This document shows positions 1 to 64,000 of a stretch of DNA of 64,000 nt, in pieces. Below the pieces are notes generated by a model. That model was not told the DNA's origin, did not search any database, and saw only the letters and a list, made by a program, of their open reading frames with translations. Each line of letters opens with the position of its first letter. Positions within the stretch are counted from its first letter, which is position 1. Source of the stretch: Nanoarchaeota archaeon SCGC AAA011-D5 (lineage in GTDB: Archaea > Nanobdellota > Nanobdellia > Pacearchaeales > GW2011-AR1). The DNA is taken from NCBI GenBank assembly GCA_000405225.1, contig ASMP01000002.1, positions 70,073 to 134,072 of the forward strand, given 5' to 3'. The position numbers and the translations under genes were made by a program.

Positions 1-4
1 GACA

Positions 5-34
5 AACTCGTCTAAGCGTAGCCGAGTTAGAGCA
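5..34. repeat. REP-like palindromic extragenic unit (copy 1)
   Basis: AACTCG-T-CTA-AGCG-TAG-C-CGAGTT-AGAG hairpin; related copies at 46776-46835 (two tandem) and ~48455-48484. Confidence 0.6.
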
Positions 35-57
35 AACTTCCGAGTCTACATAATTTT

Positions 58-270
58 TTAGATAATATTTTCTTCGATAATTTGGGAAATAGGTTTTCCC
101 GTCTTTTCCTTTATTTTCCTGAGTTTATTTATGGCTTCAACTGAGAGAGTTATATCTATTCTCTTCCTTTGAAAAGGGAGTTCCCTTGTCTTATCATATT
201 CCTCAAGCATTTCAAAGGCCTTCCTATTTTTTTTCAATATCTTATCAATTGTTCTCTTATTTAATCGCAT
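58..270 (-). CDS. Putative antitoxin / ribbon-helix-helix DNA-binding protein
   Basis: 70 aa, C-terminal RIDITLSVEAINKLRKIKEKTGKPISQII RHH-like pattern; overlaps the 3' end of the Fic/Doc gene. Confidence 0.55.
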   Translation of the reverse strand: MRLNKRTIDKILKKNRKAFEMLEEYDKTRELPFQRKRIDITLSVEAINKLRKIKEKTGKPISQIIEENII

Positions 271-598
271 TTTTAATTCTCCATTCTATCTGCCTTATAT
301 TTGCCAAATTTTTTTGTGCTATCGAGACTGCCTGATAAACCAGTAAATCTCTGTCCACGTATTTTTTGTGTTCATCTGCAAAAGCATATGCGAGGAATAC
401 GGCAGTTCTCTTGTTTCCGTCTGAAAAGGGGTGATCAACGAGTATTGCTCTCCACAAATAAGCCAGCTTCTTATAAAACCCCAGTTTAGGATTACTTGCT
501 TTTTCAATGGCAAAGTCAAGACTCGAATCGCTTCTTAAATTCCCTCCGAATCCCTTGTTTATACGTAACAAATCTACCATACTAATTTCCATACACAT
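257..598 (-). CDS. Fic/Doc family toxin
   Basis: HPFSDGNKRTA Fic/Doc catalytic motif in a 113-aa protein. Confidence 0.85.
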   Translation of the reverse strand: MCMEISMVDLLRINKGFGGNLRSDSSLDFAIEKASNPKLGFYKKLAYLWRAILVDHPFSDGNKRTAVFLAYAFADEHKKYVDRDLLVYQAVSIAQKNLANIRQIEWRIKNAIK

Positions 599-681
599 AA
601 ATAATAGTAAGATATTTATAAATGTTTGTGTAGAAAAGAATAATCAATAAATTAATAAACTATTTTCCCCTCTAAAAAAAC

Positions 682-1248
682 ATGGAAAAAAGAGGGAGAT
701 TTCTTGCCAGAAATCATAGATTGGCAATTTTTCCAGAGAAAAATCGCAGGGGGCAAATCTATCTCGTTTCTGCCATAATCCTCGCTGTAATAATGATGAG
801 TGTTATCGTGGTTTCAAATTATTCAAAGAAGGACGAATATCTGGATTTAAACAGCCTCAGGGATGAATTGAGGATAGAGAGCGGAAAAATTCTGGATTAT
901 GGAATTAACAACCAGCTTAGCCAGCTGGCAATGAATCAGCTTCTTCAGGACTTCTCTCAGAAATACATAGACACCGAATCACGGGACAAGAATCTTTATT
1001 TTGTTTTTGGGACGCAAAGCAACATCACGCTCAAAGGATACCAGAATACAGCGCATACTGTTTCTCTGGACAGCACAGAAGTCAATTCTTCTTCAGGGGC
1101 ATTCTTAGGAACCATCAGCCCATCTGGAAACAGCGCCACTCTGAATATAGATGAAAACTCTTATATTTTTACTTTAAAAAACGGCGAAAATTTCTTTTTC
1201 GTGATTTCCCGCGAAACCGGAGGAAAGGAATATGTTGTTACAGGATGA
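682..1248 (+). CDS. Archaeal pilin-like protein (class III signal peptide)
   Basis: RRG/QIYLVSAIILAVIMM prepilin-like cleavage site followed by a hydrophobic helix; pilus locus context. Confidence 0.65.
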   Translation: MEKRGRFLARNHRLAIFPEKNRRGQIYLVSAIILAVIMMSVIVVSNYSKKDEYLDLNSLRDELRIESGKILDYGINNQLSQLAMNQLLQDFSQKYIDTESRDKNLYFVFGTQSNITLKGYQNTAHTVSLDSTEVNSSSGAFLGTISPSGNSATLNIDENSYIFTLKNGENFFFVISRETGGKEYVVTG

Positions 1249-1249
1249 A

Positions 1250-3109
1250 ATGATAAAAAATAAGAAAGGAGTGAGCATAATGATCGGTTATGTTCTTCTG
1301 CTAGTCTTCGCGGTGATAATGGGTGTTATAACCTTTGCCTGGCTCAAGTCCTATGTTCCCGCAGAAGCTCTGAATTGCCCCGAGGGCGTCTCAATTTTCA
1401 TTAACGAGGCAACATTCAACGATTCAACATCTGAGCTAAATTTAAGCTTGGTAAACAACGGAAGATTTGATATTGCAGGATATTTCATACATGCATCTGT
1501 CTCTGAACAGGAATTACCGACGATAGATTTGTCCTCTTATCTCAACGAGGGTTTTAGCGGAAAGAAATTAGGAACTTCTGTAATCATTGGGAATGCAGAT
1601 ATACTTTTTGGTCAAGAAGGGAACCTTTTCGAAGCAGGAGACCGGGAAAAGAATATTTTTAACATTCCTCCCGGTATTACTAAAATTCATTCTATCAGGA
1701 TAACTCCTACAAGATTCCAGGAAGAAAATGGCAGGCAAAGGTTCGTGAGTTGTGGCGATGCAAAAGTGCAGCTGCAGCTGGCCACAGCGCCTATAGTATG
1801 CATACCTTCCTGCACCGGAAAGGCCTGTGGAGGCGATGGCTGCGGGGGAAGCTGCGGAAGTTGTAATTCAAGTTTCTTTTGTGATGCTAGTAGCCAGTGT
1901 ATTTCAACAAATTGTGTGCCTGCTGCAAATTCAACACTTTCAGAAATTTGCGGTTCTTTCGTTTGCGGAACAGCTCAGAATGGAACCTGTGGCAATGTAA
2001 GTTGCGGGACATGTACAGGAGGCAATTCATGCAACCAGACATCGGGGCAGTGTGTTTTCATAAGTTGCGTGCCTGCTTCAGATCCAACACTTTCAGGAGT
2101 TTGTGGTTCTTCTGTTTGTGGAACAGCTCAGAATGGAACCTGTGACACTGTAAGTTGCGGGACATGTACAGGAGGCAATTCATGCGACCAGACAACAGGT
2201 CAGTGTATTTCAGCAAATTGTGTGCCTGCTTCAAATCCAACACATTCAGGAGTTTGCGGTTCTTCTGTTTGCGGAACAGCTCAGAATGGAACATGTAGCA
2301 CCGTAAGTTGCGGAACATGTACAGGAGGTGCTTCATGCAACCAGGCAACAGGTCAGTGTGTTGCAGCAAGTTGTGTGCCTGCTTCAAATCCAACACTTTC
2401 AGGAGTTTGTGGTTCTTCTGTTTGCGGAACAGCTCAGAATGGAACATGTAGCACTGTAATTTGCGGGACATGTACAGGATTTCCAATAGTTGCTGCATCT
2501 AAGACATCGTCAAGGTCTAGTAACGCCGCTGACGACGTAATTACAATGCCCACCGGGATTGTGGCGGGTGACTTGCTTCTTGTCATCCACGCCACAGATG
2601 CAGGTGGAAGTGCAACACGAACATGGAGTGGTGGATTTACCGAAATTCTGGACAAGAGCGCAAGCTCGAATATAGGGGTGGCTTGGAAAATTGCGGCAGG
2701 GGGAGACTCCCTTACTGTCACTAAGTCAGCCTCAGAGAGATTCTCAGCCATTGCCCTTAGGATTACTGGAGCTCATGCATCGTCTGCTCCTAAGATTTCT
2801 ACCACTGCGACAGGGGAAAACACTGACCCTAATCCCGATTCTGTTACTGCATCCTGGGGCGCGGAGAACAATCTCTTTATCGCCTTTTATGGGCAAGATA
2901 CAAATATTACTGATACGATAGTTGATGCATGGCCAACGAACTATGACGACAATCAGATTCAAGGTGTTTTTGTTGCCTCTGCTGGTGAACCCAACATGGC
3001 AACCCGGGATTTGGCAGCGGCTACAGATGACCCTGGAACATTTACCATCAATACGTTGATAGGGTGGAGGGGGTGGCGGGCTGGAACAATAGTTGTTAGA
3101 CCAGCATAA
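1250..3109 (+). CDS. Pilin-anchored Cys-rich repeat surface protein/adhesin
   Basis: KKG/VSIMIGYVLLLV archaeal pilin N-terminus, 51-aa Cys-rich repeats, distinct C-terminal domain; start at ATG 1250 preferred (ORF track 1232). Confidence 0.75.
   Translation: MIKNKKGVSIMIGYVLLLVFAVIMGVITFAWLKSYVPAEALNCPEGVSIFINEATFNDSTSELNLSLVNNGRFDIAGYFIHASVSEQELPTIDLSSYLNEGFSGKKLGTSVIIGNADILFGQEGNLFEAGDREKNIFNIPPGITKIHSIRITPTRFQEENGRQRFVSCGDAKVQLQLATAPIVCIPSCTGKACGGDGCGGSCGSCNSSFFCDASSQCISTNCVPAANSTLSEICGSFVCGTAQNGTCGNVSCGTCTGGNSCNQTSGQCVFISCVPASDPTLSGVCGSSVCGTAQNGTCDTVSCGTCTGGNSCDQTTGQCISANCVPASNPTHSGVCGSSVCGTAQNGTCSTVSCGTCTGGASCNQATGQCVAASCVPASNPTLSGVCGSSVCGTAQNGTCSTVICGTCTGFPIVAASKTSSRSSNAADDVITMPTGIVAGDLLLVIHATDAGGSATRTWSGGFTEILDKSASSNIGVAWKIAAGGDSLTVTKSASERFSAIALRITGAHASSAPKISTTATGENTDPNPDSVTASWGAENNLFIAFYGQDTNITDTIVDAWPTNYDDNQIQGVFVASAGEPNMATRDLAAATDDPGTFTINTLIGWRGWRAGTIVVRPA
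1913..2479 (+). repeat. 153-bp (51-aa, 8-Cys) tandem coding repeat, ~3.7 copies
   Basis: Units start at 1913, 2066, 2219, 2372 (CVPAS..CGSSVCGTAQNGTC..VSCGTCTG). Confidence 0.95.
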
Positions 3110-3336
3110 GCAGCAGGCGCCATAAACCCTGTCGCCTCATTCTGAACAAATCCTGCAGACAATGTAAACAGGAGCAACTCGTCTGTTACAGTAAAATTTG
3201 AGAGTAAAGCAGATGCCGACAACGACGATTTCTATTTTGACGGGTTAAAAATTACAAAAATAGGATAATTACATTGTGGGACAGAAACATCCCACAAATT
3301 TATAATATGTTGCTCTAAAAATAGCACTATATTAGA

Positions 3337-4080
3337 TTATTCTTTAGCTGATTTCCATAATATTTCAAATACATTACGATAAGAATCTGCGACGTGTTTG
3401 TTGTCAATTATGGTAACTATTGGTTTATCCGTCCAAATAACAAAAGAAACCTTATCACCATAGATAGTTGTTTCAGTTAAAGGTTCAAATTCGGTGTCGA
3501 AGAATCTGACTTTAATTTCCTTATGATGTATTATTTTTTTCCAATGTTTAAGAGATTTATGGAAAATCATTCGCGCCTTAACGCCAGATTCATGCTGTTT
3601 GGTATGAAGATTTTCCCAGTAAAAGTCAGGAATAATTTTCTCAGATTGGAGAGGGCTTCCAAAAACACAATAGTCTAATTTATTATCTATTATCTCGGAA
3701 TATATTCTCTTAATTCCCGCAACTCCACTAAAAACTGCAGCTGTTTCTTTTAGAATCCTATGTTTTTTTAATAAGACTACCTCTTTAGAGATTTTATAGG
3801 CTAATTCTTTTTGCTTATCGAGCTCTTCTTTTTTCTTTTCAATAAATTCGACTAATGCTGAAGGGTCTTGAATCTGGTATACTCTATGATTTTTTTCTAT
3901 TATTTTGGATATCATTCCTTTGTCACATAATCTTTCAAGAGCTTGGTAAGTGTTAGCTTTGTAGAATCCTGTTTCTTGTAGCAATCCTTGAACATCAGAA
4001 GCTCCAAGTTTTAACAGGGTTAGATATAAAGTCGCCTCTGCTTGAGACAATCCTAATTTCATTAAATCTTCTTTGTCCAT
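3337..4080 (-). CDS. TrmB-family transcriptional regulator
   Basis: LGLSQAEATLYLTLL wHTH plus C-terminal effector domain. Confidence 0.85.
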   Translation of the reverse strand: MDKEDLMKLGLSQAEATLYLTLLKLGASDVQGLLQETGFYKANTYQALERLCDKGMISKIIEKNHRVYQIQDPSALVEFIEKKKEELDKQKELAYKISKEVVLLKKHRILKETAAVFSGVAGIKRIYSEIIDNKLDYCVFGSPLQSEKIIPDFYWENLHTKQHESGVKARMIFHKSLKHWKKIIHHKEIKVRFFDTEFEPLTETTIYGDKVSFVIWTDKPIVTIIDNKHVADSYRNVFEILWKSAKE

Positions 4081-4139
4081 AATAGTAGTATTAATCTAGT
4101 ACTACTCATATATAAATCTGTCTATTTTGAAAGATTGCT

Positions 4140-4655
4140 ATGAAAAAGATAATACAAAAAATTGCAAATGTATATAGGCAAGATGGTAAAACTTTTCTTT
4201 ATCATCTAGCTAGCGTTGGAATTTCAACAATAGCTGGTGCTATAAATGCTGGTTGTTTAGAGAAGTATGGATTTGAACCTGCTTTGAATAGTTCAATAAC
4301 TACCGGGGTTGGAACTGCTAGTTATTGGATACCTTTTATTGGTTTGCTGGCTAGAAATGAGAGGAGCGAAATGAAAGACGAGAATGGGAAGTATATAGCT
4401 AGTAAAATTCGCTCTAAAGCTATTCAGTATGCCTCTTTTGTTGGAATTGGAGAAGTTTTATTTGCAGCAGTTAGAGGATTCACGCAGTACCAAATACAAA
4501 AAAGACTTGAATTGGATGCGACCTCAGCTTCTGCTCTGACAGATTTGACTTGTGCAACTGCCTATGGTGTTTTGGTTCCACCTATTAGACAAATTCTTAG
4601 AAAAAGTGCTAGAGAAAGTAACCTGGAAAAAATAGCTAAGGAGGTTACAACATAA
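4140..4655 (+). CDS. Hypothetical membrane protein
   Basis: Several hydrophobic segments; adjacent to the methyltransferase. Confidence 0.5.
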   Translation: MKKIIQKIANVYRQDGKTFLYHLASVGISTIAGAINAGCLEKYGFEPALNSSITTGVGTASYWIPFIGLLARNERSEMKDENGKYIASKIRSKAIQYASFVGIGEVLFAAVRGFTQYQIQKRLELDATSASALTDLTCATAYGVLVPPIRQILRKSARESNLEKIAKEVTT

Positions 4656-4656
4656 A

Positions 4657-5322
4657 ATGGGAAATTATAACGATTTTGCAGCAGAATATGCAGAAAAGAC
4701 TAAACTACTAGAACAAAAATCAAGAAACCATTATTATTCTCATTTACCACTAATCCTGAATAATAAAAAAATTTTAGATGTTGGTTGTGGGTCTGGGCAG
4801 GATGCAGTTTATTACTCGAAGAGGGGAGCTAAAGTTTATGGAATTGATATTTCTGAAAAGGAAATTGAGATGGCGCAAAATCTCGGAGTAGGACATTTTG
4901 TAGTTGGCACTATGAATAAACTGCCTTATGATTCAGATTCATTTGATTACGTAACCAGCTTTTATGCATTACAAGCTTCAAATAATATTGAACAGACTAT
5001 AAGTGAAATGATAAGAGTAACTAAATCTAGAGGGACTATCTTAATCCAAACAAAACACCCATTTAGGAACCTTATCGAAGGATGGAAGAATAACAATAAA
5101 ATGGATTATTATTCTCCTGGCAATGTAACTTCCCATATACTGAATAAAACAATTACACTAAATGAACCAAGCCATACAGTTATGGAGTATTTATCTTCTA
5201 CAATATTAAGCAAAGTGAGGTTAATGAGTTTTGAGGAGCACTCAGACTTTCCAGCTAGTGAAGAAATAGTAAGTGGTTTAGTATATCCAACTTATTTGAT
5301 TTTGAAATTTCATAAGCTGTAG
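4657..5322 (+). CDS. Class I SAM-dependent methyltransferase
   Basis: ILDVGCGSG motif I, GIDIS motif II, FDYV. Confidence 0.9.
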   Translation: MGNYNDFAAEYAEKTKLLEQKSRNHYYSHLPLILNNKKILDVGCGSGQDAVYYSKRGAKVYGIDISEKEIEMAQNLGVGHFVVGTMNKLPYDSDSFDYVTSFYALQASNNIEQTISEMIRVTKSRGTILIQTKHPFRNLIEGWKNNNKMDYYSPGNVTSHILNKTITLNEPSHTVMEYLSSTILSKVRLMSFEEHSDFPASEEIVSGLVYPTYLILKFHKL

Positions 5323-5469
5323 TTAATATACTGCCATTTTCGTAGCAGTATGTTTATAACATAATGGGCTATATTTTTTATGATAAAGATTGTGACAGAT
5401 TTTATTATGTAGTAATTACAAAGTAGTTATAAAAGAAGGATTTAAAAAGTTTGAATCCTCTTAAGAAAT

Positions 5470-6780
5470 ATGAAGAAAGGAGAAGATTTTGAAGTATACG
5501 AATATCCTAATGGCTTTCGTTTAGTATGGCAAAAAACTCCAACGAATACTATTTTTGGGAATCTGAGAATAAATCATGGAGCATTACATGAGAATGAAGG
5601 AGAAGAGGGAATTGCCCATTTTTTAGAACATATGCTTGTAGAAGGAGGAACTGAAAAATATACTCCTGAAGAACAAGCAAGAATAAAGGGGGATTTTGGC
5701 TATACTAATGCCTTTACCTCTAGAGATAGAACAATGATTCCTTGGGGAATGATTCCGTCTGGTTTAGAGAGTTATTTAGATATGGCTGCTCAAATGGCAT
5801 TTCATCCCCGTTTAGACTCAAAAACCTTAGAGCAACAAAAAAAAGTGGTTCTGAGGGAAATAGCAAGAACAAAAGGAGCTCCTTATTTTGAAGATGTAAT
5901 TAAGTTTTATTGGCCAAGCGTAGCAAGAGATAGAGACCACACTTATTTTGTTTTAGGTAATGAAGAAGTCATACAAAATGTTAACAAAACAAAATTAAGG
6001 GAATTTCATAGGCGAGGATATGGCCCGAATAATATGATTTTAATGCTAGCTGGAGATTTACCTCTAGGCATTGTTGATAAAGTAGCAGAGTATTTCGCTC
6101 ATCAACAAAAAGGAGAAGGTAAACCATTTGAATTTTCGCAGGTTTTGCCTCTCAATGAAAAAGCGGTAAGATATTCTAAGGCAGAGGATTTAGTTGATAA
6201 AGATAATCCTCAAGAAAGCAATTCTGAATTAATGCTGGGCATTGTTGTTCCAGATGAACTTCATCCAGACAGCCCTAACTTAATTGTGGCATCAGAGATT
6301 TTAGGAAAGAGTTGGACTGCTGGTTTAAAGAAGAGGATTAGAAGCGAAGAGGGAATGGCTTATGATATAGGAAGTTCCTATAACGGAGACAAAAGATTTG
6401 GTTACTTCGGAATTAATGGAAACATTCATGCAAAAAGACAGGAAAGAACAATAGAAATAATTTTTGAAGAGATGAGCAAGCTAGGGCAATCTACCTCAGA
6501 TGAAGATGAAGTATCTAGTGCAAAAAAGAGAGTTTCTTATAAGGTCGCAAGTGGTTTGGAGAATAAATTCAGGATGTTAGTGAATATAGACCCTGTAAAT
6601 GTTGGAGCAATAGCAAGAATGGATTATGCTTTGGAAGGAAGAATTCCAATTGAGGAAAAACTATCTAGAATAGAACAGGTTAATCCATTAACATTACAAA
6701 CCGTTGCTGAAAAATATTTGCCTTCTGATAGAGAGAAAGATAATTATGTTCTTCTTGTAAGAAACCCATTGGAACCTTAA
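5470..6780 (+). CDS. M16 family (insulinase-like) zinc peptidase
   Basis: GIAHFLEHM inverted HxxEH, NAFTS, EEGMAY. Confidence 0.9.
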   Translation: MKKGEDFEVYEYPNGFRLVWQKTPTNTIFGNLRINHGALHENEGEEGIAHFLEHMLVEGGTEKYTPEEQARIKGDFGYTNAFTSRDRTMIPWGMIPSGLESYLDMAAQMAFHPRLDSKTLEQQKKVVLREIARTKGAPYFEDVIKFYWPSVARDRDHTYFVLGNEEVIQNVNKTKLREFHRRGYGPNNMILMLAGDLPLGIVDKVAEYFAHQQKGEGKPFEFSQVLPLNEKAVRYSKAEDLVDKDNPQESNSELMLGIVVPDELHPDSPNLIVASEILGKSWTAGLKKRIRSEEGMAYDIGSSYNGDKRFGYFGINGNIHAKRQERTIEIIFEEMSKLGQSTSDEDEVSSAKKRVSYKVASGLENKFRMLVNIDPVNVGAIARMDYALEGRIPIEEKLSRIEQVNPLTLQTVAEKYLPSDREKDNYVLLVRNPLEP

Positions 6781-6885
6781 TCCATTAATTTCTCACTATC
6801 TGCCCACTTTTTCAAACCACAAAAATAAATTATGCCCCAGAAAACCGGGCTTAAATTTATAAATTAAAACATTCTGAATGATAAT

Positions 6886-7374
6886 ATGAAAAGGGAGATT
6901 GCTGTGAAGAGGGATATGAAGCAAGGAGTTTCTCCCGTAATTGCGACCACGCTCCTGATTGCGATGGTCATTGTAATAGGTCTTATAATTTTTTTATGGT
7001 TTCGCGGATTTACGCAGGAAGCTATCACAAAATTTGGAGGTGTGAATGTAGAACTTGTATGCGGAGATGTGCAGTTTGATTCCAGTTATTCTTCAGGGAA
7101 TCTTCTTCTTTCAAATACTGGAAATGTTCCTATCTACAGTTTCAAGCTGAAAGTGGAAAAACCAGGGAGCTTTGAAACTCTGGATATAGAGAACATTTCA
7201 GGCAACTGGCCAAAAACAGGGCTTAACCAGGGAGGGGTTTTCTCAGGAGACATAAGTTCTTCTGCCCTCGGTGCAGAAAAAATAACGGTGATTCCTGTTC
7301 TGAGGGGAACTACAGAGTCTGGGGCAAAAACCCATGCCTGCGATGAGCAGTATGGGGAAGAAATAATCTTATAA
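6886..7374 (+). CDS. Archaeal type IV pilin
   Basis: QG/VSPVIATTLLIAMVIV classic archaeal pilin N-terminus. Confidence 0.85.
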   Translation: MKREIAVKRDMKQGVSPVIATTLLIAMVIVIGLIIFLWFRGFTQEAITKFGGVNVELVCGDVQFDSSYSSGNLLLSNTGNVPIYSFKLKVEKPGSFETLDIENISGNWPKTGLNQGGVFSGDISSSALGAEKITVIPVLRGTTESGAKTHACDEQYGEEIIL

Positions 7375-7420
7375 AAATTGCTTAGCTAAAATTAATAAAC
7401 TATTTTTCACTAATGAGGTT

Positions 7421-7945
7421 ATGATAAAAAACAAAGGCGGAGTTTCAACTGTTGTGGAAACTATCCTGCTGATAGCATTAACGATAGGAATCGTGGCTAT
7501 TGTATGGACAGTGGTCAGCAATCTGGTAGAGAAAAATATCAGCAGCTCTGAATCCTGCTTCGGGGTTTTTGAAAAAGTCACCTTAAATCCGAGATACACA
7601 TGCTACAACAATGTTACTGGAACTGGTAATGACGAGGTCTGGTTTTCCATAAGCCTTGGCGACATAGAAAAAGTTGATGACATTCTCGTCGCAATATCTG
7701 GAGAGGGGAATTCTGCAAGTTTCAAGATAATGGAAGACAAACCTGCCGGACTTTCATATTATCCTGACAGAACAAGGCCGGTCGTAATCCCCAGAAAAAG
7801 TCAGGGTCTCACCTATATTTATGAACTTCCTTCTTCTTTTACCCAGACACCTGAAAGGATAGAAATAGCTGCAATAGTCGACGGAGAAGTTTGCGGAAAT
7901 ATCAATCCTCTAGAACAGTTCGAGAGCTGCTCCTCACTGGGCTGA
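7421..7945 (+). CDS. Archaeal type IV pilin
   Basis: KGG/VSTVVETILLIALTI. Confidence 0.8.
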   Translation: MIKNKGGVSTVVETILLIALTIGIVAIVWTVVSNLVEKNISSSESCFGVFEKVTLNPRYTCYNNVTGTGNDEVWFSISLGDIEKVDDILVAISGEGNSASFKIMEDKPAGLSYYPDRTRPVVIPRKSQGLTYIYELPSSFTQTPERIEIAAIVDGEVCGNINPLEQFESCSSLG

Positions 7946-7991
7946 CTGACGCAAAGAAAAATATTATAAACTATTTTTAGCTTAAGTGTAA

Positions 7992-8555
7992 ATGGATAAA
8001 GAGAGGTTTCTGCCTGGGAAATTTCCAGAGAAAAATCACAGGGGACAAATCTGGGTGGAAACTGTCGTTTACACTTTAATCGGTTTCTCCCTGATGGGAC
8101 TTGTTCTCGCATTTGTCATTCCCAAAATAGAAGAAACCAGAGACAGGGGAATAATAGAGCAGTCTATTGGCGTGCTTCGGGACATAGATTCTTTGATAAG
8201 GAATCTTGGAGGTCCTGGAAACCAGAGAATTCTCGAGCTTGGAATAAACAAAGGTTCAATGACCATAGATGCCGACGATAACAAGATTTTCTTCGAGCTG
8301 GAAAGCAGGTACTCTTACAGCCAGCCAGGAAAAAATGTGGACATAGGAAAAATAATAGCTAATACAAAAGAAAAAGGCAAAATTAATATAGTGACACTCA
8401 CCTTGGACTATAACGGAGAGTATAACATAACTTACAAGGGGCAGGAAGAAAATAAAACATTAAGTAAGGCTCCTATTCCATACAGTCTTTCCATATCTGA
8501 TAAGGGAGGAGACTCTTCTGGAAAAACAGTAATCAACATGGAGGTGATTGAATAA
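7992..8555 (+). CDS. Pilin-like protein
   Basis: RG/QIWVETVVYTLIG class III signal. Confidence 0.7.
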   Translation: MDKERFLPGKFPEKNHRGQIWVETVVYTLIGFSLMGLVLAFVIPKIEETRDRGIIEQSIGVLRDIDSLIRNLGGPGNQRILELGINKGSMTIDADDNKIFFELESRYSYSQPGKNVDIGKIIANTKEKGKINIVTLTLDYNGEYNITYKGQEENKTLSKAPIPYSLSISDKGGDSSGKTVINMEVIE

Positions 8556-10099
8556 TGCCCAAAATAAAAGATTATCCCAGGGTGAAGATAGATTTTAGTC
8601 CGTATATTCCGCCGCTAAAAAAAACCAAAGATAAGACTAAGATAGATGTCAGATATGCGGTCATCTCGCCTTTTGCTTTTATCCATATATATTGGGACCC
8701 TAAAGAATATGAGGTCATCTATGAAGTAGAGGAACCAATACTGACGGAGGCGGAAAAAAATCAGCTGGACCAGATTCTTTCTGCGATGAGGGATTTGATA
8801 GATTTTGATGTTATTGTGGAAAAAGAGACCGAGAAACTTTTGGAATACATAGACAAAAGACTCAAGATAATTGCATTCGAGCTTGGGCTCAGCCTTTCTT
8901 ATGAAAGTTACAAAAAGATATATTATTACCTCGTCAGGGATTTTGTGGGTTTCAACGAGATAGAGCCTTTGCTCAGGGATTTTTTTGTTGAGGATATAGA
9001 ATGCAACGGAGTTGACAGTCGAATATACATAGTTCACAGGATTTTCAGGAATCTCAAGACAGGCCTCATTTTTAAAAACGGGGATAAGCTTGAAAGTTTT
9101 ATTGAAAAACTGGCACAGAGGAGCGGGAAATACATTTCCTATGCCTCTCCAATTCTGGATGCGAGCCTTCCAGACGGGAGCAGAATAAATGCTACATACA
9201 CCAAAGACATAACGAGCAGGGGGCCAACATTCACAATAAGGAAATTCACGAAGACTCCGTGGACTCCTCCGCAGCTTTTATATTTCAGGACCCTGAGCCC
9301 TGAGATGCTTGCTTATCTCTGGATTCTCGTTCAGTATAAGATGAACATTCTAATCACTGGAGGGACATCTTCAGGAAAGACCACGTTGCTGAATGCGATT
9401 GCCTTTTTCATACCGCCAGAGGCGAGAGTTGTTTCCATAGAAGATACCAGGGAGCTGAATCTCCCAAGAGAAAACTGGCTTCCGAGCGTTGTGAGAAGCG
9501 CTGTAGGAGGAGGAAACGTTGGGGAGATAGACCTCTTCACGCTTTTAAAGAGCTCTTTCAGGCAAAACCCAGACTATGTGATTGTTGGAGAAGTTCGTGG
9601 AAAAGAGGCATACGTATTGTTCCAGGGAATGGCTTCAGGGCACTCTTCCATAAGCACCATGCACGCAGATTCTGTTGACACAGTTATAAAAAGGCTTGAA
9701 ACTCCGCCGATAGATCTTTCCCCTGCTCTTCTGAATGTTCTGGATTGTGTATGCATCATGACCCATGCAATCGTAAAAAAACAGGAAACCAGAAAACTGA
9801 AAGAGATAGTCGAAATAATCAACGTAACCCCTGATGGGGTGGCCCTGACAAATACACCGTTCATATGGAATCCGTCAGATGACAATTTTTACTTCAAAAA
9901 GAACAGCAAGATCTTTGAAAAAATTGCAAAGAACTACGGAATAACTCTGCAGGAAATTGATGCTGAATTTAAAAGAAGGGTGAAAATCATTTATGGCCTT
10001 TACCAAAAAAATGTATTTAATTTTCAGCAGTTCCAGGACGTAGTTACCCAATATTACAAGAAGCCACAGGAAATTTTATCAAAGCTGGGTATTGCTTGA
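8555..10099 (+). CDS. Type II/IV secretion (pilus assembly) ATPase
   Basis: GGTSSGKTT Walker A, SIEDTREL, RQNPDYVIVGEVRG, GHSSISTMHA. Confidence 0.95.
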   Translation: MPKIKDYPRVKIDFSPYIPPLKKTKDKTKIDVRYAVISPFAFIHIYWDPKEYEVIYEVEEPILTEAEKNQLDQILSAMRDLIDFDVIVEKETEKLLEYIDKRLKIIAFELGLSLSYESYKKIYYYLVRDFVGFNEIEPLLRDFFVEDIECNGVDSRIYIVHRIFRNLKTGLIFKNGDKLESFIEKLAQRSGKYISYASPILDASLPDGSRINATYTKDITSRGPTFTIRKFTKTPWTPPQLLYFRTLSPEMLAYLWILVQYKMNILITGGTSSGKTTLLNAIAFFIPPEARVVSIEDTRELNLPRENWLPSVVRSAVGGGNVGEIDLFTLLKSSFRQNPDYVIVGEVRGKEAYVLFQGMASGHSSISTMHADSVDTVIKRLETPPIDLSPALLNVLDCVCIMTHAIVKKQETRKLKEIVEIINVTPDGVALTNTPFIWNPSDDNFYFKKNSKIFEKIAKNYGITLQEIDAEFKRRVKIIYGLYQKNVFNFQQFQDVVTQYYKKPQEILSKLGIA

Positions 10100-10144
10100 G
10101 ATAAAAGAGTTAAATATTAAAGGAAATCTAGATGAGGAAGTCCA

Positions 10145-10717
10145 CTATAATTTTCTTTTTTTTATCTTTTTATTTATTTTCACTAATATATAAATTATCA
10201 ATATTATAATTATTATTGGAATAATGCCTCTAATAAATTCTATAAAACTTGTAAAGATATTAATAATTAATTGTAATATAGAATTTTTTGTTGTTGGTTT
10301 ATTTACCCAGATATCTATAACTTGAACAAAGGCAGATAATGCCAAAACAATTGTTGCCCATTTTATAACATTGGATTGATTTTCCTCTGTTTGTAATTTT
10401 TTATATTTCATTAAAAAAACAATCCCCTCATTTGTCATACTATAAAGTTCTCCACCTTTCTTTTTAGAAACTAAGGAGTAAGTAAGATAGTTGTTTGAAA
10501 TACCTAAATCTTTAAAGAAGTTGAATTTTTCTTCTGTCAGCCTTCTTTTTTTGATTAATGTATTTTTATCTATCTCTTTTTTTATAAAAATTAATTTAAG
10601 AAAATAAAAGAAATCGGAGTCAAGGTAATCTAAATCTCTATCTAATTCTTTTTGTCTTCTCCTTTGTCCACTAATAAACTTATTTTTTGCTCTTTTTATT
10701 AAATTTTTGAATTTCAT
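10145..10717 (-). CDS. Hypothetical membrane protein
   Basis: AT-rich ORF with two C-terminal hydrophobic helices. Confidence 0.5.
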   Translation of the reverse strand: MKFKNLIKRAKNKFISGQRRRQKELDRDLDYLDSDFFYFLKLIFIKKEIDKNTLIKKRRLTEEKFNFFKDLGISNNYLTYSLVSKKKGGELYSMTNEGIVFLMKYKKLQTEENQSNVIKWATIVLALSAFVQVIDIWVNKPTTKNSILQLIINIFTSFIEFIRGIIPIIIIILIIYILVKINKKIKKRKL

Positions 10718-10720
10718 TTT

Positions 10721-11593
10721 TTAATCCTGATTATTTCTCCAAAGATTTCTAAAATTAAGAACTACTAATGGAACTGTAACAAATGCTACTGCTAGAAATG
10801 CTAGAAAAAACTGGATAAACCTCTCTTTATTCTTTTGAAATTCATCTTTATCAATGAAAGAATATGGGTAACCTACCTCGAATTTCACTTCTGTACCATT
10901 TAAATAAGTTTCAAAAACCCTTATTCCAAGATAAGTAGTATTTTCTAAAGCAATATTACTCATTATAGGGTTAGCCTTTTCATTATTTATAGTTAAAACA
11001 GGAATAATTTTTTCTTTTTCTGGTACAAATTGATCCTTCTCGTTTAAATCCGTTTTACAAATAATCTCGTCTCCAATAATAGCTGGACCTTGTGTTCCAC
11101 CACATTTTATTGTACCAACAGCATTCATTGTGCTGGTATCAAAAAGGTTAAGTGATAATGGGGGATTTCCTATAGAAGAATCAAGAGCATAAAAACCAAA
11201 TATCAGAACAAAACAAATAAGGAAAATGTTTAAAATTAACCATTTATTCTTTGTTATTCTTTTATTTAATCCTGAAATCAATAAGACAATTATAGGAGAA
11301 AATATTCCTGCTAAAAGGATAGAGGCAAAAAGTTCTGTTAGAAGTGTAGATACTAAAAACTTACCGAAATTCCTTATAGCTATATCAAGAATACCTTTGA
11401 CCAGAAAATTAGTCAAATAAACAACCACAAAAAGTAAAGAACCTATAAAAATTAAATAAAATAATAAAACGAAAAACAATCTTGTTTTACTTCCTTTAAA
11501 GAGATTTTCTAGAGTTTTCTTACTAGATAAAAAACCCCGTCTATCACTAAGAGAGAATTTGGATTTTCTAATCATCACATTCATATGGGGCAC
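10721..11593 (-). CDS. Hypothetical multi-pass membrane protein
   Basis: Four or more hydrophobic segments. Confidence 0.55.
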   Translation of the reverse strand: MPHMNVMIRKSKFSLSDRRGFLSSKKTLENLFKGSKTRLFFVLLFYLIFIGSLLFVVVYLTNFLVKGILDIAIRNFGKFLVSTLLTELFASILLAGIFSPIIVLLISGLNKRITKNKWLILNIFLICFVLIFGFYALDSSIGNPPLSLNLFDTSTMNAVGTIKCGGTQGPAIIGDEIICKTDLNEKDQFVPEKEKIIPVLTINNEKANPIMSNIALENTTYLGIRVFETYLNGTEVKFEVGYPYSFIDKDEFQKNKERFIQFFLAFLAVAFVTVPLVVLNFRNLWRNNQD

Positions 11594-11651
11594 TTATTTT
11601 TAAGCATTATGGAATAATAAGATATAAAAATAAGGGGGTCTCGAATTATTT

Positions 11652-12221
11652 ATGTTAATAAAAATTGATACGACTCCAAATATCATAAAAGTCCCAGATA
11701 TCAGAAAGCAAATTGAAGCTCAATTTAAAGAAAAAATAGAAAAAGAACTCCCTTCAATATTAGATAGAATGGGTGAGGTTAAAGCTCTTCTTACAGCCGA
11801 AGTGGGATTTTATTCTAACTTACTAGATGAGGCTAAAAGATGTTATGAATATGGTCAATATCATGCGACTCTTTCTATGGTAGGAATTACAGCAGAAAGA
11901 TTTTGTCTTGAATTATCAGAGCAAATGGTTTTTAAGATTAATGATTATCCAATTACTGAAGGAGAATTATTTGATGGGAGACCAATACAAAAACAAGAAT
12001 GGAGATTAAACCTATTAGAAAAAGCCAAAATAATAAAACCAGAAATATGTACGCAATTAAAAGAAATTAATACCATCAGAAATAAGTATATACATCCAAG
12101 AGAAGAGGGGGATGCAAAAGCAGATTCATTGAAAATATTAAATTCATTTATTGAAGTTCTTAACTCAAGATTTTCAGAGAAATATGACATAAAAGAGGGT
12201 AGAATTGTTATTAGAACATGA
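11652..12221 (+). CDS. HEPN/DUF4145-like protein
   Basis: YHATLSMVGITAERF helix and RNKYIH (Rx4H) motif. Confidence 0.5.
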   Translation: MLIKIDTTPNIIKVPDIRKQIEAQFKEKIEKELPSILDRMGEVKALLTAEVGFYSNLLDEAKRCYEYGQYHATLSMVGITAERFCLELSEQMVFKINDYPITEGELFDGRPIQKQEWRLNLLEKAKIIKPEICTQLKEINTIRNKYIHPREEGDAKADSLKILNSFIEVLNSRFSEKYDIKEGRIVIRT

Positions 12222-12293
12222 GATTAAAAGAAAATCCCTTAATATTTAACCATCTTGGGAAATATTTAATAACGCTTTTTCCCTCTTTTCCTT

Positions 12294-12491
12294 ATGAAAA
12301 AAGAGGGTGGGAATTCTTCAGGTTTTCTAGTAGATGATGAAATTTCCACAATAAACCATCTCATAAGAGTTTTAGGAAAGCATATAGAAAAATTTGAGAA
12401 AGCATACATTAGGCGGGATTCTGGGGAATTCAATTCACTAAAAAAGGAGGTACTTCAGATACAGAGAAAGATAAATAGTCTCGTCAAATAA
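12294..12491 (+). CDS. Small hypothetical protein
   Basis: 65-aa ORF ending 9 nt before the platform-protein gene. Confidence 0.5.
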   Translation: MKKEGGNSSGFLVDDEISTINHLIRVLGKHIEKFEKAYIRRDSGEFNSLKKEVLQIQRKINSLVK

Positions 12492-12499
12492 TAATTAAG

Positions 12500-13834
12500 A
12501 TGGCCTCAGAAAAATTAAGGGGAAGTTTTGAAAGGCAGAAAAAGATAGCAGAAGAGATAATGGAGCTTTCAGGGGAACTGAAAAATTCAACAGAAAGGGG
12601 TGAAAGGGAGATGATTTCTTCCCAGATAAAATCGCTGAAAAAATCTTTAAGGAAATCCGGAGAGAGGGTTGTTGAAGCGGCAGAGGGCATTTCTGTACTC
12701 AAACCATTAAATAAGTTCCAAGACATGTCTCTGACTTTTTCAGGCTCTCAAATGCAGCCCGGAGGAGTTATTTCTTCAGGAGAGGCGGAAGGGAAGGCAA
12801 AGGAATTTGCGGAAACTCGTCCAGGCTTGGCTAAGTTAGGGGAAAAAGTTTCAAGTCTTGAAGAGCTAACCTTAAAGAGGATGAAAAAGAAAGAGGTAAA
12901 AGTCATTAAGAAGAAGGAGAAAAAGCCGAGCCTGTATGTCAAGATTGCGAGCAGCCTTTTTTATGACAATTCAATGTCCATGATAAAGAAAGGAAAATTT
13001 TACATGCTGAGAAGGGATTTGATCAGGGCAAATATGGAATTTGTCCCCGCAAATTATATTTCCTTGATTTTTTTCACAACCATAGTTTCCTTTTTTGCGG
13101 CGATACTGGTAACCGTCTTTTTTCTTTTCTTTAGTCTCGCTGCTTCTCCTCCTTTTATTGTTTCTGTGGAAGATGGCCTTGGAGCGCGATTTCTGAAAGT
13201 ATTTTGGATTCTTTTTGCTGTTCCGGCAGGAGTTATTTTGTTAGGATATTTTTATCCTTCGATGGAGAAAAAGTCCATTGAAAGCAAGATCAATCAGGAG
13301 CTTCCGTTTGCAACAATCCATATGTCCTCTATTTCAAATTCGATGATAGAGCCCAGCAAGATTTTTTCAATAATAATCTCCACCGGAGAATACCCTCATC
13401 TCGAGAAGGAATTCACGAAGGTTTTCAACGAGGTTAATATTTACGGTTATGATCTTGTTACTGCATTGAGAGAAATGGCATTTAACTGTCCGAGCAGAAA
13501 ACTGGCAGAATTGTATAATGGACTGGCAACAACAATAACCTCTGGGGGAAACCTGCCTGAATTTTTCGATAAAAGGGCGCAGGCCCTTCTTTTTGATCAC
13601 AGGATTCAAATGGAAAAAAATTCAAAGGCTGCAGAAACTTTTATGGACATATACATAAGTGTGGTCATAGCTGCACCCATGATTCTCATGCTTCTACTGG
13701 TGATGATGAAGCTGAGCGGCTTAGGAATCTCCTTGAGTACAGGAATGATAACTCTCGTCATGATTCTGGGAGTTTCCGCCCTGAACGTGTTATTCCTTTT
13801 CTTCCTTCAGTTAAAACAGCCGGGAAATGCATAA
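12500..13834 (+). CDS. Type II secretion system F / TadC-like pilus platform protein
   Basis: INQELPFATIHM...YGYDLVTALRE T2SSF pattern and TM helices. Confidence 0.9.
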   Translation: MASEKLRGSFERQKKIAEEIMELSGELKNSTERGEREMISSQIKSLKKSLRKSGERVVEAAEGISVLKPLNKFQDMSLTFSGSQMQPGGVISSGEAEGKAKEFAETRPGLAKLGEKVSSLEELTLKRMKKKEVKVIKKKEKKPSLYVKIASSLFYDNSMSMIKKGKFYMLRRDLIRANMEFVPANYISLIFFTTIVSFFAAILVTVFFLFFSLAASPPFIVSVEDGLGARFLKVFWILFAVPAGVILLGYFYPSMEKKSIESKINQELPFATIHMSSISNSMIEPSKIFSIIISTGEYPHLEKEFTKVFNEVNIYGYDLVTALREMAFNCPSRKLAELYNGLATTITSGGNLPEFFDKRAQALLFDHRIQMEKNSKAAETFMDIYISVVIAAPMILMLLLVMMKLSGLGISLSTGMITLVMILGVSALNVLFLFFLQLKQPGNA

Positions 13835-13852
13835 ATAAAGAATACCAATAGA

Positions 13853-14695
13853 ATGGAATTAAAAAAATCACACTGGGCAGGGATGATTGCCGGAATCTTG
13901 GTAATAATTGCTTCCCTATTTTTTATGGATACCAGGTTTTTCTTTTTTATCGCAGGAATAGGGGTTTTGTTCATTGTCACTCCTTTTGTTCTTGCAATAG
14001 TCAGCGAAACGAATATTGCTACTGAAAAAGAAGATATGTTTCTGGAATTTGCCAGAAACCTGGTGGAAAGCGTAAAAACAGGCACCCCTATAAGCAAGAG
14101 CATAATCAATGTAAGAAACAAGCCTTATGGCGTCCTGAGTGAGCACATAAAAAAACTGGCAAATCAGATTTCAATTGGAATTCCCCTGAGTTCTGCGCTT
14201 CAGACTTTATCGAAAGATGTAAAAAATAAAACAATCTCAAGGGCATTGACTCTTATAGGTCAGGCAGAGCGAAGCGGGGGCGAGATAGGGGAGATTCTCG
14301 AATCTGTGACAGAAGCTGTAAGCACGTCTGACAAGCTGAAAAAAGAAAGAAAGGCTGCAATTTCAAGCCTCGTGGTTCAGGGATACATAATATTTGTAGT
14401 GTTTATAGTAATTATCTTTGTTCTGCAGTTCCAGATTCTCCCGATGTTGGTAGGTATAGTACCTGCCGCGGGCTCTTTGGGAATTGGCGGGCTGAGCGGG
14501 GGATCTTCCATAGAACAGGGAGAGCTGGCAAATGCTTTCCTATATCTTCTCCTGGTTCAGGGGTTTTTTTCAGGATTGATTATAGGAAAACTTTCTGAAG
14601 GGAACGTTAAATCAGGAATAAGGCATTCTTTCGTTCTGATGCTCCTTGCCTTTTTAACTTCAGCAGGAGCTAATGTGCTTTTTGGAGGAAGCTAA
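13853..14695 (+). CDS. Type II secretion system F / TadB-like pilus platform protein
   Basis: FLEFARNLVESVKTGTPI, GQAERSGG, GKLSEG. Confidence 0.9.
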   Translation: MELKKSHWAGMIAGILVIIASLFFMDTRFFFFIAGIGVLFIVTPFVLAIVSETNIATEKEDMFLEFARNLVESVKTGTPISKSIINVRNKPYGVLSEHIKKLANQISIGIPLSSALQTLSKDVKNKTISRALTLIGQAERSGGEIGEILESVTEAVSTSDKLKKERKAAISSLVVQGYIIFVVFIVIIFVLQFQILPMLVGIVPAAGSLGIGGLSGGSSIEQGELANAFLYLLLVQGFFSGLIIGKLSEGNVKSGIRHSFVLMLLAFLTSAGANVLFGGS

Positions 14696-14747
14696 AAAAT
14701 AAATCAGGCGCAAATAAAATGATGAATAGAGTTTTCATTTATGCCAA

Positions 14748-15467
14748 ATGAAGTCAAAAAATAAAAAAGCCACCCATGTTGGTTTTGTTGTATCTTTCGT
14801 CCTGTTCATAACCTTCCTGGTCTTCATGTACGCCATCCTTTCCTCAAGAGTGGATTTGGGGAATGAAAAGGATAATTCCTTAAATTATGCAAAAGCAGAA
14901 ATTATGGAGAGGGTCTCCGGAAACATGACAAGTGTTTCGGTGAGTATCAGCGAGCAGGGTGTGCAGCGTTGCGTGCGTTTGATAGATTTTTTTTTGAAAA
15001 CAGAGATGGGGGACAGGTTTGTTGTCGGAAGCGATTCAGGGGATGTTCTTCAGTCTGGCAAAGACGGGAATGATTTATTCGTGGAAAGGGACAGAAATAT
15101 TTTCTTCAGGGTTTACGGCTCAGAAGAATTTAATATTTCAGGGGAGGCATTGAGGAACTGCCAGGCATTGAGCGAAGAGAGCGAAGGATACTCTCTAGGG
15201 CTTAGCAGAGACAGCAGAGATGTTTTTGAATCAAAAGTGCTGAGGCTTTTTAAAAATTACACAGAAGATTACGAGGCTCTGAAGAGGGGCATGAGAATAG
15301 GCCCTGGAAATGAATTTGGTTTCGGGTTTACTTATAACAACGGAACAGAGATAAAAACTCCTGAAAAAAATGCGACTATAAATATTTATGCAGAAAGAAT
15401 GTCTATTCAGTACATAAAAAAAGATGGAACCAGGGAATCCGGTTTCATGGAATTCGTGGCCTGGTAA
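14748..15467 (+). CDS. Pilin-like / pilus accessory protein
   Basis: KKA/THVGFVVSFVLFI class III-like signal. Confidence 0.55.
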   Translation: MKSKNKKATHVGFVVSFVLFITFLVFMYAILSSRVDLGNEKDNSLNYAKAEIMERVSGNMTSVSVSISEQGVQRCVRLIDFFLKTEMGDRFVVGSDSGDVLQSGKDGNDLFVERDRNIFFRVYGSEEFNISGEALRNCQALSEESEGYSLGLSRDSRDVFESKVLRLFKNYTEDYEALKRGMRIGPGNEFGFGFTYNNGTEIKTPEKNATINIYAERMSIQYIKKDGTRESGFMEFVAW

Positions 15468-15495
15468 AAACAAGGTATCCTTTCCAGCTATGTAA

Positions 15496-15960
15496 ATGAC
15501 AAAATATAAAATTAAAAACAGACGGGGGTGGATAAGGATAGTTGAAGCTTTCGTGGCGATGCTCCTGATTGCAGGAGTTGTTTTTGTAATCATAGGGAAT
15601 GAACAGATCAAGGGAGAAGATGTTTCTTCAGAGGCATACACCTCCATGGTTTCCATCCTCAGGGAGATTGAGTTAGATGGCAATCTGAGAAGTGAGATAA
15701 TAAATACTGAGGATTCGAGCCTCCCTGTGGAATGGGCAGATTTCAGTGTGTCTGCACAGCAGACAAGGGCAAGAATAATGGAAAAAACTCCAGGCTATCT
15801 GAAATGTGTCGGAAAAATCTGTGTGACAAACGATGCCTGCCTGCTTGCACAAGATGCACAAAACCAGGAGAAAACGATATATGCAGAGTCTGTTGTAATC
15901 AGCTCAAACCTTCAAACCTATAATCCAAGACTTCTGAAACTATTCTGCTGGACAAAATAA
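15496..15960 (+). CDS. Pilin-like protein
   Basis: RRG/WIRIVEAFVAMLLI class III signal. Confidence 0.65.
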   Translation: MTKYKIKNRRGWIRIVEAFVAMLLIAGVVFVIIGNEQIKGEDVSSEAYTSMVSILREIELDGNLRSEIINTEDSSLPVEWADFSVSAQQTRARIMEKTPGYLKCVGKICVTNDACLLAQDAQNQEKTIYAESVVISSNLQTYNPRLLKLFCWTK

Positions 15961-15961
15961 A

Positions 15962-17137
15962 TTATCTTCTTCTATATCTTCCTTCGCCCTGCCAGTTTAT
16001 GAAGGGCTTTAAATGGCTGATAACTTTTATTGACTCTTTCTGCATTTCCAAGACACTATAAATATTTTTGTAGGCTTCCGGTGCCTCGTCCAAAGAGTCA
16101 TAGGTAAAGTTTCCGATGACTCCGGCGGCCTCCATTTGTTTTCTGAATGAATCAACATTTAGAATTTCTTTAGCCTTCTTCCTGCTCAATGCCCTGCCTG
16201 CTCCATGAGATGAGCTGGAAATAAAATCTTTGTTTCCTTTTCCCAATACCAAAAAAGACCCGTCTCTCATGTTTGCCGGAATTATTCCTCTTTCGCCTTT
16301 TTTTGCAGGGGTGGCTCCTTTCCTATGAACAAACAAACCATTTTCTTTCAGGGCATGGTTGTGATTTTTATTTGTCCATATTGTGTATTTTATTTTTTTA
16401 TCAAGGACTTTTTCTATTGATAAAACAGCATGGCGCACCATTTCCAGACGGTTTAATTTTGCAAACTCCAGGCAGAAATCAAGAAGATTCTGATATTCTT
16501 TGCCTTCCTGTGAATCTGAAGAAAGGGGGTTGGTTGCCTCAAAACCCTCTTCTTTTCCAGAAGATTTTTTCATGTACAAGGTGGCAATCCAATGTCCAAC
16601 TCCCCTCGAGCCAGAATGAATAACAATCCAGGGATTTCCGGAAGAGTCCGAGTTCAAGGAAATAAAATGATTTCCGTGTCCGAGAGTTCCCAAGCTTCGC
16701 AGGGGTTTTTCGGATTCAAGAAATTGTAATACATTCATGTTATAAGGGCCTTTTTTAAAATTTGACAGGATTGCTTTGTAATCTTTCTTTGTTTTGTCTG
16801 TTATCGTGGAATCAGATTTATGAACTGCGCCGAGGCCCATTGGAATCTGCCTCTTTATTTGCTCGTAGACCAAGCTTGCTTTTTCCCTGAGATCTTTTAA
16901 AATATTTTTCGGAAGTTTGGCTGCAGTCATGCCGCATCCTATATCATATCCTACCCACGCAGGAACAAGATGTCCTTTAGTGACCAAAACCGCACCTATT
17001 GGAGCAACATATCCTAGGTGCGCATCCGGCATTAAAGATGCCTTAACCACATAGGATTCAGAATAACAATTCCTGAACTGCTCCATTGTTTTTTCATCGG
17101 GATCCAATGCGAAGTTTGTTATCTGTTTTTTTATCAT
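15962..17137 (-). CDS. rtcB: RtcB family RNA ligase
   Basis: MPDAH, VGYDIGCG, GNHF, HSGSRG, HRKGAT, SHGAGR; start at ATG 17137 preferred (ORF track 17185). Confidence 0.95.
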   Translation of the reverse strand: MIKKQITNFALDPDEKTMEQFRNCYSESYVVKASLMPDAHLGYVAPIGAVLVTKGHLVPAWVGYDIGCGMTAAKLPKNILKDLREKASLVYEQIKRQIPMGLGAVHKSDSTITDKTKKDYKAILSNFKKGPYNMNVLQFLESEKPLRSLGTLGHGNHFISLNSDSSGNPWIVIHSGSRGVGHWIATLYMKKSSGKEEGFEATNPLSSDSQEGKEYQNLLDFCLEFAKLNRLEMVRHAVLSIEKVLDKKIKYTIWTNKNHNHALKENGLFVHRKGATPAKKGERGIIPANMRDGSFLVLGKGNKDFISSSSHGAGRALSRKKAKEILNVDSFRKQMEAAGVIGNFTYDSLDEAPEAYKNIYSVLEMQKESIKVISHLKPFINWQGEGRYRRR

Positions 17138-17281
17138 GATTATAAAAGCAGAGTGAAGTTTAAGAAAGTTGTGAATATTATGCACTGTTATCCGGGCATC
17201 TTCAAGATTTTCCGAGAAAACAAGAATATTTATAAAAGATATTCGATTAATAAAGGAGATACAATAACAATATACGGAAAA

Positions 17282-19474
17282 ATGAGGTTGAAAATAAGGT
17301 TGGAAGAGGGAGGATTTTTGCCTCTTATGGTTTTATTGGCGGTTATTTTTTTATCATTGGCTTTCATATTCGGGCTTTTCGGACTCTTCTCAGACAGAGT
17401 AACTGCTATTATAATTGACGGTGATGGCGAAGTATGCGGGCCTGGATTATTTAGATGCGGGCCTGTTAATAATGGAGTGTGCTGCCAAAGTGGCAGTGAA
17501 CGCTGTGTCTCTGGAGAATGCGTTGCCATTGATGCTACACCTAACGGAACTTTCTTTGATGTACAGAATGCTGCATATTGTTCTATTAGTACACCAGGCG
17601 TTGGTTATTGCGGCGGCTCATGCAAGAAAACCATTCAGATAGTGCCGGATGCATGCACAAAAAAAATTACTTTAACAAGTGTCACTTTTAATGACGAGGG
17701 CGAAACAGCTGCCAATGGAACTGTTCTTGTAAAAGACTATAGTTGCACTTGCAGAGCTGGTTCTGCTCCCTCCCCATTAGGTTCATGCGCTATTTATCCA
17801 AATGGTCCTGACGGCAACTGCGGTGGAGGAACAAACTGTGGCTCTGAATCCGGTGACGGCTTTGGCGGCGGCCAGTGTACAGGCACCCGTACATATAATA
17901 TAAATGTCCCATTCACAAGAGGTATACCGGTATCTGCATATATTTATGCAATAGATGATTGCAGGTCAAAGGGGGCAGGTCTGTGGGGTGAAGGCAGAGC
18001 AATTTATACAGAAAATCGTTTGAGGTGTGATACTGGGTATAAATGTGATGCATCTACAGGCAGCCCGCGATGCGTGCTTCTCTGCGGTGATGGTTTTTGC
18101 GATGCGAGTGAAGATATAACAAGCTGTCCCCAGGATTGCACGCCGCCGCAAATTTGCGGCAATGGATTAGTAGAAACAGGCGAGCAATGTGATGATGGAA
18201 ATACCGATTCAGGTGATGGTTGTTCAAGCACATGCCAGATAGAATCCCCAAACAACCCTAAAGGAAGCTTTGATAGCTTATACTACGTACCTGGTGAGTT
18301 ATGTGATACTAGTAGTCGTGCACCACTTGATGGATGGGCATGTGATGCTGATAATTATAGCCAGACATTGAATGTAGAACTTTATGCAGACGGACAAAGA
18401 GGAAGCGGTGTTTTAATAGGAACTGTGCGTGCAAACAGAACAAGAGAACAAGCTGTTGGCAATGAATGTGGCGGCATTAGAAACCATGGTTTTGTGTTTA
18501 AACTTGAAAGTATTCCTGAAGATTTTAAGGATGGAGCAAATCACCAAATCTATGCTTATGGAATTAATATAGGCTCAGGCAATGATACCTTGCTTAAAAA
18601 TTCACCGATAACAATTAATTGTGAACCGCCTCCGCCTCCGCCTCTATCATGTGTTTTAAACTCTGCCTCATGGAGTGTAAACCAAACTGTCGAAGGTCAG
18701 ATTGTTGATTTGAGAGTCACAACTATAGACTGCCAAGGTCAAGAACTATTTTTCAAAGTTAAAGAGAACGATGTCCCCCCTCTTCCTGATACTCCTGCAA
18801 ATATAAATCCTGCAAATGTTTTTGTTGCGGTTGGCGGAACAGCTATATCAGTATCAAACTGGACTGCAGAATGGATTGATGATGGTCTTTTCCAAGGAAA
18901 TCCTGAATATTATTTCACAGCAACTCTTGTAAGCACAGGACAAAACATACAGAGTTCAAATGAACTGCAGGTTTATCAGCAAGCTCCTTTACTTTGTGAG
19001 GGTGTTGTTACCTGCTCAAATTACTTAAACCAGCAGGACTGTGAAAATGATATTTGTATAGTGGCAAACAACAGTGTTCCAGTTTCGGTTGACTGCAGTG
19101 ATCCTGACACAGATTGCTCATGTTTGTGGAATACAACCAAAAATAGCTGTGAGGGAAGCTGGAAAAGAACCAGTAAAGGCTCAGATATCGGAACCTGCCA
19201 ATATACAGAAAATACTGCAGACACCTGCGAAGATGACGGATATCTGACAGTAGATTTAACTGCAAGATGGATTTGGGATTCGGGATGTGATAATACTTGC
19301 CGTGCAGACAATCAGGAAGCCGCATCAAAATGCCAGTCAACTACAGAAATTTTCCAGTGCCCTGCGCAGATACCTCTGCCTTTCTTCGGATTCTACAATG
19401 CGCTGGCCTCAATTGTTTTAATCGCAGTAATTTACTGGACAATAAGTTTAAGAAAAAGAGGGAAGAGAAAATAA
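17282..19474 (+). CDS. Large Cys-rich surface protein with Myxococcus-type Cys-rich repeat and C-terminal anchor
   Basis: N-terminal hydrophobic helix; CGNGLVETGEQCDDGN..GDGCSSTCQ repeat; LPFF + TM + basic tail; start 17282 preferred (ORF track 17153). Confidence 0.75.
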   Translation: MRLKIRLEEGGFLPLMVLLAVIFLSLAFIFGLFGLFSDRVTAIIIDGDGEVCGPGLFRCGPVNNGVCCQSGSERCVSGECVAIDATPNGTFFDVQNAAYCSISTPGVGYCGGSCKKTIQIVPDACTKKITLTSVTFNDEGETAANGTVLVKDYSCTCRAGSAPSPLGSCAIYPNGPDGNCGGGTNCGSESGDGFGGGQCTGTRTYNINVPFTRGIPVSAYIYAIDDCRSKGAGLWGEGRAIYTENRLRCDTGYKCDASTGSPRCVLLCGDGFCDASEDITSCPQDCTPPQICGNGLVETGEQCDDGNTDSGDGCSSTCQIESPNNPKGSFDSLYYVPGELCDTSSRAPLDGWACDADNYSQTLNVELYADGQRGSGVLIGTVRANRTREQAVGNECGGIRNHGFVFKLESIPEDFKDGANHQIYAYGINIGSGNDTLLKNSPITINCEPPPPPPLSCVLNSASWSVNQTVEGQIVDLRVTTIDCQGQELFFKVKENDVPPLPDTPANINPANVFVAVGGTAISVSNWTAEWIDDGLFQGNPEYYFTATLVSTGQNIQSSNELQVYQQAPLLCEGVVTCSNYLNQQDCENDICIVANNSVPVSVDCSDPDTDCSCLWNTTKNSCEGSWKRTSKGSDIGTCQYTENTADTCEDDGYLTVDLTARWIWDSGCDNTCRADNQEAASKCQSTTEIFQCPAQIPLPFFGFYNALASIVLIAVIYWTISLRKRGKRK

Positions 19475-19632
19475 TAAAGTTGTCATTCTTCACAATAAAT
19501 CTTAAATAATACTAGAAGAGTGCTTATTAATGGAATTTAGAGAGATAATGGAAATGCCTCAAATATTTCTTATGATAATTGGATTAATCATAGTACTTCC
19601 TCCAATTTTCTTGATAAAAACAATTAAATTTC

Positions 19633-20244
19633 TTAGAGAGTAAGAATATAATCGAAACCTTGATTAAATAATCTTTCTTCTTTACTTAATATCCTCTTTT
19701 TTTGAGTGAGTCTTACATTAAACATTTTTTTACCAACTTTATTAAGAACTAATAATCCAGTAGGAATAATTTTTGGGCCAAATAGATTAATCTGCTTTTT
19801 AGATGCATGTATGTCTCCTAAAATAACAAATATTTTTTCATTATTAATTAGTTTAAGTATATTCTTCGCGAGTCCCATCTCTTTTTCCTCTTGATTATAT
19901 GCAAAGGGTTCTATAAAAAATATCTTTATATTTTTCTGATTTTTCAAATTTATTTTATAAATCTCTTTTATAAAATTAATATATTCTTGGTTATTTCTGC
20001 TATCTAAGTTTTCTTTTGAAAAGAAGGGAATTTTTTTGAGTATATTATAATTTCCATTTTTCATGAAAGAATCTATCTGACTTTGGAATTCTATAGGAAT
20101 CTCGAGGCATAAATTAAAATCTTGTTCTTTAGCTATTTCAGAAAAAAACCTTAAAAGCATTCTATAATTTTCTTTGGTTCCATGAATTTCACCAAATAAG
20201 ATAAGTTTTTTATCCTTTATTTTATCTTTTAATTCTTCAAACAT
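19633..20244 (-). CDS. EreA/ChaN/Tiki-superfamily protein (possible metallo-hydrolase/peptidase)
   Basis: LILFGEIHGT (GExH), CLEIP, ILGDIHA; 1 nt downstream of the ATP-grasp gene. Confidence 0.55.
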   Translation of the reverse strand: MFEELKDKIKDKKLILFGEIHGTKENYRMLLRFFSEIAKEQDFNLCLEIPIEFQSQIDSFMKNGNYNILKKIPFFSKENLDSRNNQEYINFIKEIYKINLKNQKNIKIFFIEPFAYNQEEKEMGLAKNILKLINNEKIFVILGDIHASKKQINLFGPKIIPTGLLVLNKVGKKMFNVRLTQKKRILSKEERLFNQGFDYILTL

Positions 20245-20245
20245 T

Positions 20246-21205
20246 TTATTCTATAAAGTTTTCGGCAACTAATTTGGTTAAATTATAACCTGATTTAAGT
20301 TCAAGCCATAACCATTGCCCATTTGGATTTAGTTCTAAAAATACGTATTCTCCACTATCAGAGTATATAAAATCAAAAACACCGAAATGTAACCCATAAT
20401 GTTTTAGCATATTTGAACAAAATCTTTGAACATTTTCAGGTAATTCTAAATGTTTATAAGGAACATTTTTGAAATCATATCTTCTGTAATCAACCTGTGA
20501 AATTTCCGATTCCTGAGAATAAATTGCTATTCCTGATGAATTTCTGTCAGTTGAAATTATCCTAATTTCAAACTCTTTATTGATATATTCTTGAAATATG
20601 CATGGATGAGAAGAAACAAGTTCAACATTTTCCATATTCTTTCTAGTTACCTTATTTGTGTATATCATTTTATTTCCTTCTTCAGTATCAATAACTGCCC
20701 CTTTATGTAGTTTAAAACAAATATTCCCATTATGTTTTTCATAAAAATCCCTTACTCTATCAGGATCGTTTGTTACAATTGTATCTGGAATCAAGATATC
20801 TCCCCCTATGTTTTGGGCTAACCTAAGCTGATCTATTTTATTATTAGCATGTAATTGGTTTTGGGGTCTGTTTATTACTTTACCTTGATGTGACATAAGT
20901 AAACCATCCCAAGCTCTTTCTGTCTCATCAAATATTATGTCGGTTAAACTTCTTGGGGTTATTTTCCTTACATCCGGATTCATTACTCTTCTATTCCAAA
21001 TATTCCATGATGGATTAATAACTACTTTCCTATTTCCCTTATTTATTTTATAAAGAGAAGATTCTGAATCAAATGTTAATTTATATCTGTCTGGCAAGCA
21101 TTCTGTATCAACTACAAAAAAATCAATTCCTTTTCCAGAAAGATAATTGCAGACCGACTCTGCATGTGGGTCTTCACCATAAGTCAAGACTAATATATTC
21201 TGCAT
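20246..21205 (-). CDS. MvdC/MvdD-like ATP-grasp peptide macrocyclase
   Basis: IWNRR, NKIDQL, IPDTIVTND, FQEYINKEFEIR, DYRR, FGVFDFI, FLELNPNGQWLWLE. Confidence 0.9.
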   Translation of the reverse strand: MQNILVLTYGEDPHAESVCNYLSGKGIDFFVVDTECLPDRYKLTFDSESSLYKINKGNRKVVINPSWNIWNRRVMNPDVRKITPRSLTDIIFDETERAWDGLLMSHQGKVINRPQNQLHANNKIDQLRLAQNIGGDILIPDTIVTNDPDRVRDFYEKHNGNICFKLHKGAVIDTEEGNKMIYTNKVTRKNMENVELVSSHPCIFQEYINKEFEIRIISTDRNSSGIAIYSQESEISQVDYRRYDFKNVPYKHLELPENVQRFCSNMLKHYGLHFGVFDFIYSDSGEYVFLELNPNGQWLWLELKSGYNLTKLVAENFIE

Positions 21206-21220
21206 GTTTAGAGTGTTTAT

Positions 21221-21424
21221 TTAGAAATCATCCCAAATTGGCACACCTCTATAGGTACATGCTGTAGCACTAAACTTTGCTAAACAACTCCCTTCTGCAC
21301 CTGCAAATACAGGGGTTTCAAAATACTGTTCAGCAAAAGATATATACCTTTTCTCTTGTAAGGAGGTATTTTTTACTCCTTCTTTAGAAGATTCCTCAAG
21401 CCTGTCCTCTACTGTTTTTGCCAT
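21221..21424 (-). CDS. Putative graspetide (RiPP) precursor peptide, 67 aa
   Basis: MAKTV...ISFAEQYFE...SCLAKFSATACTYRGVPIWDDF; ends 15 nt upstream of the ATP-grasp gene; ATG at 21424. Confidence 0.7.
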   Translation of the reverse strand: MAKTVEDRLEESSKEGVKNTSLQEKRYISFAEQYFETPVFAGAEGSCLAKFSATACTYRGVPIWDDF

Positions 21425-21519
21425 AAAAAATAAGGACCAAGTTATATTTAAATATTTCTGTAATTCACAATTCACAAACAAATTTATAAAGTATTCTCGC
21501 TATTTTACGGGATAAAAAG

Positions 21520-24150
21520 ATGGCTGAAAAAAAGGGGCTTTTTGTTGGGTTTTTTTTAGGGGTGTTTCTCATTTCTATTATCAGTTTTGCCTCTGCAAGT
21601 TCTAGTATTGGAAATCCCAAGCATTCTTTGGAGACAGTTTACGGGCCTTCTGATAATATCACCGGGTGGGTAAATATCAGTTTTTCCTCAGAGCCCGTGA
21701 ACTCTGTTCTTAGCGATTCCAGGGGAAATTCCGCAAATCTGTCATCTGTATTAAAAAAAAATGTGGCATATCCTTATTCCTGCAGTCCAATAGACTGCAA
21801 TGACGACTACACGGCAAGCAGCGGAAGCGAGACAAAGACCATTACCCTGGATTATGGAAATTCAAAAATTTACGGAGTTAAGCTGACAGGAAATATCTTC
21901 AGCATAGATTCTTTCAAGTTTGCTCTTGACAGCACCGCCGGCGCTTATTGCACGAACCAAATTGAAATTGATTTCCTTGATGATTCTGTTCTGGATGCCA
22001 GAAACAAGAATTCTTCGGATTCGGAAAGCTGCTCTAATCCAAAGAATTACGGGTGCTTTGATTCTGAAAGAACTTTGGAGGAATTCGCGATAGGAACAAC
22101 TCCTTACTGTGAAAAGGTTTTTTTCACCGACTCTCCCGGTTTTTTCATAGGAGGATGGATAAAAAAAATTAGCGGTTCAAAAACAATAAAGGCCTCTGTT
22201 TACGAAACATTAGGAGGAGGGGAAATTGCAAACTGCATACTGCCAGATACCTCCACTACTGGACAAGAAGTTTCCTGCAACGTGAGTTATTCTATTACCG
22301 AACCTAAAGAGCATTACGTCTGCATTTCTTCTGTCAATGGTTCAGGGGAATACAGGACAAGAGGATATTCGATTAGTAATGGCTGCGGATTCTATGGGAC
22401 GCCTGTTCCCTCTGCAACGCCTGCAGCTTACCAGATATTTAGCCAAGGAAAGCAATTCGGTCCTGTTGGAACCGCTGAAATAAATAAATCCATCGGTGAC
22501 GGAAGAAGCCTTGCAGAACTTGCAGGAGAATACATCACAAAAAAATATGGGGCTCAAAATTGTTCTTCGGGATGCATCATCCCTATAAAGATAAAATCCA
22601 ACTTAAACCAGGATATAACCCTGAAAAATTTGCAGGTAAACTATCAGAAAGACATCGGGATAGCTACGGAGAGCAACTTCTATGAAGTTTCAAAAACACC
22701 CGCAAAGGTTTCTTCTGGTTCCAATAAACTTTACCTGGACGGCTTGGGATTTTCTGTTCCTTCAAATCTCGGGAACTACACTTTTTCCCTCAGGCTTAAC
22801 AACCAGAGCATGATTTCTGAAAAAATAGAAGTGAAAGACATCCCCATAATAAAATCGGTAAATCCTGCAAAGACAGCATCGGCATATCCGACAGAATTTA
22901 GTGTCAGCGTCACTTCCAAATATAATCTCACCAGATTTGCCTGGGACTTTGGTGACGGCACGCCGGAAATAACAACGACGGGAAATAAAGCCAGCCATGC
23001 CTACAGTTCAACAGGAGTTTACAATCTAAAAGTGAGAGTTACAGATCAGAGGCAACTCAGTGCTTCCAAGTCTTTTGTGATGAATGTCAGCTCTCCAAGG
23101 GAACTGATAAATTCCAGTCTTTATGATGCAGAAAGAGACATTTCAAATCTAGAAAAAGAGATTTCGGCTTTTTCCGGGTTTTATCAGGATGTTTTAAATC
23201 TGTCCTTAAATCTGGACAATACCAAACAAAAAGTCACTTCTTTAAGAAAGTCCTACCAGAACGCAACCTCAGAGGAGCAGTACAATGCAATAGTCACAGA
23301 AATAGTTGAATTAAATATCCCTGAAGGAATATCCAAGAGCAAAAGCGCAGAGGGTCTTACTTTGTTTTCCGGGCCAGATTACGTGAATCTTCCTGTTCTT
23401 AAGGAAATAGGCGGAGGCACTTACGACGCAAATAGGGAAGGGGACTACGTAAACGCTGTTTTATCATGGAAGCAGGAAAACCTTGACACTGGCCTTGGTT
23501 TCAGCGAACTTTCTGGAAGATATCCTGGATACATAGAACCCCTGGCAAGAATTTTTGAGATAGATGTCAGCGAAAAAAGAGACATACCTTATGATTATTA
23601 TCTGATTATTCCGGAGCTGGAAGGGTTCAAGACAGATACAGAATCCAGCGTGGAAGCGTTAGAAGGATATGTCTATATCAATCTCAAAGGAAAGAAGTCT
23701 GTCTCTTTTTCAACCACAGAAGACATTGATTTCACAAATCTTCCTGTATTCATATCCCCTGCAATAAGCAGGCTGACTGTTATAGAAGAAGCCCCTCCTG
23801 AAGAAAAGCCCAGATGGAAGGTCTTCATTCTCATAGTCTTCTCGCTCCTTGTCATTGGCTTCGTGGTATACATAATAATGCAGGAATGGTACAGGAGGAA
23901 ATACGAAAATTATCTCTTCAAAAATAAGAATGACCTTTACAATATGGTGAATTATGTAAACAACGCCAGGAAAAAAGGGATTGATAACAGAAAGATAGAG
24001 GAAAATCTGAAGAAAGCAGGATGGAGTTCTGAGAGGATAAGGTATGTGATGAGAAAATATTCCGGAAGAAGGACAGGAATGCTGGAAATCCTCCCGATAA
24101 GAAAACTGACAGAAAAATCCGGAGGGGGCGGCGGAAAACCGAATAATTAA
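21520..24150 (+). CDS. PKD-domain membrane-anchored surface protein
   Basis: Signal peptide, WDFGDG PKD motif, C-terminal TM and LKKAGWS cytoplasmic domain. Confidence 0.8.
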   Translation: MAEKKGLFVGFFLGVFLISIISFASASSSIGNPKHSLETVYGPSDNITGWVNISFSSEPVNSVLSDSRGNSANLSSVLKKNVAYPYSCSPIDCNDDYTASSGSETKTITLDYGNSKIYGVKLTGNIFSIDSFKFALDSTAGAYCTNQIEIDFLDDSVLDARNKNSSDSESCSNPKNYGCFDSERTLEEFAIGTTPYCEKVFFTDSPGFFIGGWIKKISGSKTIKASVYETLGGGEIANCILPDTSTTGQEVSCNVSYSITEPKEHYVCISSVNGSGEYRTRGYSISNGCGFYGTPVPSATPAAYQIFSQGKQFGPVGTAEINKSIGDGRSLAELAGEYITKKYGAQNCSSGCIIPIKIKSNLNQDITLKNLQVNYQKDIGIATESNFYEVSKTPAKVSSGSNKLYLDGLGFSVPSNLGNYTFSLRLNNQSMISEKIEVKDIPIIKSVNPAKTASAYPTEFSVSVTSKYNLTRFAWDFGDGTPEITTTGNKASHAYSSTGVYNLKVRVTDQRQLSASKSFVMNVSSPRELINSSLYDAERDISNLEKEISAFSGFYQDVLNLSLNLDNTKQKVTSLRKSYQNATSEEQYNAIVTEIVELNIPEGISKSKSAEGLTLFSGPDYVNLPVLKEIGGGTYDANREGDYVNAVLSWKQENLDTGLGFSELSGRYPGYIEPLARIFEIDVSEKRDIPYDYYLIIPELEGFKTDTESSVEALEGYVYINLKGKKSVSFSTTEDIDFTNLPVFISPAISRLTVIEEAPPEEKPRWKVFILIVFSLLVIGFVVYIIMQEWYRRKYENYLFKNKNDLYNMVNYVNNARKKGIDNRKIEENLKKAGWSSERIRYVMRKYSGRRTGMLEILPIRKLTEKSGGGGGKPNN

Positions 24151-24205
24151 AAATGATTAGTTCAATCACGGAAAATTTAATAAACCTTTTTGACAAACCT
24201 TTAAT

Positions 24206-24847
24206 ATGGTGGTAAACACTTTCAAGAATTTTTTCATAAAAATATTTTCCGGTATTTTTAGGACAAAAAGAGAGCTTAAGCTGGGATTCTACGGACCTCC
24301 GAATGCAGGAAAAACAAGCCTGGCTAACAGAATCTGCAAGGATTTCACAGGAGAGGAGATAGGGAAAGTAAGCAAAATCCCCCATGAAACCAGGACTATT
24401 CAGTTCAAGGAGAAAGTGCAGATAGACTTCAAGGGCAAGAAAATGGTGTTTAAAATAATAGACACTCCGGGAATAACCACAAAAATAGATTACGAAGATT
24501 TCCTTAAATACAAGATGAGTAAGAAAGAAGCCAAGATAAGGGCGAAGGAAGCCACACAGGGAGTTGTCGATAGCATAAAATGGCTTGATGACATGGATGT
24601 CGTCGTGATTGTCCTTGATGCGACGGAGAATCCTTACAACCAGGTTAATCTTACGATAATAGGGAACCTTGCAGCAAGAAAAATTCCTGTCCTGATAGTT
24701 GCAAATAAAATTGACCTGAGAAAAGCCAGCATCAAAAAGATAGAATCTGCATTTCCGGAATATGAAGTTGTAGGCATAAGTGCAAGATACGGAAAAAACC
24801 TGGAGGAGTTTTACGAATCGATATTTAAGCTGGCCAGAAAGGCCTAA
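24206..24847 (+). CDS. oapA: OapA-like (Era-like) GTPase
   Basis: GPPNAGKT, DTPG, NKID, SA; precedes DUF2073-like and Zn-ribbon genes. Confidence 0.8.
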   Translation: MVVNTFKNFFIKIFSGIFRTKRELKLGFYGPPNAGKTSLANRICKDFTGEEIGKVSKIPHETRTIQFKEKVQIDFKGKKMVFKIIDTPGITTKIDYEDFLKYKMSKKEAKIRAKEATQGVVDSIKWLDDMDVVVIVLDATENPYNQVNLTIIGNLAARKIPVLIVANKIDLRKASIKKIESAFPEYEVVGISARYGKNLEEFYESIFKLARKA

Positions 24848-24889
24848 AAAATTAAAAAGTATATTTTGCAATATATATAATAAAAGACA

Positions 24890-25291
24890 ATGATAAAAAG
24901 AAAATTGGGGAAAATCAAGGGATTCAGCATCCAGTTTCTTCCGTACTCGGAGATAAGGGGTCTGGACAGCAACCATAGAATCAGGAAAATTCTTAATATA
25001 ATTCTCGGAAATAATATTTTGATTCTACAGGGAAGGCTCGAGCCTGAGGAAGAGACAAGACTTATAGGGGACACTATGGCAATCATAGGGCATGTGAAAA
25101 GTTTCAAGGGAGTGGAACTGGCTGTAATTTCCGGAAACAATAATGAAGGACTTTTAGGAAAATTCAGGAAAAATCTCGTGAGCGCAATTGCCGGAGGAGA
25201 TATCGGTGCTGTGACTATCATAGGACCTGCAACAATAATCAAGGAAATAAAAAGAAATCCAAAGAAAATCGAACTATTACTGAAAAGGTAG
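24890..25291 (+). CDS. oapB: OapB / DUF2073 family protein
   Basis: ILILQGRLEPEEETRLI, GVEL, TIIGPA pattern; oap operon position. Confidence 0.75.
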   Translation: MIKRKLGKIKGFSIQFLPYSEIRGLDSNHRIRKILNIILGNNILILQGRLEPEEETRLIGDTMAIIGHVKSFKGVELAVISGNNNEGLLGKFRKNLVSAIAGGDIGAVTIIGPATIIKEIKRNPKKIELLLKR

Positions 25292-25342
25292 AAAGACAGC
25301 ATACAAAAATTTATAATTCTTGATTTCTTCTTCAAATAAAAC

Positions 25343-25960
25343 ATGGGAATATGCGAATTTTGTGGTAATAAAATAGAAGCAGAATCAAGATGGAAGAGAT
25401 TTTGTAATAATATTTGTCAAAGAAGGCATTATAATAGGAGGCCTGAAATAAAAGAAAAGAATAGAATAAGAACGAGAGAATATAGAAAGAATCACCCTGA
25501 ATGGAAAGAAAGACACAGATTTTTGGAATTAACAAGACATAGGGAAAGAAGAGCAAGATATTGGAAAGAATACGGAAAAAGGCCAGAAGTCAGGGCGAAA
25601 ATAAATGAAAAAGATAGATTAAGAAGACAAATAGATGTAGAATATGCTATTGCTGATAGACTTAGACGCTCTTTAAACCATGCTTTGACAAAATACTCAA
25701 AAAATGGGAAGATAATGAGTTCAAAGAAATATGGAATTGATTGGGAAAGGATAATTGAAAATTTAAGGCCATTCCCAGAACATCTAGAACATTTTGAAAT
25801 AGATCATATAACTCCATTACACACATTTAATCTTACAAATCCTGAAGAGGTTAAAAAGGCATTCGATCCTTCAAATTTACGATGGCTAACTATAGGAGAA
25901 AATCGAAAGAAGAGTGGAAAGATTGTTGAAGAAAAAAAATTAAATTTAGGAGGAAACTAA
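25343..25960 (+). CDS. HNH homing-type endonuclease with N-terminal Zn finger
   Basis: CEFC..FCNNIC; EIDHITPL...NLRWLTIGENRKKS. Confidence 0.8.
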   Translation: MGICEFCGNKIEAESRWKRFCNNICQRRHYNRRPEIKEKNRIRTREYRKNHPEWKERHRFLELTRHRERRARYWKEYGKRPEVRAKINEKDRLRRQIDVEYAIADRLRRSLNHALTKYSKNGKIMSSKKYGIDWERIIENLRPFPEHLEHFEIDHITPLHTFNLTNPEEVKKAFDPSNLRWLTIGENRKKSGKIVEEKKLNLGGN

Positions 25961-25961
25961 A

Positions 25962-26372
25962 ATACCGCATCAGTGTGTTAGGTGCTCCAGAATAATTACT
26001 GCCGGAAGCAGGGAAATCCTCGAAGGATGCAAAGAGTGCGGAAGCCATTTTTTCTTCTATATAAGGGATGACCAGCTGGAAAAAATCCAGAGCCAGATTG
26101 TGGATATTCCTGAAAAAGAAAAAACCCGTGTTGAGGAAGACATAAGGGAAATGGTTGGCATTGCCGATGAACAGACCCCTGTCATTCTTGATGTTGAATC
26201 AATAAGGGTTACAGGAGAGGGAAAATTCGAGCTGGACATAGCTAAAATATTCAGAAAAGACAGGCCTTTGATATACAAGCTGGAAGAGGGAAAATACATA
26301 ATAGACCTGGCATCCACATTGAAAGGGAGCGTAAAAGACCTGATAAAAAACCCTAAAAAAAGGAAGAATTAG
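25962..26372 (+). CDS. oapC: OapC / Zn-ribbon protein (apparent ATA start)
   Basis: Frame open from ATA CCG CAT CAG TGT GTT AGG TGC (IPHQCVRC...GCKECGSHFF), SD AGGAGG at 25948-25953; the ORF track start (26100) loses both CxxC pairs. Confidence 0.8.
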   Translation: MPHQCVRCSRIITAGSREILEGCKECGSHFFFYIRDDQLEKIQSQIVDIPEKEKTRVEEDIREMVGIADEQTPVILDVESIRVTGEGKFELDIAKIFRKDRPLIYKLEEGKYIIDLASTLKGSVKDLIKNPKKRKN

Positions 26373-26460
26373 CGAGCAGAATTTACTATATTTCTATTAG
26401 CAAAAACCCTGTTGTTAAACTAATGTTAAATTAATAAACTATTTTCGCTTATTTTAAAAC

Positions 26461-27744
26461 ATGGTCAAAATAAGCTCTATCTTAAAAGAAGTTCTCACGG
26501 AAATAAAGCCGTCTGAAAAAGAACTTGAGTACATAGAAAAAACCCTCTCAATTTACAGGAAAAAAATCAAAAGAAACATACAAACCAGAAGGATAAATGC
26601 AGAGGTTTTTGTCGGAGGGAGCACGGCAAAGGGAACACTAATAAGAAAAGACTATTATGACATAGACGTCTTCTTAAGGTTTGACAAAAAATACAAGAAT
26701 GAGGCGCTTTCAGACATTGCAGAAAAGGCCATTGCCGGAATAAAAAATACGAGAATCCACGGCTCCAGAGATTATTTCAGGATAAAGGCAGGAGGGAATC
26801 TTTTTTTTGAGATTGTTCCTGTAAGAAGGATTACAAACCCAAGAGAAGCGGAGAACGTCACAGACCTTTCTTATTCCCACGTGAATTATATAAAAAAGAA
26901 AATAAAAAGCCAAAAAATCCTTGACGAAATAAGGCTGGCGAAGGCTTTCTGCTATGCAAACAATGCCTATGGTGCAGAGTCTTATGTCAGCGGATTTTCA
27001 GGGTATGGCCTGGAATTATTGATATACTATTATAAGAGTTTTTTAAAATTGGTAAAGGAAATTGCCAAAATGAACACTGATTTTAACAATAAAATTGTCA
27101 TAGATATTGAAAAGCATCATAAAAATAGGGGCAGGGTCTTAATGGACCTTAATGAAGCAAAACTAAAATCACCGATAGTTCTCATAGATCCTACCCACAG
27201 GCAGAGAAATGTCCTGGCTGCGCTTTCCCGTGAAACACTCGAAAATTTCCAGAACGAGTGCAGGGATTTTTTGAAGAAACCAGAAAAAGAATTTTTTATC
27301 AAGAAGAGTTTCAATGTGAAAGAAAAGAAAAAATTGGCTGATGGTAAAGGTTATGATTTTGCCTCACTAAAAACAACAACCAACAAACAGGAAGGAGATA
27401 TTGCTGGAAGCAAGTTGCTGAAGTTTTACAGGCATTTGAGGAGTGAGCTGGAAAAATTTTATGATATTAAGGGAAGCGGCTTCGAATACAAAGACGGGAA
27501 AAACGCCCTGTGTTTCTTTTCTGTTAAAAGAAAGCCTTGGATTCTTGTTCAGGGACCAAAAATAGATGACAAAAATAATGTTGCCAGATTTAAATCAGCA
27601 CATAGAAAGGTCTTTACCAAAAATAGGAGATTTTATTCAAAAGAAAAAAATAACTTATCACTGAAATCTTTTGTTCAATTATGGAAAAAGAAAAATATAA
27701 AAAAACTAAAAGAAATGAGCATCAGCAAGCTAGAGATTGCTTAG
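26461..27744 (+). CDS. cca: Archaeal class I CCA-adding enzyme
   Basis: GGSTAKGT...DIDVF, GAESYVSGFSGY, LIDPT. Confidence 0.9.
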   Translation: MVKISSILKEVLTEIKPSEKELEYIEKTLSIYRKKIKRNIQTRRINAEVFVGGSTAKGTLIRKDYYDIDVFLRFDKKYKNEALSDIAEKAIAGIKNTRIHGSRDYFRIKAGGNLFFEIVPVRRITNPREAENVTDLSYSHVNYIKKKIKSQKILDEIRLAKAFCYANNAYGAESYVSGFSGYGLELLIYYYKSFLKLVKEIAKMNTDFNNKIVIDIEKHHKNRGRVLMDLNEAKLKSPIVLIDPTHRQRNVLAALSRETLENFQNECRDFLKKPEKEFFIKKSFNVKEKKKLADGKGYDFASLKTTTNKQEGDIAGSKLLKFYRHLRSELEKFYDIKGSGFEYKDGKNALCFFSVKRKPWILVQGPKIDDKNNVARFKSAHRKVFTKNRRFYSKEKNNLSLKSFVQLWKKKNIKKLKEMSISKLEIA

Positions 27745-28127
27745 AAATCCTGCACAAAGGTAACAGGACCGTAATTCCATTTTCCGAAAAATAATTTAAC
27801 CCCTCTTTCGAGGATTCTTCTTTCACCTTTATTTAAAAGTTCATCATTTATTTTCGTGTTTCCGTGGGTCGAGCAATCTTTGATGTAATAACTATTTTCT
27901 TTAGAGTCATAACCTATTACAGCCTGCCTCCTTGAGATTCCACGGATGATAAATACAGCTGCATTTGGTTCTCCTTTTTCATTTTCGCCCAGAAGAATGT
28001 CTGCGTTTTTGGCACCTGGTGTAGAATCTCTTCTTCCAATTATTAGTTCTGATTTATCATACAATAAGCTCGTTAAATCATGAACCCTGATTTTTAAACT
28101 AATTTCTATGAGCTTTGCAGGTATCAT
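27741..28127 (-). CDS. FHA domain protein
   Basis: IIGRR, ISRRQAVI, IKDCSTHGNT. Confidence 0.8.
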   Translation of the reverse strand: MIPAKLIEISLKIRVHDLTSLLYDKSELIIGRRDSTPGAKNADILLGENEKGEPNAAVFIIRGISRRQAVIGYDSKENSYYIKDCSTHGNTKINDELLNKGERRILERGVKLFFGKWNYGPVTFVQDF

Positions 28128-28160
28128 TTTTGTTCCAAAAGTTTTTCTATTTAAGCTATT

Positions 28161-28967
28161 TTATTTTTCTTCGACACCAATAGCCCTCTCAAAGAGCGTT
28201 GCAAATGCCTGGGCAAAGAACTCAGAGTTAAGCCAGATTGCAGTATCATTAGGGTCGCTGTTTTTTGACAGGTAAAAAAGTATTTCTTTTTTATCAACTA
28301 TGAAGAATTTGGCATCAACATCTACCTTCTTTATTTTTGTTCCAATGACTTTTTCAATCTTCTTTATCAGCTTTTCATCGCCGGAGAGGGCGAGCTTAAT
28401 CTTGATGTTATTTTTGTTAAGGTCTTCAAAAGTTTGCTGGAAAAGTTTGAGTTTAAAGTTTATTTCCCCGGCATTTGTGCAGATTATCACTTCCTTAGAA
28501 GCTTTCTGCAGGATTTCTTTCAGATAATTGGATATGTTTGACCTTCCTTTTATGGCTGCAGATAGGTCTTCGTGTTTTACAGGGTTCAGCCCTTCTCTGT
28601 AAAGTTTTTCAAGTTTAACGAATTCCTCAGAGGTTTTTATATTGGAAAGGCTGATTATCCTTTCTTCAGCGTCTGATCTGACATTATTTTTAAGTTTTTC
28701 AAGAATCATGTGCGGCTTTATCCCAATGTATTTTACTGGCTTCCCGAGTTTTATGATTGTAAAGCCTTTCTTTTCCAGGCTCTCAAGAACATCATAGGTT
28801 CTTGAGCGGGGAACGCGGGAAATTTCTGCAATCTCTCCGGCAGAAGCCACGCCCTTTCCAAGCAGGGCTAGCCAGACCTTTGTCTCATAAATGTTAAGAT
28901 CAAAGTAATCCTTAATCCTGCTTATCAATTCCTGTCTTACGAGCATTTTATTTATTACCTCCTTCAT
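28161..28967 (-). CDS. TrmB-family transcriptional regulator
   Basis: DLNIYETKVWLALL...VPRSRTYDVLESLEKKG. Confidence 0.9.
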   Translation of the reverse strand: MKEVINKMLVRQELISRIKDYFDLNIYETKVWLALLGKGVASAGEIAEISRVPRSRTYDVLESLEKKGFTIIKLGKPVKYIGIKPHMILEKLKNNVRSDAEERIISLSNIKTSEEFVKLEKLYREGLNPVKHEDLSAAIKGRSNISNYLKEILQKASKEVIICTNAGEINFKLKLFQQTFEDLNKNNIKIKLALSGDEKLIKKIEKVIGTKIKKVDVDAKFFIVDKKEILFYLSKNSDPNDTAIWLNSEFFAQAFATLFERAIGVEEK

Positions 28968-29706
28968 TCACAACAACTACCCGACCATAAGCAAGAGAGT
29001 TGTTCAAGTCCCAGTTGTAGGATTCTAGGACCAAGACGGTGTTCAGGTCCAACCTGGAAAGGCCAGAATCTCTTGTGTAAAGGGTTCTGTTTCCTTCACC
29101 TAATTTTGTTGGAAGTCCTGTTTTTTCATCAATGTCTTCTGAATTAAATCTCCCTCTTTCGTTTAATACAGGTGCTTCATAAACTTTAGCATTCTCCCTT
29201 AATCTGAATGTTAAACCATAATCATTATCTCCATTCGCAAGTTCAAGTCCTGTTAAAGGAACCATTACTGGATTCTTAGGACTGAATTTTATTCCCCTTG
29301 CCCTAAGTTGAGAACCAATGTCTTTCGCTAAAGGAGTATTTCTAGAAAAATCTCTGTCTTCTTCGCTTCTTAATACAAGCCCAGTATCTTCATATGTTCC
29401 TATTAAATCACAACCAATTCTAAGTGCTTTTTCAAGGTCAGCTTGTGTAGCTGTTCTTAATCCCTCTTGCCTTAAAATCTGGTTTGCAAGAACAACTGCA
29501 AAAGAGTTGCTTCCTTTTACAACGCCAGAATCATGTCTAAGAACATTTAATGCCGAAACATCTTTGTAATCAGATTTAACTCTTCCTTGATATTCTTCTA
29601 AGAAAGCTATTCCAAAATCTCCTTCAAGAAATCCTATTTGAAGTGTTTCTGTTGGATTTTCAGTTAAAGGTGTTCCTCTGAATGTTGGGAGCCTTGTTTC
29701 TGTCAT
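28948..29706 (-). CDS. DGR-target-like (CLec-fold-like) protein
   Basis: C-terminus SGLSRLDLNTVLVLESYNWDLNNSLAYGRVVVV resembles DPANN DGR variable proteins; variable-looking codons end in C. Confidence 0.55.
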   Translation of the reverse strand: MTETRLPTFRGTPLTENPTETLQIGFLEGDFGIAFLEEYQGRVKSDYKDVSALNVLRHDSGVVKGSNSFAVVLANQILRQEGLRTATQADLEKALRIGCDLIGTYEDTGLVLRSEEDRDFSRNTPLAKDIGSQLRARGIKFSPKNPVMVPLTGLELANGDNDYGLTFRLRENAKVYEAPVLNERGRFNSEDIDEKTGLPTKLGEGNRTLYTRDSGLSRLDLNTVLVLESYNWDLNNSLAYGRVVVVNEGGNK

Positions 29707-29707
29707 T

Positions 29708-29956
29708 TTAGTTTTGTAGTAGTAATTCAGTTAAATTTTCTCGATTAACAGACACTAATGCACTAAGGCCCTCGCCTGTTTCTCTTCCAAATTGCAGATG
29801 CAAGTAGATTGGACTAAGATTAAAAAGATGGTTTTGTATTTCACAAAGTGATTCTCTGTTCGGTCCTATTCTTGAAGGATTTTTTCTGCAATATTCTATG
29901 ATTGTTTGATATCTTCCAATCTCTGTTTCGAGTTTTGTTAAGTCTTTGTCTTCCAT
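29708..29956 (-). CDS. Hypothetical protein
   Basis: 82-aa ORF with own promoter, stop 1 nt before the next gene. Confidence 0.55.
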   Translation of the reverse strand: MEDKDLTKLETEIGRYQTIIEYCRKNPSRIGPNRESLCEIQNHLFNLSPIYLHLQFGRETGEGLSALVSVNRENLTELLLQN

Positions 29957-29980
29957 AGTAAAAATCCAAGAATTCTGGTA

Positions 29981-30004
29981 TTTATAAATCTTGCTATTTT
30001 GTTA
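29981..30004 (-). promoter_or_regulatory. Shared 24-bp promoter (1 mismatch)
   Basis: TAACAAAATAGCAAGATTTATAAA vs consensus TAACAAAATAGAAAGATTTATAAA. Confidence 0.75.
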
Positions 30005-30063
30005 CTTTTTGAGAGTGAGAACACCTTAAAAAGGTTTATAAATAATCTCTTTATCTGCCGAAT

Positions 30064-30843
30064 ATGGTAAGAAAAATATCTGATAAAAAAACACAATTAA
30101 TGCAAGAATTGTATGATAAAGGTTTAGATGTTGTAGAAATAGCCAGAAGAGTGAATGTTTCTTATAGCACAGCATACGGTTATACAAAATTGAAACAAAG
30201 AATTAATCCGGAAACAGGAAGGAAGTTTGAATCAATAAGTCAATTAAGGGATTACCAAGCGAGACATAGGATTAATCCGGAAACAGGACAGGCGTTTGAA
30301 TCAAGAAGTCAATATGAGGAATATAGAGCGAGACATATGTTTAATCTGGAAACAGGACAGGCGTTTGAATCAAGAAGCCAATATGAGGAATATAGAGCGA
30401 GACATAGGATTAATCCGGAAACAAGAAAGGCGTTTGAATCAAGAAGCCAATTAATGGATTACCAAGCGAGACATAGGATTAATCCGGAAACAGCCCAGGC
30501 GTTTGAATCAAGAAGTCAATATGAGGAATATAGAGCAAGACATAGAATTAATCCAGAAACAGGACAGGCGTTTGAATCAAGAAGTCAATATGAGGAATAT
30601 TTAGCTGAGCAGAGACAAAGAAGGCTAAAAAATAAAAAGCTTAGCAATTTAATAAAAAAGAGATTAAAAAAGCTTAGGAAAAACCAGTCCTGGTTATCCA
30701 GAGAAGTAGATGTTTCAAAAGAAACTGCTTCTATGTATACACATGGAAAAAGTATACCAACTGAAGAAAGATTAGAAAGATTGTTTTCTGCACTTGGTGT
30801 CAAATGCAGAACCTTGGAGGATTTATTAGAGGAAAAACACTAA
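30064..30843 (+). CDS. HTH - 23-aa repeat array - XRE HTH DNA-binding protein
   Basis: N-terminal HTH, six RINPETGxxFESxSQ repeats, C-terminal NQSWLSREVDVSKETASMYTHG XRE motif. Confidence 0.8.
   Translation: MVRKISDKKTQLMQELYDKGLDVVEIARRVNVSYSTAYGYTKLKQRINPETGRKFESISQLRDYQARHRINPETGQAFESRSQYEEYRARHMFNLETGQAFESRSQYEEYRARHRINPETRKAFESRSQLMDYQARHRINPETAQAFESRSQYEEYRARHRINPETGQAFESRSQYEEYLAEQRQRRLKNKKLSNLIKKRLKKLRKNQSWLSREVDVSKETASMYTHGKSIPTEERLERLFSALGVKCRTLEDLLEEKH
30193..30606 (+). repeat. 69-bp coding tandem repeat x6
   Basis: Six units of AGGATTAATCCGGAAACAGGACAGGCGTTTGAATCAAGAAG-type sequence. Confidence 0.95.
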
Positions 30844-31733
30844 AAAATCAGATAGCTGGCCAAAATCCCAAGGAAAATTCCTGCTGTTATGAAAGGCATT
30901 GCAGGATAAAACTTCTTTTTTTCAGCTGCAAAGAAAAGGTATGCCAGGCCAATAGTTGCTCCTGCAATCACGAATAAGGCTGGAAAAATACCAAGAGTCT
31001 TAAGCATTACTCCTGCAGTAATTATCGGGAAAACAATGTCTCCTCCGCCAAGAATCGCGACATTTACCTTAATTTTCTTCTTTTTTAACTGAGACTCGGA
31101 AAGTGTCTTTTTCCACCTGCTTATCTGCTGCCTTACTTTTTCTGAAAAGTAAGGTACAAAAAATCCAGAAAATACCTTAAGAGTGTTTATTTGGTATTTT
31201 GCCATTTTTTGCATGATTCCGGAATGCCATACAGCCCACATGTCATATATGGATATCAAAACCAGAAGCGCCATCATTGTCCATATGTTGAGCAAAGGGA
31301 CAAAAACAGAGGCAATTCCAGGATATATCAAAAGCTCTGTGAAATTATGCATGAGGAAACTTCTTCCAGATATTTTTACGATTGCAAGAGGGATTGCTAT
31401 AACAAAAGCGACAATGGCTGTCTTTACAGGAAGGATTGCAATAAAAGATATGGAAAGTGCCAGGACAATCACGACGAAGAACCAGGCCTTTAATATGAAT
31501 TTCCATTTGAACTTGGTGAGAAAAAAGAGAAGAAATACCGCAATTATGAATGCGAAGATTATTCCTGAAAATAGGCTGGCAAATTCAGAAGTTGTTTCTG
31601 GCTGCGGCGGGTCAAGCCCAAAGGGAAGAACAACATTCTCAGGCATGTAATAGCTAACAACGTAAATGCCTATGGCTTGGGTAAGAAGAAACATAGCCAG
31701 GAGAAGGGCTGTGATTTTTAAGTTGTGTTTCAT
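30840..31733 (-). CDS. Presenilin/SPP-like (A22) intramembrane aspartyl protease
   Basis: SIYDMWAV, ILGGGDIVFP, YPAMPF, multiple TM helices. Confidence 0.9.
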   Translation of the reverse strand: MKHNLKITALLLAMFLLTQAIGIYVVSYYMPENVVLPFGLDPPQPETTSEFASLFSGIIFAFIIAVFLLFFLTKFKWKFILKAWFFVVIVLALSISFIAILPVKTAIVAFVIAIPLAIVKISGRSFLMHNFTELLIYPGIASVFVPLLNIWTMMALLVLISIYDMWAVWHSGIMQKMAKYQINTLKVFSGFFVPYFSEKVRQQISRWKKTLSESQLKKKKIKVNVAILGGGDIVFPIITAGVMLKTLGIFPALFVIAGATIGLAYLFFAAEKKKFYPAMPFITAGIFLGILASYLIF

Positions 31734-31869
31734 ATTTTATAATTGGGAAAAATAGCTTTTAAAGTTTTAGTGTAGATAACTTATTTAATATTCTAATGTC
31801 ACAATTTAATCTGGAATTTTTTATTTGTTAAAATCTTATCTGCTATGCACCTATCAAAATTTATCCAAT

Positions 31870-33756
31870 TCACCTCAACCTTAAAGTTTCCAGAACCCTT
31901 GGAACATTGGTTTCAACATGGTTCAATTTGTAAAGAGCAGAGGCAAGGTCAAGGCATTTGGAAACTTCTCCGTGATTTATCATTATTCTTTTTGGTTTTG
32001 GCCGCATGTTATTGAAGAAGCTGATTATCTCGTTTCTTCCTGCATGTGCAGACAGACCAGCTATAGTGTGGACTTCCAAGTTGATTTTAACGTCTTCCTC
32101 ATGGCCCTCAAACATCATCTTTGTTTCTTTAAGGCCTTCCTGCACCTGTCTTCCAAGGGAACCAACTCCCTGGTAACAGACAAAGACTACGGAATTTTTT
32201 TCATTTCCTGCAAATTCCCTGAAATATTCAACTGAAGCACCTCCAACTAACATCCCGGAAGTCGCAAGGACAACACAGGGACCGCCTTCAATGACTTTTC
32301 TTCTTTCCTGGGGGCTTCCTACACGGGAAAATATTTCTGAAACAAACGGGTTTTGGTCCTGGAATATCGAAGCCCTGACCTTGTTGCTCAAAAAATCCGG
32401 ATATGCTGTATGAATTGCGTTTATATCCCATATCATTCCGTCTATGTAAACAGGGATATTTTTCAGCTTGCCTTCTTTTATAGCATCCTCTAATATAAGC
32501 ATTGTTTCCTGCGCTCTTCCGAGACCAAGTTCGGGAATCAGGACCTTGCCTCCGCGGTTAATCGTTTTGTTGATTATTTCCAGCATTTTTTCTTCAGACT
32601 CTATCCTTGGAGGAAGGATGTCTGTCTTAGCTCCATAAGTTGCTTCTGTCAGGACAGATTCTATTCTCGGGAAAGATGTTACGGCAGGATCGAGAAGCCT
32701 TGTCCTCGCATACTTGTAATCTGCACTGTATAAGAAATTATGGAGTCCATTTCCGATGTTAAAGTGAACCATCGCACTTCCTAGTGCATGACCGGAATTG
32801 TAAAAAGTGATTCTTATATCAGGGGCTATGTCTGTAACCTCGTTAAAATTCAAAACAACAGTGTGTTTTACCATTTCCTTGATGTCCTTGGAGGTGTATA
32901 ACGGGGTTGCCGCCTGTTTGTAAGCAACGCCGATGAAATCCAGGCAGAGAAGCGCAGCCAGGTCCACCGTTGGAGATGTCATATACACAGGGCCTTTATA
33001 TCCCATCTTGTAAATGTAAGGAAGCAGGCCCACGTGGTCGAGATGAGCGTGGCTCAAGATAATTGCATCAAGATGTCTTATGTCGAATTCAGGTATATCG
33101 AAATAAGGGAATCTGTCTTTTCCGTGCGCAGCTACGTTTACCCCACAATCTAACAGGATTTTTGAATTGGGGGTCTGTAAGAGTAAACAACTGCGGCCAA
33201 CTTCTCTGGCGCTTCCCAGCAAGGTCAATCTTACCCACTCCTCAACCTTTTCGGGATTCCACCCCTCGTAGATTTTTTCTCCTATACTGTTCAGGAATTT
33301 TCTTCTGTAGTTGGTGTTTGCATACAGGACTTCACGGATGTTTTCGGTAATCTGGCTTTTAATGGCTGGAGACCTTTGAATCTGGGGTGTCCAAAGCGTG
33401 GTTTTCTTAATTTCATCAAGTGTACTTCCCTGCTTGCCTATCACCATTCCCGGCTTCTTTGCCTCGATTATTACTATGCTCCTGTGGAAATCAAAAATTA
33501 TATTTGTTATATCGGCTTCTGCCGGGACAATTTTTGTTATTTGTTCTTTAACTTTTTCCTGGTCTTGAAGTATTTTCTGGTCTGCACGAAGTTCTATTCT
33601 CTTTTTTATTTCATTAACGAGCTCCTTTATTTTGCCCTCCCCTTCCCTGAAAAAATTCTCGTTGTCTGTGTAGAGAACTATGTTTGCGCCTTCAAAATTA
33701 GCTTCTGTTATGCTGCTGTGCAACTTATCTTTTATATGTTTCAGAATGTCTGTCAT
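31870..33756 (-). CDS. Beta-CASP ribonuclease aCPSF1 (KH + MBL)
   Basis: KH IGKQG, SHAHLDH, GHALGS, SAHAG. Confidence 0.95.
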   Translation of the reverse strand: MTDILKHIKDKLHSSITEANFEGANIVLYTDNENFFREGEGKIKELVNEIKKRIELRADQKILQDQEKVKEQITKIVPAEADITNIIFDFHRSIVIIEAKKPGMVIGKQGSTLDEIKKTTLWTPQIQRSPAIKSQITENIREVLYANTNYRRKFLNSIGEKIYEGWNPEKVEEWVRLTLLGSAREVGRSCLLLQTPNSKILLDCGVNVAAHGKDRFPYFDIPEFDIRHLDAIILSHAHLDHVGLLPYIYKMGYKGPVYMTSPTVDLAALLCLDFIGVAYKQAATPLYTSKDIKEMVKHTVVLNFNEVTDIAPDIRITFYNSGHALGSAMVHFNIGNGLHNFLYSADYKYARTRLLDPAVTSFPRIESVLTEATYGAKTDILPPRIESEEKMLEIINKTINRGGKVLIPELGLGRAQETMLILEDAIKEGKLKNIPVYIDGMIWDINAIHTAYPDFLSNKVRASIFQDQNPFVSEIFSRVGSPQERRKVIEGGPCVVLATSGMLVGGASVEYFREFAGNEKNSVVFVCYQGVGSLGRQVQEGLKETKMMFEGHEEDVKINLEVHTIAGLSAHAGRNEIISFFNNMRPKPKRIMINHGEVSKCLDLASALYKLNHVETNVPRVLETLRLR

Positions 33757-33863
33757 TTTTCGTGTTTCATTTTAATGAGTTTATTAATTGCTTAGCAAAC
33801 TGCATCATCTTGTTATAACAAGAATATGTTGAATATTAAAATAAACAATGATTTTTTTATTAA

Positions 33864-34565
33864 TTACTTGTCTTTAAAGCTTCCTATTCTAGGACTTGCT
33901 TTTTTGTTTTCGTAACTTGGTGAGATTTCTTGTTCTATAACATGAGTTATTGTATCTTTTGTTATTGTGAAAACATCAATCCCATTTCCGCTTCCAACAT
34001 CCCTCTGTGTTGAGCTCTTGACTGCTTCAATGGCAAGTTCAACGCCTTCTTTTACAGACATTCCTTTTTTGTATTGCCTCTCAAGCAACCCAAGAACAAA
34101 GGGCATACCGGAACCAAAATTAGCATCATAGTCTTCAACCTGCATTGCAGTTCCTGCCGGTTCTATAGTATAAAGTTCTGCAGAACCATCTTCATTAAAT
34201 CCTGCCACCAAAGTTCCTACAATGCTCGGTATCATTGAAGGCTGCCTTATGCTTGAATATGTTACTGCGCCTACAAGGTTTGCAGCTTGTTTTACTGTTG
34301 GTCTTGATTTTGAATGAAGCTCTTTTAGTTTTAGATGAGCCGCAATAACCTTTTTTTGCATTTCAATATCGGAAGCATTTCCTGTTCCAGACATAACCAG
34401 GTAATCGTTTATCTGGACGGCTTTCAGAACATTTTTGCTCATGACAAGATTTCCAGCTGTTGATCTTCTGTCTGCAGCCATGACTATTCCGTCTTTGCAT
34501 ACAATTCCCAATATCGTTGTTCCCGTCTTAAGAATTGAATTTTTTAGTTCGTTATCCATTTCCAT
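33864..34565 (-). CDS. psmB: Proteasome subunit beta
   Basis: Propeptide then KTG/TTILGIVCKDGIVMAADRR, RDVGSG. Confidence 0.95.
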   Translation of the reverse strand: MEMDNELKNSILKTGTTILGIVCKDGIVMAADRRSTAGNLVMSKNVLKAVQINDYLVMSGTGNASDIEMQKKVIAAHLKLKELHSKSRPTVKQAANLVGAVTYSSIRQPSMIPSIVGTLVAGFNEDGSAELYTIEPAGTAMQVEDYDANFGSGMPFVLGLLERQYKKGMSVKEGVELAIEAVKSSTQRDVGSGNGIDVFTITKDTITHVIEQEISPSYENKKASPRIGSFKDK

Positions 34566-34751
34566 TTTTATTTTCCCACATCGTTCCCATCTTTCTTCAT
34601 ATTAATCTTTTTATCCTTCTTCACCCATCCCTTCAGTAAATCCTATTTCTTGCTCCATAGTGTAATTACCTCAGAATCAACCTATAAAATCTTGGTATTT
34701 CAGTTTTATAAAGTTTTCGTTCGAAAACTTTATTGGCTAATATAGATAAAA

Positions 34752-36812
34752 CTAAATCAGTCTCTCCTCAACTATTCTAGAGATGCCGTGCTCTTTGCGG
34801 AATCGTATCACGTTTTCTACAAAGCTCTCTATTTTCGGCTCATGACTGACAATTATAAGCTGCTTAACTTCCAGCTGCCGCAAAACATCGCGCATCTTAT
34901 CGAGTTGCTGCTCTGAAAATCCGTCGGTAGGCTCGTCGAGAATGACCAAATCCTTGGTCTTTATCCTGCTCATGAGTGAATTGACCACCCGGTTCAGCGA
35001 AAGCCTGTAGGCAAGGGCTATTGCTGTTCTTTCGCCCCCGGAAAGATAAGAGTAGTCTATCTCATAATCCTGATGATATATTATAGGAGTGAATTCCTCG
35101 TCCAGGCTCACATCAAAAACATCTGAGACAAGCATAGAGAACCATTCTGCAAACAACCTTGAGAACTCTGATTTCAGTCTCACCATTACATTTTTCTCTG
35201 TGAAAGAAATCAGAGAGACGAAGTTTCCTGAAAACCATTCTTCCAGTTTCGTTATGATTTCCATCTTTTCTCTTATTTCCTCTGTCTTTTTGATTCTGGC
35301 TTTTAAGTCTTCTATCTGGCGAGAGAATACTTCTATCTCTTTTTTCAGCTCTGCGACTTTTATCTCTGCTATTCTTTCCTGCTTTATTGCTTCTTTGAGT
35401 TCTTTGTCTTTCAATTCAAGAACAGTTTCAAATTTTTTCATTTCAAAAACACTCTTAGTGAGGTTTTCCGCGTGCTGCTCCAAAAGAACTATGTCTTTCC
35501 TGAGAATCTCGCTGGATTTTTCCATCTCCGCAAGCCCTGCTCTTTTGCCGTCTATTTCCTGAAATCTCATTTTTTGCATCCTTAACTCTGAAAGCCTTTT
35601 TTCTTCTGCAGAGATGTCTGCTTCTATTTTTTTCATATCTTCCAGGATCTTTTTCTTTTCAGAGGCCAGAGACTCTATTTTTTTCAGATTTTCCGTTGTT
35701 TCTGAATCAATGTTATTTAAGACATTTGTTTTGTAAACAGGGCCAACATTCTGCAGGCATATTGGGCATATCTCTATGTGTTTTAACTGCTCTTTTATCT
35801 TCCTGATGTCCTGGTTTTTTAGATTAAGGGAGTTTATCTGTGAGGTGATTTTTATGTTTTCCTCGTTCAGCTTTTCTTTTTCTGCTTTCTTGAACTGCAT
35901 CTTTAATTCTGCTTCCTTTATTTTGGTTTCATCAAATTTTAGGCTTTCCAGATCTTTTATCTGAATTTTCAGCTGCTCAAGGGTTTTTTCGTTATTCAAG
36001 AGGGTTTCTTTTTTGTTTGCAGAGACAATTTTTGTCTTTTCTATTTCCTGCTGCAGTTTTCTCCTTTCCTCTGTCTTTTTTAAGACCTCGTCTCTTTCTT
36101 CCTGTGCATGCCCCATTTCCTCTGTCCTTAGAAAGAGCTCTTTTTCTACAGAAGAAAGATTCAGATGTTTTCCTTCAAGTTCTTCTTCTTTGGAGAGAAG
36201 GGATTCTTTGTCTTCTTCAAGATTTGCAATCTGGCCTTCTTTCAGTCTTTTTTCCTCACGAAACTTTGAGGCAACTATAGACACATTCTCAATTATCACT
36301 TTGTATTTGTCTATCCCAAAAACATGCCTTAGAGAGTTTATCCTTGTTTCAGGATCTTCAAGAATAATCTGCTTCATCTCTTCCTGCGGAGTGTAAACTG
36401 TGAATTTGTAGAGGATATTCTGTTTTTTTGAAAACTCTTTAGGATAGCTTAGGATTTCGAGGACCTTGTCTTTCAGTTCTGTGACGGACAGCTCTTTTTT
36501 TCTCCCTTCTAGTGTTATAGAGCAGTAATCCTGAGAAACCGCTTTTCCCTTTTTCAGTTTCCTTTCAATTATAATCTCTTTTCCATCAACATCCAGACGG
36601 AGGACAACCCCTCCTTCACTGGTTCCGTTTCTCAGAAGAGCAGTTCCCCTCTGTCCTGGTTGCAGTCCAAAAAGCGCAAACTCTATCCCAAGGAGTATGG
36701 ATGTTTTTCCTGAGCCTATGTCTCCTGAAAGAAGCGTGGACCCCTCTGGAAAAGATACTTCCTGATTTTCATAACTTCTGATATTGTTGAGGATTATTTT
36801 TTTAATTATCAT
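34752..36812 (-). CDS. rad50: Rad50 / SMC-like ATPase
   Basis: GDIGSGKT, CPIC zinc hook, LSGGE, LDEPT; real start MIIKKI at 36812 (ORF track 36911). Confidence 0.95.
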   Translation of the reverse strand: MIIKKIILNNIRSYENQEVSFPEGSTLLSGDIGSGKTSILLGIEFALFGLQPGQRGTALLRNGTSEGGVVLRLDVDGKEIIIERKLKKGKAVSQDYCSITLEGRKKELSVTELKDKVLEILSYPKEFSKKQNILYKFTVYTPQEEMKQIILEDPETRINSLRHVFGIDKYKVIIENVSIVASKFREEKRLKEGQIANLEEDKESLLSKEEELEGKHLNLSSVEKELFLRTEEMGHAQEERDEVLKKTEERRKLQQEIEKTKIVSANKKETLLNNEKTLEQLKIQIKDLESLKFDETKIKEAELKMQFKKAEKEKLNEENIKITSQINSLNLKNQDIRKIKEQLKHIEICPICLQNVGPVYKTNVLNNIDSETTENLKKIESLASEKKKILEDMKKIEADISAEEKRLSELRMQKMRFQEIDGKRAGLAEMEKSSEILRKDIVLLEQHAENLTKSVFEMKKFETVLELKDKELKEAIKQERIAEIKVAELKKEIEVFSRQIEDLKARIKKTEEIREKMEIITKLEEWFSGNFVSLISFTEKNVMVRLKSEFSRLFAEWFSMLVSDVFDVSLDEEFTPIIYHQDYEIDYSYLSGGERTAIALAYRLSLNRVVNSLMSRIKTKDLVILDEPTDGFSEQQLDKMRDVLRQLEVKQLIIVSHEPKIESFVENVIRFRKEHGISRIVEERLI

Positions 36813-36819
36813 TGCCCAA

Positions 36820-37980
36820 TCATATAGCAAAGATTTTTTTAGTTTCATCCAAAAGCCTGTTGGTAAAACTTTCCGTGGTTTCACCTTCCTGTTTTTCAGT
36901 GGACAGTGCACTCATTATTTGGGGGATAAACTTGTTGAATGCCGCAGGATTTTGTTCGGAATATTTTTTTATTGACTCCTCCTCTATATTTTCTGTTTCG
37001 GGGATTTCAGTCGCAATCTCTGCCTCTTTTGTCTTCAAATCGTGGGTATTTCGCAGCAAAAAAAAAGCTCCTTTTTTCTTTGCGGTTTCCTCTATCTTGG
37101 CAAATTTTATATCAGAGTGTTTTCCGCTTTCCAGAATCCCGCGTATCCTCAGAAGAACTATCTTGTCTTCCAGATCTTGCTTTTCAAGTTCGGAGAGAAT
37201 CTGCTCTGTTGCCCTTATGGCGTTTTTTACCTCTATATCAAAAGAAACCACGTTCTTGATTTTCAGGTCGATTCTTTTTAAGGGTTTTTCAAGACTGGAA
37301 TCCACGATGTAAAATCTTCCGTGCTGCAAATCTTCCAGTTCCTGGAAATTATTCGGAAATATTGGACCGGGATAAACAAAATTTTCATATTGAAAATCAA
37401 TGTGCAGGTGTCCAAGGGCATAATAGTCTGCCTTGGGGACTTTTGAAATTTCAAGAGCGTCTATGGGAAGGTTCCCTTTCGCCTTGTCTATAGTCGTATG
37501 CAGCAGAAAGATTTTGAATAAGCCAGGGGCTTCGTCAAACTGAGCTCTTCTCAAATCCCCCACTTCAAGTCCAGAGGTTTTTCCAGGATATCCGTAGAGT
37601 GCAACCCCTTTATGAATCGTCGGACTCAATATTATCCTATCATTTTTTTCTTCAAACACGGCGACGTTTTTGCAAAAACCTGCCTTCTCCAAAACATCGA
37701 GGAAAGTTTTTCCAGAAACAGAATAGTCGTGGCTTCCTGCAATTAAAAAACACGGGATTCCTGCTTCTTTTAGTTTTCTGAATTCCGCAAAACTTTCTTT
37801 AAGGACGTCTATTGGCGGGAAAGCTGCATCAAAAAGATCTCCTGCAATAACCACGAATTCTACTTTCTCCCCGATGCATATTTCAAGAGCCTTTTTGAAG
37901 GACTCGAGATTAAGATCCTGCAGAGGCTGTTGTTTCCATCCTCCGAGATGTACGTCAGCTATATGGGCAAATTTTACCAT
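36820..37980 (-). CDS. mre11: Mre11 nuclease
   Basis: ADVHLG, AGDLFD, GSHD, LLHT, LGHLH. Confidence 0.95.
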   Translation of the reverse strand: MVKFAHIADVHLGGWKQQPLQDLNLESFKKALEICIGEKVEFVVIAGDLFDAAFPPIDVLKESFAEFRKLKEAGIPCFLIAGSHDYSVSGKTFLDVLEKAGFCKNVAVFEEKNDRIILSPTIHKGVALYGYPGKTSGLEVGDLRRAQFDEAPGLFKIFLLHTTIDKAKGNLPIDALEISKVPKADYYALGHLHIDFQYENFVYPGPIFPNNFQELEDLQHGRFYIVDSSLEKPLKRIDLKIKNVVSFDIEVKNAIRATEQILSELEKQDLEDKIVLLRIRGILESGKHSDIKFAKIEETAKKKGAFFLLRNTHDLKTKEAEIATEIPETENIEEESIKKYSEQNPAAFNKFIPQIMSALSTEKQEGETTESFTNRLLDETKKIFAI

Positions 37981-38073
37981 TTTGCTTCACCATTTTTTAC
38001 TAAATTTAAAGCATACAAGAACTATATAAAATTGATTGTGATTTAGTCCAAATTTTATATAAAAGGTCTTAGC

Positions 38074-38384
38074 AGCTAAGGCCATTCCAAAAGCACAGCT
38101 GTTCTCGTTGTTGCCATGGTTGTTCGAGTTAACATTCAACCTGTTGTTGCCCAAGTTCCTGTTGGAATTCAGACTCGCAACCCAGCTATGTAGCCAGTTT
38201 ATCTCATGAAATTTTTATTTTTCATGTCAGGAATCTTGCCTGCACAGAGCAAAATTTAATTTGCACACCATCGCTTCAAGTTTCGCAAATATTAGATATA
38301 AAAACTACTATTTGTCGCGATTGAATTTTATGACTTAAAATAAACCTGAATAATGCCTTAATAAACTGGCGTGTGGCCTTAGCT
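38074..38384 (-). ncRNA. Putative DGR template RNA (structured 5' domain + TR), bounded by long-range pairing
   Basis: 11-bp IR 38374-38384/38074-38084 encloses TR; nested 10-bp IR 38361-38370/38193-38202; hairpin 38205-38226; no avd ORF. Confidence 0.6.
38087..38183 (-). repeat. DGR template repeat (TR)
   Basis: 97 nt, 30 adenines on minus strand (12 AAY codons in target frame); differs from VR only at adenines. Confidence 0.97.
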
Positions 38385-38447
38385 CAAGCTTTTTTTAAGC
38401 TCTGCTAAGACAAATAAATAAGTAAAAACAGGTTTAAATTTTTTGCG

Positions 38448-38464
38448 AACCAGCTTCGCTGGTT
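38448..38464 (-). other. DGR target-recognition hairpin (7-bp stem, GAA loop)
   Basis: AACCAGC-GAA-GCTGGTT immediately after the target stop codon. Confidence 0.85.
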
Positions 38465-39165
38465 TACTTCAACACCCCAAAAGCACAGCAGTACTCGTCG
38501 CTGCCACGGTCGTACGAGACAACATCCAACCCGTCGTCGCCCAAGTCCCCGTCGGAACCCAGACCCGCAACCCCTGCTTCTGGTGTTTTCAAACTTGATA
38601 AATCTGGAACCCAAATGTGAGCTTTTTTATCTGGGTGTTTTGATGCAAGTTCTGCAAGTTTTTCAGCTCCTTCTTCACCACCAGCCCATGCAACAAAGTA
38701 AGGATGCTTTCCTACTTCTTTCCAGCTAACAGGACCTTGCCTAAGATGTTCAAAAGAAACTTGCGCACGGCTTTCGGCTAATCTTTTTAGCAAACCACCT
38801 CTATCAACAACAGAATTCTCATCAAATTCAGGATTATCTATAAAATGAGCAATTCTTTCTTTTGGAAGGTAAAGAATTCCTGTAAATCCTCTGAAATATC
38901 TATCTTTCATAATCTGATTAACTTCTCTTGCTTGAGGTTCATTGCCACTAAAATATTCATGAACAAAAGAAACTAATTCCGAAGTTGTTGGTTCTCTATA
39001 ACCAGTTGGATTTTCAGAAGAACCTCTTATTCGCCTTAAAAGATTCAGGGAATTTGCAGGGCCATAAAACGGATGCACCGCTGTTAAAATTTTTCCCTTG
39101 TGTGGAAAATCCATTTCTGTTCTTCCAACTCTTATTCTTTGTCTTGTGTCAGATTGAGTTTCCAT
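38464..39165 (-). CDS. DGR variable (target) protein, CLec-like
   Basis: C-terminal VR encodes VAGLGSDGDLGDDGLDVVSYDRGSDEYCCAFG. Confidence 0.92.
   Translation of the reverse strand: METQSDTRQRIRVGRTEMDFPHKGKILTAVHPFYGPANSLNLLRRIRGSSENPTGYREPTTSELVSFVHEYFSGNEPQAREVNQIMKDRYFRGFTGILYLPKERIAHFIDNPEFDENSVVDRGGLLKRLAESRAQVSFEHLRQGPVSWKEVGKHPYFVAWAGGEEGAEKLAELASKHPDKKAHIWVPDLSSLKTPEAGVAGLGSDGDLGDDGLDVVSYDRGSDEYCCAFGVLK
38477..38573 (-). repeat. DGR variable repeat (VR)
   Basis: Aligns to TR at offset 390: 19 mismatches (15 A>G, 4 A>T), none at the 67 non-A positions. Confidence 0.97.
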
Positions 39166-39186
39166 AGTTTTCTCATAAAAATGAAG

Positions 39187-39210
39187 TTTATAAATCTTTC
39201 TATTTTGTTA
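39187..39210 (-). promoter_or_regulatory. Shared 24-bp promoter of DGR target
   Basis: TAACAAAATAGAAAGATTTATAAA, identical to 41556-41579 and 46902-46925. Confidence 0.8.
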
Positions 39211-39243
39211 TTCTTTTTAAGAGGTAACAAAAGAGGAGTGATT

Positions 39244-39639
39244 TTAAAACAATGCCCTAAAGAAAAGATTGCTGAAAAAGAGAGATATTTCTTCTTTGAA
39301 GAAAATAACGGCAGCCAGAACTCCAAATGAGAGAAGAAGAAGGGCAAAAAGTATGAATGTTATTGCTGTTCCTGTTCTGCTTGGTTTTTTTCCGTAGTTT
39401 CCGTATTCCGAAACTCTCTGGACAACTGTCTGAGCCGTCATAGGGGAGGGAATTTTCTGCTGCGGTTGCTGGAATTGCGGCTGGGGCTGATAAGTTGTCG
39501 GCATCTGCAAAACACTTGCGGCTTCTTCGATGTCTTCTTTCGAATAACCTGCATTAAAAAAACTGGTCAGAGCCTTTTCCAGAGGCTCTCCTTTGGAAAC
39601 AGCCTGCCTCAAGCCCTCAACAATCTCCTCTTTAGTCAT
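39244..39639 (-). CDS. Hypothetical C-terminally anchored membrane protein
   Basis: NAGYSKEDIEEA N-domain, Gln/Pro linker, TM helix. Confidence 0.6.
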   Translation of the reverse strand: MTKEEIVEGLRQAVSKGEPLEKALTSFFNAGYSKEDIEEAASVLQMPTTYQPQPQFQQPQQKIPSPMTAQTVVQRVSEYGNYGKKPSRTGTAITFILFALLLLSFGVLAAVIFFKEEISLFFSNLFFRALF

Positions 39640-39760
39640 GTTTGATAAAAGAAGTTTTAGTTTAAAAACATTAGTCTGGAGATTGGTAATAAAAACTGTT
39701 AATTTAAAAAAGATTTATAGTTATATAGTTAGATGGTATGTGTAAGTTAGAAATTTCTTT

Positions 39761-41110
39761 TTAATCAAACCTCAGAATTTTTCCGTTGGGGGATAAATGA
39801 GAAGTTTCGCCAAACTTATAGCCGAGTTCTCCCACAAGTTCAATTAAAGGGGTTTCCTGCTGTAAAGAACCATGTGCAGGGATTACGTGCTCTGGTTTTA
39901 ACATATTCACGAGATCCCTCATGTCTTCCCTGGCGCCATGCCCTGAAACATGCACATCTGTCTGAATCCTCACTCCCTTTTTTCTAAGCCTTTTGTCCAT
40001 TCTTTCTCTGGCGTTTATATTAACAGGGTCTGGAATGACGCTGGAGCAGAAAACTATGTTGTCTCCTTCCCTGAGTTTTAGAGGAGTTTCGTCCTTTACT
40101 ATCCTGTCAAGTATAGAGCCGGGTTCTGCCTGATGTCCTGTGCACACAATCAGGTATTTCCCCCTGTTTTTTTCCACTTTTCCCAAGAAAGAATCTACCT
40201 GCTTCCTGTATTTCATCATCGCTATGTCTTTTTTGAAGGGGCATTGTCCTACTTTTATTGCTGCATTTGTATATTTGTAAAGGCTTCTTCCAACAAAGAT
40301 TATCTGCCTTCCTGTTTTTTTTCCGAAATCAACTATGCTCTTAAGCCTTGATATATGGGAAGAAAAAGTCGTGACAATGAAGGCAGCATTTCTGTCTCTT
40401 ACAGAAGAAATGGCATCTTCAACCATATTTCTTGCTATTCTCTCACTCGGTGTTTTCCTTTCTAATTTTGAATAAAGGGCATCAAGCACGAGTACTTTGA
40501 TTCCTTTTCTTCCAAGCTCCCTTAGTTTGTTGTATCTCGGGGGGTCTCCTATTATAGGATAGTTATCGAATTTAAAATCCAGCGCATAAAAAAAAGTTCC
40601 TTCAGAAGTATGCATTGCTATGAAAACGCACTGCAAAGTTGAATGCGTCGCGTGAATGAACTCCATCTTTATCTGACCAGAGCTTCCATTTAAGACATAA
40701 GTTGAATCTTCCTTGACAATTCGCCTTCTGTTTTTAACGACAATTTTTTCACTTTCCAGAATTTCATCAAGAACAGCCATCGTGAAAGGTGTTGCAATTA
40801 TTTCTGCCTGAGGATACCTGTGAACAAGATAAGGCAATGCCCCTAAATGGTCCAGATGTGCGTGTCCTATGACTATAGCCTTAACTTTATTTGTCCAGCC
40901 GTATTTGTCAAGGACAAGATCATCCGGAAGCGCTCCAATTCTCCTTAAATCTTTCTCGTTATAGATGCGCTCATGGCTTTCTTCTTCCTGGATTTCTATT
41001 ATTGCAGGAAGATAAATCCCTGCATCAAAGATTATCACGTCGTCCTTGACTTTTACAGCAGTCATGTTCTTTCCAACCTGCTCAAATCCACCAATTGTGC
41101 AAACTTCCAT
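39761..41110 (-). CDS. rnj: Ribonuclease J
   Basis: GGFEQVGKNMT, GHAHLDHLG, HVSGH, PAHG. Confidence 0.95.
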   Translation of the reverse strand: MEVCTIGGFEQVGKNMTAVKVKDDVIIFDAGIYLPAIIEIQEEESHERIYNEKDLRRIGALPDDLVLDKYGWTNKVKAIVIGHAHLDHLGALPYLVHRYPQAEIIATPFTMAVLDEILESEKIVVKNRRRIVKEDSTYVLNGSSGQIKMEFIHATHSTLQCVFIAMHTSEGTFFYALDFKFDNYPIIGDPPRYNKLRELGRKGIKVLVLDALYSKLERKTPSERIARNMVEDAISSVRDRNAAFIVTTFSSHISRLKSIVDFGKKTGRQIIFVGRSLYKYTNAAIKVGQCPFKKDIAMMKYRKQVDSFLGKVEKNRGKYLIVCTGHQAEPGSILDRIVKDETPLKLREGDNIVFCSSVIPDPVNINARERMDKRLRKKGVRIQTDVHVSGHGAREDMRDLVNMLKPEHVIPAHGSLQQETPLIELVGELGYKFGETSHLSPNGKILRFD

Positions 41111-41268
41111 TTCATAAAGGAAGTTTGTTTGGTTTAAAAAGTTTTAATGTTAAAACTTTTAATTTTAAGCTGATAGGGTGACTAATTTGATTAGTTGATT
41201 ATAATATGCCTGCTAGTAATACCATGATTCATGGCTAATTTTATAAATAAACTTGTTCTATTTAATTC

Positions 41269-41541
41269 ATGAAACCATTAAAGCCAAGCATGAGGGAAAA
41301 CAAAAGGTATCTCCTTGTAAAAGGGAATGGTCTCGGAAAAAATGTCAAGAAAGCAATTCTGGAAGGCATAGGTGTTTTGGGGCTTTCTAAGGCCGGTTTT
41401 TCCTGGATAAAGAAAGGAGAAGAATCCGCAATTATCGCCGTAAACAGGGAAGCCCTGAGTGAAGTGAGGGCGAGCTTTGCGATTTCTCCGGAGAAAATTC
41501 AGGTTGAACGAGTTTCCGGAAGCCTGAAAAAGCTAAGATAG
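41269..41541 (+). CDS. RNase P protein Pop5/Rpp14
   Basis: LKPSMRENKRYLL...VSGSLKKL. Confidence 0.85.
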   Translation: MKPLKPSMRENKRYLLVKGNGLGKNVKKAILEGIGVLGLSKAGFSWIKKGEESAIIAVNREALSEVRASFAISPEKIQVERVSGSLKKLR

Positions 41542-41555
41542 TAATTCTTTAGTAA

Positions 41556-41579
41556 TAACAAAATAGAAAGATTTATAAA
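41556..41579 (+). promoter_or_regulatory. Shared 24-bp promoter
   Basis: TAACAAAATAGAAAGATTTATAAA, 21 nt upstream of ATG 41601. Confidence 0.8.
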
Positions 41580-41600
41580 TATTATATTGTTTGGTGAAAA

Positions 41601-41981
41601 ATGGAAAGTTTAGAAGATATTGCTGGTATTGATTGGTCTAAAGCATTGCCCAAAGGCAGAAATCCAAATGAGACAAGAAGGATGGTATTATACGAAATAA
41701 GAAGAGGAATCAAAGGGAGATGGGGATTTTTAAGGAACCTCACCAAAACAGAAGATGAAGTTATTCAAATTATTATGTCAACAAGAATAACAAATGATAC
41801 TGAAGCTGCTAAAAAAGTTATAAGATATTTAGAGAACACTAATTATGTTCATTATAGTGATGGTTCTGGTGATATCTCTCTTTGTAATGATGGATATTAT
41901 AATTTAAAAAGAGTTCAGGATAGAAAGGAAAATATAAGATTTAAAATCCTGGATCTTCATTTGCCTACCCATTGGGACTGA
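41601..41981 (+). CDS. Hypothetical protein
   Basis: 126-aa ORF with own promoter, inserted between pop5 and psmA. Confidence 0.6.
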   Translation: MESLEDIAGIDWSKALPKGRNPNETRRMVLYEIRRGIKGRWGFLRNLTKTEDEVIQIIMSTRITNDTEAAKKVIRYLENTNYVHYSDGSGDISLCNDGYYNLKRVQDRKENIRFKILDLHLPTHWD

Positions 41982-42193
41982 TTAATTCTGGTGTAATATC
42001 ATAAATCTTTATAAAAGTGTTTATTTGCTGATAAAGAATATTAAAATGTCATTAGTGAATAAGCTAGAAGGGATGATATAGAATAAAGCTTAAACTCCCC
42101 ACAAAAAGGTTTTTAAACCTCAAGATTTTTTAATTCTTGGTTGAGAAGAAATAGAGAATCAGTTTAAATTATACACTTCTCCAAAATTAGAAA

Positions 42194-42919
42194 ATGGACA
42201 TGCCAATAGACATGCAGCACCAGGCAATGGGCTATGACCGAACTGCCACTATGTTTTCCCCTGAAGGAACCATCCTCCAGGTTGAATATGCGCAGAAGAC
42301 GGTCAGGCTCGGAAGCTCGAGCATAGGAATGATTTGTGTAGACGGGGTTTTTCTTATAGCTGACAAAAGAATGAAAGATAAGCTTGTAATTCAGAAATCC
42401 GCAAACAAGATTTATGAGATAGATTCCCATATAATTGTATGTGCGGCAGGAATAGTCTCTGATGCAAGGGTTCTCATAGAAAGAGGCCAATTGAGTGCGC
42501 AGCAGCACAGGATTACTTACGATTCTCCCATAGAGCCAGAACTCATAATAAAAGAGATTTCAAACATTAAACAGCAGTTCACCCAGTATGGAGGAGCAAG
42601 GCCTTTCGGTGTTTCTCTGATGGTTGCGGGAATAAGGGCAAAAAAGCCAGAGCTTTACACCAGCGACATCACCGGAAATTATTTCTCTTATCATGCAAAT
42701 GCGATAGGTGAAAATGAAGAAAAAATAAGGGAAAAACTGAGAGAACAGTACAAGCCTGAGCTAAACATCAAGAAAGGAGTTAAGCTTGCTTTAGATATCT
42801 TCAAGGAAATCCAGGGTAAAAACTTTGACTTGGAAAGGTTCGATCTCGTGTACATAAAAAATGAAGAAGGACGACTCCAGAGAGTGAAAGAAGAAGAATT
42901 GAAGGAGTTTGTCAAGTAA
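42194..42919 (+). CDS. psmA: Proteasome subunit alpha
   Basis: GYDRTATMFSPEG..QVEYA, RPFGVSL. Confidence 0.97.
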   Translation: MDMPIDMQHQAMGYDRTATMFSPEGTILQVEYAQKTVRLGSSSIGMICVDGVFLIADKRMKDKLVIQKSANKIYEIDSHIIVCAAGIVSDARVLIERGQLSAQQHRITYDSPIEPELIIKEISNIKQQFTQYGGARPFGVSLMVAGIRAKKPELYTSDITGNYFSYHANAIGENEEKIREKLREQYKPELNIKKGVKLALDIFKEIQGKNFDLERFDLVYIKNEEGRLQRVKEEELKEFVK

Positions 42920-42930
42920 TTATTATTAAT

Positions 42931-43614
42931 ATGGTTCAGACTACAGCAAGAATAAAGCAGAGCGGAAAACATTTTGAGATTATGGTTGATCTGGACAAGG
43001 CCCTTAAGTTCAGGAAAGGGCAGTCTTCAAGCACGGATTTTCTGGAATCAGAAAGTATTTTTACAGATTCAAAAAAAGGATTTCATGCTTCTGAAAAAGA
43101 TCTCATGGAATCTTTCGGAACCAAAGATGCTGTAGAAATCGCGAAAAAAATAGTGAAGTCCGGGGAAATTCTTCTCACTCAGGAACACAGAGACGGGGAA
43201 AAGGACAAAAAAATAAAACAAGTGATTGATTTTCTCGCCGTCAATGCATCTGACCCAAAAACAGGAATGCCCCACACTCCTGAAAGAATAAAAAATGCTC
43301 TGGAACAAGCTCAGGTAAACATAAAAAATACCCCTATAGAATCCCAAATAAGAGAAATTATTGAAAAAATAAGCCATATCCTTCCCATAATGTTAAAGAC
43401 AAAGAGGATAAGAATTTTAGTTCCTGCAATCCATACGGGAAGAGCTTACGGAATTTTCAGCCAGTATAAAGAAAGCGAAAACTGGCTTTCAAATGGCGAC
43501 CTTGAAGCGATAGTCAATATTCCTTCAGGATTGCTGATGGAGTTTTATGAAAAATTAAATGCTATAACTCATGGTGCAGCAGTCACAGAAGAAATTAAGG
43601 AGAAGGAAAAATGA
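42931..43614 (+). CDS. Ribosome maturation factor SBDS/Sdo1
   Basis: KHFEIMVD, IFTDSKKG, PHTPERI. Confidence 0.92.
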   Translation: MVQTTARIKQSGKHFEIMVDLDKALKFRKGQSSSTDFLESESIFTDSKKGFHASEKDLMESFGTKDAVEIAKKIVKSGEILLTQEHRDGEKDKKIKQVIDFLAVNASDPKTGMPHTPERIKNALEQAQVNIKNTPIESQIREIIEKISHILPIMLKTKRIRILVPAIHTGRAYGIFSQYKESENWLSNGDLEAIVNIPSGLLMEFYEKLNAITHGAAVTEEIKEKEK

Positions 43615-43838
43615 GTAGTCCTGAGATGTTTTATTTAGAAATGCTTGCGAACATTGAAACTCCGGCTCTTTCCGGAGGATTTGGTGTTAAAGAGAATCAT
43701 CAGATTTACCATGATTACTGTCAATTAAGAAACTCTGCTAAAGATTTATTAAGCAACCCCCAAGATACAGAAGCAAGAAGAAAGTTATCAGAATTAATAA
43801 TTAAATTAGAATTATTAGAATTAACAAAAATAAATTGA
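43611..43838 (+). CDS. Hypothetical protein
   Basis: 75-aa ORF overlapping the SBDS stop (ATGA). Confidence 0.5.
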   Translation: MSSPEMFYLEMLANIETPALSGGFGVKENHQIYHDYCQLRNSAKDLLSNPQDTEARRKLSELIIKLELLELTKIN

Positions 43839-43840
43839 AA

Positions 43841-44512
43841 ATGGAACGCAAAGTTGTAATCCCGGGGGAAGTTATTGCATCTGGAGAAGACTATCTGCCG
43901 GGTGAGGGAACAGAAAAACGCGGCCAGGAAATAGTTGCAATCCGCTATGGCCTTGCAGAAGAATCAAACAGGCTTGTCAGAGTGATTGCCCTTTCCGGAA
44001 TCTATCAAGCAAGAAGAGGCAATGTAATCATAGGAAAAGTGGAAAACATCACATTCAATGGATGGGTTGTGGACATAGATTCTCCAATAGGGGCATTTTT
44101 GCCTTTATCAGAAGTGCCAAGGTTTGTCAGCAAAGAAGCAATGGCTGAGGTTTTTGACATAGGAGATATGATTGTAGCGAAGATTCTCGGAGTCAACGGA
44201 AGAGGAATAGATTTGACGATAAAATCCAGAGGATTGGGGAGGATAGAAGAGGGAATGATAATAAAGGTAAATTCCAACAAGGTTCCGAGAGTGATTGGAA
44301 AGGAGGGAAGCATGATAGGGATAATAAAGAAAGAAACAGGCTGTGAAATAACTGTGGGCCAGAACGGATTGATATGGGTCAAAGGAAACAAAATAGAGGA
44401 CGAGCTTTTTGTGAAAAGGGCTATAATGTTTGTCGCAGAAAAATCCTCAACTTCTGGATTGACAGAAGAAGTGCAGAAATGGTTTGACAAACAGAAAGGA
44501 GGAAAAGAATAA
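43841..44512 (+). CDS. rrp4: Exosome RNA-binding subunit Rrp4
   Basis: VVIPGE, S1 domain, KH VPRVIGKEGSMI, VGQNG; ATG 43841 preferred. Confidence 0.95.
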   Translation: MERKVVIPGEVIASGEDYLPGEGTEKRGQEIVAIRYGLAEESNRLVRVIALSGIYQARRGNVIIGKVENITFNGWVVDIDSPIGAFLPLSEVPRFVSKEAMAEVFDIGDMIVAKILGVNGRGIDLTIKSRGLGRIEEGMIIKVNSNKVPRVIGKEGSMIGIIKKETGCEITVGQNGLIWVKGNKIEDELFVKRAIMFVAEKSSTSGLTEEVQKWFDKQKGGKE

Positions 44513-44514
44513 GA

Positions 44515-44883
44515 ATGAAGAAAAAAATTAATTTATATGCAATAGGAAATGAAGGGAATTTTAGTTATTATTTATTTGATAAAAAGAATGAGGTTTATCT
44601 TTCCTTGGAAAGATTACTAAATGAAATTTTTGACTTTTATCTTGAAGAATTTGTTCATGAGAATAACAAAAAAACCAATGTTGAAAAGTATAATGACCTT
44701 CATAAAAGAAGTCCTATAAATACCTCTAACAATTCTCGAGTTGACATTTTTTATGGTAACAAAAAAATGTTTGTTACAATTCATTCTTCCCTGAAGTTAA
44801 GACTAAAATTTAATGAAAAGTTATTCAAAATTGTAAATATGCCAAAATTAGTACAAATTAAATCAAAGAAAAATAAGAAATGA
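44515..44883 (+). CDS. Hypothetical protein
   Basis: AT-rich 122-aa ORF between rrp4 and rrp41, overlapping the rrp41 start. Confidence 0.5.
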   Translation: MKKKINLYAIGNEGNFSYYLFDKKNEVYLSLERLLNEIFDFYLEEFVHENNKKTNVEKYNDLHKRSPINTSNNSRVDIFYGNKKMFVTIHSSLKLRLKFNEKLFKIVNMPKLVQIKSKKNKK

Positions 44884-45584
44884 CAACAAAAACTTTCAAA
44901 AGACCTGACGGAAGGAAGCCAGAAGAAATAAGGCCGATGAGTGCAAAAGTGGGAGTTGTCCCAAATGCAGACGGAAGCGCTATGTTCTCTTTTGGAGACA
45001 CTGTAGCAATAGCAGCTGTTTATGGTCCGAGAAAAATGCATCCGCAGCATTCGCAAAATCCTGAAAAAGGGACTTTGAGATGCAACTACAACATGTTCAG
45101 CTTTTCCGTCGCAGAGAGGGCACGCCCAGGTCCCAATAGAAGAAGCACAGAGATAAGCAAGATAACAGAATGGGCACTTGAGCCGATAGTCATGATCAAG
45201 AAATATCCGAACATGGTAGTTGATGTTCACATAGGCATTCTGCAGGCAAACGCTTCCACGAGATGCGCAGGAATAAATGCCGCTGCCCTTGCACTTGCAC
45301 ATGCAGGGATTCCCATGAAAGAGATGGTTTCAAGCGTTTCTATAGGAAAACTCGACAAAAACCTGGTAGTTGATGTTGTAAAAGAAGAGGAAGATTGGGA
45401 AGAGGGAGAAGGAGCCACAGACATTCCAATAACACTTACAAACAGCGGAAAGATAACGCACATTCAGTTAGACGGAAAAATAACTTCCGAGGAGCTGAAA
45501 CAAGTCTTAAAACTCGCAAAAAAAGTAAACAAAGAAATCTATGAAGTACAGAAAAAAGCATTAAAGGAGTCTGTCAAATTTTGA
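44880..45584 (+). CDS. rrp41: Exosome subunit Rrp41
   Basis: RPDGR, ADGSA, YGPR, RRSTEIS, ASTRCAG. Confidence 0.95.
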   Translation: MTTKTFKRPDGRKPEEIRPMSAKVGVVPNADGSAMFSFGDTVAIAAVYGPRKMHPQHSQNPEKGTLRCNYNMFSFSVAERARPGPNRRSTEISKITEWALEPIVMIKKYPNMVVDVHIGILQANASTRCAGINAAALALAHAGIPMKEMVSSVSIGKLDKNLVVDVVKEEEDWEEGEGATDIPITLTNSGKITHIQLDGKITSEELKQVLKLAKKVNKEIYEVQKKALKESVKF

Positions 45585-45596
45585 AGACAATAAAAA

Positions 45597-46397
45597 ATGG
45601 AAACATCAAAAATAACAGGAGAGAGAATTGCAGAATACTTAAAACAAGGAAAGAGATTTGACGGAAGGAAGCCTGAGGAGTTCAGGAAGATAGAGATAGA
45701 GACAGGAGTCTCAAAAAAGGCAGAAGGCTCTGCAAGAGTCAAGATAGGAAAGACAGAAGTCATAGTCGGCGTTAAAATGGATGTCATGGAACCTTATCCT
45801 GATTCTGCAGATAGGGGAAATCTGATAGTTTCTGCCGAGCTTCTTCCTTTAAGCTCTGAAAGATTCGAGAGCGGGCCTCCAAGATTCCCTGCCATAGAAA
45901 TAGGAAGGCTTACAGACAGGGCGATAAGAGAAAGCAAATTCATACAGATGGAAAAACTATGCATAAAAGAAGGGGAAAAAGTATGGGCTATTTATATAGA
46001 CATATACTCTTTGAATGACGACGGAAATCTGATGGATGCGGCAGAAATCGGGGCAGTTGCTGCCCTTAAAACAGCAAGGATGCCAAAATATGACGAAGAA
46101 ACAGAAAGGGTTGTCTATGGAGAGTTCACAGACAAGAAAATACCCCTGCAAAAAGAGCCTCCTATAATGATAACTGCCTACAAGATAGGGGATTCGTGGA
46201 TAGTTGATCCGACTCTTGAAGAAGAGGATATCTCACAGGTAAAAGTAAGCATTGGAGCAACACCCGAGGGAATAATCTCCTCTATACAGAAAGGGGAAGC
46301 CAGTGAGATAAGCATAGAGGAATTTGAAGACGTGATAGAGCTTACAGAAGAAATCAGAAAGAAAGTTTTTTCAAACATAAAAAATTCGCTGGAGTAA
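45597..46397 (+). CDS. rrp42: Exosome subunit Rrp42
   Basis: RFDGRKPEEFR, AEGSA, DDGNLMDA, VDPTLEEE. Confidence 0.95.
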   Translation: METSKITGERIAEYLKQGKRFDGRKPEEFRKIEIETGVSKKAEGSARVKIGKTEVIVGVKMDVMEPYPDSADRGNLIVSAELLPLSSERFESGPPRFPAIEIGRLTDRAIRESKFIQMEKLCIKEGEKVWAIYIDIYSLNDDGNLMDAAEIGAVAALKTARMPKYDEETERVVYGEFTDKKIPLQKEPPIMITAYKIGDSWIVDPTLEEEDISQVKVSIGATPEGIISSIQKGEASEISIEEFEDVIELTEEIRKKVFSNIKNSLE

Positions 46398-46398
46398 A

Positions 46399-46776
46399 AT
46401 GCAACAGGAAAAGGAAAAATTCAGCAAATATGAAATCGCGAGGATTCTTGGAGCAAGGGCCCTTCAGATAGCGATGAATGCCCCTTTGCTGATAAAATTA
46501 AGCAAAGAAGACCTGGAAAAAGTAAAATATGATGCCCTAAAAATAGCTGAAATTGAATTTGAATCGGGAGTTCTTCCAATCTCTGTCAAAAAACCTTTCC
46601 CGGAAAGAAAAGAAGACGTTCTAAGGAGACCAAAGGAGCAGAAGATAAGCGACGAGAAAATCGAGGAAAAAGAAGCTGCAGAAGAAGGGGAGATTGCAAA
46701 ACAGGGAGAAATTATGGGCCTTGTAAACCCGGAGGAAGAAACAGAAGAGGAAGTTGTGGGGGGAGAAAGTGAGTGA
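46399..46776 (+). CDS. rpoK: RNA polymerase subunit K (Rpo6) with acidic tail
   Basis: FSKYEIARILGARALQIAMNAP. Confidence 0.95.
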   Translation: MQQEKEKFSKYEIARILGARALQIAMNAPLLIKLSKEDLEKVKYDALKIAEIEFESGVLPISVKKPFPERKEDVLRRPKEQKISDEKIEEKEAAEEGEIAKQGEIMGLVNPEEETEEEVVGGESE

Positions 46777-46835
46777 ACTCGTCCAAGCGTGGCCGAGTTA
46801 GAGGAAACTCGTCCTAGCTATGCCGAATTAGAGGA
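46776..46835. repeat. REP-like unit, two tandem 30-bp copies
   Basis: AACTCGTCCAAGCGTGGCCGAGTTAGAGGA / AACTCGTCCTAGCTATGCCGAATTAGAGGA. Confidence 0.7.
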
Positions 46836-46901
46836 AGTTGCGGATGAAGGAATCGGGGAAGGGTAGTTTTTTCTTACAGATTAGTTGTTATTATAGAAAG
46901 G

Positions 46902-46925
46902 TAACAAAATAGAAAGATTTATAAA
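46902..46925 (+). promoter_or_regulatory. Shared 24-bp promoter
   Basis: TAACAAAATAGAAAGATTTATAAA, 21 nt upstream of ATG 46947. Confidence 0.8.
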
Positions 46926-46946
46926 GTTGGAATTTCTGGGAAAAAT

Positions 46947-47189
46947 ATGGGAAAAACAGATGTAAGACCAAAATTAACGGATTTAATTCCTTTTTACGGA
47001 TGGACCGATTATGTTGGGAGAACTACATTTGGTACTTGGGAAGAAGTTCCAATAAGAAATCAAATAAAAAGAGGGGTTATCATATTAGCTCAGGTAGCCT
47101 ATAATAGCTATATTGGAGCAGAGATTTTAAATATGTTAGAAGGAAAACCTTCTTTCACATACAAACTTCTTGAAAAGATTCTTAATTAA
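46947..47189 (+). CDS. Hypothetical protein
   Basis: 80-aa ORF with own promoter between rpoK and eno. Confidence 0.6.
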   Translation: MGKTDVRPKLTDLIPFYGWTDYVGRTTFGTWEEVPIRNQIKRGVIILAQVAYNSYIGAEILNMLEGKPSFTYKLLEKILN

Positions 47190-47278
47190 TTCTAGAATCC
47201 TCAAAGACTAGATGTAAGAAATTCTTTAATAATCAAAATCATCAGTAAATTTATATACTGAAATATTTTTTCTAATTA

Positions 47279-48448
47279 ATGGTCGTTATAAAAAGCGTTT
47301 CTGCCAAATCTATTTTTGATTCAAGAAAAGAGAGAACGATCCTTGTTTCCATAATGACAAACGTTGGAGAATTCAGAGCAAGCGCACCAAACGGAAAATC
47401 CAGGGGAAAACACGAACAGAGTCCATATAAGAAAGATTTAAAGGGGGACATAAAAACCCTGAAACAATTCAGCAGATACTTTTCTGAGGACGAGATAGAA
47501 AAATTTTGGGATTTGAGAAGAATAGAGGACATAGTTGAAGGGCATGTCGGGGCAAATACCCTTTTTGCTTTGGAATCAGCTATCTTAAAGGCCCTTGCAA
47601 GGGAAAAGAAAAAAGAAGTCTGGCAGCTGATTAATCCAAACGCAAAAAAATTCCCGAGATTAATCGGAAATTGCATCGGCGGGGGAAAACACTCCAGAGC
47701 TTCTTCAATTACAGGAAAGAAGCCCGATTTTCAGGAATTTTTACTTATACCAAAAGCAAATTCTGTTAAGGATTCTTTTAAGATAAACAAAGAAACAAAA
47801 AAAGAAATTTGGTATGCACTTAAAAAAGGGGATGGAAAATTTCAGGGCAAAAAAAATGATGAGGACGCGTGGCAGACTTCCCTTAATGAAAAAGAAGTTC
47901 TGGATATTTTAAGAAATTTTGGGATTGCTTTAGGGATGGATGTGGCGGCTTCAGGTTTTTACAAAAGAAAGAAATACCATTACCAGAATCCGGTTCTTCA
48001 GAGGACAAAAGAAGAGCAATTTTCCTATATTTCAAACCTGATAAAAAATTTTTCGCTTTTTTATATTGAAGATCCTTTTGAAGAAGAGGATTTTGAGGGC
48101 TTTTCCAGGCTTTTAAAAAAATATCCGAATTTCTTGATAGTGGGAGATGATCTCACCGTCACTAATGGAAAAAGACTTGGGAGAGCTATAGGAGAAAAAA
48201 GCATAAATGCAATAATTGTCAAGCCAAACCAAAACGGTTCTTTGATCCAGGTCATGGACATATGCGGGTCTGCAAAAAAACATGGCATAAAGATTGTTTT
48301 TTCCCACAGGAGCGGAGAAACGATGGAAAACATTCTCGCCGACCTGGCTTTCGGATTTCAGGCTGATTTCTTCAAGTGTGGTATAACGGGAAAGGAACGC
48401 GAGGCGAAAATAAAACGTCTTATAGAGATAGAAAAGAAAATTCGATAA
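47279..48448 (+). CDS. eno: Enolase (short, divergent)
   Basis: DSRKE, GMDVAAS, IEDPF, VGDDLTVTN, VKPNQ, SHRSGET. Confidence 0.92.
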   Translation: MVVIKSVSAKSIFDSRKERTILVSIMTNVGEFRASAPNGKSRGKHEQSPYKKDLKGDIKTLKQFSRYFSEDEIEKFWDLRRIEDIVEGHVGANTLFALESAILKALAREKKKEVWQLINPNAKKFPRLIGNCIGGGKHSRASSITGKKPDFQEFLLIPKANSVKDSFKINKETKKEIWYALKKGDGKFQGKKNDEDAWQTSLNEKEVLDILRNFGIALGMDVAASGFYKRKKYHYQNPVLQRTKEEQFSYISNLIKNFSLFYIEDPFEEEDFEGFSRLLKKYPNFLIVGDDLTVTNGKRLGRAIGEKSINAIIVKPNQNGSLIQVMDICGSAKKHGIKIVFSHRSGETMENILADLAFGFQADFFKCGITGKEREAKIKRLIEIEKKIR

Positions 48449-48523
48449 GTTACTGCTTCGTCCAAGCTTGGTCAAATCAGAGATTGATTGAGATTGAGAA
48501 GAAGATTAGATAATCTTAAAGAA

Positions 48524-49276
48524 TTATTTTTTAGCTATTTTCCAAATAAGTTTAAAATATTCTATGAAACTTTTAGCAATTTCTTTGCTCTTAATGACGA
48601 AAAACATTGGTTCTTCTGAAAAAACTGATATAATTGATGAATTTCCGTAGATGTTAATTGAAACAAAGGATGAAAATGGTATATATTTAACCTCACAAAA
48701 TTTTGATTTTTCTATAAATGGCATAGTGCCCTTTGCATCTTCTCCAAAAATAAATTTTCTTTTTAGCTTTAAATTGTCCTTCTTACCTTCTAATCTTTCA
48801 AAGAAGTTGTATACATATTTTTCGTATTCTTTTGTTGCTCCAATAACATAATTTATTTCTTTAGGATTCTCAATAAGAAACTCTGTTTCTTCATTAAAAA
48901 CAGATATCATACCTTTCATTCCCATATAGATTTCAGCTTGTTGCTTCTCTTTAACAGAATCAAGCCTTTTTGTTAATTTTGGAAGAATTTTCTCTATCTC
49001 ATTTTTTCTTTTTATGATTTCTTTTTCTTGCTCTTCCAATAATTCCATTATTCTTTTTGGATTTGCAGCATTCCAATGTGCAATATTTCTTATTATTATA
49101 TGACTAACCAAACCTTTTTTCTCTAATCTCTTTAAAATTTTATATGTTTTAGATGTAGATACACTCGATTTTTCCACTATAGGTCCTGTAGTAGATTGAC
49201 CTAAATCAAGTAAGGCTAAATATACTTTTGCTTCTCCTCTTGTTAGACCAATTTTCTCTAATATCTCTGGCTCCAT
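48524..49276 (-). CDS. TrmB-family transcriptional regulator
   Basis: IGLTRGEAKVYLALLDLG...KTYKILKRLEKKGLV. Confidence 0.85.
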   Translation of the reverse strand: MEPEILEKIGLTRGEAKVYLALLDLGQSTTGPIVEKSSVSTSKTYKILKRLEKKGLVSHIIIRNIAHWNAANPKRIMELLEEQEKEIIKRKNEIEKILPKLTKRLDSVKEKQQAEIYMGMKGMISVFNEETEFLIENPKEINYVIGATKEYEKYVYNFFERLEGKKDNLKLKRKFIFGEDAKGTMPFIEKSKFCEVKYIPFSSFVSINIYGNSSIISVFSEEPMFFVIKSKEIAKSFIEYFKLIWKIAKK

Positions 49277-49375
49277 GTTATCTTTATCTTTTATTTCTTT
49301 TTAAATCTTTTCTATCTTTGTTCACCCTGGGGGAACATAATATTTATATAGCTGTCATTTTCACATAAAATTATC

Positions 49376-49921
49376 ATGAAATCACTAAAAGGATTAATTA
49401 AGAGAAAGTTTGGAGCAATAGCACTTGCCTCACTCATAGGTTTAAGTGGATGTCAAAGACTACCTCAAAAAAGTGATATTGTTTATGATAAAGAAATAAA
49501 CTGGCAAAGAGTGGTTTATATTAAAGGTAATCATAAGTTTATACCTCCTACTCCAGACCAAATAAGAATATATCAAGATGGCAGGCTGGAAAAAGTTATG
49601 GAAGATTTTGATGGGGATGGTACAATAGTAAATAATAATAGGGATAGTTATACAGAGAGAGTAAATGATAATGCATGGGTTAGATATACACAACTTTATG
49701 TAACAGAACCATATAAACCATATGAATCTTATGATGAAATAGCAACAGGAAAAGAGCCAAAAGTACAATGGGTTTTAGGTCCACAGAGATATTATAGAGG
49801 AAACCAATATAATGAAAAATTACAAAAAGCAGGAGAACTTTATAAAAAGTTAAAGAGTGAAATTCAAAGCAAACTTGAATCAAAAAAAATTCAAAAGTTG
49901 ATTTCTAAAATAAGCTATTAA
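49376..49921 (+). CDS. Putative lipoprotein / secreted protein
   Basis: Basic N-terminus, hydrophobic stretch, LSGC lipobox-like motif. Confidence 0.55.
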   Translation: MKSLKGLIKRKFGAIALASLIGLSGCQRLPQKSDIVYDKEINWQRVVYIKGNHKFIPPTPDQIRIYQDGRLEKVMEDFDGDGTIVNNNRDSYTERVNDNAWVRYTQLYVTEPYKPYESYDEIATGKEPKVQWVLGPQRYYRGNQYNEKLQKAGELYKKLKSEIQSKLESKKIQKLISKISY

Positions 49922-49955
49922 AAACCTTTAAAAACTAAATTCTCTGTGAATTTCT

Positions 49956-50816
49956 ATGCCAAGGAAAAAGAAAGAATCAAAAGAAGATATTGCTGAAGAG
50001 TCGGAAGAACAGCCGGAAGAGGCTGAATCAGAATCTTCGGATGAGAAAATCAAAGAACTTGAGGAAAAAAAGAAAGTTCTTGCAGAAAAGGTGAAGAAAC
50101 TCAAGGAAAAAATTTCTGCTAAAGAGGTAAGCACAGAGGAACTTAAGGAAAAAATCAAAGCTAAAAAAAGAACAGATATGCTTGTTCCTCTAGAGGAGTA
50201 TGTCAAGGCAGGAATTTATCTCGGAACAAGGGTTGTGACACCCAACATGAAGCCTTTTGTTTACAGGAGAAGGGCAGATGGCCTTGCAATCTTTAATACA
50301 GACACTATAGACGAGAAATTAAAAGAAGGGGTGGAATTCTTGTCAAGGTTTGCTCCAGAAGACGTAATTCTTGTCTGCAAAAGGCAGGCAGGATGGCGAG
50401 CTGCAGAAAAGTTTTCCGAATTGACAGGGGTAAAAGCTTTCACAAAAAAGTATCCTGCAGGAATTCTTACCAATAGCCAGCTCCATGATTTTTTTGAAAA
50501 TGAGCTTACTATAATCACAGACCAATGGGTTGACAAAAACGCACTTAACGATACTTTAAATGTCCGTAAGAAAGTTCTCATGATCTGCGACACAAACAAT
50601 TTCTCCCAAGGAGCAGACCAAATAATAATAGGAAACAACAAAAGCCCTAAAAGTCTCGGGCTTATTTTTTATATTTTGGCCAGGGGATATTGCAAGGCCC
50701 GCGGCCTTAACACGGAGAAAATTCCTGATTTGGAGTGGTGGACGGGCGAGGAAGGGGAAACGGTTGAAAAAAGAACTCTGATAAAACCAGAGCCTGTCGC
50801 AGAATTTGGCGTATAA
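49956..50816 (+). CDS. rps2: 30S ribosomal protein uS2 with charged N-terminal extension
   Basis: YVKAGIYLGT, RRRADGL, YPAG, DTNN, GNNKSPKSL. Confidence 0.92.
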   Translation: MPRKKKESKEDIAEESEEQPEEAESESSDEKIKELEEKKKVLAEKVKKLKEKISAKEVSTEELKEKIKAKKRTDMLVPLEEYVKAGIYLGTRVVTPNMKPFVYRRRADGLAIFNTDTIDEKLKEGVEFLSRFAPEDVILVCKRQAGWRAAEKFSELTGVKAFTKKYPAGILTNSQLHDFFENELTIITDQWVDKNALNDTLNVRKKVLMICDTNNFSQGADQIIIGNNKSPKSLGLIFYILARGYCKARGLNTEKIPDLEWWTGEEGETVEKRTLIKPEPVAEFGV

Positions 50817-51174
50817 GATTATGGAGAAAAGAACCAAAAATTATTCAAGAAAAACAAAGCCTAAATTTAAAAAATCCCTGAATATTTTTCTTGGTGTTGT
50901 TATTTTTGTTGCCCTTATAGGCTCTGCATTTGCAATAAGCATTCTTTTTGGTGTTGCCTTCATCATAGCTTTCTCCCTGGCGGTTTATACAGGAGAACTG
51001 AAGAAAAAACCGTGGAAACCAATGGCAATATTCATCGGTGCAGTACTGATAAGGCTTGCCCTTAAGCAATATCTTGACCCTGTCCTTGCATCAAAAACAC
51101 TTCTGGACCTGGCTGTTTCAGCGCTGATATTTTTATCAATACTGATTTTCGGATGGAAAATCAAGAAGAGTTAA
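50806..51174 (+). CDS. Hypothetical membrane protein
   Basis: Four hydrophobic helices; overlaps the rps2 end. Confidence 0.6.
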   Translation: MAYKIMEKRTKNYSRKTKPKFKKSLNIFLGVVIFVALIGSAFAISILFGVAFIIAFSLAVYTGELKKKPWKPMAIFIGAVLIRLALKQYLDPVLASKTLLDLAVSALIFLSILIFGWKIKKS

Positions 51175-51540
51175 GGGAAGAATTTTTTATATGAAATTAT
51201 AAAGTAGTAACAAAAGAGAAAGATTTAAATAGTAGAAGATTAGTAAAAATTTATGGAAAAAAATTTGGTAGATCTTGTTATAATTGGTAATGCTTTTGTT
51301 TTAGGTGGTGCTTTAAGTCAGTTAATGCTTTATGGTCTACACAAAGCAAGACTTTCAGAAAGAGAATTTACAACTGGTAAAGAAGAAACAAGAAAGTATG
51401 TAGAAAGAGTTCAAGAACTAAATAAATCTTCTCTAAGAAGAATAGTTTTTTATGGTGCGAATCTAGCAAATAGAAAATATTTAGAAAGTATTAAATAACA
51501 ATTCATATTCAACGTAAGTTGATTTCATAATTAATTCTTC
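51175..51540 (+). mobile_element. Inverted-repeat-bounded gene cassette, copy 1 (intergenic)
   Basis: Left end 51175-51197 identical to 58628-58650; right end 51503-51540 is 37/38 identical to 59102-59139. Confidence 0.8.
51253..51498 (+). CDS. Cassette cargo: hypothetical protein with N-terminal hydrophobic helix
   Basis: 81 aa; preceded by shared-promoter variant 51208-51231. Confidence 0.6.
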   Translation: MEKNLVDLVIIGNAFVLGGALSQLMLYGLHKARLSEREFTTGKEETRKYVERVQELNKSSLRRIVFYGANLANRKYLESIK

Positions 51541-51576
51541 TTGATTATTTTTATCAAACCTTGAACCACAACCAGC

Positions 51577-51959
51577 TCACTTAACAAACTCAACGTTTTC
51601 AATGTCTTTAAATTGTTTATCTCCAGTAAGGAATTTTGCATTGTTCTTTTTTGCTATAATATATCCTATACAATCAATATAAGATAGTTTTCTTTTTTAT
51701 TTAATAATTTGAATTCATTTGATTTTTTTATTATCTCATCTGAAATTTCCATTATTAGGGGCAGAAGAAAATCATAATGAAAATCGGCTTCTTTTTTACC
51801 TGCAGTACGCAATAAAAAGTAATGCAATTCCATTAAATTCAATTTTGTGGTAATAAAGTGGCCTTTTTTGTATAATTCATAATTCTTATTACGGTTAATT
51901 ATTTCAATTAAAGCATAAGTATCTAAGAAGTATGCCGTTTCTTCAAATGCTGTTTCCAT
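51577..51959 (-). pseudogene. vapC: VapC (PIN) toxin, frameshifted
   Basis: YFLDTYALI N-terminus; LSYIDCIGY..FLTGDKQF C-terminus lies in the -1 frame after an A6 run near 51690; stop at 51577. Confidence 0.85.
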
Positions 51960-52186
51960 TCTTTTTCCTCAAGATCCCATTCTTCTTTTCTCATCTCGTC
52001 TTTAAACTTCTGGGCATCTAATTTTAGATTCTTCAGGGAGCCAAAAATGGAAGAGAGATCTGTCTCTTTAATTATGCTTATAGACACTTTTTCGTTTTCT
52101 TTAAGTCTCTGTCTATCAACGATTTCCTTAGGTAAGATTATTCCCATAGAATTTCCCCATCTCCTTAATCTAACTTGTATTGTCAT
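51923..52186 (-). CDS. vapB: AbrB/MazE-type antitoxin (VapB)
   Basis: LRRWGNSMGIILPKEI. Confidence 0.9.
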   Translation of the reverse strand: MTIQVRLRRWGNSMGIILPKEIVDRQRLKENEKVSISIIKETDLSSIFGSLKNLKLDAQKFKDEMRKEEWDLEEKEWKQHLKKRHTS

Positions 52187-52245
52187 TTTACCTTTAGTGA
52201 TACTTTAATTATACATATGTATAACTTGTTTATAAACCTTCCTAT

Positions 52246-52701
52246 TTAAACCTTCATCCACAGCCACCCGTTTTTCACATAACCTGTTTTTACAAGAACG
52301 TAATTTCCTTTTAGCTTCTTGCCATTAAGTTCAAACTCTATTTTCTTTTCATCTTTGCTCTTTAGCATATAAGTTCCGTTATCCCAGATTTCAACCTTGC
52401 CAGCGCCGTAATTCCCTTCAGGAATTGTGCCTTTGAATTTTGCATATTCTAAAGGATGGTCTTCAACATGGATAGCAAGTCTTTTTTCTGACTTTATGGT
52501 TGGCGGAGGTTTTGGAACAGCCCAGCTCCGAAGAACTCCGGACATTTCCAGGCGAAGGTCGTAATGCAAATGAGAAGCTTGATGTTTGTGAATAACAAAA
52601 ATAGGTTTTCGTGCCGGCGGCGTTCGAGGTAATTTTATTTTTCCTTTTGGTTCAGGGGTTTCAGAGAATTTTCTTTTATTTTTGTAGATTTCTAAGGGCA
52701 T
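52246..52701 (-). CDS. Stand-alone LigD 3'-phosphoesterase (PE) domain
   Basis: FVIHKHQASHLHYDLRLEMSGVLRSWAVPK, VEDHPLEY, WDNG. Confidence 0.92.
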   Translation of the reverse strand: MPLEIYKNKRKFSETPEPKGKIKLPRTPPARKPIFVIHKHQASHLHYDLRLEMSGVLRSWAVPKPPPTIKSEKRLAIHVEDHPLEYAKFKGTIPEGNYGAGKVEIWDNGTYMLKSKDEKKIEFELNGKKLKGNYVLVKTGYVKNGWLWMKV

Positions 52702-52762
52702 ATATTTCTTAAGGAAGAAGTATATAAATAATTAATGTGCAGGTCCTCAAGGTGGACTATTT

Positions 52763-53731
52763 TCAGTTTTCAACGGCTAAGACTTCGCCTGTTTCAGAGT
52801 CTATGATGACGTCTGTCTCGACTCCATTTCTTGAATCGACTATTTCAACAACATACGCTGTTTTTCCAAGTTTCGTTTCAATTGCAACATCTGTGATTTT
52901 TCCTGGAACTTCTTTTAATGCTATTTCCCTGGCTTCAGCCTCTGTTATCTTTGTTTCCAGTTGTCCAAGAAGTTTTTCAGCAGGAGTTGGCTGTGCATTA
53001 TATTCAACACTTATTAGTTCAAGCCTTTCTCCACTTTCAATACTTACTTCCAGAACGGCAAATCCAACTTCGGGGCAATAATACTTGTGCTCCTTGGCGC
53101 TTGAATCTAAATAGCTATAATCATAAGTTTTCAAACAATTGTTTAAGACTTTGTATTTTGTCGTTACTGTTTCTCCTAAAGCGAGAACATCTGCTGCATC
53201 TTCTGCCACGCCTTTATAATATTCCTGCCTATAAGAATCACCAGGAACAGGATTTGCTTTCATGATTATTCCGGGTTTCGCGCCATCGACTCCTACCTCC
53301 CAAGCACCTGCTTTATTTACAATTCTTTTATTCAGTACTTCCATAGTGTCTTCGCCGAAGTACCAGACATTTCCTTCTTTGTCCTGGGCATACCAGTCTT
53401 TTGTGTCCTCGATGAGGTTTCCATCAAGCCAGACACGGTCCCAAACAACAGTTGCTTCCACGCCCATGACTTTTTTGGTTTCTTTCATTACATAGATTTC
53501 TATTCTTTCTTTTCCATCCTGAGTCACTGATTCATAAACCATTTTTTTCCCGGGTGTCAGGGAAAAATATTTGTTATCCACATTTGAGGTAAAATCAGAG
53601 GGGTTGATTGTTGGGTTATAGGTTTCTTCTGTACCTGGTTTTTTTGAATAAAAATAAAAAAGAGAAGCGTTGATTAATAGCAAAGCTAAGACTAATACTG
53701 CGATGAGGTAAATCTTATTCATTTTCTCCAT
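52763..53731 (-). CDS. Secreted/anchored protein with C-terminal PepSY domain
   Basis: N-terminal TM; DWYAQD.EGNVWYFGE domain; ITEAEAREIALKEVPG...YVVEI PepSY. Confidence 0.8.
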   Translation of the reverse strand: MEKMNKIYLIAVLVLALLLINASLFYFYSKKPGTEETYNPTINPSDFTSNVDNKYFSLTPGKKMVYESVTQDGKERIEIYVMKETKKVMGVEATVVWDRVWLDGNLIEDTKDWYAQDKEGNVWYFGEDTMEVLNKRIVNKAGAWEVGVDGAKPGIIMKANPVPGDSYRQEYYKGVAEDAADVLALGETVTTKYKVLNNCLKTYDYSYLDSSAKEHKYYCPEVGFAVLEVSIESGERLELISVEYNAQPTPAEKLLGQLETKITEAEAREIALKEVPGKITDVAIETKLGKTAYVVEIVDSRNGVETDVIIDSETGEVLAVEN

Positions 53732-53944
53732 TTTTTATTGTCCAAGTGAAAGAAAACAGTCAAATTGCCCTATTTATAATTATCTATTGTCTTTATTTTT
53801 TCTTCTGTTTTTAGTGATTCCATAAATTCTAAAGATATTGCCGATAACATCAGAATTTAACGAAGTTGCCGAAACGAAGCGTAGGCAATTTGGGTGATTG
53901 GTGAGCCCCAAAAAATTAGAAGGATTTTATAAATTCTATGAAAT

Positions 53945-54892
53945 CTAGTGTCTTTTATGACCATGCACTTTCTTTATTACAACTAGAGTCAAGTCATCTT
54001 CTAGCGGACAAAAGGAGTATAATTCCCTTTTTATTGCTTCACATATCTCTTTTGCAGGTTCGTCTTTGGTCTCTCTTAATATATTTTCAAGTTTTGTGTC
54101 TCTGAATCGTGATGTCCCATCATTGTGTTCTGTCAGACCGTCTGTATAGAGGAGCATTATGTCGCCATGCCCCAAGAGGTGTATTTCATTAACATCGAAT
54201 CCTCCGTTTGTATTGTTTAGTGGGTCGAAATGTTCTGTGTTTATGCTGAATTTTCCAGGAAGGACCCCTAGCGGCGTTGACGCTTTTGTACGATCGCTGC
54301 AGAGCATCTGGATTTTATTGAATTCATTTGAAAAAATAATTGGCTGAGGATGACCTGCTGAAAGAAACCTGAAGCGTCCGTCGCCATGGATCTCTCCGTA
54401 AAGCAGGGTTGTGTACGGCTTAACCTGCAGATAATCGGGCTGCATATGTGTATAAAGATCTGAGTTAACTATTTCAAAAAGTTCTTGAGTAATCTCTCCG
54501 TTGTGATTAAGTTCATATATAATCCCTGTTTTGAACGCTCCATGCAGGTAGTTGACTATAACATTGCTCCCAATCATATGCCCTGCGACATCTGCAATCA
54601 GTATGCCGAAGCCGTCGAGATTTTTTTTTAGCCTTTCTGTCAGCACAGTATTGCCGGATTTTGTTGCCTCTGCTATTTTTTGTTTCAGTTTGTATTCCCT
54701 GAAGTTTACCAAGATAACATGATCACCGCCGATGCATCCCCTTAAAGGCTCTATGGACACGTGATAGTCTATTCCAGGAAGCCTCGGATAATTTCTTGGT
54801 AACACGAGAGATCCGACTTCCTGAAAGTGTAGCAACTCATCAACCAGTTCATCCTTTGGCCATTCCCTGATAGGTTTTATTGTATGTTTCAT
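53945..54892 (-). CDS. PP2C/SpoIIE-family Ser/Thr phosphatase
   Basis: IGGD, IADVAGH, SAGH, LYTDGL, EDDLT; ATG 54892 preferred (ORF track 54949). Confidence 0.88.
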   Translation of the reverse strand: MKHTIKPIREWPKDELVDELLHFQEVGSLVLPRNYPRLPGIDYHVSIEPLRGCIGGDHVILVNFREYKLKQKIAEATKSGNTVLTERLKKNLDGFGILIADVAGHMIGSNVIVNYLHGAFKTGIIYELNHNGEITQELFEIVNSDLYTHMQPDYLQVKPYTTLLYGEIHGDGRFRFLSAGHPQPIIFSNEFNKIQMLCSDRTKASTPLGVLPGKFSINTEHFDPLNNTNGGFDVNEIHLLGHGDIMLLYTDGLTEHNDGTSRFRDTKLENILRETKDEPAKEICEAIKRELYSFCPLEDDLTLVVIKKVHGHKRH

Positions 54893-55006
54893 AATGATAT
54901 ATCCAGAAACTTGCCACAAATTTATACAAGCGATAAGTCGCGAATACAAAAATTGTAGACGCTGCCATGACTAGAAAGCATCAAAAGAGCTTTTTGATTT
55001 ATAAGA

Positions 55007-55108
55007 TTATTTGCTTTTTCTTGGTCTTCCTCTTCCCTTTTTCTGCGGCTCTTTCTTATCTTCGTCTTTTTCGTCTAATTCTTCTTTCATTTCCTGTTCT
55101 GATTCCAT
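55007..55108 (-). CDS. 33-aa AT-hook microprotein (not in ORF track)
   Basis: MESEQEMKEELDEKDEDKKEPQKKGRGRPRKSK; TTTAAA promoter-like box ~25 nt upstream. Confidence 0.55.
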   Translation of the reverse strand: MESEQEMKEELDEKDEDKKEPQKKGRGRPRKSK

Positions 55109-55476
55109 AAATTTTTCATGAATGTTTGATTTAAAAAACTTGCGCAAATCGACGAAACATTTATAAACAAAAAGATTTCTTATTCCTTGTTAACTAAGAT
55201 GAGTGCCTTAAAAATGTGCATATTTCACGTCAAAATCAAAGACGTTAATAGCATTAAGGTATGAAGTATGTAGAAGCAGTCACTTAGTTGTATTCTTATA
55301 AATCTCAATAAACGAGTTAAATTTAGGCTAAAGCCAATAGGAGGATTGAGTGAAGTGTTCGTTTCTTACCAAAAATAACGAATGCGCGGAGATTTTCTTG
55401 CTTATTTTGCCGTCGGAAACGGCGAGTTAAATGAGTGAGCAATATTTATCTAATTAAATAAAAATCTATGAAGTTA

Positions 55477-56921
55477 AATCCAGTTGATCCTGCTGGCGGC
55501 TGCGGCTCTCTGGTTTGCACTTAGACATGCAAGTTGTTTCTCTTAGAAATAGGAGGAAAGCGAACTGCTCAGTAACACGTAGCTAACCTACACTTAGGTC
55601 AAGGATAACCTCGGGAAACTGAGGCTAAACCCTGATAAATGTGAGACCCTGGAAAGAACTCACATTCAAACTCGCGCCTAAGGATGGGGCTGCGGCGGAT
55701 TAGGTAGTTGGCGGGGTAATAGCCCACCAAGCCTGTGATCCGTAAGGGCTCTTAGCGGAGAGGCCCTGAGAGGGAATCTGAGACACTATTCCCAGCCCTA
55801 CGGGGTGCAGCAGTTAGGAATCATCTGCAATGCGCGAAAGCGTGACAGTTTGAACCAGAGTGCTTCTCAATTGAGAAGCTTTTGCCAAATGTAAAAAGTT
55901 TGGCGAATAAGGACTGGGTAAGACGAGTGCCAGCCGCCGCGGTAATACTCGCGGTCCAAGTCGCAGCCACAATTATTGGGTCTAAAACATCCGTAGCTTG
56001 TCTGGTAAGTTCCTTGTGAAATCTTATCTCTTGAAGATGAGGCGTGCGAGGAATACTGCCAGACTAGAGACCGGTAGACGCAGGAAGTATGTTCGAAGTA
56101 GCGGTAAAATGCTTTAATCTCGGACAGACTCACAACAGCGAAGGCATCCTGCGAGAACGGTTCTGACTGTCAGGGATGAAGGCTAGGGGCGCAAAGTGGA
56201 TTAGATACCCATGTAGTCCTAGCAGTAAACACTGCACACTAAACATCAGTACCTCCTCGAGAGGCATTGGTGCTGCAGCGAAGGCGAAGAGTGTGCTACC
56301 TGGGAAGTATAGTCGCAAGGCCGAAACTTAAAGGAATAGGCGGGGAGACACTACAACGGGTGACGCGTGCGGTTCAATTAGATTCTACACCGTGAACCTC
56401 ACCAGGACCGACAGCAGAATGAAGGTCAGTCTGAAGGGCTTACCTGACACGCTGAGAGGAGTTGCATGGCCGACGTAAGCCTGTGTCGTGAGATGACCTG
56501 TTAAATCAGGTAACAGGCGAGACCCACATGTATATTTACTACGTGTACAATATACAGATTGCCTCGGTAACGTGGATGAAAGCGTGGGCAACGTTAGGTG
56601 AGTACAGCCTGAATGCCCTGGGCGACACGCGCGCGTCAATGGTGGATACAGTGGGATGCGACTCCGAAAGGAGAAGCTAATCTCTTAAAGTCCATCTCAG
56701 TCCAGATTGAAGCTTGCAATTCAGCTTCATGACGCTGGAATCCGTAGTAATCGTTTGTTAGCAGCGAACGGTGAATACGTCACTGTCTCTTGCACTCACT
56801 GCCCGTCAAACCAACCAAGTTGTGTTATGGTGAAACCAGTTTTGGGAGAACCTTAGCATGGTGAGGTAGGTTAAGTCGTCACAAGGTATCTGTAGGGGAA
56901 CCTGCAGATGGATCACCTCCT
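55477..56921 (+). rRNA. rrs: 16S rRNA (archaeal, no intron)
   Basis: AATCCAGTTGATCCTG 5' end, GTGCCAGCCGCCGCGGTAA, 3' GGATCACCTCCT. Confidence 0.98.
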
Positions 56922-57074
56922 AAAATTTAAAGATACGAGACAAGAGAAATCACAACAAAATAATTGTTTCTACATACTCATCTAGTTTCAGAAAAGTCCA
57001 AGTGGAAAACGGGCAAGCGTTTAGTTTTTAATAATAAAAAATTTAAAAACAACTGCTGGCTCATTTTTTGTTAT

Positions 57075-57145
57075 GGGCCTGTAGTCTAATGGTAAAACAC
57101 TTCGCTTGCACCGATGAGCTCCGAGTTCGATTCTCGGCAGGTCCA
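57075..57145 (+). tRNA. tRNA-Ala(UGC), CCA not encoded
   Basis: Cloverleaf with TGC anticodon, G3:U70 pair, A73; single mismatches in D and anticodon stems. Confidence 0.92.
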
Positions 57146-57171
57146 TAAGTTTTTCTGAAATAAATTAGTTA

Positions 57172-57273
57172 ACTGAAAACCACCTGCGGGTTTTTCACAA
57201 TTCCTGCAGCTAGGTTAGATCACAAATCATATTCACTGAAAACCACCTGCGGGTTTTTCACAATTCCTGCAGC
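57172..57273. repeat. 39-bp direct repeat x2 in ITS
   Basis: 57172-57210 = 57235-57273, separated by 24 nt. Confidence 0.9.
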
Positions 57274-58627
57274 CGTGGACGTGAAAACATGGTGAGGGAA
57301 GAAGTTCCTTTATCAGTTTGAGAAAATAACTCACAATTATTTTCAATGAGATAAGCAACGAATGGTTTTCCTGATTTAGAAGGACATACTATTACCGACG
57401 CTGTTAGATGGATGGCTTGGTTTTGGTTTCGATGAAAGACGTGGCAAGCTGCGATAAGCTTGGGGGAGCCGCATGCAAGCTTTGATCCCAAGATTTCTGA
57501 ATCGTGCACCCATGTTTACATGGTCTGCAAGAATACGCCGGGAATTGAAACATCTTAGTACCGGCAGGAAGAGAAAATAAATTAATGATTCCCCTATTAG
57601 CAGAGAGCGAAAAGGGAAGAGGGCAAACCGAATCTCCTCTTGAAAGGGAGGCAGAGATGTGGTGAGCGTAAATTCCTAAGTCGTCGAGTCAAACTTCTCT
57701 GGAATGAGAGGCCTTGGAGAGTGATAGCCTCGTAGACGAAGATGATATGGAGTTGCTTTAAAGAGTAGGGCTCCCTGGATTGGGGGTCTGAATACGGCAG
57801 GATTAACTGCCAACCCTAAATAAAACCAAAGTCCGATAGCGCACTAGTACCGCGAGGGAATGCTGAAAAGAACCCGTAACAGGGAGTGAAAAGATCTGAA
57901 ATCTAACAGTTACAGTTTGTTACTGCCCTTTCCTCTTCGGAGGATTGGGGTTGTAACGTACGTTTCGAAGAACGAGCCAGGGAGTTTATTTGTGTGGCGA
58001 GGCTAATCATCTATAATGAGTAACCGAAGCGAAAGCAAGTTGGAAACAGCGAGAGTCACACGAATCAGACCTGAAGCCAGGTGATCTAATCATGGGCAAG
58101 GTGAAGTCTTCCGAAAGGAGGATGGAGGCCTGAACCAGTGTTGTGTACATGCACTTGGATGATCTGTGATTAGGGGTGAAAAGCCTATCTAACCTGGTGA
58201 TGGCTGGTTCCTGCTGAAATATGCCTCCGTATAGTCTTGTCTAGCTTGTCGACGGTGTAAAGTACGGATAAAATTTGCAGAGGCTAATGCCTACGGAATT
58301 TTTTCCAACTCAGAATCTGTCGACTGCATAGGACAAGAAACAGGGTGTGTATGTAAGATACACCTCCGAGACCCAAAAAAGGGAGACCAGAGTTAAGGTC
58401 CCTAAATTCATGCTAAGTGCGACAAAAGGTGTCCTGGACCTGAGACACTAGGGATGTAAGCTTAGAAGCAGCTATCATTTAAAGAAAGCGTAACAGCTCA
58501 CCTATCGAGGCCCAAGGCCCTGAAAATGGACGGGGCTAAGCATGGTACCGATACTCTGGAGGCACTCGGTTTAAAATAGTATAACAAAAATCAAAGATTT
58601 TTGTGCGTCTGCCAAGATGGTAGGCGC

Positions 58628-59140
58628 GGGAAGAATTTTTTATATGAAATAGGAAAAGAAAAGGTTTTTAAACTTTAAAGTAACAACAAAATTATGAATT
58701 TGAAGACGCTCCTTACAACAAAAAAAGATGAAAGAATAATGATGGATTTTGCTAGAGGAAAGATTAATTATTTAGAGGATGGTTTTCTTCAAAAAAATTT
58801 CCCAGACTTGTTTAGAAATCTTAAAAGTTATCGCGGTAGATGGGATGAGTTTGGAGAAGAACTTGAAAGAAGGTGTATAGAAAGAACAAGAGATATTTCA
58901 CAAAGAAAGGTAGATTATGGTGCAATACTTCATAATGTTGGAGTTGCTATTCCATTTTATTTTTTTACTGCACTCGTTAATATTGTTGGTGGTCTTGGTG
59001 GGGGGATTCATAAAACCCAAGAGATGCTTGATGAGGATTTAAGACCATATATGAAACCAACTTATAAATTGGCAAATTCTAATTAAAATATAATTCACAA
59101 ATCATATTCAACGAAAGTTGATTTCATAATTAATTCTTCC
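58628..59140 (+). mobile_element. Inverted-repeat-bounded gene cassette, copy 2 (inside 23S)
   Basis: Ends match 51175-51197 and 51503-51540; left and right ends pair 9 bp + 8 bp. Confidence 0.8.
58694..59086 (+). CDS. Cassette cargo: hypothetical 130-aa protein with hydrophobic segment
   Basis: Intact ORF with upstream TTTTAAA box; no LAGLIDADG/HNH/GIY-YIG motif seen. Confidence 0.7.
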   Translation: MNLKTLLTTKKDERIMMDFARGKINYLEDGFLQKNFPDLFRNLKSYRGRWDEFGEELERRCIERTRDISQRKVDYGAILHNVGVAIPFYFFTALVNIVGGLGGGIHKTQEMLDEDLRPYMKPTYKLANSN

Positions 59141-59838
59141 TGTACTATACAGAGTGTTCTGGTAAGCAGGCGTCTTTTCTGCGTCGAAGCTTCTTCGAGA
59201 GAAGGGGTGGAGCGGAAAGGAATGAGAATCCTGGTGGTAGTAGGATGTGATTTCTCTGAGAAAGAGAAACGTCGAAAGGGTAAGGTTTCCTTGGCAATAT
59301 ATTTTAGCCAAGGGTTAGTCAGCGCCTAAGTTGTGCCCTAACAGAGTACGACGATGGACAACAGGTTAATATTCCTGTACTGATCAAATTTTACATTTTA
59401 GGAAAGCTTTCGGATAAGCAAGCACCCGGAAGGGTGTTCTGGGAAAGAGACGGGGGGAGCGTAATGCAAAGATCTCTGTGAATTTTTCAGACAAAATTTC
59501 TGACTCCGAGAGCCAGTGAAAAGTTCTAGAGTTAAACGAGTTTGGTTAGCTGTACCCACAACCGACACTGGTGCCCTAGCTGAGAAGGCTAAGACGTGAA
59601 AGGAAAAACCAACTAAGGGAATTCGGCATATTGGTCCTGTAGCTTCGGCTGAAGGGATGTCTATCTTTGTGCTTCGGTTCGCAAGAATTTTAGGTGCATC
59701 GGTAGATTACAATAACAAAGATGGCCCGACTGTTTACCAAAAACGTAGCCAAGTGCTAATCTGTAAAGACTTGTATACTTGGTGAGCCCTGCCCAGTGGC
59801 GGTGTCTGAAACCCCTTTTCAAGGGGGCTAATGCCCGT

Positions 59839-59875
<37 letters not shown>

Positions 59876-60519
59876 GTAATGCCTTGTCGTCTGAATGGCG
59901 ACGTGCATGAATGGGTTAACGTGGTTGTCACTGTCCCTAGTTGGGACCTTCTGAACACACTTCGTGGTGAAAAGGCCACGGACGCCTAGTGGGAAGCGGA
60001 GACCTTGTGGAACTTTACTGCAACTTGTTGTTGTAATTTTAAGTGGAATGCATAGAATAGGTAGGAGCGTCGAGTCCCTCTTTTCGGAGGGGGAGGAGCG
60101 AAAGTGTAATACTACCCATTTTTATTAGAATTGCTTACCGTTTACGGAACAGCAGCAGGCGGGCAGTTTGGCTGGGGCGGCGCCCTGTCGAAAAGATATC
60201 GATAGGACCCAAAGTCAAGCTCATCCGGCTTGGAAACCCGGAGTTGAGTGCGAGGGCAAAAGCTTGACTGACTGTATTCTGAAAAGCAAGGAATGCAGGG
60301 ACGAAAGTCTGGCCTAGTGAACCCACGTGCTTTTTTAATAGAAGCCGTGTCTGATAGAAAAGTTACCCCAAGGATAACAGGCTTGTCGCACCCGATAGTC
60401 CATATTGACGGTGCGGTTTGGTACATCGCTGTCGGCTCTACCTATCCTGCGCGTGCAGAAGCGTGCAAGGGTGTCGGAGTTCACGCATTAAAAGGTATCG
60501 TTAGCTGGGTTAAGAACGT

Positions 60520-60842
60520 CAAAAATAGACCCAATTAACAGATAAGTACTGAACAAAGAACTTGACAAGCAAAAAATAAATAATTAACGCGGCGTTGCGC
60601 ACGAGTAATTGTGCGAAAAATAAAATCAGCTCATATCGGTGGAGGCTTGATGTTTAAATTGATTAAACTGTCAGCATCATGTTAATACCGAGGGAAGTCG
60701 TAATTGACCCCGTAGAGACTTAGAGTTTAAAACTCTGGAGTTCTGCTGTTAAAAGCAGAGCTAAGACGCTGATCTCCGTTGTGCAAACAACGGATGAAGG
60801 TATAGTCCATACAACACAAAATCATAAGTGTTGAGTAATATA
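60520..60842 (+). mobile_element. Group I intron (IA-like) at 23S position 2593, no homing endonuclease
   Basis: Exons GAACGT|CGCGAGACAG; IGS 60588-60596; P3 60625-60630/60768-60773; R GAGACT 60715-60720; S AAGGTATAGTCC 60797-60808; P8 with GCAA loop. Confidence 0.92.
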
Positions 60843-61099
60843 CGCGAGACAGTTTGTATGATATCTACTAGGTGTGTTGTTGTCTGAGTGGAACGAACTT
60901 GTAGTACGAGAGGAACCAGGTTCGGGAGCCTCTGGTGAGCAGTTGTCATCTGGCAGGCTGCATAGCTACGCTCCATACGGATAAGAGCTGAATGCATCTA
61001 AGCTCGAAGCCGCCCGCAAAACGAGACAACTAAGGCCGTCATAGAAGATGACGTTGATAGAGTTGGGGTGTAAGATTCAAGCTTTTGGTGAGGCGAGAA

Positions 61100-61217
61100 T
61101 TTCAGCCCACAACTACTAAAAGCCTCAATTTGAATTTTCTTTATAAGAAGATTCTATAATATGTTATGTCCACACAATTCTTTTTCAGAAAACCATTCGT
61201 TGTTTGTTGAGTTTTTT
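61100..61217 (+). repeat. 23S 3'-end repeat copy 1 (118 bp identical to 61891-62008)
   Basis: Exact direct repeat; first 39 bp also at 62571-62609. Confidence 0.95.
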
Positions 61218-61221
61218 GATT

Positions 61222-61542
61222 TTAATATCCAAATCTTCTTTCATAAGTCTTATGATCCATCCATTCAAGAATAATGGAGAAAACCAAGAGATTTTTTCCT
61301 TCTACACTATAAATCAATCTCCAAGCATCAGGCAAGTTATATTTCCATAAATTTTTAACATTATATTTTTTTAGGTATTCTTTTGGAATTAGCTTTTTAG
61401 GAATTTGTATTCCGCAAAAAGCATTATTTTCTATATCTTCAAAAGCTCTAGAAATGAGTCCATACATACTAGTGTCTTCATCTTCTAGTTTATGAAATGC
61501 ATTTTTTATTTTTTCACTGACAAACTGGATCTTACTTCTCAT
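61222..61542 (-). CDS. RelE/ParE-family toxin
   Basis: NLWKYNLPDAWRLIY...WMDHKTYERRFGY. Confidence 0.8.
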   Translation of the reverse strand: MRSKIQFVSEKIKNAFHKLEDEDTSMYGLISRAFEDIENNAFCGIQIPKKLIPKEYLKKYNVKNLWKYNLPDAWRLIYSVEGKNLLVFSIILEWMDHKTYERRFGY

Positions 61543-61831
61543 TTTTTCGCCACATAAGATGTGTTTTTTTCAACAACTTTTCAACATCTTTGGGATAATA
61601 AATCCATCCTATCTTCCCTTCAGAATCTACAGAAACCTTTCCAGATACTATCAGATAATCCAATATCAAGGAGAAAGTCTGATACATTACTCCCTTAGGA
61701 AGAGCACTCCAAAGCTGTTTTTTCCTGAACTCTCCGTCATGTTCTTTTATGAATTCCTCTACAAAAAGCACAGTATCCAGTCTAGGAAACCTTGCCGAAG
61801 GATTTTCTTTCCTTAACATGCTAAATGTCAT
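61532..61831 (-). CDS. Putative antitoxin (winged helix)
   Basis: PRLDTVLFVEEFI...YQTF..ILDYL; overlaps the toxin start. Confidence 0.65.
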   Translation of the reverse strand: MTFSMLRKENPSARFPRLDTVLFVEEFIKEHDGEFRKKQLWSALPKGVMYQTFSLILDYLIVSGKVSVDSEGKIGWIYYPKDVEKLLKKTHLMWRKNEK

Positions 61832-61890
61832 GGTTATATCAATTGATATACCTTTATAAATTTTTGGATTTTCTTATTTAGTTTAGGCTG

Positions 61891-62008
61891 TTTCAGCCCA
61901 CAACTACTAAAAGCCTCAATTTGAATTTTCTTTATAAGAAGATTCTATAATATGTTATGTCCACACAATTCTTTTTCAGAAAACCATTCGTTGTTTGTTG
62001 AGTTTTTT
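61891..62008 (+). repeat. 23S 3'-end repeat copy 2
   Basis: Identical to 61100-61217. Confidence 0.95.
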
Positions 62009-62047
62009 TATGATAAATCTTTTATACTTATATTTCCTTGTCTGTTC

Positions 62048-62359
62048 ATGAAGGAGTATTCTCTTTTATTTGATAAAGAATTTGTTAAAGCATACAGAAA
62101 ACTGGACAAATCGCTTCAGATAGAGGGAGACAAAAAACTTAAAAGATTAAAAATAAATCCAAGAGAGATTGGGAAACCTTTAAGATTTTTTCCAAATTTA
62201 TATGAATTGCATTTGAGGATGTACAGAATTTATTATGTGGTTGAGGAAGCAGAGATAAAGGTTCTCCTTCTGTCTATTTTGCACAAAGATGAGCAGGATA
62301 GATTTCTAAGAAGTCTAACAAAGGAAAGGATAAAGAGAATTATCGAAGAGAATTTCTAA
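62048..62359 (+). CDS. RelE/ParE-family toxin
   Basis: FDKEFVKAYRKL...NPREIGKPL...YELHLRMYRIYY; ATG 62048 preferred (ORF track 61952). Confidence 0.8.
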   Translation: MKEYSLLFDKEFVKAYRKLDKSLQIEGDKKLKRLKINPREIGKPLRFFPNLYELHLRMYRIYYVVEEAEIKVLLLSILHKDEQDRFLRSLTKERIKRIIEENF

Positions 62360-62507
62360 AGAATTCTTGTTCTGAAATGTAATTTCCAGAATTGATTCTA
62401 TTTAATGCTTCAGACAAATTTCTAATTAGTTTCCTGTTCATCAAAACAGCCAAGGCTCTCTTTAGCTCTTGGTTCTCTTCTCTTAGATTCTTCATTGCAG
62501 TATCCAT
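62340..62507 (-). CDS. Putative 55-aa antitoxin, convergent with toxin (not in ORF track)
   Basis: MDTAMKNLREENQELKRALAVLMNRKLIRNLSEALNRINSGNYISEQEFFRNSLR; upstream AAAAGTTTAAAAA promoter. Confidence 0.6.
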   Translation of the reverse strand: MDTAMKNLREENQELKRALAVLMNRKLIRNLSEALNRINSGNYISEQEFFRNSLR

Positions 62508-62570
62508 ATTTATCCTAAATGCCCAAAGTTTTTAAACTTTTACCCTGTTTTTAGGTTTCTTCGGCGACTG

Positions 62571-62644
62571 TTTCAGCCCACAACTACTAAAAGCCTCAAT
62601 TTGAATTTTATGTCTGGAAGAATCAGGAAAACCATTCGTTGCTT
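62571..62644 (+). repeat. 23S 3'-end repeat copy 3 (probable original) with perfect processing-stem strand
   Basis: 39-bp core, plus 62621-62644 is the exact reverse complement of pre-23S 57353-57376. Confidence 0.9.
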
Positions 62645-62654
62645 GTTGAGTTTT

Positions 62655-63038
62655 TTATCTCATTCTAACTAAACTCTTCAATACCCACCCATAATATGTT
62701 CCCTGATATCTGCTATCTGAAACAATTATCTTAACCCAATCGCCCTGTTCTTCTTCAATTAAAACTCGTACGCCCCCATTACAAAAATTGTCTGATTCAG
62801 GCAGCACATAATTAGATGCAAAATTTCCATTATCTGTTGGTTCTGTAAATAAAGGAACGGGTCCATTATCAATGCAAGTTCCATCGTCTTCTACTAAACT
62901 TAGATATCCTACTATTAAATTTTCAGAATTATTTGAAGAGGTTGCTTCTTTAGATAAAAATGGACTAGCAACAATACCAAGAATTATCAAACCAATGATG
63001 GCAGTTAAAATTGGATGTTTCTTTATCCAAGCATTCAT
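62655..63038 (-). CDS. Membrane-anchored protein with SH3-like C-terminus
   Basis: N-terminal TM; EEQGDWVKI...YYGWV pattern. Confidence 0.55.
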   Translation of the reverse strand: MNAWIKKHPILTAIIGLIILGIVASPFLSKEATSSNNSENLIVGYLSLVEDDGTCIDNGPVPLFTEPTDNGNFASNYVLPESDNFCNGGVRVLIEEEQGDWVKIIVSDSRYQGTYYGWVLKSLVRMR

Positions 63039-63088
63039 ACATTTTATAATTTCTCAAGCTATTTATATGTTGCTTTCATTCGTGCTTA

Positions 63089-63523
63089 TCAGTTGTTTTG
63101 TTTTTCCAAATCTAATCTTTTAAAAAATTCCTCTTCATTTCTTTCAATCATTTCCATCTCTTTCTCTATGTCTTCCTTAGCTTTGCTTTTACAATCAGCA
63201 CAGGAATCAAAAAAAAGAGGATTGTAATATTTCTTTTTACAATATTCACACAAGCGTAAACCTCTCTCTTCAATAAAATGACATTTTTTACATATAGTAG
63301 TTACTTTTGCTTCCTCATTGAAATATTCCTTTTTTGCTTTTTCCATTGCTTTCTCCAATCTCTCATAGTATCCTACTTCCTTTTTTGCTTTTTCCAAAGA
63401 GTCCCTGAAAGGAACTTCGTGATGAATTCCTAATTTTTCCTCACTGCCACATCTTTCGCATCTATCTTTAATTTTTCTCTCTTTAAATTGCTTGAATTCT
63501 TTAGTTCTCCAAATGTTTTTCAT
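63089..63523 (-). CDS. HNH-like Zn-binding protein
   Basis: CERCG..LGIHHEVP...TTICKKCH, further CxxC pairs. Confidence 0.65.
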   Translation of the reverse strand: MKNIWRTKEFKQFKERKIKDRCERCGSEEKLGIHHEVPFRDSLEKAKKEVGYYERLEKAMEKAKKEYFNEEAKVTTICKKCHFIEERGLRLCEYCKKKYYNPLFFDSCADCKSKAKEDIEKEMEMIERNEEEFFKRLDLEKQNN

Positions 63524-63569
63524 TTTTTCCTTTTATTCTAAACTATCTGTGCTTGTCTTAATTGTTTTT

Positions 63570-63992
63570 CTATTTAAAATATTCTGTAATTAAATCGAAT
63601 ATCATCTGTGGATTTTTATTATCTAATTCAGTTTTATTACTAATATGATAAAGTGAATGGGTTTTGTCATTGGCATCGTCTTTAAATTGCTCAGATAACT
63701 GAAGAATTCTTAACACTAGTTTTTTTTCTTGGGGGTCAAAAGCAGAGGCCTTATTTCTCAAATTTTTAATTAGGATAGATAAATCATGGGTTCGCCCCTC
63801 TGCTAAATCCAAGTATAATTCTTTTTCCTGTTTGGTATTATTTGGGAATTTCTTTTTTATCATTTCTGTAATTAAATTTTCTATAACTTTTCTTATCAAA
63901 ATAAATGAGGCAGTATAACAATTATGTGTATAACACCTGTTTATTTCATCTAAATGTGCCCTTAAAAATTTGTTCTGGGTTGTATATGTCAC
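63570..63992 (-). CDS. HEPN/DUF4145-like hypothetical protein (may extend beyond window)
   Basis: ASFILIRKVIENL helix, NDKTH; start at window edge uncertain. Confidence 0.5.
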   Translation of the reverse strand: MTYTTQNKFLRAHLDEINRCYTHNCYTASFILIRKVIENLITEMIKKKFPNNTKQEKELYLDLAEGRTHDLSILIKNLRNKASAFDPQEKKLVLRILQLSEQFKDDANDKTHSLYHISNKTELDNKNPQMIFDLITEYFK

Positions 63993-64000
63993 AAACTCTA

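Follow-up and report, generated by a model that had tools for sequence, protein, structure and literature searches.

The locus studied here raises the question of how a diversity-generating retroelement (DGR) cassette that carries the marks of retrohoming is to be understood when mre11 stands at the site where a reverse transcriptase (RT) gene is expected. The window, by which we mean the whole 64-kb stretch of DNA analysed, is part of an archaeal chromosome, with a 16S, tRNA-Ala, 23S operon and genes that also include those for the proteasome, exosome, RNase J, FttA, type IV pili and enolase. A sequence-only reading had described the element as a target with its VR, a hairpin and a TR only, and had proposed that it was either a satellite borrowing RT and Avd from elsewhere or a recently decapitated DGR. 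The DGR cassette proved to be real, but this description overlooked a structured RNA, RT-16, between VR and TR and a pairing element behind the TR. On the sequence evidence set out below, the element is a DPANN-archaeal RT-16-type DGR cassette with every cis-acting part present and its own RT gene absent. Its features and its two neighbors are the following.

38464 to 39165, minus strand: target gene, encoding a 233-aa variable protein with a C-type lectin fold (ORF, homologs, AF2 model, PDB match)
38477 to 38573, minus strand: VR, the variable repeat, with 19 differences from TR, each at a TR adenine
38470 to 38484, minus strand: VR 3' boundary, IMH-like (GCTTTTGGGGTGTTG, where TR has GGAATGG; sequence comparison)
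38448 to 38464, minus strand: hairpin with a 7-bp GC-rich stem and a GAA loop (AACCAGC-GAA-GCTGGTT), starting inside the stop codon
38431 to 38444, minus strand: TATA-like box AAAAAATTTAAACC, about 27 nt upstream of the RT-16 5' hairpin
38185 to 38410, minus strand: long variant of RT-16 RNA (Rfam RF03019), matched over the full model (positions 1-158) at 105.2 bits, where the gathering score is 50
38374 to 38411, minus strand: 5' hairpin P1 and GGCCA, predicted 5' half of a panhandle (Rfam match, duplex and MFE folding)
38087 to 38183, minus strand: TR, the template repeat, found by a repeat finder; each of its 30 adenines falls on codon position 1 or 2 in the frame of the target
38066 to 38094, minus strand: TR 3' end (IMH*-like GGAATGG) and post-TR element TGGCCTTAGCTGCTAAGAC, predicted 3' half of the panhandle (duplex and MFE folding)
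36820 to 37980, minus strand: mre11 (Pfam Metallophos), starting 106 nt after TR; outside the element, at the RT site of sister cassettes
34752 to 36911: rad50 (Pfam AAA_23/SMC_N/SbcC), after mre11

The case for retrohoming lies in the repeat pair. A repeat finder returned a 97-nt direct repeat (38087-38183 and 38477-38573, 80% identical), and strand-wise comparison showed that, on the minus strand, 19 of the 30 TR adenines are altered in VR (15 A>G and 4 A>T) while none of the 67 other positions differs. The probability that all 19 mismatches would fall on adenines by chance is 7.8e-13. The restriction of TR/VR differences to template adenines is one of the properties by which DGRs are recognized. 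All 30 template adenines occupy codon position 1 or 2 of the target frame (P = 5e-6 if uniform), and VR covers the last ~35 codons of the 233-aa ORF. The repeat pair, its substitution counts and the codon positions of its adenines had all been described in the sequence-only reading, and each was reproduced here.

The same reading had seen IMH/IMH*-like repeat ends and a 7-bp GAA-loop hairpin after the target stop, and both are borne out, with the qualification that the hairpin starts within the stop codon. At the 3' boundary VR reads GCTTTTGGGGTG and TR reads GCTTTTGGAATG, giving a contrast of GGGGTG with GGAATG to which an IMH/IMH*-like role may be ascribed. Where the end of TR is clear, a contrast of GG(G)TG with (G)AATG(G/A)C recurs in the majority of the 29 loci compared. 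Likewise, a GC-rich stem with a GAA (sometimes AAA or GUA) loop lies 3' of VR in most RT-16 cassettes, RT-bearing or RT-less, and the GAA-loop hairpin is presumed to be the target-recognition hairpin. The asymmetry of the repeat ends and a hairpin 3' of VR are further marks of a DGR, and the window carries the sequences of both.

The target protein has no match in Pfam, and its 62 homologs, of about 230 aa, include one named match, from a Pacearchaeota archaeon. Their alignment shows a conserved scaffold with hypervariability confined to the C-terminal ~30 aa. An AlphaFold (AF2) model of the target (pLDDT 92.7) has a single significant match in the PDB, 5IOO (E 9.7e-6, TM 0.57/0.62), which is a Nanoarchaeota DGR variable protein with a C-type lectin fold. 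Judged by this model and by 5IOO, VR falls in the C-terminal C-type lectin fold of the target, and the modeled protein is a standard archaeal DGR variable protein. The known DGRs of DPANN archaea and Nanoarchaeota (PDB 5IOO; RT clade common to DPANN archaea and CPR bacteria) share this target fold, the adenine-specific TR/VR differences, the C-terminal VR and an AAY-rich TR, and the sister RTs described below carry LGNLTSQ. The window differs from them in having no RT in the cassette or within 64 kb, its order being target, RT-16 RNA, TR and an unrelated gene. A second target-like gene in the window (28948-29706) was considered as a remote VR and rejected, since it lacks both a TR and a hairpin and does not match the TR of the window.

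VR and TR are separated by 293 nt, and this spacer contains the RT-16 RNA, a full-length match to Rfam RF03019 well above the curated cut-off. The RNA begins about 40 nt past the GAA-loop hairpin and its 3' end stops 1 nt short of TR, a predicted placement that puts RT-16 in the canonical avd position. Upstream of it, AAAAAATTTAAACC is a putative promoter of the non-coding RNA, and comparable T/A boxes lie at equal distance in several other loci. Weinberg et al. 2017 (PMC5737381) reported RT-16 among 19 motifs near RT genes, linking RT-10 alone to a DGR and treating the others speculatively. A sarcin-ricin-type loop has been flagged in both RT-16 and RT-10, the latter being the Bordetella phage spacer RNA (PMC13085918). 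The Rfam family was defined through its proximity to RT genes and was assigned no role (PMC5737381). In the window its membership follows from the score, and the RNA lies near mre11 and not near an RT gene. In the loci examined here, RT-16 stands directly 5' of a DGR TR wherever a TR is visible, appears to be closed by a post-TR pairing element that is absent from the Rfam model, and occurs without an RT gene at six loci.

The sequence-only reading had remarked that no avd ORF fits between VR and TR. None does, but this is not special to the locus: RT-bearing cassettes likewise lack avd and have RT-16 in its place, so the lack of avd is a trait of the clade as a whole. No accessory protein (Avd or HRDC) was found with the cassette, and Pfam profile searches detected no Avd domain among the window genes. 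Around the cassettes of the clade, no recurrent Avd-like small ORF emerged from BLASTP clustering, a method by which a divergent Avd could be overlooked.

Folding analyses point to a further element of the cassette. The 19-nt post-TR element is predicted to pair with the RT-16 5' hairpin, enclosing RT-16 and TR in a panhandle. Its sequence AATGGCYTTAGC..CTAAGA is common to all three loci of the window's target family (window, L002, L021), and across 35 loci the post-TR segment is complementary to the 5' hairpin of its own RT-16 and the GGCCA that follows. Mean duplex energy is -24.2 kcal/mol for cognate and -17.5 kcal/mol for non-cognate partners (35 loci; Mann-Whitney p 5e-9, a value inflated by some near-duplicate loci; a few poor energies are due to mis-set TR ends). 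In the window the cognate duplex, at -29.2 kcal/mol, is the best of 35 partners. For 38062-38418 (minus strand), the unconstrained MFE fold has an energy of -105.1 kcal/mol (z -4.9), which was not equaled in 100 shuffles, and it contains the panhandle as a three-way junction around the RT-16 core and TR. In the Bordetella phage, spacer RNA 3' of TR binds Avd and supplies the cDNA priming site (PMC7826257). By analogy, we infer that the panhandle would bring RT-16 to the TR 3' end, in the role of that spacer RNA.

The DGR of Bordetella phage BPP-1 is laid out as mtd, avd, TR, spacer and brt, and resembles the present cassettes in its adenine mutagenesis, IMH/IMH*-like boundary, hairpin after VR and structured RNA beside TR. 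Unlike BPP-1, RT-16 cassettes have no Avd, their structured RNA is 5' of TR rather than 3', and a panhandle is predicted to join the ends. Substitutions in RT-16 cassettes are skewed to A>G (266 G, 94 T, 13 C); the misincorporation of BPP-1 opposite A in vitro is 22% dA, 18% dC and 12% dG (PMC7826257). Insertion of dC opposite A appears as A>G in the coding strand.

The absence of an RT gene noted earlier was confirmed across the 64 kb by three kinds of search. A six-frame scan of the window found no Y/FxDD motif in an RT-like open frame, tblastn with the complete RT of L021 gave no match in the window even at E<=10, and Pfam profile searches found no RVT_1 domain in any window gene. An RT with the [I/V/L]GxxxSQ motif, present at L002 and L021, is thus missing from the cassette and its 64-kb surroundings, which make up 64 kb of a 135-kb contig in a genome that is likely several times larger. 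The RT family (queries L021 and L033) has more than 6,600 near-equidistant, star-like homologs, and among the best 120 none comes from the window's contig. Behind the post-TR element, the window continues with an AT-rich spacer and then mre11, whose distance of 106 nt from TR agrees with the earlier estimate of about 100 nt.

It is conceivable that this arrangement arose from a mis-join between TR and mre11 that dropped the RT, and mis-assembly had been named in the earlier reading as something that would overturn the satellite account. Repeats such as TR/VR can confuse assemblers. However, a Logan contig (8.9 kb, run SRR3927433) that is 100% identical to window positions 37852-46795 spans the TR-mre11 junction, although it reaches just 128 nt into mre11. 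Since the Logan assembly comes from a different pipeline and reproduces the junction, the junction is not peculiar to one assembler. The RT-less layout is also found in four other contigs from other metagenomes, and the post-TR spacer has TATA-like boxes at a distance suited to mre11. An assembly artefact is therefore barely credible. A search with one protein from the window's end led to a 2.3-kb Logan contig.

Cassettes of the same target family show what normally follows TR. The order is target, RT-16, TR and RT both in L021, a MAG contig (RT-16 at 79 bits), and in L002, from a Nanoarchaeia MAG (RT-16 at 78 bits). The RT ORF starts 30-32 nt past the repeat end in both and encodes the DGR-type LGNLTSQ motif; its start codon lies about 3-12 nt after the post-TR element in sister loci. 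The RT-bearing type also appears to be at work. L036 and L002 represent the same cassette in two data sets, with the window's target family and an adjacent RT, and are identical in register over about 1.9 kb except at 12 positions. All 12 differences lie inside VR and all 12 are at TR adenines, and this restriction indicates that the RT-bearing cassette type is active.

To place the window among its relatives, metagenome contigs were scanned for the RT-16 core. The scan returned 42 loci; 38 proved to be true RT-16, and adding L002, L021 and the window brought the set to 41 loci. TR/VR pairs in related loci were screened with an adenine-tolerant scan. Four pattern matches (L028, L039, L050 and L045) were set aside as chance, having no Rfam match and no cassette. 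An RT is adjacent in 32 of the 41 loci and absent from 6, the remaining 3 being too short to score, although it should be noted that the search pattern required an intact RT-16 core and hence is biased against decayed copies. In the 32 RT-bearing loci (of 38 scorable), RT starts about 155-218 nt past the core, whereas the six RT-less loci show no RT despite 534-11,305 nt of downstream sequence. No RT-16 core was found in viral contigs.

Five of the six RT-less loci are intact cassettes (the window, L026, L030, L047 and L059). Their RT-16 scores are 92-106 bits (94 in L026, 106 in L030, 95 in L047 and 93 in L059), against 80-111 in the scanned RT-bearing loci, and they have 0-1 non-adenine TR/VR mismatches. 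The post-TR pairing element is kept in L026, L030, L047 and L059, and no RT remnant was found in any of the five. The genes downstream of the four other RT-less loci are unrelated (radA, MTA phosphorylase, a membrane protein and a convergent ORF), and the targets of the intact RT-less cassettes belong to at least three families. Substitutions in the RT-less cassettes (51 G, 24 T, 8 C) are similar to those in RT-bearing ones (215 G, 70 T, 5 C). The RT-16 bodies of the five intact loci share only 68-81% identity with one another, and a distance tree places them among RT-bearing loci. At RT-less loci, T-runs behind the panhandle suggest termination, but are too common in AT-rich spacers to serve as evidence.

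The RT-less state is also associated with one form of the RNA. The long RT-16 variant occurs in all six RT-less loci and in only two RT-bearing loci, while none of the 30 scorable short-variant loci lacks RT. The association of the long variant with RT absence gives Fisher p 1e-5, or 1.2e-4 without duplicates and the relic discussed below; because the loci are related, these p-values overstate independence.

These data bear on the two explanations offered by the sequence-only reading. In the first, the window holds a non-autonomous cassette served by an RT in trans; in the second, it holds a recently decapitated relic, in which a recent deletion removed RT from a genome that has no other, VR no longer changes, and RT-16 and TR have had too little time to decay. 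Loss does occur in the clade. L027 has RT-16 without TR or RT and is 90% identical to the RT-bearing L053, and from its sequence it is a true relic of the same clade, which demonstrates that RT and TR can be lost. That L027 might carry a truncated RT-16 was rejected, as Rfam matches the full model. The target's closest relative, L017 (73% identity), retains just VR and hairpin, as TR, RT-16 and RT are all missing from 15 kb of sequence; comparison of its VR with the TR of the window gives 16 differences at adenines and 5 elsewhere. In L018-20, VR contains an in-frame stop. The states of L017 and L018-20 show that cassette erosion is common among relatives. These cases, together with the lack of an RT in the readable 64 kb, are in keeping with a relic and count against the trans model. 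The same applies to VR diversity: no VR variants of the target protein occur in the public collection, where its 90%-identity cluster contains 1 sequence, and VR in the second (Logan) assembly is identical to that of the window. Also counting against the trans model, no genome is so far known to contain both a master locus and a satellite, and a strict-pattern search of the three largest contigs with RT-bearing cassettes (218-416 kb) found no RT-less RT-16 copy.

On the other hand, if these were relics, RT would have to have been lost recently on at least five separate occasions, each time leaving a clean boundary immediately behind the post-TR element and no RT fragment, and always in the same RNA variant, which is less economical than cassettes served in trans. 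A single old loss is incompatible with 0-1 non-adenine mismatches across RT-16 lineages that have diverged by 19-32%, unless homing continued. In addition, the window RT-16 scores near the top of the RT-bearing range and the best-ranked panhandle is kept, and RT loss would have to have spared every scorable short-variant locus. The census of five intact RT-less cassettes with no RT remnant thus favors the satellite half of the earlier proposal, in which an RT would lie outside the 64 kb read. We favor a non-autonomous cassette served by an RT in trans over a recent relic, holding the former with about even confidence and considering the latter rather unlikely, with what is left shared among minor alternatives.

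Precedents exist for such an arrangement. The earlier statement that RT and Avd can act in trans is backed by the literature, since DGR components have been found to do so both experimentally and for remote targets (PMC5758913). Several DGR loci per genome are frequent in DPANN (PMC10907252). Dore et al. 2024 (PMC10907252) describe degenerate, RT-less DGR loci in Thiohalocapsa PB-PSB1 that seem to undergo diversification in trans. In those bacterial loci, which are of recent origin, MITE arrays stand in place of the RT, and a complete sister locus from the same class provides TR and RT (PMC10907252). The present cassettes, in contrast, are archaeal, have their own distinct TR and structured RNA with clean boundaries, and recur in diverged lineages with different targets.

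If the cassette is served in trans, the module would be transcribed from its own TATA-like promoter as a non-coding RNA of ~350 nt. An RT of the DGR clade, from another DGR locus of the genome or from a co-resident replicon, would bind the RT-16 fold, and for self-priming the panhandle would set the TR 3' end beside the 5' region of RT-16, a scheme modeled on the spacer RNA of the Bordetella phage. TR would then be copied with errors opposite adenines and the cDNA would replace VR, with the IMH-like boundary and the hairpin positioning the replacement. One RT could in this way serve several template modules, as a LINE serves SINEs.

An apparent promoter and conservation of the module without RT might be expected if the RT-16 and TR RNA had been reused without reverse transcription, for example as a regulatory or antisense-like RNA acting on the target mRNA, with which it shares 97 nt. 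However, TR and VR have the same orientation and hence their RNAs are not complementary. Moreover, the adenine-only mismatches and the adenines at codon positions 1 and 2 are products of retrohoming and are kept in the RT-less loci. Such reuse has no known precedent, and we consider it very unlikely.

Extending the trans-served reading from the window to its relatives, we tentatively propose, with somewhat less than even confidence, a distributed DGR in a DPANN lineage. Self-contained modules (promoter, RT-16, TR and panhandle, each with its own target) would lie among housekeeping genes and depend on one RT elsewhere, and the long RT-16 variant would be the handle for recruitment in trans. 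DGRs, C-type-lectin targets and the Rfam motif are all parts of known kinds. Judging by the literature consulted, three features appear to be new: the position of RT-16, which takes the canonical avd site and partners a DGR TR on its 5' side; a panhandle that covaries; and intact RT-less modules, with their own TR and RNA, as a recurrent class. DGR surveys begin at the RT gene, and consequently RT-less cassettes are invisible to them.

The orphan Rfam motif RT-16 now has a place in DGR anatomy, directly 5' of TR and, as predicted, closed by the panhandle, and the compact, Avd-free design might serve targeted mutagenesis tools. If a distributed DGR does exist, RT-16 modules would be the first natural non-autonomous DGR templates, with one RT for many templates, and RT-16 would gain a function that replaces both Avd and the spacer RNA. 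If the RT-less modules work, a single RT would program several unrelated targets through separate RNAs, and the number of hypervariable proteins in DPANN archaea, and perhaps in CPR bacteria, would have been underestimated.

Target-like genes are also found apart from an intact cassette, both in the window and among the comparison loci. The second such gene in the window lies on the minus strand:

28948-29706, minus strand, second DGR-target-like gene (product 32% identical to the target protein of the RT-bearing locus L033, which contains a VR; E 2e-21)

The similarity of its product to the L033 target extends through the C-terminal block, and the 3' end of the gene (GGTCGGGTAGTTGTTGTG) is similar to the IMH of the clade. 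The gene has no GAA hairpin, it is not matched by the TR of the window cassette, and no TR for it was found within the window. Possible readings are a fossil and a paralog that is not diversified. The target homologs of three comparison loci, L018, L019 and L020, carry an in-frame TAA within the VR (about 7562-7658 in L018), and they retain an IMH-like end and hairpin (ACCAGCTAAGCTGGT) despite this stop. The truncated protein of this type is identical on 9 contigs, and TR, RT-16 and RT are all absent within 10 kb of L018-L020. A further group of target homologs (L003-L014, 44-53% identity) is located on contigs assigned to Bacteroidales or Bacteroidetes bins, with neither TR, RT-16 nor RT found nearby; in an alignment, the C-terminus is far less variable in four of these proteins. 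The contigs could be of DPANN origin and wrongly binned, or the homologs could form a bacterial branch that is not diversified.

Among the RT-bearing relatives are a cassette with more than one VR and probably a contig with more than one locus. The long-variant cassette L033, which has an archaeal RNase P RNA about 6 kb upstream, contains a single TR matched by two VRs (6667-6742 and 7424-7501), which differ from it by 11 and 18 adenine changes, respectively, and by 0 other changes. Two RT-bearing RT-16 cassettes, L057 and L061, occur on one contig (Ga0208648_1000010, 218.8 kb) and have identical TR statistics. Unless a single locus was retrieved twice, this shows one genome with several RT-16-type DGR loci.

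Of the five intact cassettes without an RT, those of the window and L026 are directly followed by double-strand-break repair genes:

34752-37980, minus strand, mre11-rad50, after the window cassette
about 4190-5203 in L026, radA, after the L026 cassette

Other relatives have GINS, ScpB or aRF1 as neighbours. The adjacency to repair genes may be due to chance in small genomes with many information-processing genes.

Several repeats and an extended 23S rRNA match occur elsewhere in the window:

1895-2479, plus strand, tandem 153-nt repeats within ORF 1232-3109
30123-30674, plus strand, at least six tandem 69-nt copies within ORF 30064-30843
57384-61139, plus strand, 23S rRNA match
61092-61225, 61883-62016 and 62563-62609, three copies of a repeated segment, the first beginning within the 23S 3' end

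Each 153-nt repeat codes for a Cys- and Gly-rich unit (CVPASNPTLSGVCGSSVCGTAQNGTC...) in a predicted surface protein of 625 aa. The gene for this protein lies beside an archaeal type IV pilus cluster and a gene for a Fic-domain protein. Each 69-nt copy specifies a unit of 23 residues, RINPETGQAFESRSQYEEYRARH, and the array lies between two HTH domains. The 23S match spans 3,756 nt versus 2,987 nt in the model, which implies about 770 nt of inserted sequence (an intron or an expansion); Rfam reported no intron family in this region, and an ORF inside the match (58694-59086) had no Pfam match. In the repeat at the 23S end, two copies are 98% identical over 126 nt and a third copy has 47 nt; the copies are spaced about 790 and 680 nt. 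Small ORFs are interleaved with the copies, one encoding a ParE-like toxin (61952-62359), and the arrangement looks like serial insertions into one site.

Template adenines are replaced very unevenly. Across the window VR/TR pair and 29 non-duplicate RT-16 loci there were 266 A>G, 94 A>T and 13 A>C changes (15, 4 and 0 in the window pair alone). For the Bordetella enzyme, misincorporation in vitro was dA 22%, dC 18% and dG 12% (PMC7826257). The skew in the RT-16 loci may stem from a bias of the RT clade, or from selection favouring Asp, Gly and Ser codons.

Follow-up and report, generated by a model that had tools for sequence, protein, structure and literature searches.

The window, the whole stretch of 64,000 nucleotides from contig ASMP01000002.1 of Nanoarchaeota archaeon SCGC AAA011-D5 that was analysed, contains two cassettes that share their ends and enclose different genes. 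One (W2) is located within the 23S gene of the only rRNA operon found in the window, while the other (W1) follows a membrane-protein gene. The features of both copies are listed by position.

51175..51540, +: cassette W1, 366 bp, ectopic, directly after the stop codon of a membrane-protein gene (50806-51174)
51224..51231, +: W1 TATA box TTTAAATA, 21 nt before the ATG
51253..51498, +: W1 cargo ORF, 81 aa, orphan, N-terminal hydrophobic segment
51501..51522, +: W1 3' module, AUUCAUAUUCA and the hairpin UCAAC-GUAA-GUUGA
51541..51564, +: 24 nt missing from the empty site of L010, partly duplicating the membrane-gene interior (51124-51139)
57220..57285, +: copy of motif UCACAAAUCAUAUUCA with a hairpin (UUCAC...GUGAA) in the tRNA-Ala-23S spacer
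57384..61139, +: host 23S rRNA gene, complete, 2069 bits
58558..58627, +: helix 45 5' strand, conserved extension base GGUUUAAAAUAGUAU and two-hairpin side module (58583-58627)
58628..59140, +: cassette W2, 513 bp, in the apical loop of 23S helix 45, placed by the shared ends and 23S alignment
58628..58650, +: W2 left stem strand, GGGAAGAAUU and AUGAAAU, pairing with the right end
58665..58672, +: W2 TATA-like box TTTTTAAA, 21 nt before the ATG, read from the sequence
58694..59086, +: W2 cargo ORF, 130 aa, all-helical (predicted), hydrophobic C-terminal segment, no family
59095..59121, +: W2 3' module, motif UCACAAAUCAUAUUCA and the hairpin UCAAC-GAAA-GUUGA; the same module is in the tRNA-23S spacer
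59122..59140, +: W2 right stem strand UUUCAUAAUUAAUUCUUCC, from the end match and folding
59141..59162, +: helix 45 extension and 3' strand (UGUACUAUACAGAGUGUUCUGG)

Cassette ends and shared architecture

The left end, GGGAAGAATTTTTTATATGAAAT, has exactly two sites in the window (51175-51197 and 58628-58650) with 0 mismatches; no third window site was found at ≤3 mismatches, and a match arose in 0 of 100 shuffles. Exactly two sites were likewise found for the right end, CATATTCAACGNAAGTTGATTTCATAATTAATTCTTC (51504-51540 and 59103-59139), and BLAST extended this similarity to 43 nt with 2 mismatches (51498-51540 versus 59097-59139). The right-end hairpins of W1 and W2 differ once in the loop, GTAA versus GAAA, both of the GNRA type; related cassettes have GCAA and also the non-GNRA pentaloops GTTTA and ATTTC. 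The terminal repeats are imperfect and inverted (GGGAAGAATT/AATTCTTCCC, 10 bp, and ATGAAAT/ATTTCAT, 7 bp), and the cassette ends base-pair in both the MFE and the centroid RNA folds. The closing duplex amounts to -22 to -29 kcal/mol across four sequence families of stem ends, between which structure, not sequence, is conserved; because the insert ends pair, the rRNA helix simply continues. An identical left end, a near-identical right end whose single difference keeps the GNRA loop, and closure of the insert as a helix within rRNA had all been put forward in a preliminary description of this DNA, and each is borne out here. Motif hairpin sequences were folded one by one; RNAalifold gave no structure, with stem indels misaligning them. 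Readings of the ends or motif as a K-turn (the right end has no tandem G-A pairs), as box C/D (the D box is absent) or as an intrinsic terminator (no T-run follows the hairpin) were rejected by eye.

Just two copies are present in the window, which would fit an artefact, either a one-off duplication or an assembly chimera formed at a short repeat, the case that the preliminary description had set against its own proposal. This explanation is refuted. The Logan contigs L001 and L002 (run SRR3927433), assembled independently, span both copies with both junctions, and identical copies of one cassette came from four separate assemblies. The longest exact repeats between W1 and W2 are short (23 and 25 nt), and the junctions with rRNA-like flanks share no repeat able to mislead an assembler. 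Furthermore, a scan of JGI and ENA (Hainich) metagenomes by the right end identified 11 further loci with the same ends, seven within 23S and four elsewhere. The carriers are tiny groundwater archaea of the Pacearchaeota/Woesearchaeota type (DPANN). There were 0 matches to the right end in GTDB species genomes and 0 matches to both ends in viral contigs.

Together the window, the metagenome loci and related genomes provided 13 ORF-bearing cassettes and one ORF-less insert, with sampling of family A tied to its exact 23-nt right end. The order of elements is common to 13/13 ORF-bearing cassettes: left stem strand, TATA box, ORF, 3' module (the motif AUCAUAUUCA and a small hairpin) and right stem strand. 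As had been proposed from W1 and W2, each ORF has its own promoter; an archaeal TATA box is positioned exactly 21 nt before the ATG in every case, the spacing that forms the sharp mode of the (leaderless) host genes, including enolase and rpS2. Cassette GC is 26-30%, compared with 38% for the window and 46% for rRNA. The left stem strand is identical in all eight family-A cassettes that include the left end, the L009 sequence stopping short of it, and 5' and 3' backbone variants are linked in 8/9 family-A cassettes.

Unrelated cargo proteins

Each of the 13 ORF-bearing cassettes carries one small ORF of 61-159 aa, and all of these are open far longer than chance would allow, with p≤0.001 in 12 of the 13. 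No amino-acid or nucleotide similarity was detected among the 13 cargos, including the 81-aa and 130-aa products of W1 and W2, and the earlier suggestion of interchangeable cargo now extends to 13 unrelated ORFs in one architecture. No Pfam family passed threshold for the 12 cargos scanned, 23S_rRNA_IVP (the S23p family) being absent; apart from three sub-threshold Pfam matches of the L009 cargo, no Pfam or PHROG family was found for the cargos at E≤0.1, and NCBIfam returned nothing above threshold. Some cargos look membrane-anchored or secreted. AlphaFold modelled the W2 cargo alone as all-helical with low confidence (pLDDT 49.5), too poor for a fold search.

The only relative of the W2 cargo is a colinear, free-standing gene in L094 with 55% amino-acid identity, in which third codon positions are the most diverged. 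It lacks the cassette ends, so the protein family also occurs as an ordinary gene; ARAGORN called no tRNA downstream of it. A word-indexed homologue search with three cargos had returned self matches only, missing this relative, which was later found by an exhaustive HMMER search.

Helix 45 of 23S rRNA as the probable home site

W2 is contained in a 581-nt insertion within one hairpin loop at LSU model positions ~1296-1305, confirming that one copy interrupts the 23S gene. The insertion site aligns with E. coli 23S ~1173-1176 (numbered on MG1655 rrlH), in the apical loop of helix 45 (~1170-1176), and the two-hairpin side module at 58583-58627 shows compensatory changes in L008 and L011. Nine inserts, eight with an ORF and one without, were found in this loop, from four stem-end families and several species; on this basis the evidence points to the helix-45 loop of 23S as the home site of the cassette rather than a chance landing. 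Among 21 related species representatives, 17 have a plain loop of 4-5 nt at the site and four have inserts, of which three are ORF-bearing with different stem sequences and one is a 139-nt ORF-less sequence. Between species with about 5-9% difference in their 23S genes the constant ends do not vary at all, and an unseen recombinase or nuclease with sequence-specific recognition is therefore conceivable, a point against the home-site reading.

Related archaea do have 23S introns: there is a group I intron in the 23S gene of L007 and a weak group I match at 60576-60833 in the window, agreeing with PMC6125680. That the cassette is itself an ORF-carrying rRNA intron, of the archaeal bulge-helix-bulge (BHB) or the group I/II kind and spliced with rRNA ligation, is nevertheless highly improbable and largely refuted. 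An explicit scan of the junctions found no conserved BHB motif, with matches at chance level; L008 and L011 showed none, W2 only a weak one, and in L003 and L004 slipped pairing could form a weak BHB-like motif. The junction is instead a continuous helix. Rfam gave no match to the cassette at the gathering score nor at E≤5 (noise only), a ribozyme would not fit into the constant parts (23 and 43 nt), none of the ORFs is a homing endonuclease, and copies are present outside any RNA gene.

The 3' module has a counterpart in the tRNA-Ala-23S spacer, a position at which it recurs in about 15 related genomes. The core motif CAUAUUCAA is present both beside the 3' end of the cassette and at a second fixed site, an arrangement that could be expected of an integron-like system, with the paired ends forming a folded attC-like site for a site-specific recombinase and cassettes being excised as circles that enter helix 45 or one of a few secondary positions. 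Consistent with this idea, unrelated single ORFs lie between constant structured ends, structure rather than sequence is conserved between families, and few defined sites are occupied. We consider such a system quite improbable, however, as no integrase or recombinase was found in the window, the spacer site holds no cassette in any of the about 15 genomes, and cassettes are single, never in arrays. Moreover, integron cassettes typically lack a promoter, which every cassette here has, and the variable rRNA flank on copies outside rRNA is unlike a site-specific crossover.

Copies outside rRNA

Ectopic copies are few and limited to three spacers of one conserved gene block, where they are positioned, W1 included, immediately after the stop codons of co-directional genes. 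Three of them retain sequence flanking helix 45 (the complete helix in L061, 26 nt of 3' rRNA flank in L009 and the rRNA flank GGTAGTAT in L012), and were therefore copied out of rRNA. W1 and L006 have no rRNA flank, their boundaries coinciding exactly with those of the repeats. Empty alleles were sought and found: the W1-orthologous site is empty in L010 (1947-1964), alongside the plain helix-45 loops of most related species. The 24 nt that follow W1 and are missing from the empty site (51541-51564) align locally to the membrane-gene interior with a similarity reached by 3 of 2000 shuffles.

The preliminary description had viewed the sequence as a gene-capture element with folding ends, transposon-like in nature, that had chanced into rRNA. 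The constant ends and the changing cargo stand, whereas the transposon-like nature is not supported. The corresponding explanation, a gene-capturing non-autonomous DNA transposon (MITE-like) mobilised in trans by a transposase specific for its inverted repeats and landing by chance in a tolerant rRNA loop, would account for imperfect terminal inverted repeats identical in all copies, for copies at several kinds of site and for the exact ends of W1 and L006; inverted-repeat IS elements are also known inside 23S genes (PMC2672173). We regard it as unlikely. As described earlier, there is neither a short target duplication nor a transposase: no duplication was found at the ectopic sites (flanks of W1, L006, L012 and L061, judged against the empty site of L010), with GTAT at the rRNA site, as a possible duplication, being confounded with helix pairing, no transposase lies near either copy in the window, and the 11 loci recovered from metagenomes by the right end were without exception small-ORF cassettes, with no transposase partner among them. 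The left flanks (TTAA, ATCG, GTAT, GCGC) share no target motif. Furthermore, rRNA extends beyond the repeats in three ectopic copies, which transposition through the repeats would not carry, and the same architecture recurs with different ends in other families that occupy this rRNA loop. An IS200/IS605-type element or PATE, which transposes as a single strand, has subterminal hairpins and inserts 3' of an invariant 4-5-nt target, was also rejected, since the left flanks differ and TnpA/TnpB are absent from the window. No reverse transcriptase was detected in the window (YxDD in ORFs ≥200 aa), and RNA-mediated copying therefore has no enzyme in view.

A weaker inverted repeat around 46947-47189, which the preliminary description had offered as a possible relative, was rejected as a feature of the family: the homologous 80-aa gene unit in L014 lacks the repeat. 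A reading of this unit as a circular permutation was dropped after alignment.

Proposed mechanism and comparison with known systems

Taken together, the results suggest that the W1/W2 repeats are probably the ends of a stem-closed expression cassette with its home in the helix-45 apical loop, which would make it the archaeal equivalent of the helix-45 intervening sequence (IVS) of bacteria. In the pre-rRNA, the insert ends would fold into a helix, and the insert would then either stay in place as a tolerated expansion segment or be removed in the way a spacer is; the motif common to the cassette and the tRNA-23S spacer may be a processing signal. RNase III, which excises bacterial IVSs, is generally lacking in archaea, and this counts against the interpretation. 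Tolerance has a precedent in the eukaryotic expansion segment ES15L, which sits at helix 45; long helix-45 extensions are tolerated in functional ribosomes. Side hairpins that covary at the insert base resemble an expansion segment, although expansion segments have no promoters or genes. The small protein would be made from the internal promoter, and cargo may be swapped while the backbone around it is conserved, one of the breakpoints falling at the start codon. Homologous recombination in the conserved rRNA flanks and constant ends could carry the cassette between genomes, and rarely the whole hairpin may be copied to a nearby 3' untranslated region, through illegitimate recombination or an RNA intermediate.

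Bacterial 23S IVSs occupy the apical loop of helix 9, 25 or 45, are bordered by complementary sequences forming a stable stem, and have RNase III excision without ligation, which leaves the 23S rRNA fragmented, as their defining processing step (PMC4990558); some contain one ORF (PMC4990558, PMC2801512), expected to encode the IVS protein of the S23p family. The cassette appears to work most like the helix-45 IVSs of Coxiella, Leptospira, Salmonella and Campylobacter. In both, the same loop is replaced by an extended stem-loop with a terminal complementary closing stem, G+C is below that of the host, no transposase is present, and distribution among relatives is sporadic (here 4/21 species). 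The cassette differs in being archaeal, in its host-type leaderless promoter (the Coxiella ORF is apparently unexpressed), in having ORFs that are unrelated between lineages with none of the IVS protein family, and in keeping a constant backbone while the interchangeable cargo changes and secondary copies lie outside rRNA.

Other systems share fewer traits. Integron gene cassettes similarly consist of one small, often orphan ORF with a structured imperfect inverted repeat, and show very large cargo diversity across a population; here, however, there is no integrase and no array, each unit has its own promoter, structured sequences at both ends pair across the cargo, and the home is inside an rRNA gene. 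The MITEs and IS elements in 23S of Nostoc and Deinococcus (PMC2672173) are also tolerated insertions with terminal inverted repeats, whereas the cassette has no transposase partner, target duplication or dispersed copies, some cassettes carry rRNA flanks, and the same loop holds different-ended families in several species. ORF-bearing rRNA introns of archaea and CPR bacteria (BHB, group I, homing endonucleases; PMC6125680, PMC11270868) are likewise coding rRNA insertions in small-genome episymbiont-type lineages that spread through conserved rRNA flanks. Unlike them, the cassette has no BHB, ribozyme or homing endonuclease and encodes diverse small proteins, and its position (~1170) is absent from the archaeal group I insertion positions listed in PMC6125680. 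Nothing like the cassette was found in the libraries and papers searched, in agreement with the earlier suggestion that the family was previously undescribed.

A more far-reaching idea, which we find possible and rather doubtful, is that helix 45 serves as a natural safe-harbour expression slot. Unrelated leaderless genes would contribute their transcribed part to a conserved backbone of closing stem, promoter and spacer-like 3' processing module, joined on the 5' side exactly where transcription and translation start, and loaded cassettes would move between species through near-universal rRNA flanks, creating a population-wide swappable pool of small proteins, integron-like without an integrase. 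So precise a 5' junction suggests that capture involves an RNA intermediate.

The origin and movement of rRNA IVSs have been unresolved since 1990 (PMC4990558). With filled and empty sites, several stem-end families, an unchanging backbone around variable cargo and rRNA-flanked secondary copies, this lineage makes IVS origin, mobility and function directly testable. A promoter-driven protein gene within the window's only rRNA operon would represent a new kind of rRNA insert, which raises the questions of how transcription passes through an rRNA gene, whether 23S may be fragmented in archaea and how the ribosome copes. The cargos form a reservoir of orphan small proteins in episymbiotic DPANN archaea that could mediate host contact or conflict. 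We note that rRNA-based binning, the design of primers and gene calling will be thrown off by such inserts in the carrier lineages.

A pair of stem-closed cassettes in the window

The preliminary description held that two elements in the window share their ends, carry unrelated genes and include one copy within 23S rRNA:

51175-51540: cassette W1, ectopic, cargo ORF of 81 aa
58628-59140: cassette W2, inside the 23S rRNA gene (57384-61139), cargo ORF of 130 aa

Exact counts across the window, the only 64 kb of genome sequence covered, bore out the shared ends, and W2 does lie in the 23S rRNA gene. The 23-nt left end occurs exactly twice (at 51175 and 58628), with no further site at up to three mismatches in the window and none in 100 shuffles. 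The right end likewise occurs exactly twice, its similarity reaching 43 nt with two mismatches. The ends are indeed imperfect inverted repeats (GGGAAGAATT/AATTCTTCC(C) and ATGAAAT/ATTTCAT), and when each copy was folded with its flanks, their pairing was found in both the minimum-energy and the centroid RNA structure. The elements have a G+C content of 26-30%, compared with 38% for the window and 46% for rRNA. Both copies and both junctions are spanned by two contigs that Logan assembled independently from run SRR3927433, one being an exact substring of the window and the other differing from it at a single base, in a T-run that is not part of the element; mis-assembly as the source of the two copies is therefore excluded.

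The possibility that only these two copies exist was removed when metagenomes were scanned for exact matches to 23 nt of the right end, the search by which the sample of cassettes with W1/W2 stem ends (family A) was ascertained. The scan returned 11 further loci from JGI and Hainich groundwater assemblies, most family loci being short metagenome contigs. Seven loci represent four distinct cassettes in the same 23S loop, oriented as the rRNA, and four represent three distinct cassettes in the spacer between the genes for enolase and ribosomal protein S2 (rpS2). With the window's two, there are nine distinct same-end cassettes. Based on the rpS2-region loci of 80 related species representatives, the lineage is Pacearchaeota/Woesearchaeota (Nanoarchaeota in GTDB).

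The insertion site in 23S rRNA

Covariance-model alignment showed that the loop of a single hairpin, the first one 3' of the GTPase-centre helices, holds an insertion of 581 nt at archaeal LSU model positions ~1296-1305. When the region was aligned with the insert removed, the insertion point fell at ~1173-1176 of E. coli MG1655 rrlH. We take this hairpin to be helix 45 in standard numbering, with the site in its apical loop. The helix name agrees with PMC4990558. The cassette makes up 513 of the 581 inserted nt, and the remainder is a helix extension (GGUUUAAAAUAGUAU ... UGUACUAUACAGAG) and two small side hairpins (58583-58627).

The helix-45 region lay inside the fetched flank for 21 of the 80 representatives. 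The loop is plain in 17 of these (e.g. CACUC-AGAA-GAGUG), three contain ORF-bearing inserts of 330-540 nt (contigs L085, L073 and L052), and one contains an ORF-less insert of 139 nt (L076). The stem sequences of these four inserts differ from those of family A (GAUUUUGAUGUUGAG/CUCAACAUCAAAAUC and others); common to them are the extension base (GGUUUAAA... / ...AUAGAG), the layout and the 3' motif. The end duplex has a free energy of -22 to -29 kcal/mol in each family, and across families it is the stem pairing that is conserved rather than its sequence.

Cassette anatomy and cargo

ORF-bearing cassettes have a fixed order. The left stem strand comes first, then a BRE/TATA-like box (TTTAWATA) and, after a gap of exactly 21 nt, the ATG of a single forward ORF (61-159 codons); behind the ORF come a short tail, a motif, a small hairpin and the right stem strand. 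The motif, (A)UCAUAUUCA, runs into the hairpin (UCAAC-loop-GUUGA or UUCAC-loop-GUGAA). All cassette ORFs read in the direction of the rRNA, and their openness far exceeds chance for such A+T-rich sequence (p<=0.001 in 12 of 13, 0.0085 for the shortest).

A promoter had been proposed for each of the two window ORFs, and a TATA-like box is present exactly 21 nt 5' of the ATG in every ORF-bearing cassette. This is the host's own spacing: when TATA-like boxes with a downstream ATG opening an ORF of >=60 codons were counted, 13 were found at 21 nt (enolase, rpS2 and the W1 ORF among them), versus 0-3 at each of the other distances between 8 and 44 nt. In archaeal promoters such TATA spacing puts transcription initiation at the ATG or right beside it, which predicts a leaderless mRNA.

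The cargos are unrelated, as first described for the window pair; no two of the 13 are significantly similar, whether compared as proteins or as nucleotide sequences. No cargo reaches a family in Pfam or PHROG, NCBIfam gave nothing significant for the two window cargos searched against it, and three cargos compared with a 5.8-billion-protein collection matched only themselves. The W2 cargo, the sole one submitted to an exhaustive HMMER search, has one relative, on contig L094. The match is full-length and gap-free (55% amino-acid and 70% nucleotide identity), with divergence greatest at third codon positions, as expected for a gene under protein-level selection. Because this homologue is an ordinary free-standing gene, located beside a tRNA-methyltransferase-like gene and without cassette ends, at least one cargo (W2) comes from a real protein family also found outside cassettes. 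The L094 gene (2224-2616) contains an in-frame TGA at codon 49 in a reading frame that is otherwise colinear and conserved; this may reflect pseudogenisation, a sequencing error or recoding. By eye, the W1, W2 and L052 cargos each have one hydrophobic segment, the L061 cargo has a signal/lipoprotein-like N-terminus, and the others look soluble.

Backbone inheritance and the 3' motif

Upstream of the ATG, family-A sequences can be grouped into classes, and the conservation within a class extends as far as the start codon. One class (CTTTAAAGTAACAACAAAATT-ATG) comprises W2, L004, L006 and L008, and a second, with a GTAAAAGATTAAGAAAAAGTT-like spacer, comprises W1, L003 and L009, and L085 too. The 3' motif occurs as AAUCAUAUUC with the first class and as AAUUCAUAUUC with the second. 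Because this variant tracks the 5' class in eight of nine cassettes (L011 is mixed), we infer that the 5' and 3' backbones are co-inherited and that the intervening ORF is exchanged, its 5' breakpoint falling at the ATG. Selection for expression, recombination or capture of leaderless transcripts may account for this.

About 15 relatives also have the motif AAUCACAAAUCAUAUUCA in their tRNA-23S spacer, shortly 3' of tRNA-Ala. The window has it there too, at 57220-57235, and none was found in the window beyond the cassettes and this spacer. Its last bases begin the hairpin in spacer copies as they do in cassettes, and the inner pairs vary with pairing kept (UCAAC/GUUGA, UUCAC/GUGAA, UCAAUA/UAUUGA). 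Since the motif marks the transcribed spacer adjoining 23S, our working interpretation is that it is a putative pre-rRNA processing or stabilising signal, shared or mimicked by the cassette. If so, the insert would be treated as an internal spacer. On either side of the spacer copy of the motif is one unit of a 42-nt direct repeat (57169-57273; 98% identity, 63-nt period), the second unit sitting within the loop of the motif hairpin.

Copies outside rRNA

W1 starts immediately 3' of the stop codon of a membrane-protein gene. The relative L010 has an empty site, in which the same membrane gene is followed by 12 nt and a convergent PIN gene. Compared with it, the window has the cassette and 24 nt extra, part of which repeats the membrane-gene interior (score reached by 3 of 2000 shuffles); no short target duplication is evident, in keeping with the preliminary description. 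The window's PIN gene (51577-51959, minus strand) is frameshifted at a T-run at 51693 and is intact (127 aa) in Logan contig L002, reflecting either an assembly error or a real polymorphism.

The three cassettes of the enolase-rpS2 spacer have three different cargos. On its left side, L012 retains GGTAGTAT of the helix-45 extension, and L009 has kept, before the rpS2 promoter, 26 nt of the helix-45 3' strand and following rRNA, identical to L008 rRNA at 23 of 26 positions. L061, from another end family and located in the rpo6-enolase spacer, is a helix 45 in its entirety, bordered by ~10 nt of rRNA on the upstream side and 4 nt on the downstream side. Because these ectopic flanks are ordinary rRNA sequence, transfer ran from rRNA to spacer in all three cases. 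The four independent ectopic sites all lie 0-35 nt past the stop codon of a co-directional gene. They fall in a single conserved block, rpo6-enolase-rpS2-membrane-PIN, which precedes the rRNA operon by a few kb. With transcription reading through from the gene upstream, the ends would be able to pair in RNA at these sites too.

Two further observations concern the same block. At 48414-48513 the enolase gene has its 3' end (RLIEIEKKIR-stop) twice, 32 nt apart and with synonymous differences (0 of 2000 shuffles match the score), suggesting that recombination replaced the gene end where relatives hold a cassette. Between rpo6 and enolase (46853-47205) the window has an 80-aa gene and its promoter; the homologue in the close relative L014 (130-480) is found between enolase and rpS2 instead, so small gene units other than the cassettes move among these spacers as well. 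The weaker inverted repeat (9 bp) pointed out earlier in this unit is not conserved in the L014 homologue.

Relation to known elements

The cassette works most like a bacterial helix-45 intervening sequence (IVS). Such elements occupy the same loop, and complementary sequences at their ends close them. Their distribution is sporadic, their G+C low, and some contain an ORF (PMC4990558, PMC2801512). The cassette has the position and structure of an IVS, and no S23p-type ORF, the one sequence hallmark of the group, was found in it. The processing hallmark of an IVS is excision by RNase III without ligation. It is new in having an archaeal host, an ORF with its own predicted promoter and leaderless mRNA, a constant backbone on which cargo diversity is unlimited, and copies at secondary sites. 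The cassette is not described in the papers searched on CPR-bacterial rRNA insertions and archaeal group I introns.

Other classes were rejected. A group I or II intron is not indicated by any Rfam match, even at a permissive threshold. A bulge-helix-bulge intron was dismissed on the basis that the junction is a continuous helix and that an explicit scan found no conserved motif. An IS or MITE was rejected by the tests available: there is no target duplication, and some copies carry flanking rRNA. As first reported, no transposase lies near either window copy; nor does a recombinase, and no transposase partner was found among all loci sharing the right end. An integron cassette does not fit an element that has its own promoter, is never arrayed and has no integrase nearby.

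Other features of the window

The last ~47 nt of 23S and its trailer (containing the 3' strand of the 23S processing stem) are present in three copies, with two toxin-antitoxin-like pairs between them:

61092-61225: 23S-end copy
61222-61542 and 61532-61831: YoeB-like pair
61883-62016: 23S-end copy, 98% identity
61952-62359 and 62340-62507: ParE pair
62563-62656: 23S-end copy

The long direct repeats at 61092-62656 resemble what integration by recombination at the 3' end of the rRNA would leave behind. A second 23S insertion of 322 nt (60521-60842) is absent from four relatives. The group I intron model matches it full-length but weakly (E 0.034, under the gathering score), and it probably belongs with the group I introns reported from Pacearchaeota.

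At 38087-38573 is a pair of 97-nt repeats (80% identity) in which many differences are T in the first copy and C in the second (A versus G on the minus strand), resembling the template/variable repeat pair of a diversity-generating retroelement, which shows such a pattern. An RT-16 RNA match lies between the repeats (38185-38410, minus strand), the variable copy lies at the 3' end of an ORF (38464-39165), and no reverse-transcriptase ORF was found in the window.

A promoter module of ~35-50 nt, (G)TAACAAAATAGAAAGATTTATAAA, recurs upstream of several small or accessory genes, including the likely retroelement target gene and the W1 cargo:

29981-30022: promoter module
39159-39217: promoter module
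41543-41607: promoter module
46889-46953: promoter module
51195-51259: promoter module

Finally, a 34-nt hairpin-forming repeat, AACTCGTCCAAGCGTGGCCGAGTTAGAGGAAACT, is found at 5-38, 12814-12847 and 46776-46839, the last being a tandem copy that runs from the last base of the rpo6 stop codon onward.

Follow-up and report, generated by a model that had tools for sequence, protein, structure and literature searches.

How does an archaeal 23S rRNA gene come to carry a protein-coding sequence in one of its helices, and what becomes of that sequence in the transcript? This question is raised by helix 45 (H45) of the 23S gene in the window, i.e., the whole 64,000-nt stretch of DNA analysed, from Nanoarchaeota archaeon SCGC AAA011-D5. 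The original prediction, made from the letters and their reading frames, placed there an intervening sequence (IVS) that either leaves the rRNA by an excision route giving a fragmented 23S or constitutes an mRNA nested in or carried on the rRNA. The ORF-bearing IVSs of H45, which have so far been bacterial and RNase III-dependent, are thereby extended to archaea. The bacterial ones are cut by RNase III, an enzyme reported to be absent from archaea (PMC8708148). It follows that these archaea either process their rRNA by a new route or have ribosomes that tolerate as much as 0.9 kb of foreign RNA, which is A+T-rich and protein-coding.

The insertion in the 23S gene

In a local alignment with the Rfam archaeal LSU model, a block of 581-584 nt was left unaligned in the terminal loop of a hairpin formed by CACUC (58563-58567) and GAGUG (59152-59156). 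This hairpin is H45, since it directly precedes GGUAAG...GGCG, the start of H46. The 23S genes of four insert-free relatives (L004, L005, L006 and L008; ~83% identity) match the window as far as 58567 and again from 59152 onwards, with a loop of 4-8 nt (6 nt in the alignments) in place of the insert. The boundaries 58568-59151 are therefore exact; the Rfam alignment and the empty-site relatives agree on them and on the H45 stem, just as predicted. The G+C content of the insertion is 30%, as compared with 45-50% for the rRNA. The genome is derived from a metagenome, and a chimeric assembly had been named as one threat to the claim. However, a Logan contig from the run SRR3927433 is 100% identical to the window over 58170-59778 and covers both junctions, and dozens of independent assemblies have homologous insertions at this very nucleotide, so that the chance of a chimera is negligible. 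The features of the locus are compiled in Table 1.

Table 1. Coordinates of the rRNA genes, the H45 insertion and the second cassette (copy B) in the window
Feature	Position	Strand	Basis or remark
16S rRNA gene	55477-56921		upstream of 23S
tRNA-Ala	57074-57146		upstream of 23S; ARAGORN
Same motif as at 59095, 16S-23S spacer/23S 5' leader	57220-57235	+	~150 nt before mature 5' end
23S rRNA gene, host of the insertion	57384-61139	+	Rfam RF02540, 2069 bits
H45 5' strand GGCACUC	58561-58567	+	Rfam alignment; relatives match up to 58567
Whole insertion, 584 nt	58568-59151	+	empty site in relatives; base composition
Conserved 5' internal-loop sequence GGUUUAAA	58568-58575	+	faces ACA at 59149-59151
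Extension stem 5' strand ATAGTATA	58576-58583	+	pairs with 59141-59148; sequence, fold
Hairpin 1	58584-58604	+	9 bp, 3-nt loop, 100% complementary; repeat search, fold
Hairpin 2	58605-58627	+	10 bp incl. G.U pairs, loop AGA; fold
Cassette (stem 2) 5' terminus GGGAAGAATTTTTTATATGAAAT	58628-58650	+	pairs with 59121-59140
TATA-like box TTTTTAAA	58665-58672	+	29 nt before ATG, leaderless-type promoter; conserved in L002 as aaggTTTTTAAA
ORF-A, 130 aa	58694-59086	+	predicted helical, one hydrophobic segment (~residues 76-104); annotated in NCBI record
Conserved motif TCACAAATCATATTCA	59095-59110	+	identical 16-mer at 57220-57235
GNRA-loop hairpin UCAAC-GAAA-GUUGA	59108-59121	+	overlaps end of TCACAAATCATATTCA motif
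Cassette (stem 2) 3' terminus ATTTCATAATTAATTCTTCC	59121-59140	+	43-nt match, 95%, to 51498-51540
Extension stem 3' strand TGTACTAT	59141-59148	+	pairs with 58576-58583; sequence, fold
H45 3' strand GAGUGUU	59152-59158	+	Rfam alignment; relatives restart at 59152
Copy B, second cassette with same termini, outside rRNA	51175-51543	+	repeat matches
Copy B TATA	51224-51231	+	
Copy B ORF (ORF-B), 81 aa	51253-51498	+	differs from ORF-A
Copy B motif	51501-51511	+	
Copy B hairpin	51509-51522	+	

The RNA scaffold around the ORF was recovered with one correction to the prediction. H45 is indeed extended by a stem (ATAGTATA/TGTACTAT; 8 bp, one of them G.U), and relatives have equivalent helices that differ in sequence. 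The two hairpins lie where they had been placed, and hairpin 1 has the 9 bp ascribed to both; for hairpin 2, the count is 10 bp when its G.U pairs are included. Analogues of hairpin 1 are present in L015/L098 and L145 and missing from L110, and the equivalent of hairpin 2 shows compensatory changes between L145 and L098. The cassette stem GGGAAGAAUU/AAUUCUUCC (9 + 8 bp), predicted to enclose the ORF, appears in the minimum-free-energy fold (z = -2.7). The loop of the GNRA hairpin is GUAA in copy B and in L110.

The length of ORF-A was reached in none of 5000 shuffles of the insert, in which the median longest ORF was 27 aa. A free-standing homologue with the same promoter exists in L002 (55% identity, no indels, dN/dS 0.35). 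Neither a word-index search nor an exhaustive HMMER search of 1.8 billion representatives found another relative, and back-translated scans of contigs from genomes and metagenomes gave none either. In Pfam, ORF-A matched nothing at E up to 10, and therefore not PF05635. The predicted lack of a homing-nuclease motif was borne out, in that Pfam, PADLOC and PHROGs gave no nuclease domain for ORF-A, and LAGLIDADG, HNH, GIY-YIG and His-Cys box domains were absent from the insert ORFs tested. A single-sequence AlphaFold model (pLDDT 49.5) was too poor for a structure search; the product is probably a membrane-anchored protein. Since the TATA box lies 29 nt before the ATG, a leaderless mRNA is expected. 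The TATA box at leaderless spacing and the free-standing homologue together point to an independent cargo gene whose transcription would, judging from its sequence, start separately at the internal promoter. Thus, the earlier idea of an mRNA nested in or carried on the rRNA stands insofar as the insert contains a protein gene, while the gene is probably more than an rRNA-borne mRNA.

The family of H45 insertions and its cargo

Although the insert had been treated as a single oddity, 24 distinct complete insertions of 188-899 nt were found at the same site in 23S genes of Pace-/Woesearchaeota, pooled from 74 genome loci and from metagenome loci. Seven of the 74 genome loci carry an H45 insertion and ~67 have the empty site; in 62 metagenome loci, the 3' motif described below was found directly before the H45 3' strand. 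The members have a common architecture, consisting of an asymmetric internal loop, usually with 5' GGUUUAAA, a long closing helix (20-50 bp in the relatives), a TATA box with a sense ORF, and a 3' (TC)ACAAATCATATTCA motif with a helix. GKTTTAAAR is the start of most members. The window insert has all five family features, including the 5' loop of the GKUUUAAA type and the 3' AUCAUAUUCA motif followed by the helix. The conserved junction is a bulge of 5-8 nt on one strand only, and the G+C content of the scaffold is 22-33% versus 45-50% for the rRNA.

The ends of each insert are matched to each other. The duplex energy of the 5' and 3' ends averaged -23.5 kcal/mol for cognate pairs and -13.5 kcal/mol for non-cognate ones; the cognate end was the best partner in 12 of the 24 members and ranked within the top two in 19. 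RNAalifold applied to nine members gave 15 pairs, six of them with compensatory double changes. When the duplex energies of the sense and antisense strands were compared as a test of pairing at the RNA or the DNA level, the difference was not significant (p = 0.27), and therefore the inverted repeats could act at the DNA level.

The cargo is diverse. The ORFs (61-211 aa) are always on the sense strand and are mutually unrelated; among 18 other cargo proteins, a significant Pfam match was obtained for one alone, which has a receiver domain. In 23 of the 24 members, the promoter has the sense orientation, and the TATA-to-ATG spacing is exactly 29 nt in 15 of the 24 and in both window cassettes. 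The shortest member, L145 (188 nt), has the scaffold and the motif without a promoter or an ORF, and its ends are ~88% identical to both ends of the 536-nt member L098. The H45 inserts thus apparently represent a widespread, undescribed family with swappable cargo genes; no earlier description of DPANN H45 insertions or of the motif was found in the literature searched.

Signs of mobility were found in the window itself. The 5' terminus of the cassette is identical at 23 of 23 positions between 58628-58650 and 51175-51197, the start of copy B, whose ORF-B has no relatives among the sequences searched. The same cassette termini enclose a different ORF in L110, and L131 contains a pseudo-H45 copy with mismatched ends. 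The termini were not found in viral contigs, and neither window copy is flanked by a target-site duplication.

The leader motif and the fate of the insert

The 3' motif was found at the end of every H45 insertion and also in the 23S leaders of ~30 lineages; within the window, it is matched exactly in three places alone: the 23S leader, the insert in H45 and copy B. Covariation is seen in the stems of its hairpin when leaders and inserts are compared. Where the 23S gene is unlinked, it has a TATA box of its own ~80 nt upstream of the motif; the leader motif is therefore transcribed, and its interpretation as a promoter was rejected. No sequence complementary to the motif was found in the 23S trailer. 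To our knowledge, this motif common to insert and leader has no bacterial counterpart. The idea that GGUUUAAA was copied from the 23S 3' trailer was also discarded, because no such motif occurs in the trailers of 24 loci. At a second 23S site, in L050, an apparent motif-bearing insert turned out to hold an ORF of LAGLIDADG type, and its match to the motif to be due to chance. The role of the leader motif could lie in transcription (e.g., antitermination) instead of cleavage.

We give an even chance to the reading that the insert is a modular archaeal counterpart of the bacterial H45 IVSs, namely a scaffold hosting promoter-driven cargo that would be removed from the pre-23S by the leader-processing machinery. 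The RNA scaffold in the apical loop of H45 would comprise the asymmetric internal loop, the long closing helix and optional side hairpins, with the motif AUCACAAAUCAUA and then a helix starting with UUCA in its 3' part. Its own apical loop would hold the cargo module: a small gene preceded by an archaeal BRE/TATA promoter at 29 nt from the ATG. [quoted passage not shown] The 23S would be left as two pieces (~1.18 and ~1.98 kb) that H45 and what is left of the closing helix hold together, and recombination between conserved scaffold ends, or between rRNA flanks, could swap the cargo. No RNase III signature was found in the 885 kb searched, which comprise parts of genomes and are therefore uninformative on whole-genome absence; we know of no enzyme in this archaeal group for excising such inserts. 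More tentatively, the H45 scaffold may be a dedicated landing pad for promoter-bearing cassettes, the cargo being swapped via scaffold ends, rRNA flanks or satellite copies and the insert excised via the AUCACAAAUCAUAUUCA-helix leader signal. If so, this would be a naturally fragmented archaeal 23S that arises by a route using neither RNase III nor the splicing endonuclease.

Several other explanations have to be weighed against the removal of the insert by leader processing. The insert may stay in the mature 23S as a surface domain on H45, with the closing helix keeping it aside and the cargo expressed only from its own promoter. The tip of H45 is exposed to solvent, and IVSs that stay unprocessed are tolerated there in bacteria (PMC8708148, citing Gregory 1996); moreover, a cleavage motif of any known archaeal enzyme is absent, and the strong closing helix is maintained. 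Nevertheless, retention is rather unlikely, considering that the scaffold is so much poorer in G+C than the rRNA, that the insert motif otherwise occurs in the leader, a discarded part of the precursor, and that a cargo of 0-211 aa is gained and lost freely, unlike a structural rRNA element. Cleavage by EndA and religation by RtcB at a relaxed BHB, as for other archaeal rRNA introns and processing stems, would be the only known archaeal route for removing a helix-closed sequence. DPANN endonucleases are broad in specificity, which favours this possibility, and one candidate of 6+4+3 bp with 3-nt bulges starting at 58594 and 59112 was found. However, this is about the level of chance (~0.2 candidates expected in the space searched), both hairpin 1 and the GNRA hairpin compete with the candidate, and it is not conserved in the eight members scanned; the conserved one-sided junction bulge of 5-8 nt also differs from two 3-nt bulges 4 bp apart. 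The claim that a clear BHB is lacking therefore holds, and an intron of this kind is improbable.

The insert could instead divide the gene: transcripts of the operon would stop within the T-rich insert, the cassette promoter would drive the remaining 3' two-thirds of the 23S, preceded by the ORF and the motif copy as a leader, and the halves would join in trans via the closing helix. The nearly invariable sense-strand promoter, the leader motif repeated immediately before the 3' half of the rRNA and the length of the closing helix (20-50 bp) are consistent with such a split. So are the T5-T7 runs, which are archaeal termination signals and reach the ordinary intergenic frequency in the inserts (4.9-6.8 per kb, versus 1.4 per kb in the 23S exons); this frequency fits poorly with efficient read-through. 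On the other hand, L145 lacks a promoter while possessing both scaffold and motif, so that read-through must suffice at least there, and the 23S exons also contain four T5-T6 runs. We consider a split gene hard to credit. Finally, a DNA transposon or MITE-like element in a tolerant spot, with incidental RNA features, would account for the terminal inverted repeats, for the second copy with the same termini and for the non-significant sense/antisense test. Yet such an element is very improbable: neither a target-site duplication nor a transposase was found, the inverted repeats, in contrast to the ends of transposons, remain complementary although their sequences vary from member to member, every insertion has the same loop and orientation, and the motif also occurs in the rRNA leader.

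Whatever the fate of the insert, the most conserved gene of the uncultivated Pace-/Woesearchaeota serves as a site for the gain, loss and swapping of promoter-bearing small orphan genes. The short sequence-plus-helix signal common to the 23S leader and the inserts provides a handle on the poorly known 5' maturation of archaeal 23S. For DPANN genomes, a practical consequence is that the inserts disrupt binning, primers and annotation that rely on rRNA; the ORFs within them receive annotations as ordinary proteins.

Relation to known insertions

The H45 IVSs of bacteria (Coxiella burnetii, Leptospira, Brucella; S23p/23S_rRNA_IVP) lie in the same helix, are of similar size and likewise have a long inverted-repeat closing stem with a sense ORF in the loop. 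The IVS of C. burnetii measures 428-444 nt; its terminal stem comprises 28 bp, and the loop holds a sense ORF of ~13 kDa. Such a terminal stem with a sense ORF is shared by the Coxiella and Leptospira IVSs (PMC4990558). A host with a single rRNA operon and a reduced genome can be counted as a further likeness (PMC4990558). The differences concern the cargo: the bacterial ORF, which belongs to one family, seems unexpressed, without a promoter and with a weak SD (PMC4990558), whereas the archaeal genes are unrelated to one another and have a TATA box 29 nt before the ATG. The archaeal cargo ORFs tested did not fall within S23p/23S_rRNA_IVP.

Integron gene cassettes resemble the H45 inserts in that small, mostly orphan and unrelated genes occupy one defined site, and in that pairing rather than sequence is conserved in imperfect inverted repeats. 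This is a resemblance only, as no integrase or attC/attI organisation was seen in the H45 inserts, which also differ in having a promoter for each cassette, one cassette per site and a site within an rRNA helix. For the proposed fate, a likeness is offered by Pyrococcus furiosus, in which helix 98 is excised from the circular pre-23S without religation (abstract of PMC7758197). There, too, an archaeal LSU helix is cut out and the ends are left unjoined; the helix is a different one, and the abstract reports no ORF, cassette or shared leader motif.

Archaeal rRNA introns (BHB introns with LAGLIDADG genes, and group I introns in the DPANN LSU at 1923/1931/2593) also lie in 23S genes and often carry an ORF. 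Group I introns have been reported in LSU genes of Pace-/Woesearchaeota, including the contig behind L063 (PMC6125680). The H45 insert differs in its site (H45, domain II), in the promoter of its own cargo, and in lacking a group I core, a conserved BHB and a homing endonuclease. The predicted absence of a group I core agrees with the Rfam search of 58380-59330, where RF00028 gave no match at E up to 1 and the LSU model was accompanied by two chance-level matches only. Elsewhere in the window's 23S gene, the same search gave a weak RF00028 match at 60576-60833, and a probable group I intron lies at 60521-60842.

The insertion in helix 45 and its boundaries

The window derives from a low-G+C archaeon, has FttA/aCPSF1, Rad50/Mre11 and RNase J among its genes, and holds a single rRNA operon. 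Its 23S gene is 3756 nt long, as compared with 2987 nt in the Rfam model, and a 581-nt block remained unaligned in the local Rfam alignment, within the terminal loop of a CACUC/GAGUG hairpin. This hairpin is helix 45 (H45), because it lies directly 5′ of GGUAAG..GGCG, the start of H46. Related 23S genes were collected by translating a stop-free stretch of the rRNA, searching a protein collection with it, and fetching the contigs. Four relatives (~83% identity) align up to position 58567 and resume at 59152, with a 6-nt loop in between; therefore, the boundaries given in the original prediction are exact. The extension stem, the two hairpins, the cassette stem and the 130-aa ORF (ORF-A) described there are also all present, and 5000 shuffles of the insert yielded no ORF as long. 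The chimeric assembly considered there is ruled out: a Logan contig of run SRR3927433 crosses both junctions and matches 58170-59778 without a difference, and insertions at the same site exist in other assemblies.

Coordinates of the features discussed (in the window unless a locus is named)
Feature	Position	Strand
RT-16 RNA (RF03019)	38185-38410	-
ORFs upstream of RT-16 RNA	38464-39165, 39244-39639	-
Copy B (second cassette)	51175-51543	
Copy B, box to ATG	51224 to 51253	
PIN/MazE-like pair	51576-52186	-
16S	55477-56921	
tRNA-Ala	57074-57146	
37-nt direct repeats	57165-57201, 57237-57273	
Motif, leader copy	57220-57235	
23S leader/trailer helix	57350-57374 / 61185-61208	
23S	57384-61139	
H45 insert	58568-59151	
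Insert, box to ATG	58665 to 58694	
ORF-A	58694-59086	
Motif, insert copy	59095-59110	
Second 23S insertion	60521-60842	
ParE-like ORF	61952-62359	+
ORF-A relative, L002	2224-2616	
Pseudo-H45, L131	7100-7640	
580-nt insertion, L050	1549-2128	
1.1-kb insertion, L050	2253-3401	

The absence of a group I core from the insert was borne out by the Rfam search, which gave no match there, though a weak one (RF00028, 17.4 bits, E 0.043, below gathering) falls on a second 23S insertion, absent from the relatives. Group I introns have been reported in Pacearchaeota at this LSU 2593-type site (PMC6125680). No homing-nuclease motif was found, as predicted, and ORF-A had no match in Pfam, PADLOC or PHROGs. 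In another related 23S gene (locus L050), a 580-nt insertion with a LAGLIDADG-type ORF and a 1.1-kb insertion occur at the equivalents of window positions 59741 and 59864, respectively; one 23S gene of Pace- or Woesearchaeota can carry several unrelated insertions.

A recurrent scaffold with variable cargo

The H44 sequence common to the relatives served as an exact pattern for scanning one genome per species and gave 74 loci, nearly all labelled Pacearchaeota, Woesearchaeota or Nanoarchaeota. In most of them, H45 is plain, with a loop of 4-8 nt, and seven carry insertions of 320-650 nt in the same place. All seven, and the window insert, end with the motif (C)ACAAATCATATTCA shortly 5′ of the H45 3′ strand. 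When metagenomes were scanned for this motif with the H45 3′ strand following within 13-43 nt, 62 further loci were obtained, and 24 distinct complete insertions (188-899 nt, 22-33% G+C) were left after removal of duplicates.

Counted outward from the H45 stem, five features are common to the members. The asymmetric internal loop has GGUUUAAA or a close variant on the 5′ side (GACAAU in a second class) and 1-3 nt, e.g., AUA or ACA, on the 3′ side. The closing helix (15-50 bp) varies in sequence among the members and retains complementarity: the mean duplex energy was -23.5 kcal/mol for cognate ends versus -13.5 for non-cognate pairs, the cognate 3′ end ranked first as partner in 12 of the 24 members and first or second in 19, and RNAalifold predicted 15 pairs in a nine-member alignment, six with compensatory double changes. 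Only the window, L015/L098 and L145 have a pair of side hairpins, located between the two helix parts. The motif is located 3′ of the stop codon, and its last bases, UUCA(A), are always helical, either in a local hairpin, UUCAAC-GNRA-GUUGA (the window, copy B, L110 and L118), or paired with a conserved AUUGAU just 3′ of the 5′ strand of the closing helix.

In the apical loop, an ATG follows a TATA-like box of type AAAGGTTTAWAWA. Measured from the first base of the box, this ATG is exactly 29 nt away in 15 of the 24 members, and likewise in both window cassettes; this spacing is that expected for leaderless archaeal mRNAs. An ORF (61-211 aa) is present in 23 members, in every case on the sense strand of the rRNA. 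The 188-nt insertion of L145 has the internal loop, closing helix, side hairpins and motif, ~88% identical to those of L098 (536 nt), and neither promoter nor ORF. Therefore, the scaffold is the core, and the promoter plus gene is cargo.

No mutual similarity was found among the 24 cargo proteins. In a Pfam scan of 18 besides ORF-A, that of L111 (211 aa) was a response-regulator receiver protein, and the other 17 had no significant match. ORF-A is a predicted helical protein with one hydrophobic stretch, and the fold prediction proposed for it gave a low-confidence structural model. Among 1.8 billion representatives searched, its only relative was a free-standing gene in L002, between an mnmA-like gene and an apparent tRNA-gene 3′ end, where ARAGORN found no tRNA. 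A aaggTTTTTAAA box precedes this gene at the same distance as in ORF-A, and the two proteins, each of 130 aa, are 55% identical without indels (dN/dS 0.35). Codon 49 of the L002 gene, an R codon in the window, is an in-frame TGA, beyond which protein-level conservation continues for 81 codons; sequencing error, recent pseudogene formation or recoding could account for it.

The cassette termini recur in copy B, which begins directly 3′ of another gene's stop codon. Its 5′ terminus is identical to that of the insert over 23 nt (GGGAAGAATTTTTTATATGAAAT), identity is 95% over a 43-nt stretch that includes the motif, the GNRA hairpin and AATTCTTC, and its content is a different promoter-plus-ORF unit (81 aa). 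The H45 insertion of L110 shares these termini; it lacks the two hairpins, and its ORF is again a different one. In L131, a pseudo-H45 lies 3.3 kb downstream of the locus's own 23S, which itself has an H45 insert; ~45 and 50 nt of H44-H46 rRNA flank a promoter and a 79-aa ORF there, and the cassette ends belong to two different subtypes, so that the closing helix cannot form. These cases point to recombination that reshuffles cargo and scaffold parts.

The leader motif and the fate of the insertion

At ~30 loci, the motif and an adjacent hairpin also occur 1200-1470 nt 5′ of the H45 flank, a position 100-200 nt ahead of the 5′ end of mature 23S. In the 64-kb window, exact matches are confined to the leader, the H45 insert and copy B, and the leader and insert copies share 16 identical nt. 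In loci where 23S and 16S are unlinked, the motif is preceded by a TATA box at a distance of ~80 nt; therefore, the motif is in the transcribed leader, and a promoter role was rejected. The hairpin stems covary (UUCAC/GUGAA, UUCAAC/GUUGAA, UUCAUC/GAUGAA). No sequence complementary to the motif was found in 23S trailers, and no description of it in the literature search. The motif AUCACAAAUCAUAUUCA contains two AUCA repeats, which resemble GAUCA at the SSU rRNA 3′ end, recognised by Nob1/Era-type factors. An exact 37-nt direct repeat, CTGAAAACCACCTGCGGGTTTTTCACAATTCCTGCAG, flanks the leader copy of the AATCATATTCA motif in the tRNA-Ala-23S spacer, where relatives have a short hairpin instead. 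The 23S processing stem, in which leader and trailer pair, is an uninterrupted helix of ~24 bp; the adjacent predicted fold, with a 3x3 loop, a 4-bp helix and a 6-nt bulge, differs from a canonical bulge-helix-bulge (BHB).

The closest known system is the ORF-containing H45 intervening sequence (IVS) of Coxiella and Leptospira, which occupies the same helix as the insert, is similar in size, likewise has a long terminal stem and an ORF in the sense direction, and is excised by RNase III without religation (PMC4990558). The scaffold may be an archaeal IVS, and the agent that acts on the leader motif may remove it from the pre-23S; two 23S pieces would then be left, and the cargo gene would be transcribed separately as a leaderless mRNA. 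We favor this reading because the helix is kept by compensatory changes, the motif otherwise occurs only in a precursor segment that is discarded, the composition is genome-like rather than rRNA-like, and cargo is freely gained and lost. Against it, the strand test for RNA- versus DNA-level pairing was not significant, and T-runs are frequent in the inserts.

The rival explanations are that the insert is retained as an expansion segment, that it is removed by relaxed BHB splicing, that the 23S is a split gene whose parts associate in trans, and that the cassette is a DNA transposon. A BHB intron was rejected, in agreement with the original prediction: the best window candidate is no stronger than expected by chance, is in competition with local hairpins and lacks a conserved counterpart, and the bulge at the conserved junction is one-sided. 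Neither target-site duplication, transposase nor homing endonuclease was found for the cassettes.

The literature search turned up neither archaeal H45 insertions nor cassettes with promoters within rRNA helices; a survey of archaeal group I introns covers MFWP01000012 (L063) and lists only its LSU 1931 intron (PMC6125680). There is a substantial chance that the processing route and the cassette behavior are new in kind.

Neighboring elements

A PIN-domain/MazE-like toxin-antitoxin pair adjoins copy B downstream, and a ParE-like toxin ORF lies directly 3′ of the rRNA operon; the operon region is therefore rich in small accessory genes. The PIN ORF is 97 aa long in the window rather than 127 aa, owing to a 1-nt indel relative to the same-sample Logan contig. 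Upstream of an RT-16 RNA are two ORFs without a Pfam match, and no adjoining reverse transcriptase was seen; the RNA itself scored 105 bits against a gathering score of 50.

Follow-up and report, generated by a model that had tools for sequence, protein, structure and literature searches.

Does the group I intron in the LSU rRNA gene of this archaeon end in A, and if it does, how could its second splicing step proceed where the family has a 3'-terminal guanosine (ωG)? The window analysed here is a stretch of 64,000 nucleotides (64 kb), and the LSU gene and the parts of its intron lie on its plus strand. The archaeal LSU (23S-like) rRNA gene spans 57384-61139 (3,756 nt vs a model of 2,987 nt; Rfam RF02540, 2069.5 bits), downstream of an SSU gene (55477-56921) and a tRNA-Ala(UGC) gene (57074-57146). 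The host is a DPANN-type archaeon (Woese-, Pace- or Nanoarchaeota-type). In the Rfam archaeal LSU alignment, helix 93 reads GAACGUC, then 327 nt where the model has 4, then GACAG, and this gap in the model gives an insertion of 323 nt (60520-60842). Helix 93 is thereby interrupted beside the peptidyl-transferase centre. The insertion point is presumably the position after E. coli U2593 (23S numbering), with U60519 corresponding to U2593. Intron-less LSU genes of the same lineage, present on at least 120 metagenome contigs, read ...GGGUUAAGAACGU|CGYGAGACAG... at the junction, and both these genes and the LSU model alignment place the insertion after U2593 in helix 93, the site of the L2593 lineage. 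The joined exons of one related locus with a terminal A (L031) are 98.98% identical to an intron-less contig over 686 nt. The boundary of the window intron is ambiguous by 1 nt, C60520 being the same base as C60843. The first four bases of the 3' exon, CGCG (60843-60846, C2594-G2597), constitute the exon strand of P10 and are part of the closing pair and tetraloop of helix 93.

The insertion is a group I intron of IA3 type without an ORF, as indicated by the LSU model gap, nhmmer, covariation and the descriptors of the published intron IA3.5. An nhmmer profile built exclusively from G-ending L2593 introns matches positions 60583-60822 (E=4.9e-25), its sole match in the 64 kb. A hand-drawn fold is 95.2% paired across 18 relatives, compared with 32-39% when the partners are slid, and 25 of its 53 pairs show double changes; neither the observed covariation score nor the observed paired fraction is reached by any of 500 shuffles. 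The generic Rfam model Intron_gpI (RF00028) yields 17.4 bits (E=0.038), under its gathering score, and sets the terminal G at G60833, i.e. the end of P9, which is incompatible with the exon junction. The core helices P3-P8 are present with the P3/P7 pseudoknot and covary, the 5' splice site follows a U in a U•G wobble with the P1 guide (U60519•G60592), and the sequence of a predicted guanosine-binding G-C pair in P7 (G60717-C60807) is found beside a bulged nucleotide (G60715, bulged A60716). A family feature that is absent is ωG, with A60842 in its place; ωG is nearly universal without being a strict requirement, given that an accepted group I intron of Coxiella lacks it. Because of its homology and all its other features the intron is filed as an ω-variant of the group I family, and its terminal A combined with an otherwise canonical core is what defines a natural ωA group I intron. 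As in the IA3/L2593 lineage, P7.1/P7.2 lie between P7 and P3', and P2 and P5 are short; a single-motif LAGLIDADG gene (I-CreI family) in a peripheral loop, optional in that lineage, is absent from the window intron.

P1 is formed by AACGU (60515-60519), invariant in 18 of 18 aligned relatives and ending in the 5' splice-site U, together with GCGUU (60592-60596). The latter belongs to the internal guide sequence CGCG-GCGUU (60588-60596), whose CGCG (60588-60591) pairs with the 3' exon as P10. P2 is a hairpin (CGCAC/GUGCG, loop GAGUAAUU, 60598-60615) with double compensatory changes in all five pairs. P3 consists of AUCAGC (60625-60630) and GCUGAU (60768-60773), which covary over the relatives, with 100% of cells paired and compensatory changes in three of six pairs. 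P4 (UCGGUG, 60636-60641; UACCGA, 60686-60691; 91.7% of cells paired) surrounds a short P5/P5a region (60636-60691 in all) and is followed by P6, a short hairpin in the covariation alignment (GGG..GUCG UAAU UGAC CCC, 60692-60711) and the site of the endonuclease insertion in the published intron IA3.1 (PMC6125680). J6/7 and the P7 5' strand read GUA-G-A(bulge)-GACU (60712-60720), with GACU (60717-60720) opposite AGUCC (60804-60808). P7.1 (60722-60736) and P7.2 (60739-60762, compensatory in four of five pairs) occupy 60722-60762 and are a hallmark of IA introns. P8 (60775-60794) possesses compensatory changes in three of its four outer pairs, and J8/7 (UGAAGGUAU) continues into the P7 3' strand (60795-60808). 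P9.0 (AUA, 60809-60811; UAU, 60839-60841; compensatory in two of three pairs, alignment A1) encloses P9 (CAACAC, 60812-60817; GUGUUG, 60828-60833), the whole reaching from 60809 to 60841. The published description of L2593 introns, with short P2, short P5 and a P7.1/P7.2 extension, agrees with this architecture (PMC1995217). The sequence-only reading had proposed a full catalytic core with an intact P7 binding pair and extra IA-like P7.1/P7.2 hairpins, a GCGTT guide placing the U•G splice site after 60519, and P10 via CGCG; all of these elements are recovered, the core with covariation over the 18 relatives, and P10 likewise covaries.

The intron terminates in ..GAGUAAUAUA, with A60842 as the final nucleotide (ω) in the LSU alignment, placed between the 3-bp P9.0 (AUA/UAU) and a 4-bp P10 (CGCG/CGCG). 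A scan of 185,579 species genomes in which ω was left unconstrained detected 119 loci, and the base preceding the 3' exon is G in 71 of them and A in 47, the window intron included. Full introns ending in A number 40, nine of which start with A or U, so that their boundary is unambiguous. All ωA loci with a recovered 5' exon share one DPANN-type LSU exon context, and three that are labelled bacterial carry archaeal LSU. One near-identical pair differs at the terminus (L071 ends in ..CAU-A, L098 in ..CAU-UG), and L057, on the contig of the published intron IA3.4 (JWKY01000014.1), likewise ends in A. In a rough neighbour-joining tree of the core (41 sequences, identity distances) most ωA introns seem to fall into a single broad group that also takes in a few ωG introns, a tree too rough for strict monophyly. 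The terminal A is no peculiarity of one sequence: its distribution marks it as an inherited variant of a large DPANN intron clade. The earlier claims that the intron ends in A instead of ωG, and that helix 93 is restored when it does so at A60842, hold up against the LSU alignment, the intron-less junctions, the P9.0/P10 covariation, the relatives with unambiguous boundaries and the recurrence in at least 40 related archaeal genomes.

The helices flanking ω vary in a concerted manner. At exon position 2596, P10 combines exon C with guide G in 26 introns and U with A in 12, without exception among 38 ωA introns, and in all 38 P10 is contiguous, 3-6 bp long and starts from exon base 1. P9.0 of the ωA clade occurs as AUA/UAU (17), ACA/UGU (9), ACC/GGU (6), ACU/AGU (5) and AUG/CAU (1). 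The P10 covariation and these five compensatory P9.0 variants indicate, at the level of sequence, that the splice site is under selection. P10 averages 3.9 bp in the ωA clade vs 2.2 bp in six ωG introns with archaeal-type exons, a correlation with few ωG comparators. The J6/7-P7 sequence GUAGAGACU is invariant in 39 ωA introns and present in 63 of 64 ωG introns, the remaining one being off by one J6/7 base, and UAUAGUCC (J8/7-P7'), which belonged to the search pattern, is constant in 103 of 103 introns compared. No compensating change in the guanosine pocket was found between the ωA and ωG sets, whose core is identical; the only frequent core differences are the base after the P7 5' strand (U vs G) and the third P9.0 pair. 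P9.0 and P10 may be what compensates for the missing ωG.

Between the 5' splice site and the guide sequence the window intron possesses an expanded AT-rich L1 (60521-60587, 67 nt, 24% G+C) without endonuclease similarity, whereas in the ωG bacterial relatives, which lack such an expansion, some 10 nt separate the guide sequence from the 5' splice site. The sequence-only reading had suggested that this loop may be a homing-endonuclease remnant. A tblastn search with the endonuclease of a relative returned E>2. Where relatives do carry an endonuclease, its ORF begins at 129-282 nt from the intron start, far beyond the guide sequence (nt 10-100 in these ORF-bearing members), and hence does not lie in L1; the remnant is not supported by these two results. 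Full-length LAGLIDADG_1 ORFs (151-163 aa) are found in 13 ωA introns, and the one compared with PDB matches I-CvuI/I-CreI (E about 1e-28 to 1e-30). The window intron is without an ORF, as are no fewer than 17 further ωA introns. Part of L1 (GACCCAAUUAAC, 60528-60539) is complementary to the 5' exon segment GUUAGCUGGGUU (60500-60511, positions -20 to -9) in 11 of 12 bp including G•U, a candidate helix termed X. In the MFE fold of 60505-60860, UGGGUU and GACCCA of this candidate are paired, and relatives show GCUAAC, CCAGUUAA or CCCAAGUUAAU at the site. Contiguous complementarity per sequence was not significant against shuffles, and helix X is put forward as a lead suggested by its recurrence in different registers.

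Taken together, the locus is best read, with a probability of about 0.7, as a group I intron of the mobile IA3 (I-CreI/L2593) lineage that has lost its endonuclease gene and belongs to an ωA sub-clade in DPANN, with an unchanged P7 pocket and a second step set by P9.0 and P10. From sequence we infer splicing at A|C and its catalysis by the RNA. The first step would be canonical: exogenous G bound at G60717-C60807 attacks after U60519, which would be held in P1 by the wobble with G60592. In the second step the 3'-OH of U60519 would attack the A60842|C60843 phosphodiester, a bond presumably positioned for the most part by the two helices abutting ω, namely P9.0 (3 bp) on the side of the intron and a P10 of 3-6 bp that is rich in G+C, which begins at the first exon base and would stack directly on P1, while ωA docks only weakly in the guanosine pocket. 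The ligated exons, with the junction AACGU-CGCGAGAC, would rebuild the stem of helix 93 together with the GCGA tetraloop. Full-length endonuclease ORFs and near-identical exons with and without intron point to a lineage that is still mobile. A wider version, to which we give slightly less than an even chance, is that a mobile rRNA intron lineage of Woese-, Pace- and Nanoarchaeota (at least 40 species-level genomes) has stably exchanged ωG for ωA with the pocket untouched, the second step being achieved by P9.0 and an extended P10 on P1 and not by guanosine recognition. If this is true, ωA could be advantageous in an essential rRNA gene, with fewer ωG-dependent side reactions (3'-splice-site hydrolysis, circularisation, reverse splicing).

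Efficient unaided splicing is not a given, since in model group I ribozymes the second step suffers severely when ωG is mutated to A. This strongly deleterious effect is one argument for a reading that we consider unlikely though worth weighing, in which ωA splicing is real but non-autonomous, the second step or the folding requiring a protein cofactor (a host factor or a LAGLIDADG maturase in trans) that relaxes the need for ωG. Some members of the clade encode LAGLIDADG proteins, for which a maturase role is possible (PMC11270868). Against such dependence stand the ORF-less ωA introns counted above, the result that no I-CreI-like gene was found elsewhere within the 64-kb window, and the ω-variant intron of Coxiella, which self-splices according to the title of its description (cited in PMC11270868).

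Autonomous splicing, the preferred reading, also has to be set against the improbable case that the intron is unspliced or partly active, either retained in the mature rRNA or residing in a decaying rRNA gene. Loss of ωG is something that a decaying ribozyme could display, and Simkania provides a precedent by title ('An unspliced group I intron in 23S rRNA', cited in PMC11270868 and PMC1995217). In an unspliced intron, P1, P10 and P9.0 would be under no selection, yet P10 follows the exon polymorphism in 38 of 38 introns and the whole core covaries. A retained intron would moreover leave helix 93 interrupted beside the peptidyl-transferase centre, and an active mobile element is indicated by the full-length endonuclease ORFs and by near-identical exons that occur both with and without the intron.

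It is very improbable that a G further upstream, G60833 (where the Rfam Intron_gpI alignment stops) or G60835, serves as ω, with 7-9 extra bases (..(AG)UAAUAUA) left in helix 93. That alignment does not reach the gathering score, and with G60833 it simply stops where P9 does. P9.0 (60839-60841) and P10 (60843-60846) flank A60842 and covary. The extra bases are absent from intron-less relatives, and the LSU model expects a 4-nt loop here. Removal by the archaeal protein pathway (bulge-helix-bulge endonuclease and ligase), which would make the ribozyme 3' end irrelevant, deserves as little credence. [quoted passage not shown] However, no consistent 3-4-3 motif (two 3-nt bulges, 4-bp helix) was found at 40 ωA junctions in any cleavage register, most of them reaching at most 3 of 4 central and 2 of 6 flanking pairs, and the P10 covariation would be unexplained; on the basis of the junction scan excision of this kind is rejected. 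Finally, the chance that A60842 reflects an error of sequencing or assembly, or a mutation confined to this genome, for which only the rarity of ωA speaks, is practically negligible, because the terminal A recurs in 46 further genomes that were assembled independently in many studies and whose flanking helices have diverged.

Textbooks present ωG as practically invariant in the group I mechanism, in which one and the same pocket binds the exogenous G in the first step and ωG in the second. To our knowledge, the accepted natural exception is a single intron in Coxiella. The exception described here is a diverse archaeal clade with built-in comparators: sister introns that occupy the same site, share the identical core and end in ωG, and the near-identical pair L071/L098. 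These comparators make it testable how the 3' splice site is chosen without guanosine recognition, to what extent P9.0 and P10 compensate, and whether side reactions (reverse splicing, hydrolysis, formation of circles) change once ωG is lost. Annotation is affected as well, since a tool that takes the last G for the intron end, as the Rfam model does here, would misplace the 3' boundary by 9 nt in these DPANN rRNA genes.

Group I introns at L2593 in DPANN are already known, and the window intron itself has probably been catalogued. Intron IA3.5 (ASMP01000002.1:130592-130914, LSU/2593, 323 nt) was assigned to Nanoarchaeota in GenBank and to Pacearchaeota by RDP (Nawrocki, Jones & Eddy 2018, NAR; PMC6125680), with P7 strands GAGACUU/UAGUCC, a P1 start 5 nt upstream, no endonuclease gene and E=7e-33 with the IA3 model. 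The window intron agrees with it in site, subgroup, host type, length and P7 strands, has its P1 start at the same place and likewise carries no endonuclease gene, and these matching descriptors make it probably the same intron. If so, the published end coordinate gives IA3.5 a terminal A. The text of PMC6125680 makes no mention of ω, splice sites or P10, and it reports neither an ωA shared by a whole clade nor the covariation of P9.0 and P10 or the expansion of L1. Searches of the accessible literature turned up no account of ωA as the trait of a clade, and no paper on group I introns of DPANN/Woesearchaeota that discusses ω.

The introns of Chlamydomonas (Cr.LSU/I-CreI), Thermosynechococcus and Synechococcus (Haugen et al. 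2007, PMC1995217) are inserted at the same site after U2593. These bacterial and organellar L2593 introns are identical to the window intron in the J6/7-P7 and J8/7-P7' core, and their lineage carries I-CreI-family endonucleases as the ωA relatives encode homologues of I-CreI, I-CvuI and I-MsoI. In contrast, they end in G, their P9.0 is AUG/CAU or GUG/CAC, and their P10 is offset by one unpaired base, whereas the window intron possesses ωA, a 67-nt L1, no endonuclease gene and a P10 contiguous with P1. Archaeal BHB introns are likewise intervening sequences in archaeal rRNA genes, some with LAGLIDADG genes; the window intron differs in junctions without a BHB motif and in its full group I catalytic core. 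When introns at L1917, L1923 and L1931 were sought by regex, ωA hosts yielded no matches and other genomes messy ones. The Coxiella burnetii intron Cbu.L1917 reportedly ends in A and self-splices in vitro, and is said to belong to a subgroup other than IA3. According to the title of its description, this natural rRNA group I intron of the 23S gene 'lacks the canonical omegaG' and is self-splicing (Raghavan et al. 2007, J Bacteriol; cited in PMC11270868). It occupies L1917 in a single species with a bacterial host, whereas the ωA introns described here occupy L2593 in a multi-species, partly endonuclease-bearing archaeal clade.

The archaeal rRNA operon of the window, in surroundings of ~27-46% G+C, comprises the genes for SSU rRNA (55477-56921), tRNA-Ala(UGC) (57074-57146) and LSU rRNA (57384-61139). 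The LSU rRNA gene is 3756 nt long, against 2987 nt in the Rfam archaeal LSU model, and in the alignment to this model helix 93 reads GAACGUC, 327 nt (4 expected) and GACAG. Positions 60520-60842 form a 323-nt insertion relative to the model, at a point in helix 93 which we take to lie after U2593 in E. coli numbering; since C60520 and C60843 are the same base, its boundary could formally move by one. The LSU has a second insertion (58569-59150, 582 nt), which lies between model positions 1290 and 1324, is flanked by CACUC and GAGUG, which could lengthen the host helix, and holds an ATG ORF (58694-59086, 130 aa) without Pfam match; it resembles neither the LSU of the 119 related loci listed nor any Rfam family. 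No 5S rRNA gene was detected at Rfam gathering scores 3' of the LSU (61140-64000) or across the 64 kb. The first ORF 3' of the LSU (61952-62359) carries a ParE-toxin domain (E=2.9e-6), and two adjacent ORFs just upstream of the operon carry a SpoIIE/PP2C phosphatase domain (53945-54949 (-)) and a PepSY domain (52763-53731 (-)), the latter also weakly resembling aerolysin, below threshold (E=2.3e-4). Elsewhere, the window possesses an RT-16 RNA motif (38185-38410 (-), 105 bits), of a family reportedly linked to reverse transcriptases; the examined ORFs near it are Mre11-like, Rad50/SbcC-like, RNase J-like or without Pfam match, and no reverse transcriptase was seen among them.

The group I anatomy proposed for the 323-nt insertion by the sequence-only reading (P1, P10, P7, P7.1/P7.2 and a terminal A) proved correct, each element being found on reading the sequence. 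P1 joins AACGU (60515-19) to GCGUU (60592-96) and includes the wobble U60519•G60592, and P10 joins CGCG (60588-91), immediately 5' of the P1 portion of the internal guide sequence, to CGCG (60843-46) of the 3' exon. P2 (60598-60615), P3 (AUCAGC 60625-30 / GCUGAU 60768-73), P4 (60636-41 / 60686-91) with an enclosed short P5, and a minimal P6 (60692-60711) precede P7, which consists of G60715, bulged A60716 and GACU (60717-20) opposite AGUCC (60804-08), and which places the pair G60717-C60807 at the usual guanosine-binding position. The remaining helices are P7.1 (60722-36), P7.2 (60739-62), P8 (60775-94), P9 (60812-33) and P9.0 (AUA 60809-11 / UAU 60839-41), directly followed by the final base, ω, which is A60842. 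Single-strand folding of the region gives z = -5.2. With the generic Rfam group I model the score is only 17.4 bits (E=0.038), and the end point of that alignment, G60833, is merely the final base of P9. A profile HMM derived only from 23 endonuclease-less L2593 introns, all ending in G (ωG) and labelled as CPR bacteria, Gammaproteobacteria and a few archaea, matches 60583-60822 with E=4.9e-25, its sole match in 64 kb. The alignment begins at the guide, so that the first ~63 nt of the intron are extra compared with its ωG relatives.

A scan of 185,579 species, each represented by one genome, used the pattern TATAGTCC-N{15,45}-CGYGAGACAGTT, which puts no constraint on the base preceding the 3' exon, and yielded at least 119 loci. 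Among the matches listed, this base is G in 71, A in 47, T in one and C in one, the T- and C-ending loci being chance matches rather than introns. Full introns were recovered from 105 loci, 40 of them (among the matches listed) ending in A (ωA), and all 40 share one exon context, GUUAGCUGGGUUAAGAACGU before and CGYGAGACAGUUUGUAUGAU after the intron. The records they come from carry Woese-, Pace- or Nanoarchaeota labels, with the exception of three binned as Vogelbacteria (L015), Saccharibacteria (L049) and Bacteroidetes (L060), whose LSU rRNA is archaeal; these contigs are therefore probably mis-binned DPANN. Nine ωA introns among the matches listed start with A or U, so that exon C2594 can come only from the 3' side, which leaves no doubt about the terminal A. 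ωA characterises a clade and is kept across at least 40 species-level genomes. Both the observation and the main interpretation of the sequence-only reading, an L2593 group I intron ending in A, stand. In L060, a tRNA-like match (154-225 (-), 54 bits) lies antisense within the part of the locus that the archaeal LSU model covers. The ωA intron of L020, a locus that also has an N, is preceded by a degenerate exon-junction copy, GTGAGCTGGGTTAAGATCGT-CGTGAGGCAGATTGTATGATATC, ~242 nt before the 3' exon; part of the LSU 3' domain seems to have been duplicated or rearranged there. The P9 and P9.0 tails of the archaeal introns L071 and L098 are almost the same, and their termini differ (..AACAU-A and ..AACAU-UG, respectively, before CGCG); this natural pair may be the trace of a change between ωA and ωG.

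P10 is contiguous in 38 of 38 ωA introns among the matches listed, starts at the first base of the 3' exon and comprises 3-6 bp, mostly 4 bp. Exon position 2596 and its guide partner are C:G in 26 and U:A in 12 of the listed introns, with zero exceptions. P9.0 occurs in five compensatory forms, AUA/UAU (17 introns), ACA/UGU (9), ACC/GGU (6), ACU/AGU (5) and AUG/CAU (1, all among the matches listed), with the terminal A directly after each. Tested against the full hand-drawn structure, 18 aligned ωA introns that lack an endonuclease gene have 95.2% of cells paired, against 32-39% with partners slid, and both-side changes in 25 of 53 pairs; P2, P3, P7.2, P8, P9, P9.0 and P10 contribute, and none of 500 shuffles came up to the real alignment in covariation score or in paired fraction. 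Selection acts on the helices abutting ω, and their covariation pins the predicted splice site. The uninterrupted junction GTTAGCTGGGTTAAGAACGT-CGYGAGACAGTTTGTAT is present in at least 120 metagenome contigs, with position 2596 being C in 89 and U in 31 of the matches listed, and the best of them share 92-96% identity with the joined exons of the window. These intron-less alleles confirm the junction.

Exon ligation without ωG is putative, and the second splicing step may be protein-assisted. That the intron stays unspliced, as in Simkania, is hard to reconcile with the perfect tracking of the exon polymorphism by P10. Use of an upstream ωG, leaving 7-9 extra bases, is contradicted by the P9.0/P10 covariation and the intron-less alleles. 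A read error at A60842 is excluded, since the clade shares the terminal A, and excision by the bulge-helix-bulge (BHB) route fails, no consistent BHB motif being present in any register at the 40 ωA junctions scanned.

As for the core of the ωA introns, J6/7-P7 5' GUAGAGACU is common to 39 ωA introns and 63 of the 64 ωG introns, the four bases preceding it varying somewhat, and J8/7-P7 3' UAUAGUCC is invariant in all 39 ωA and 64 ωG introns (among the matches listed); the predicted catalytic pocket is unchanged. Frequent differences between both types concern the base after P7 5' (U in ωA, G in ωG), the third P9.0 pair and the P10 geometry. Of 56 listed ωG introns whose exons are of bacterial type, 54 have an offset P10, with exon C2594 opposite an unpaired U and pairing from G2595, whereas in the archaeal ωA clade P10 runs from C2594 and adjoins P1. 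Mean P10 length is 2.2 bp in six ωG introns with archaeal-type exons and 3.9 bp in the ωA clade. As a correlation only, this would fit a compensation for ωA by P9.0 and P10.

The joined exons of the endonuclease-bearing ωA locus L031 are 98.98% identical to one intron-less contig over 686 nt, and such near-identical exons with and without intron are the pattern expected of a mobile intron. Full-length ORFs of 151-163 aa with LAYIAGFLDGDGS are found in 13 ωA introns (735-840 nt, among the matches listed). All three tested against Pfam match LAGLIDADG_1 (E about 1e-13), and the nearest solved relatives of one tested against PDB are I-CvuI, I-CreI and I-MsoI, with single-chain entries at E 1e-23 to 1e-30. 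The ωA lineage is mobile, or was so in the past. Outside the intron, the 64-kb window has no I-CreI-like gene. In ORF-bearing ωA members the guide lies at nt 10-100, well upstream of the ORF start at nt 129-282 of the intron, and the ORF is hence not in L1. The suggestion that L1 (60521-60587, 24% G+C) is an endonuclease remnant is unsupported, as no endonuclease similarity exists anywhere in the window intron (E>2) and the relatives' ORFs are outside L1.

L1 contains GACCCAAUUAAC (60528-39), complementary to exon positions -20 to -9, GUUAGCUGGGUU (60500-11); relatives possess GCUAAC, CCAGUUAA(U) or CCCAAGUUAAU at this site, paired with the same exon stretch in other registers. Minimum-energy folds recover this candidate helix in 8 of 14 cases. 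Per-sequence shuffling of the complementarity is not significant and the exon strand is invariant, which leaves the helix as a lead only. It would form a pseudoknot with P1 and could serve as a natural tether of the 5' exon.

The window intron itself is probably already known, and its kind has been catalogued. The searchable literature yielded no mention of the ωA state, of its conservation in at least 40 genomes, of the splice-site-pinning covariation or of the contiguous, extended P10. Nawrocki, Jones & Eddy (2018) list 12 archaeal IA3 introns, 10 of them at LSU/2593, in Woese-, Pace- or Micrarchaeota where assigned; their text nowhere mentions ω, splice sites or P10 (PMC6125680). Their IA3.5 (ASMP01000002.1:130592-130914, 323 nt; Nanoarchaeota in GenBank, Pacearchaeota in RDP) has P7 strands GAGACUU/UAGUCC, a P1 start 5 nt upstream and no endonuclease gene (PMC6125680). 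All these published descriptors agree with the window intron, which is probably IA3.5. The nearest precedent for its terminal A is a single Coxiella intron that 'lacks the canonical omegaG', in the words of a title cited in PMC11270868.
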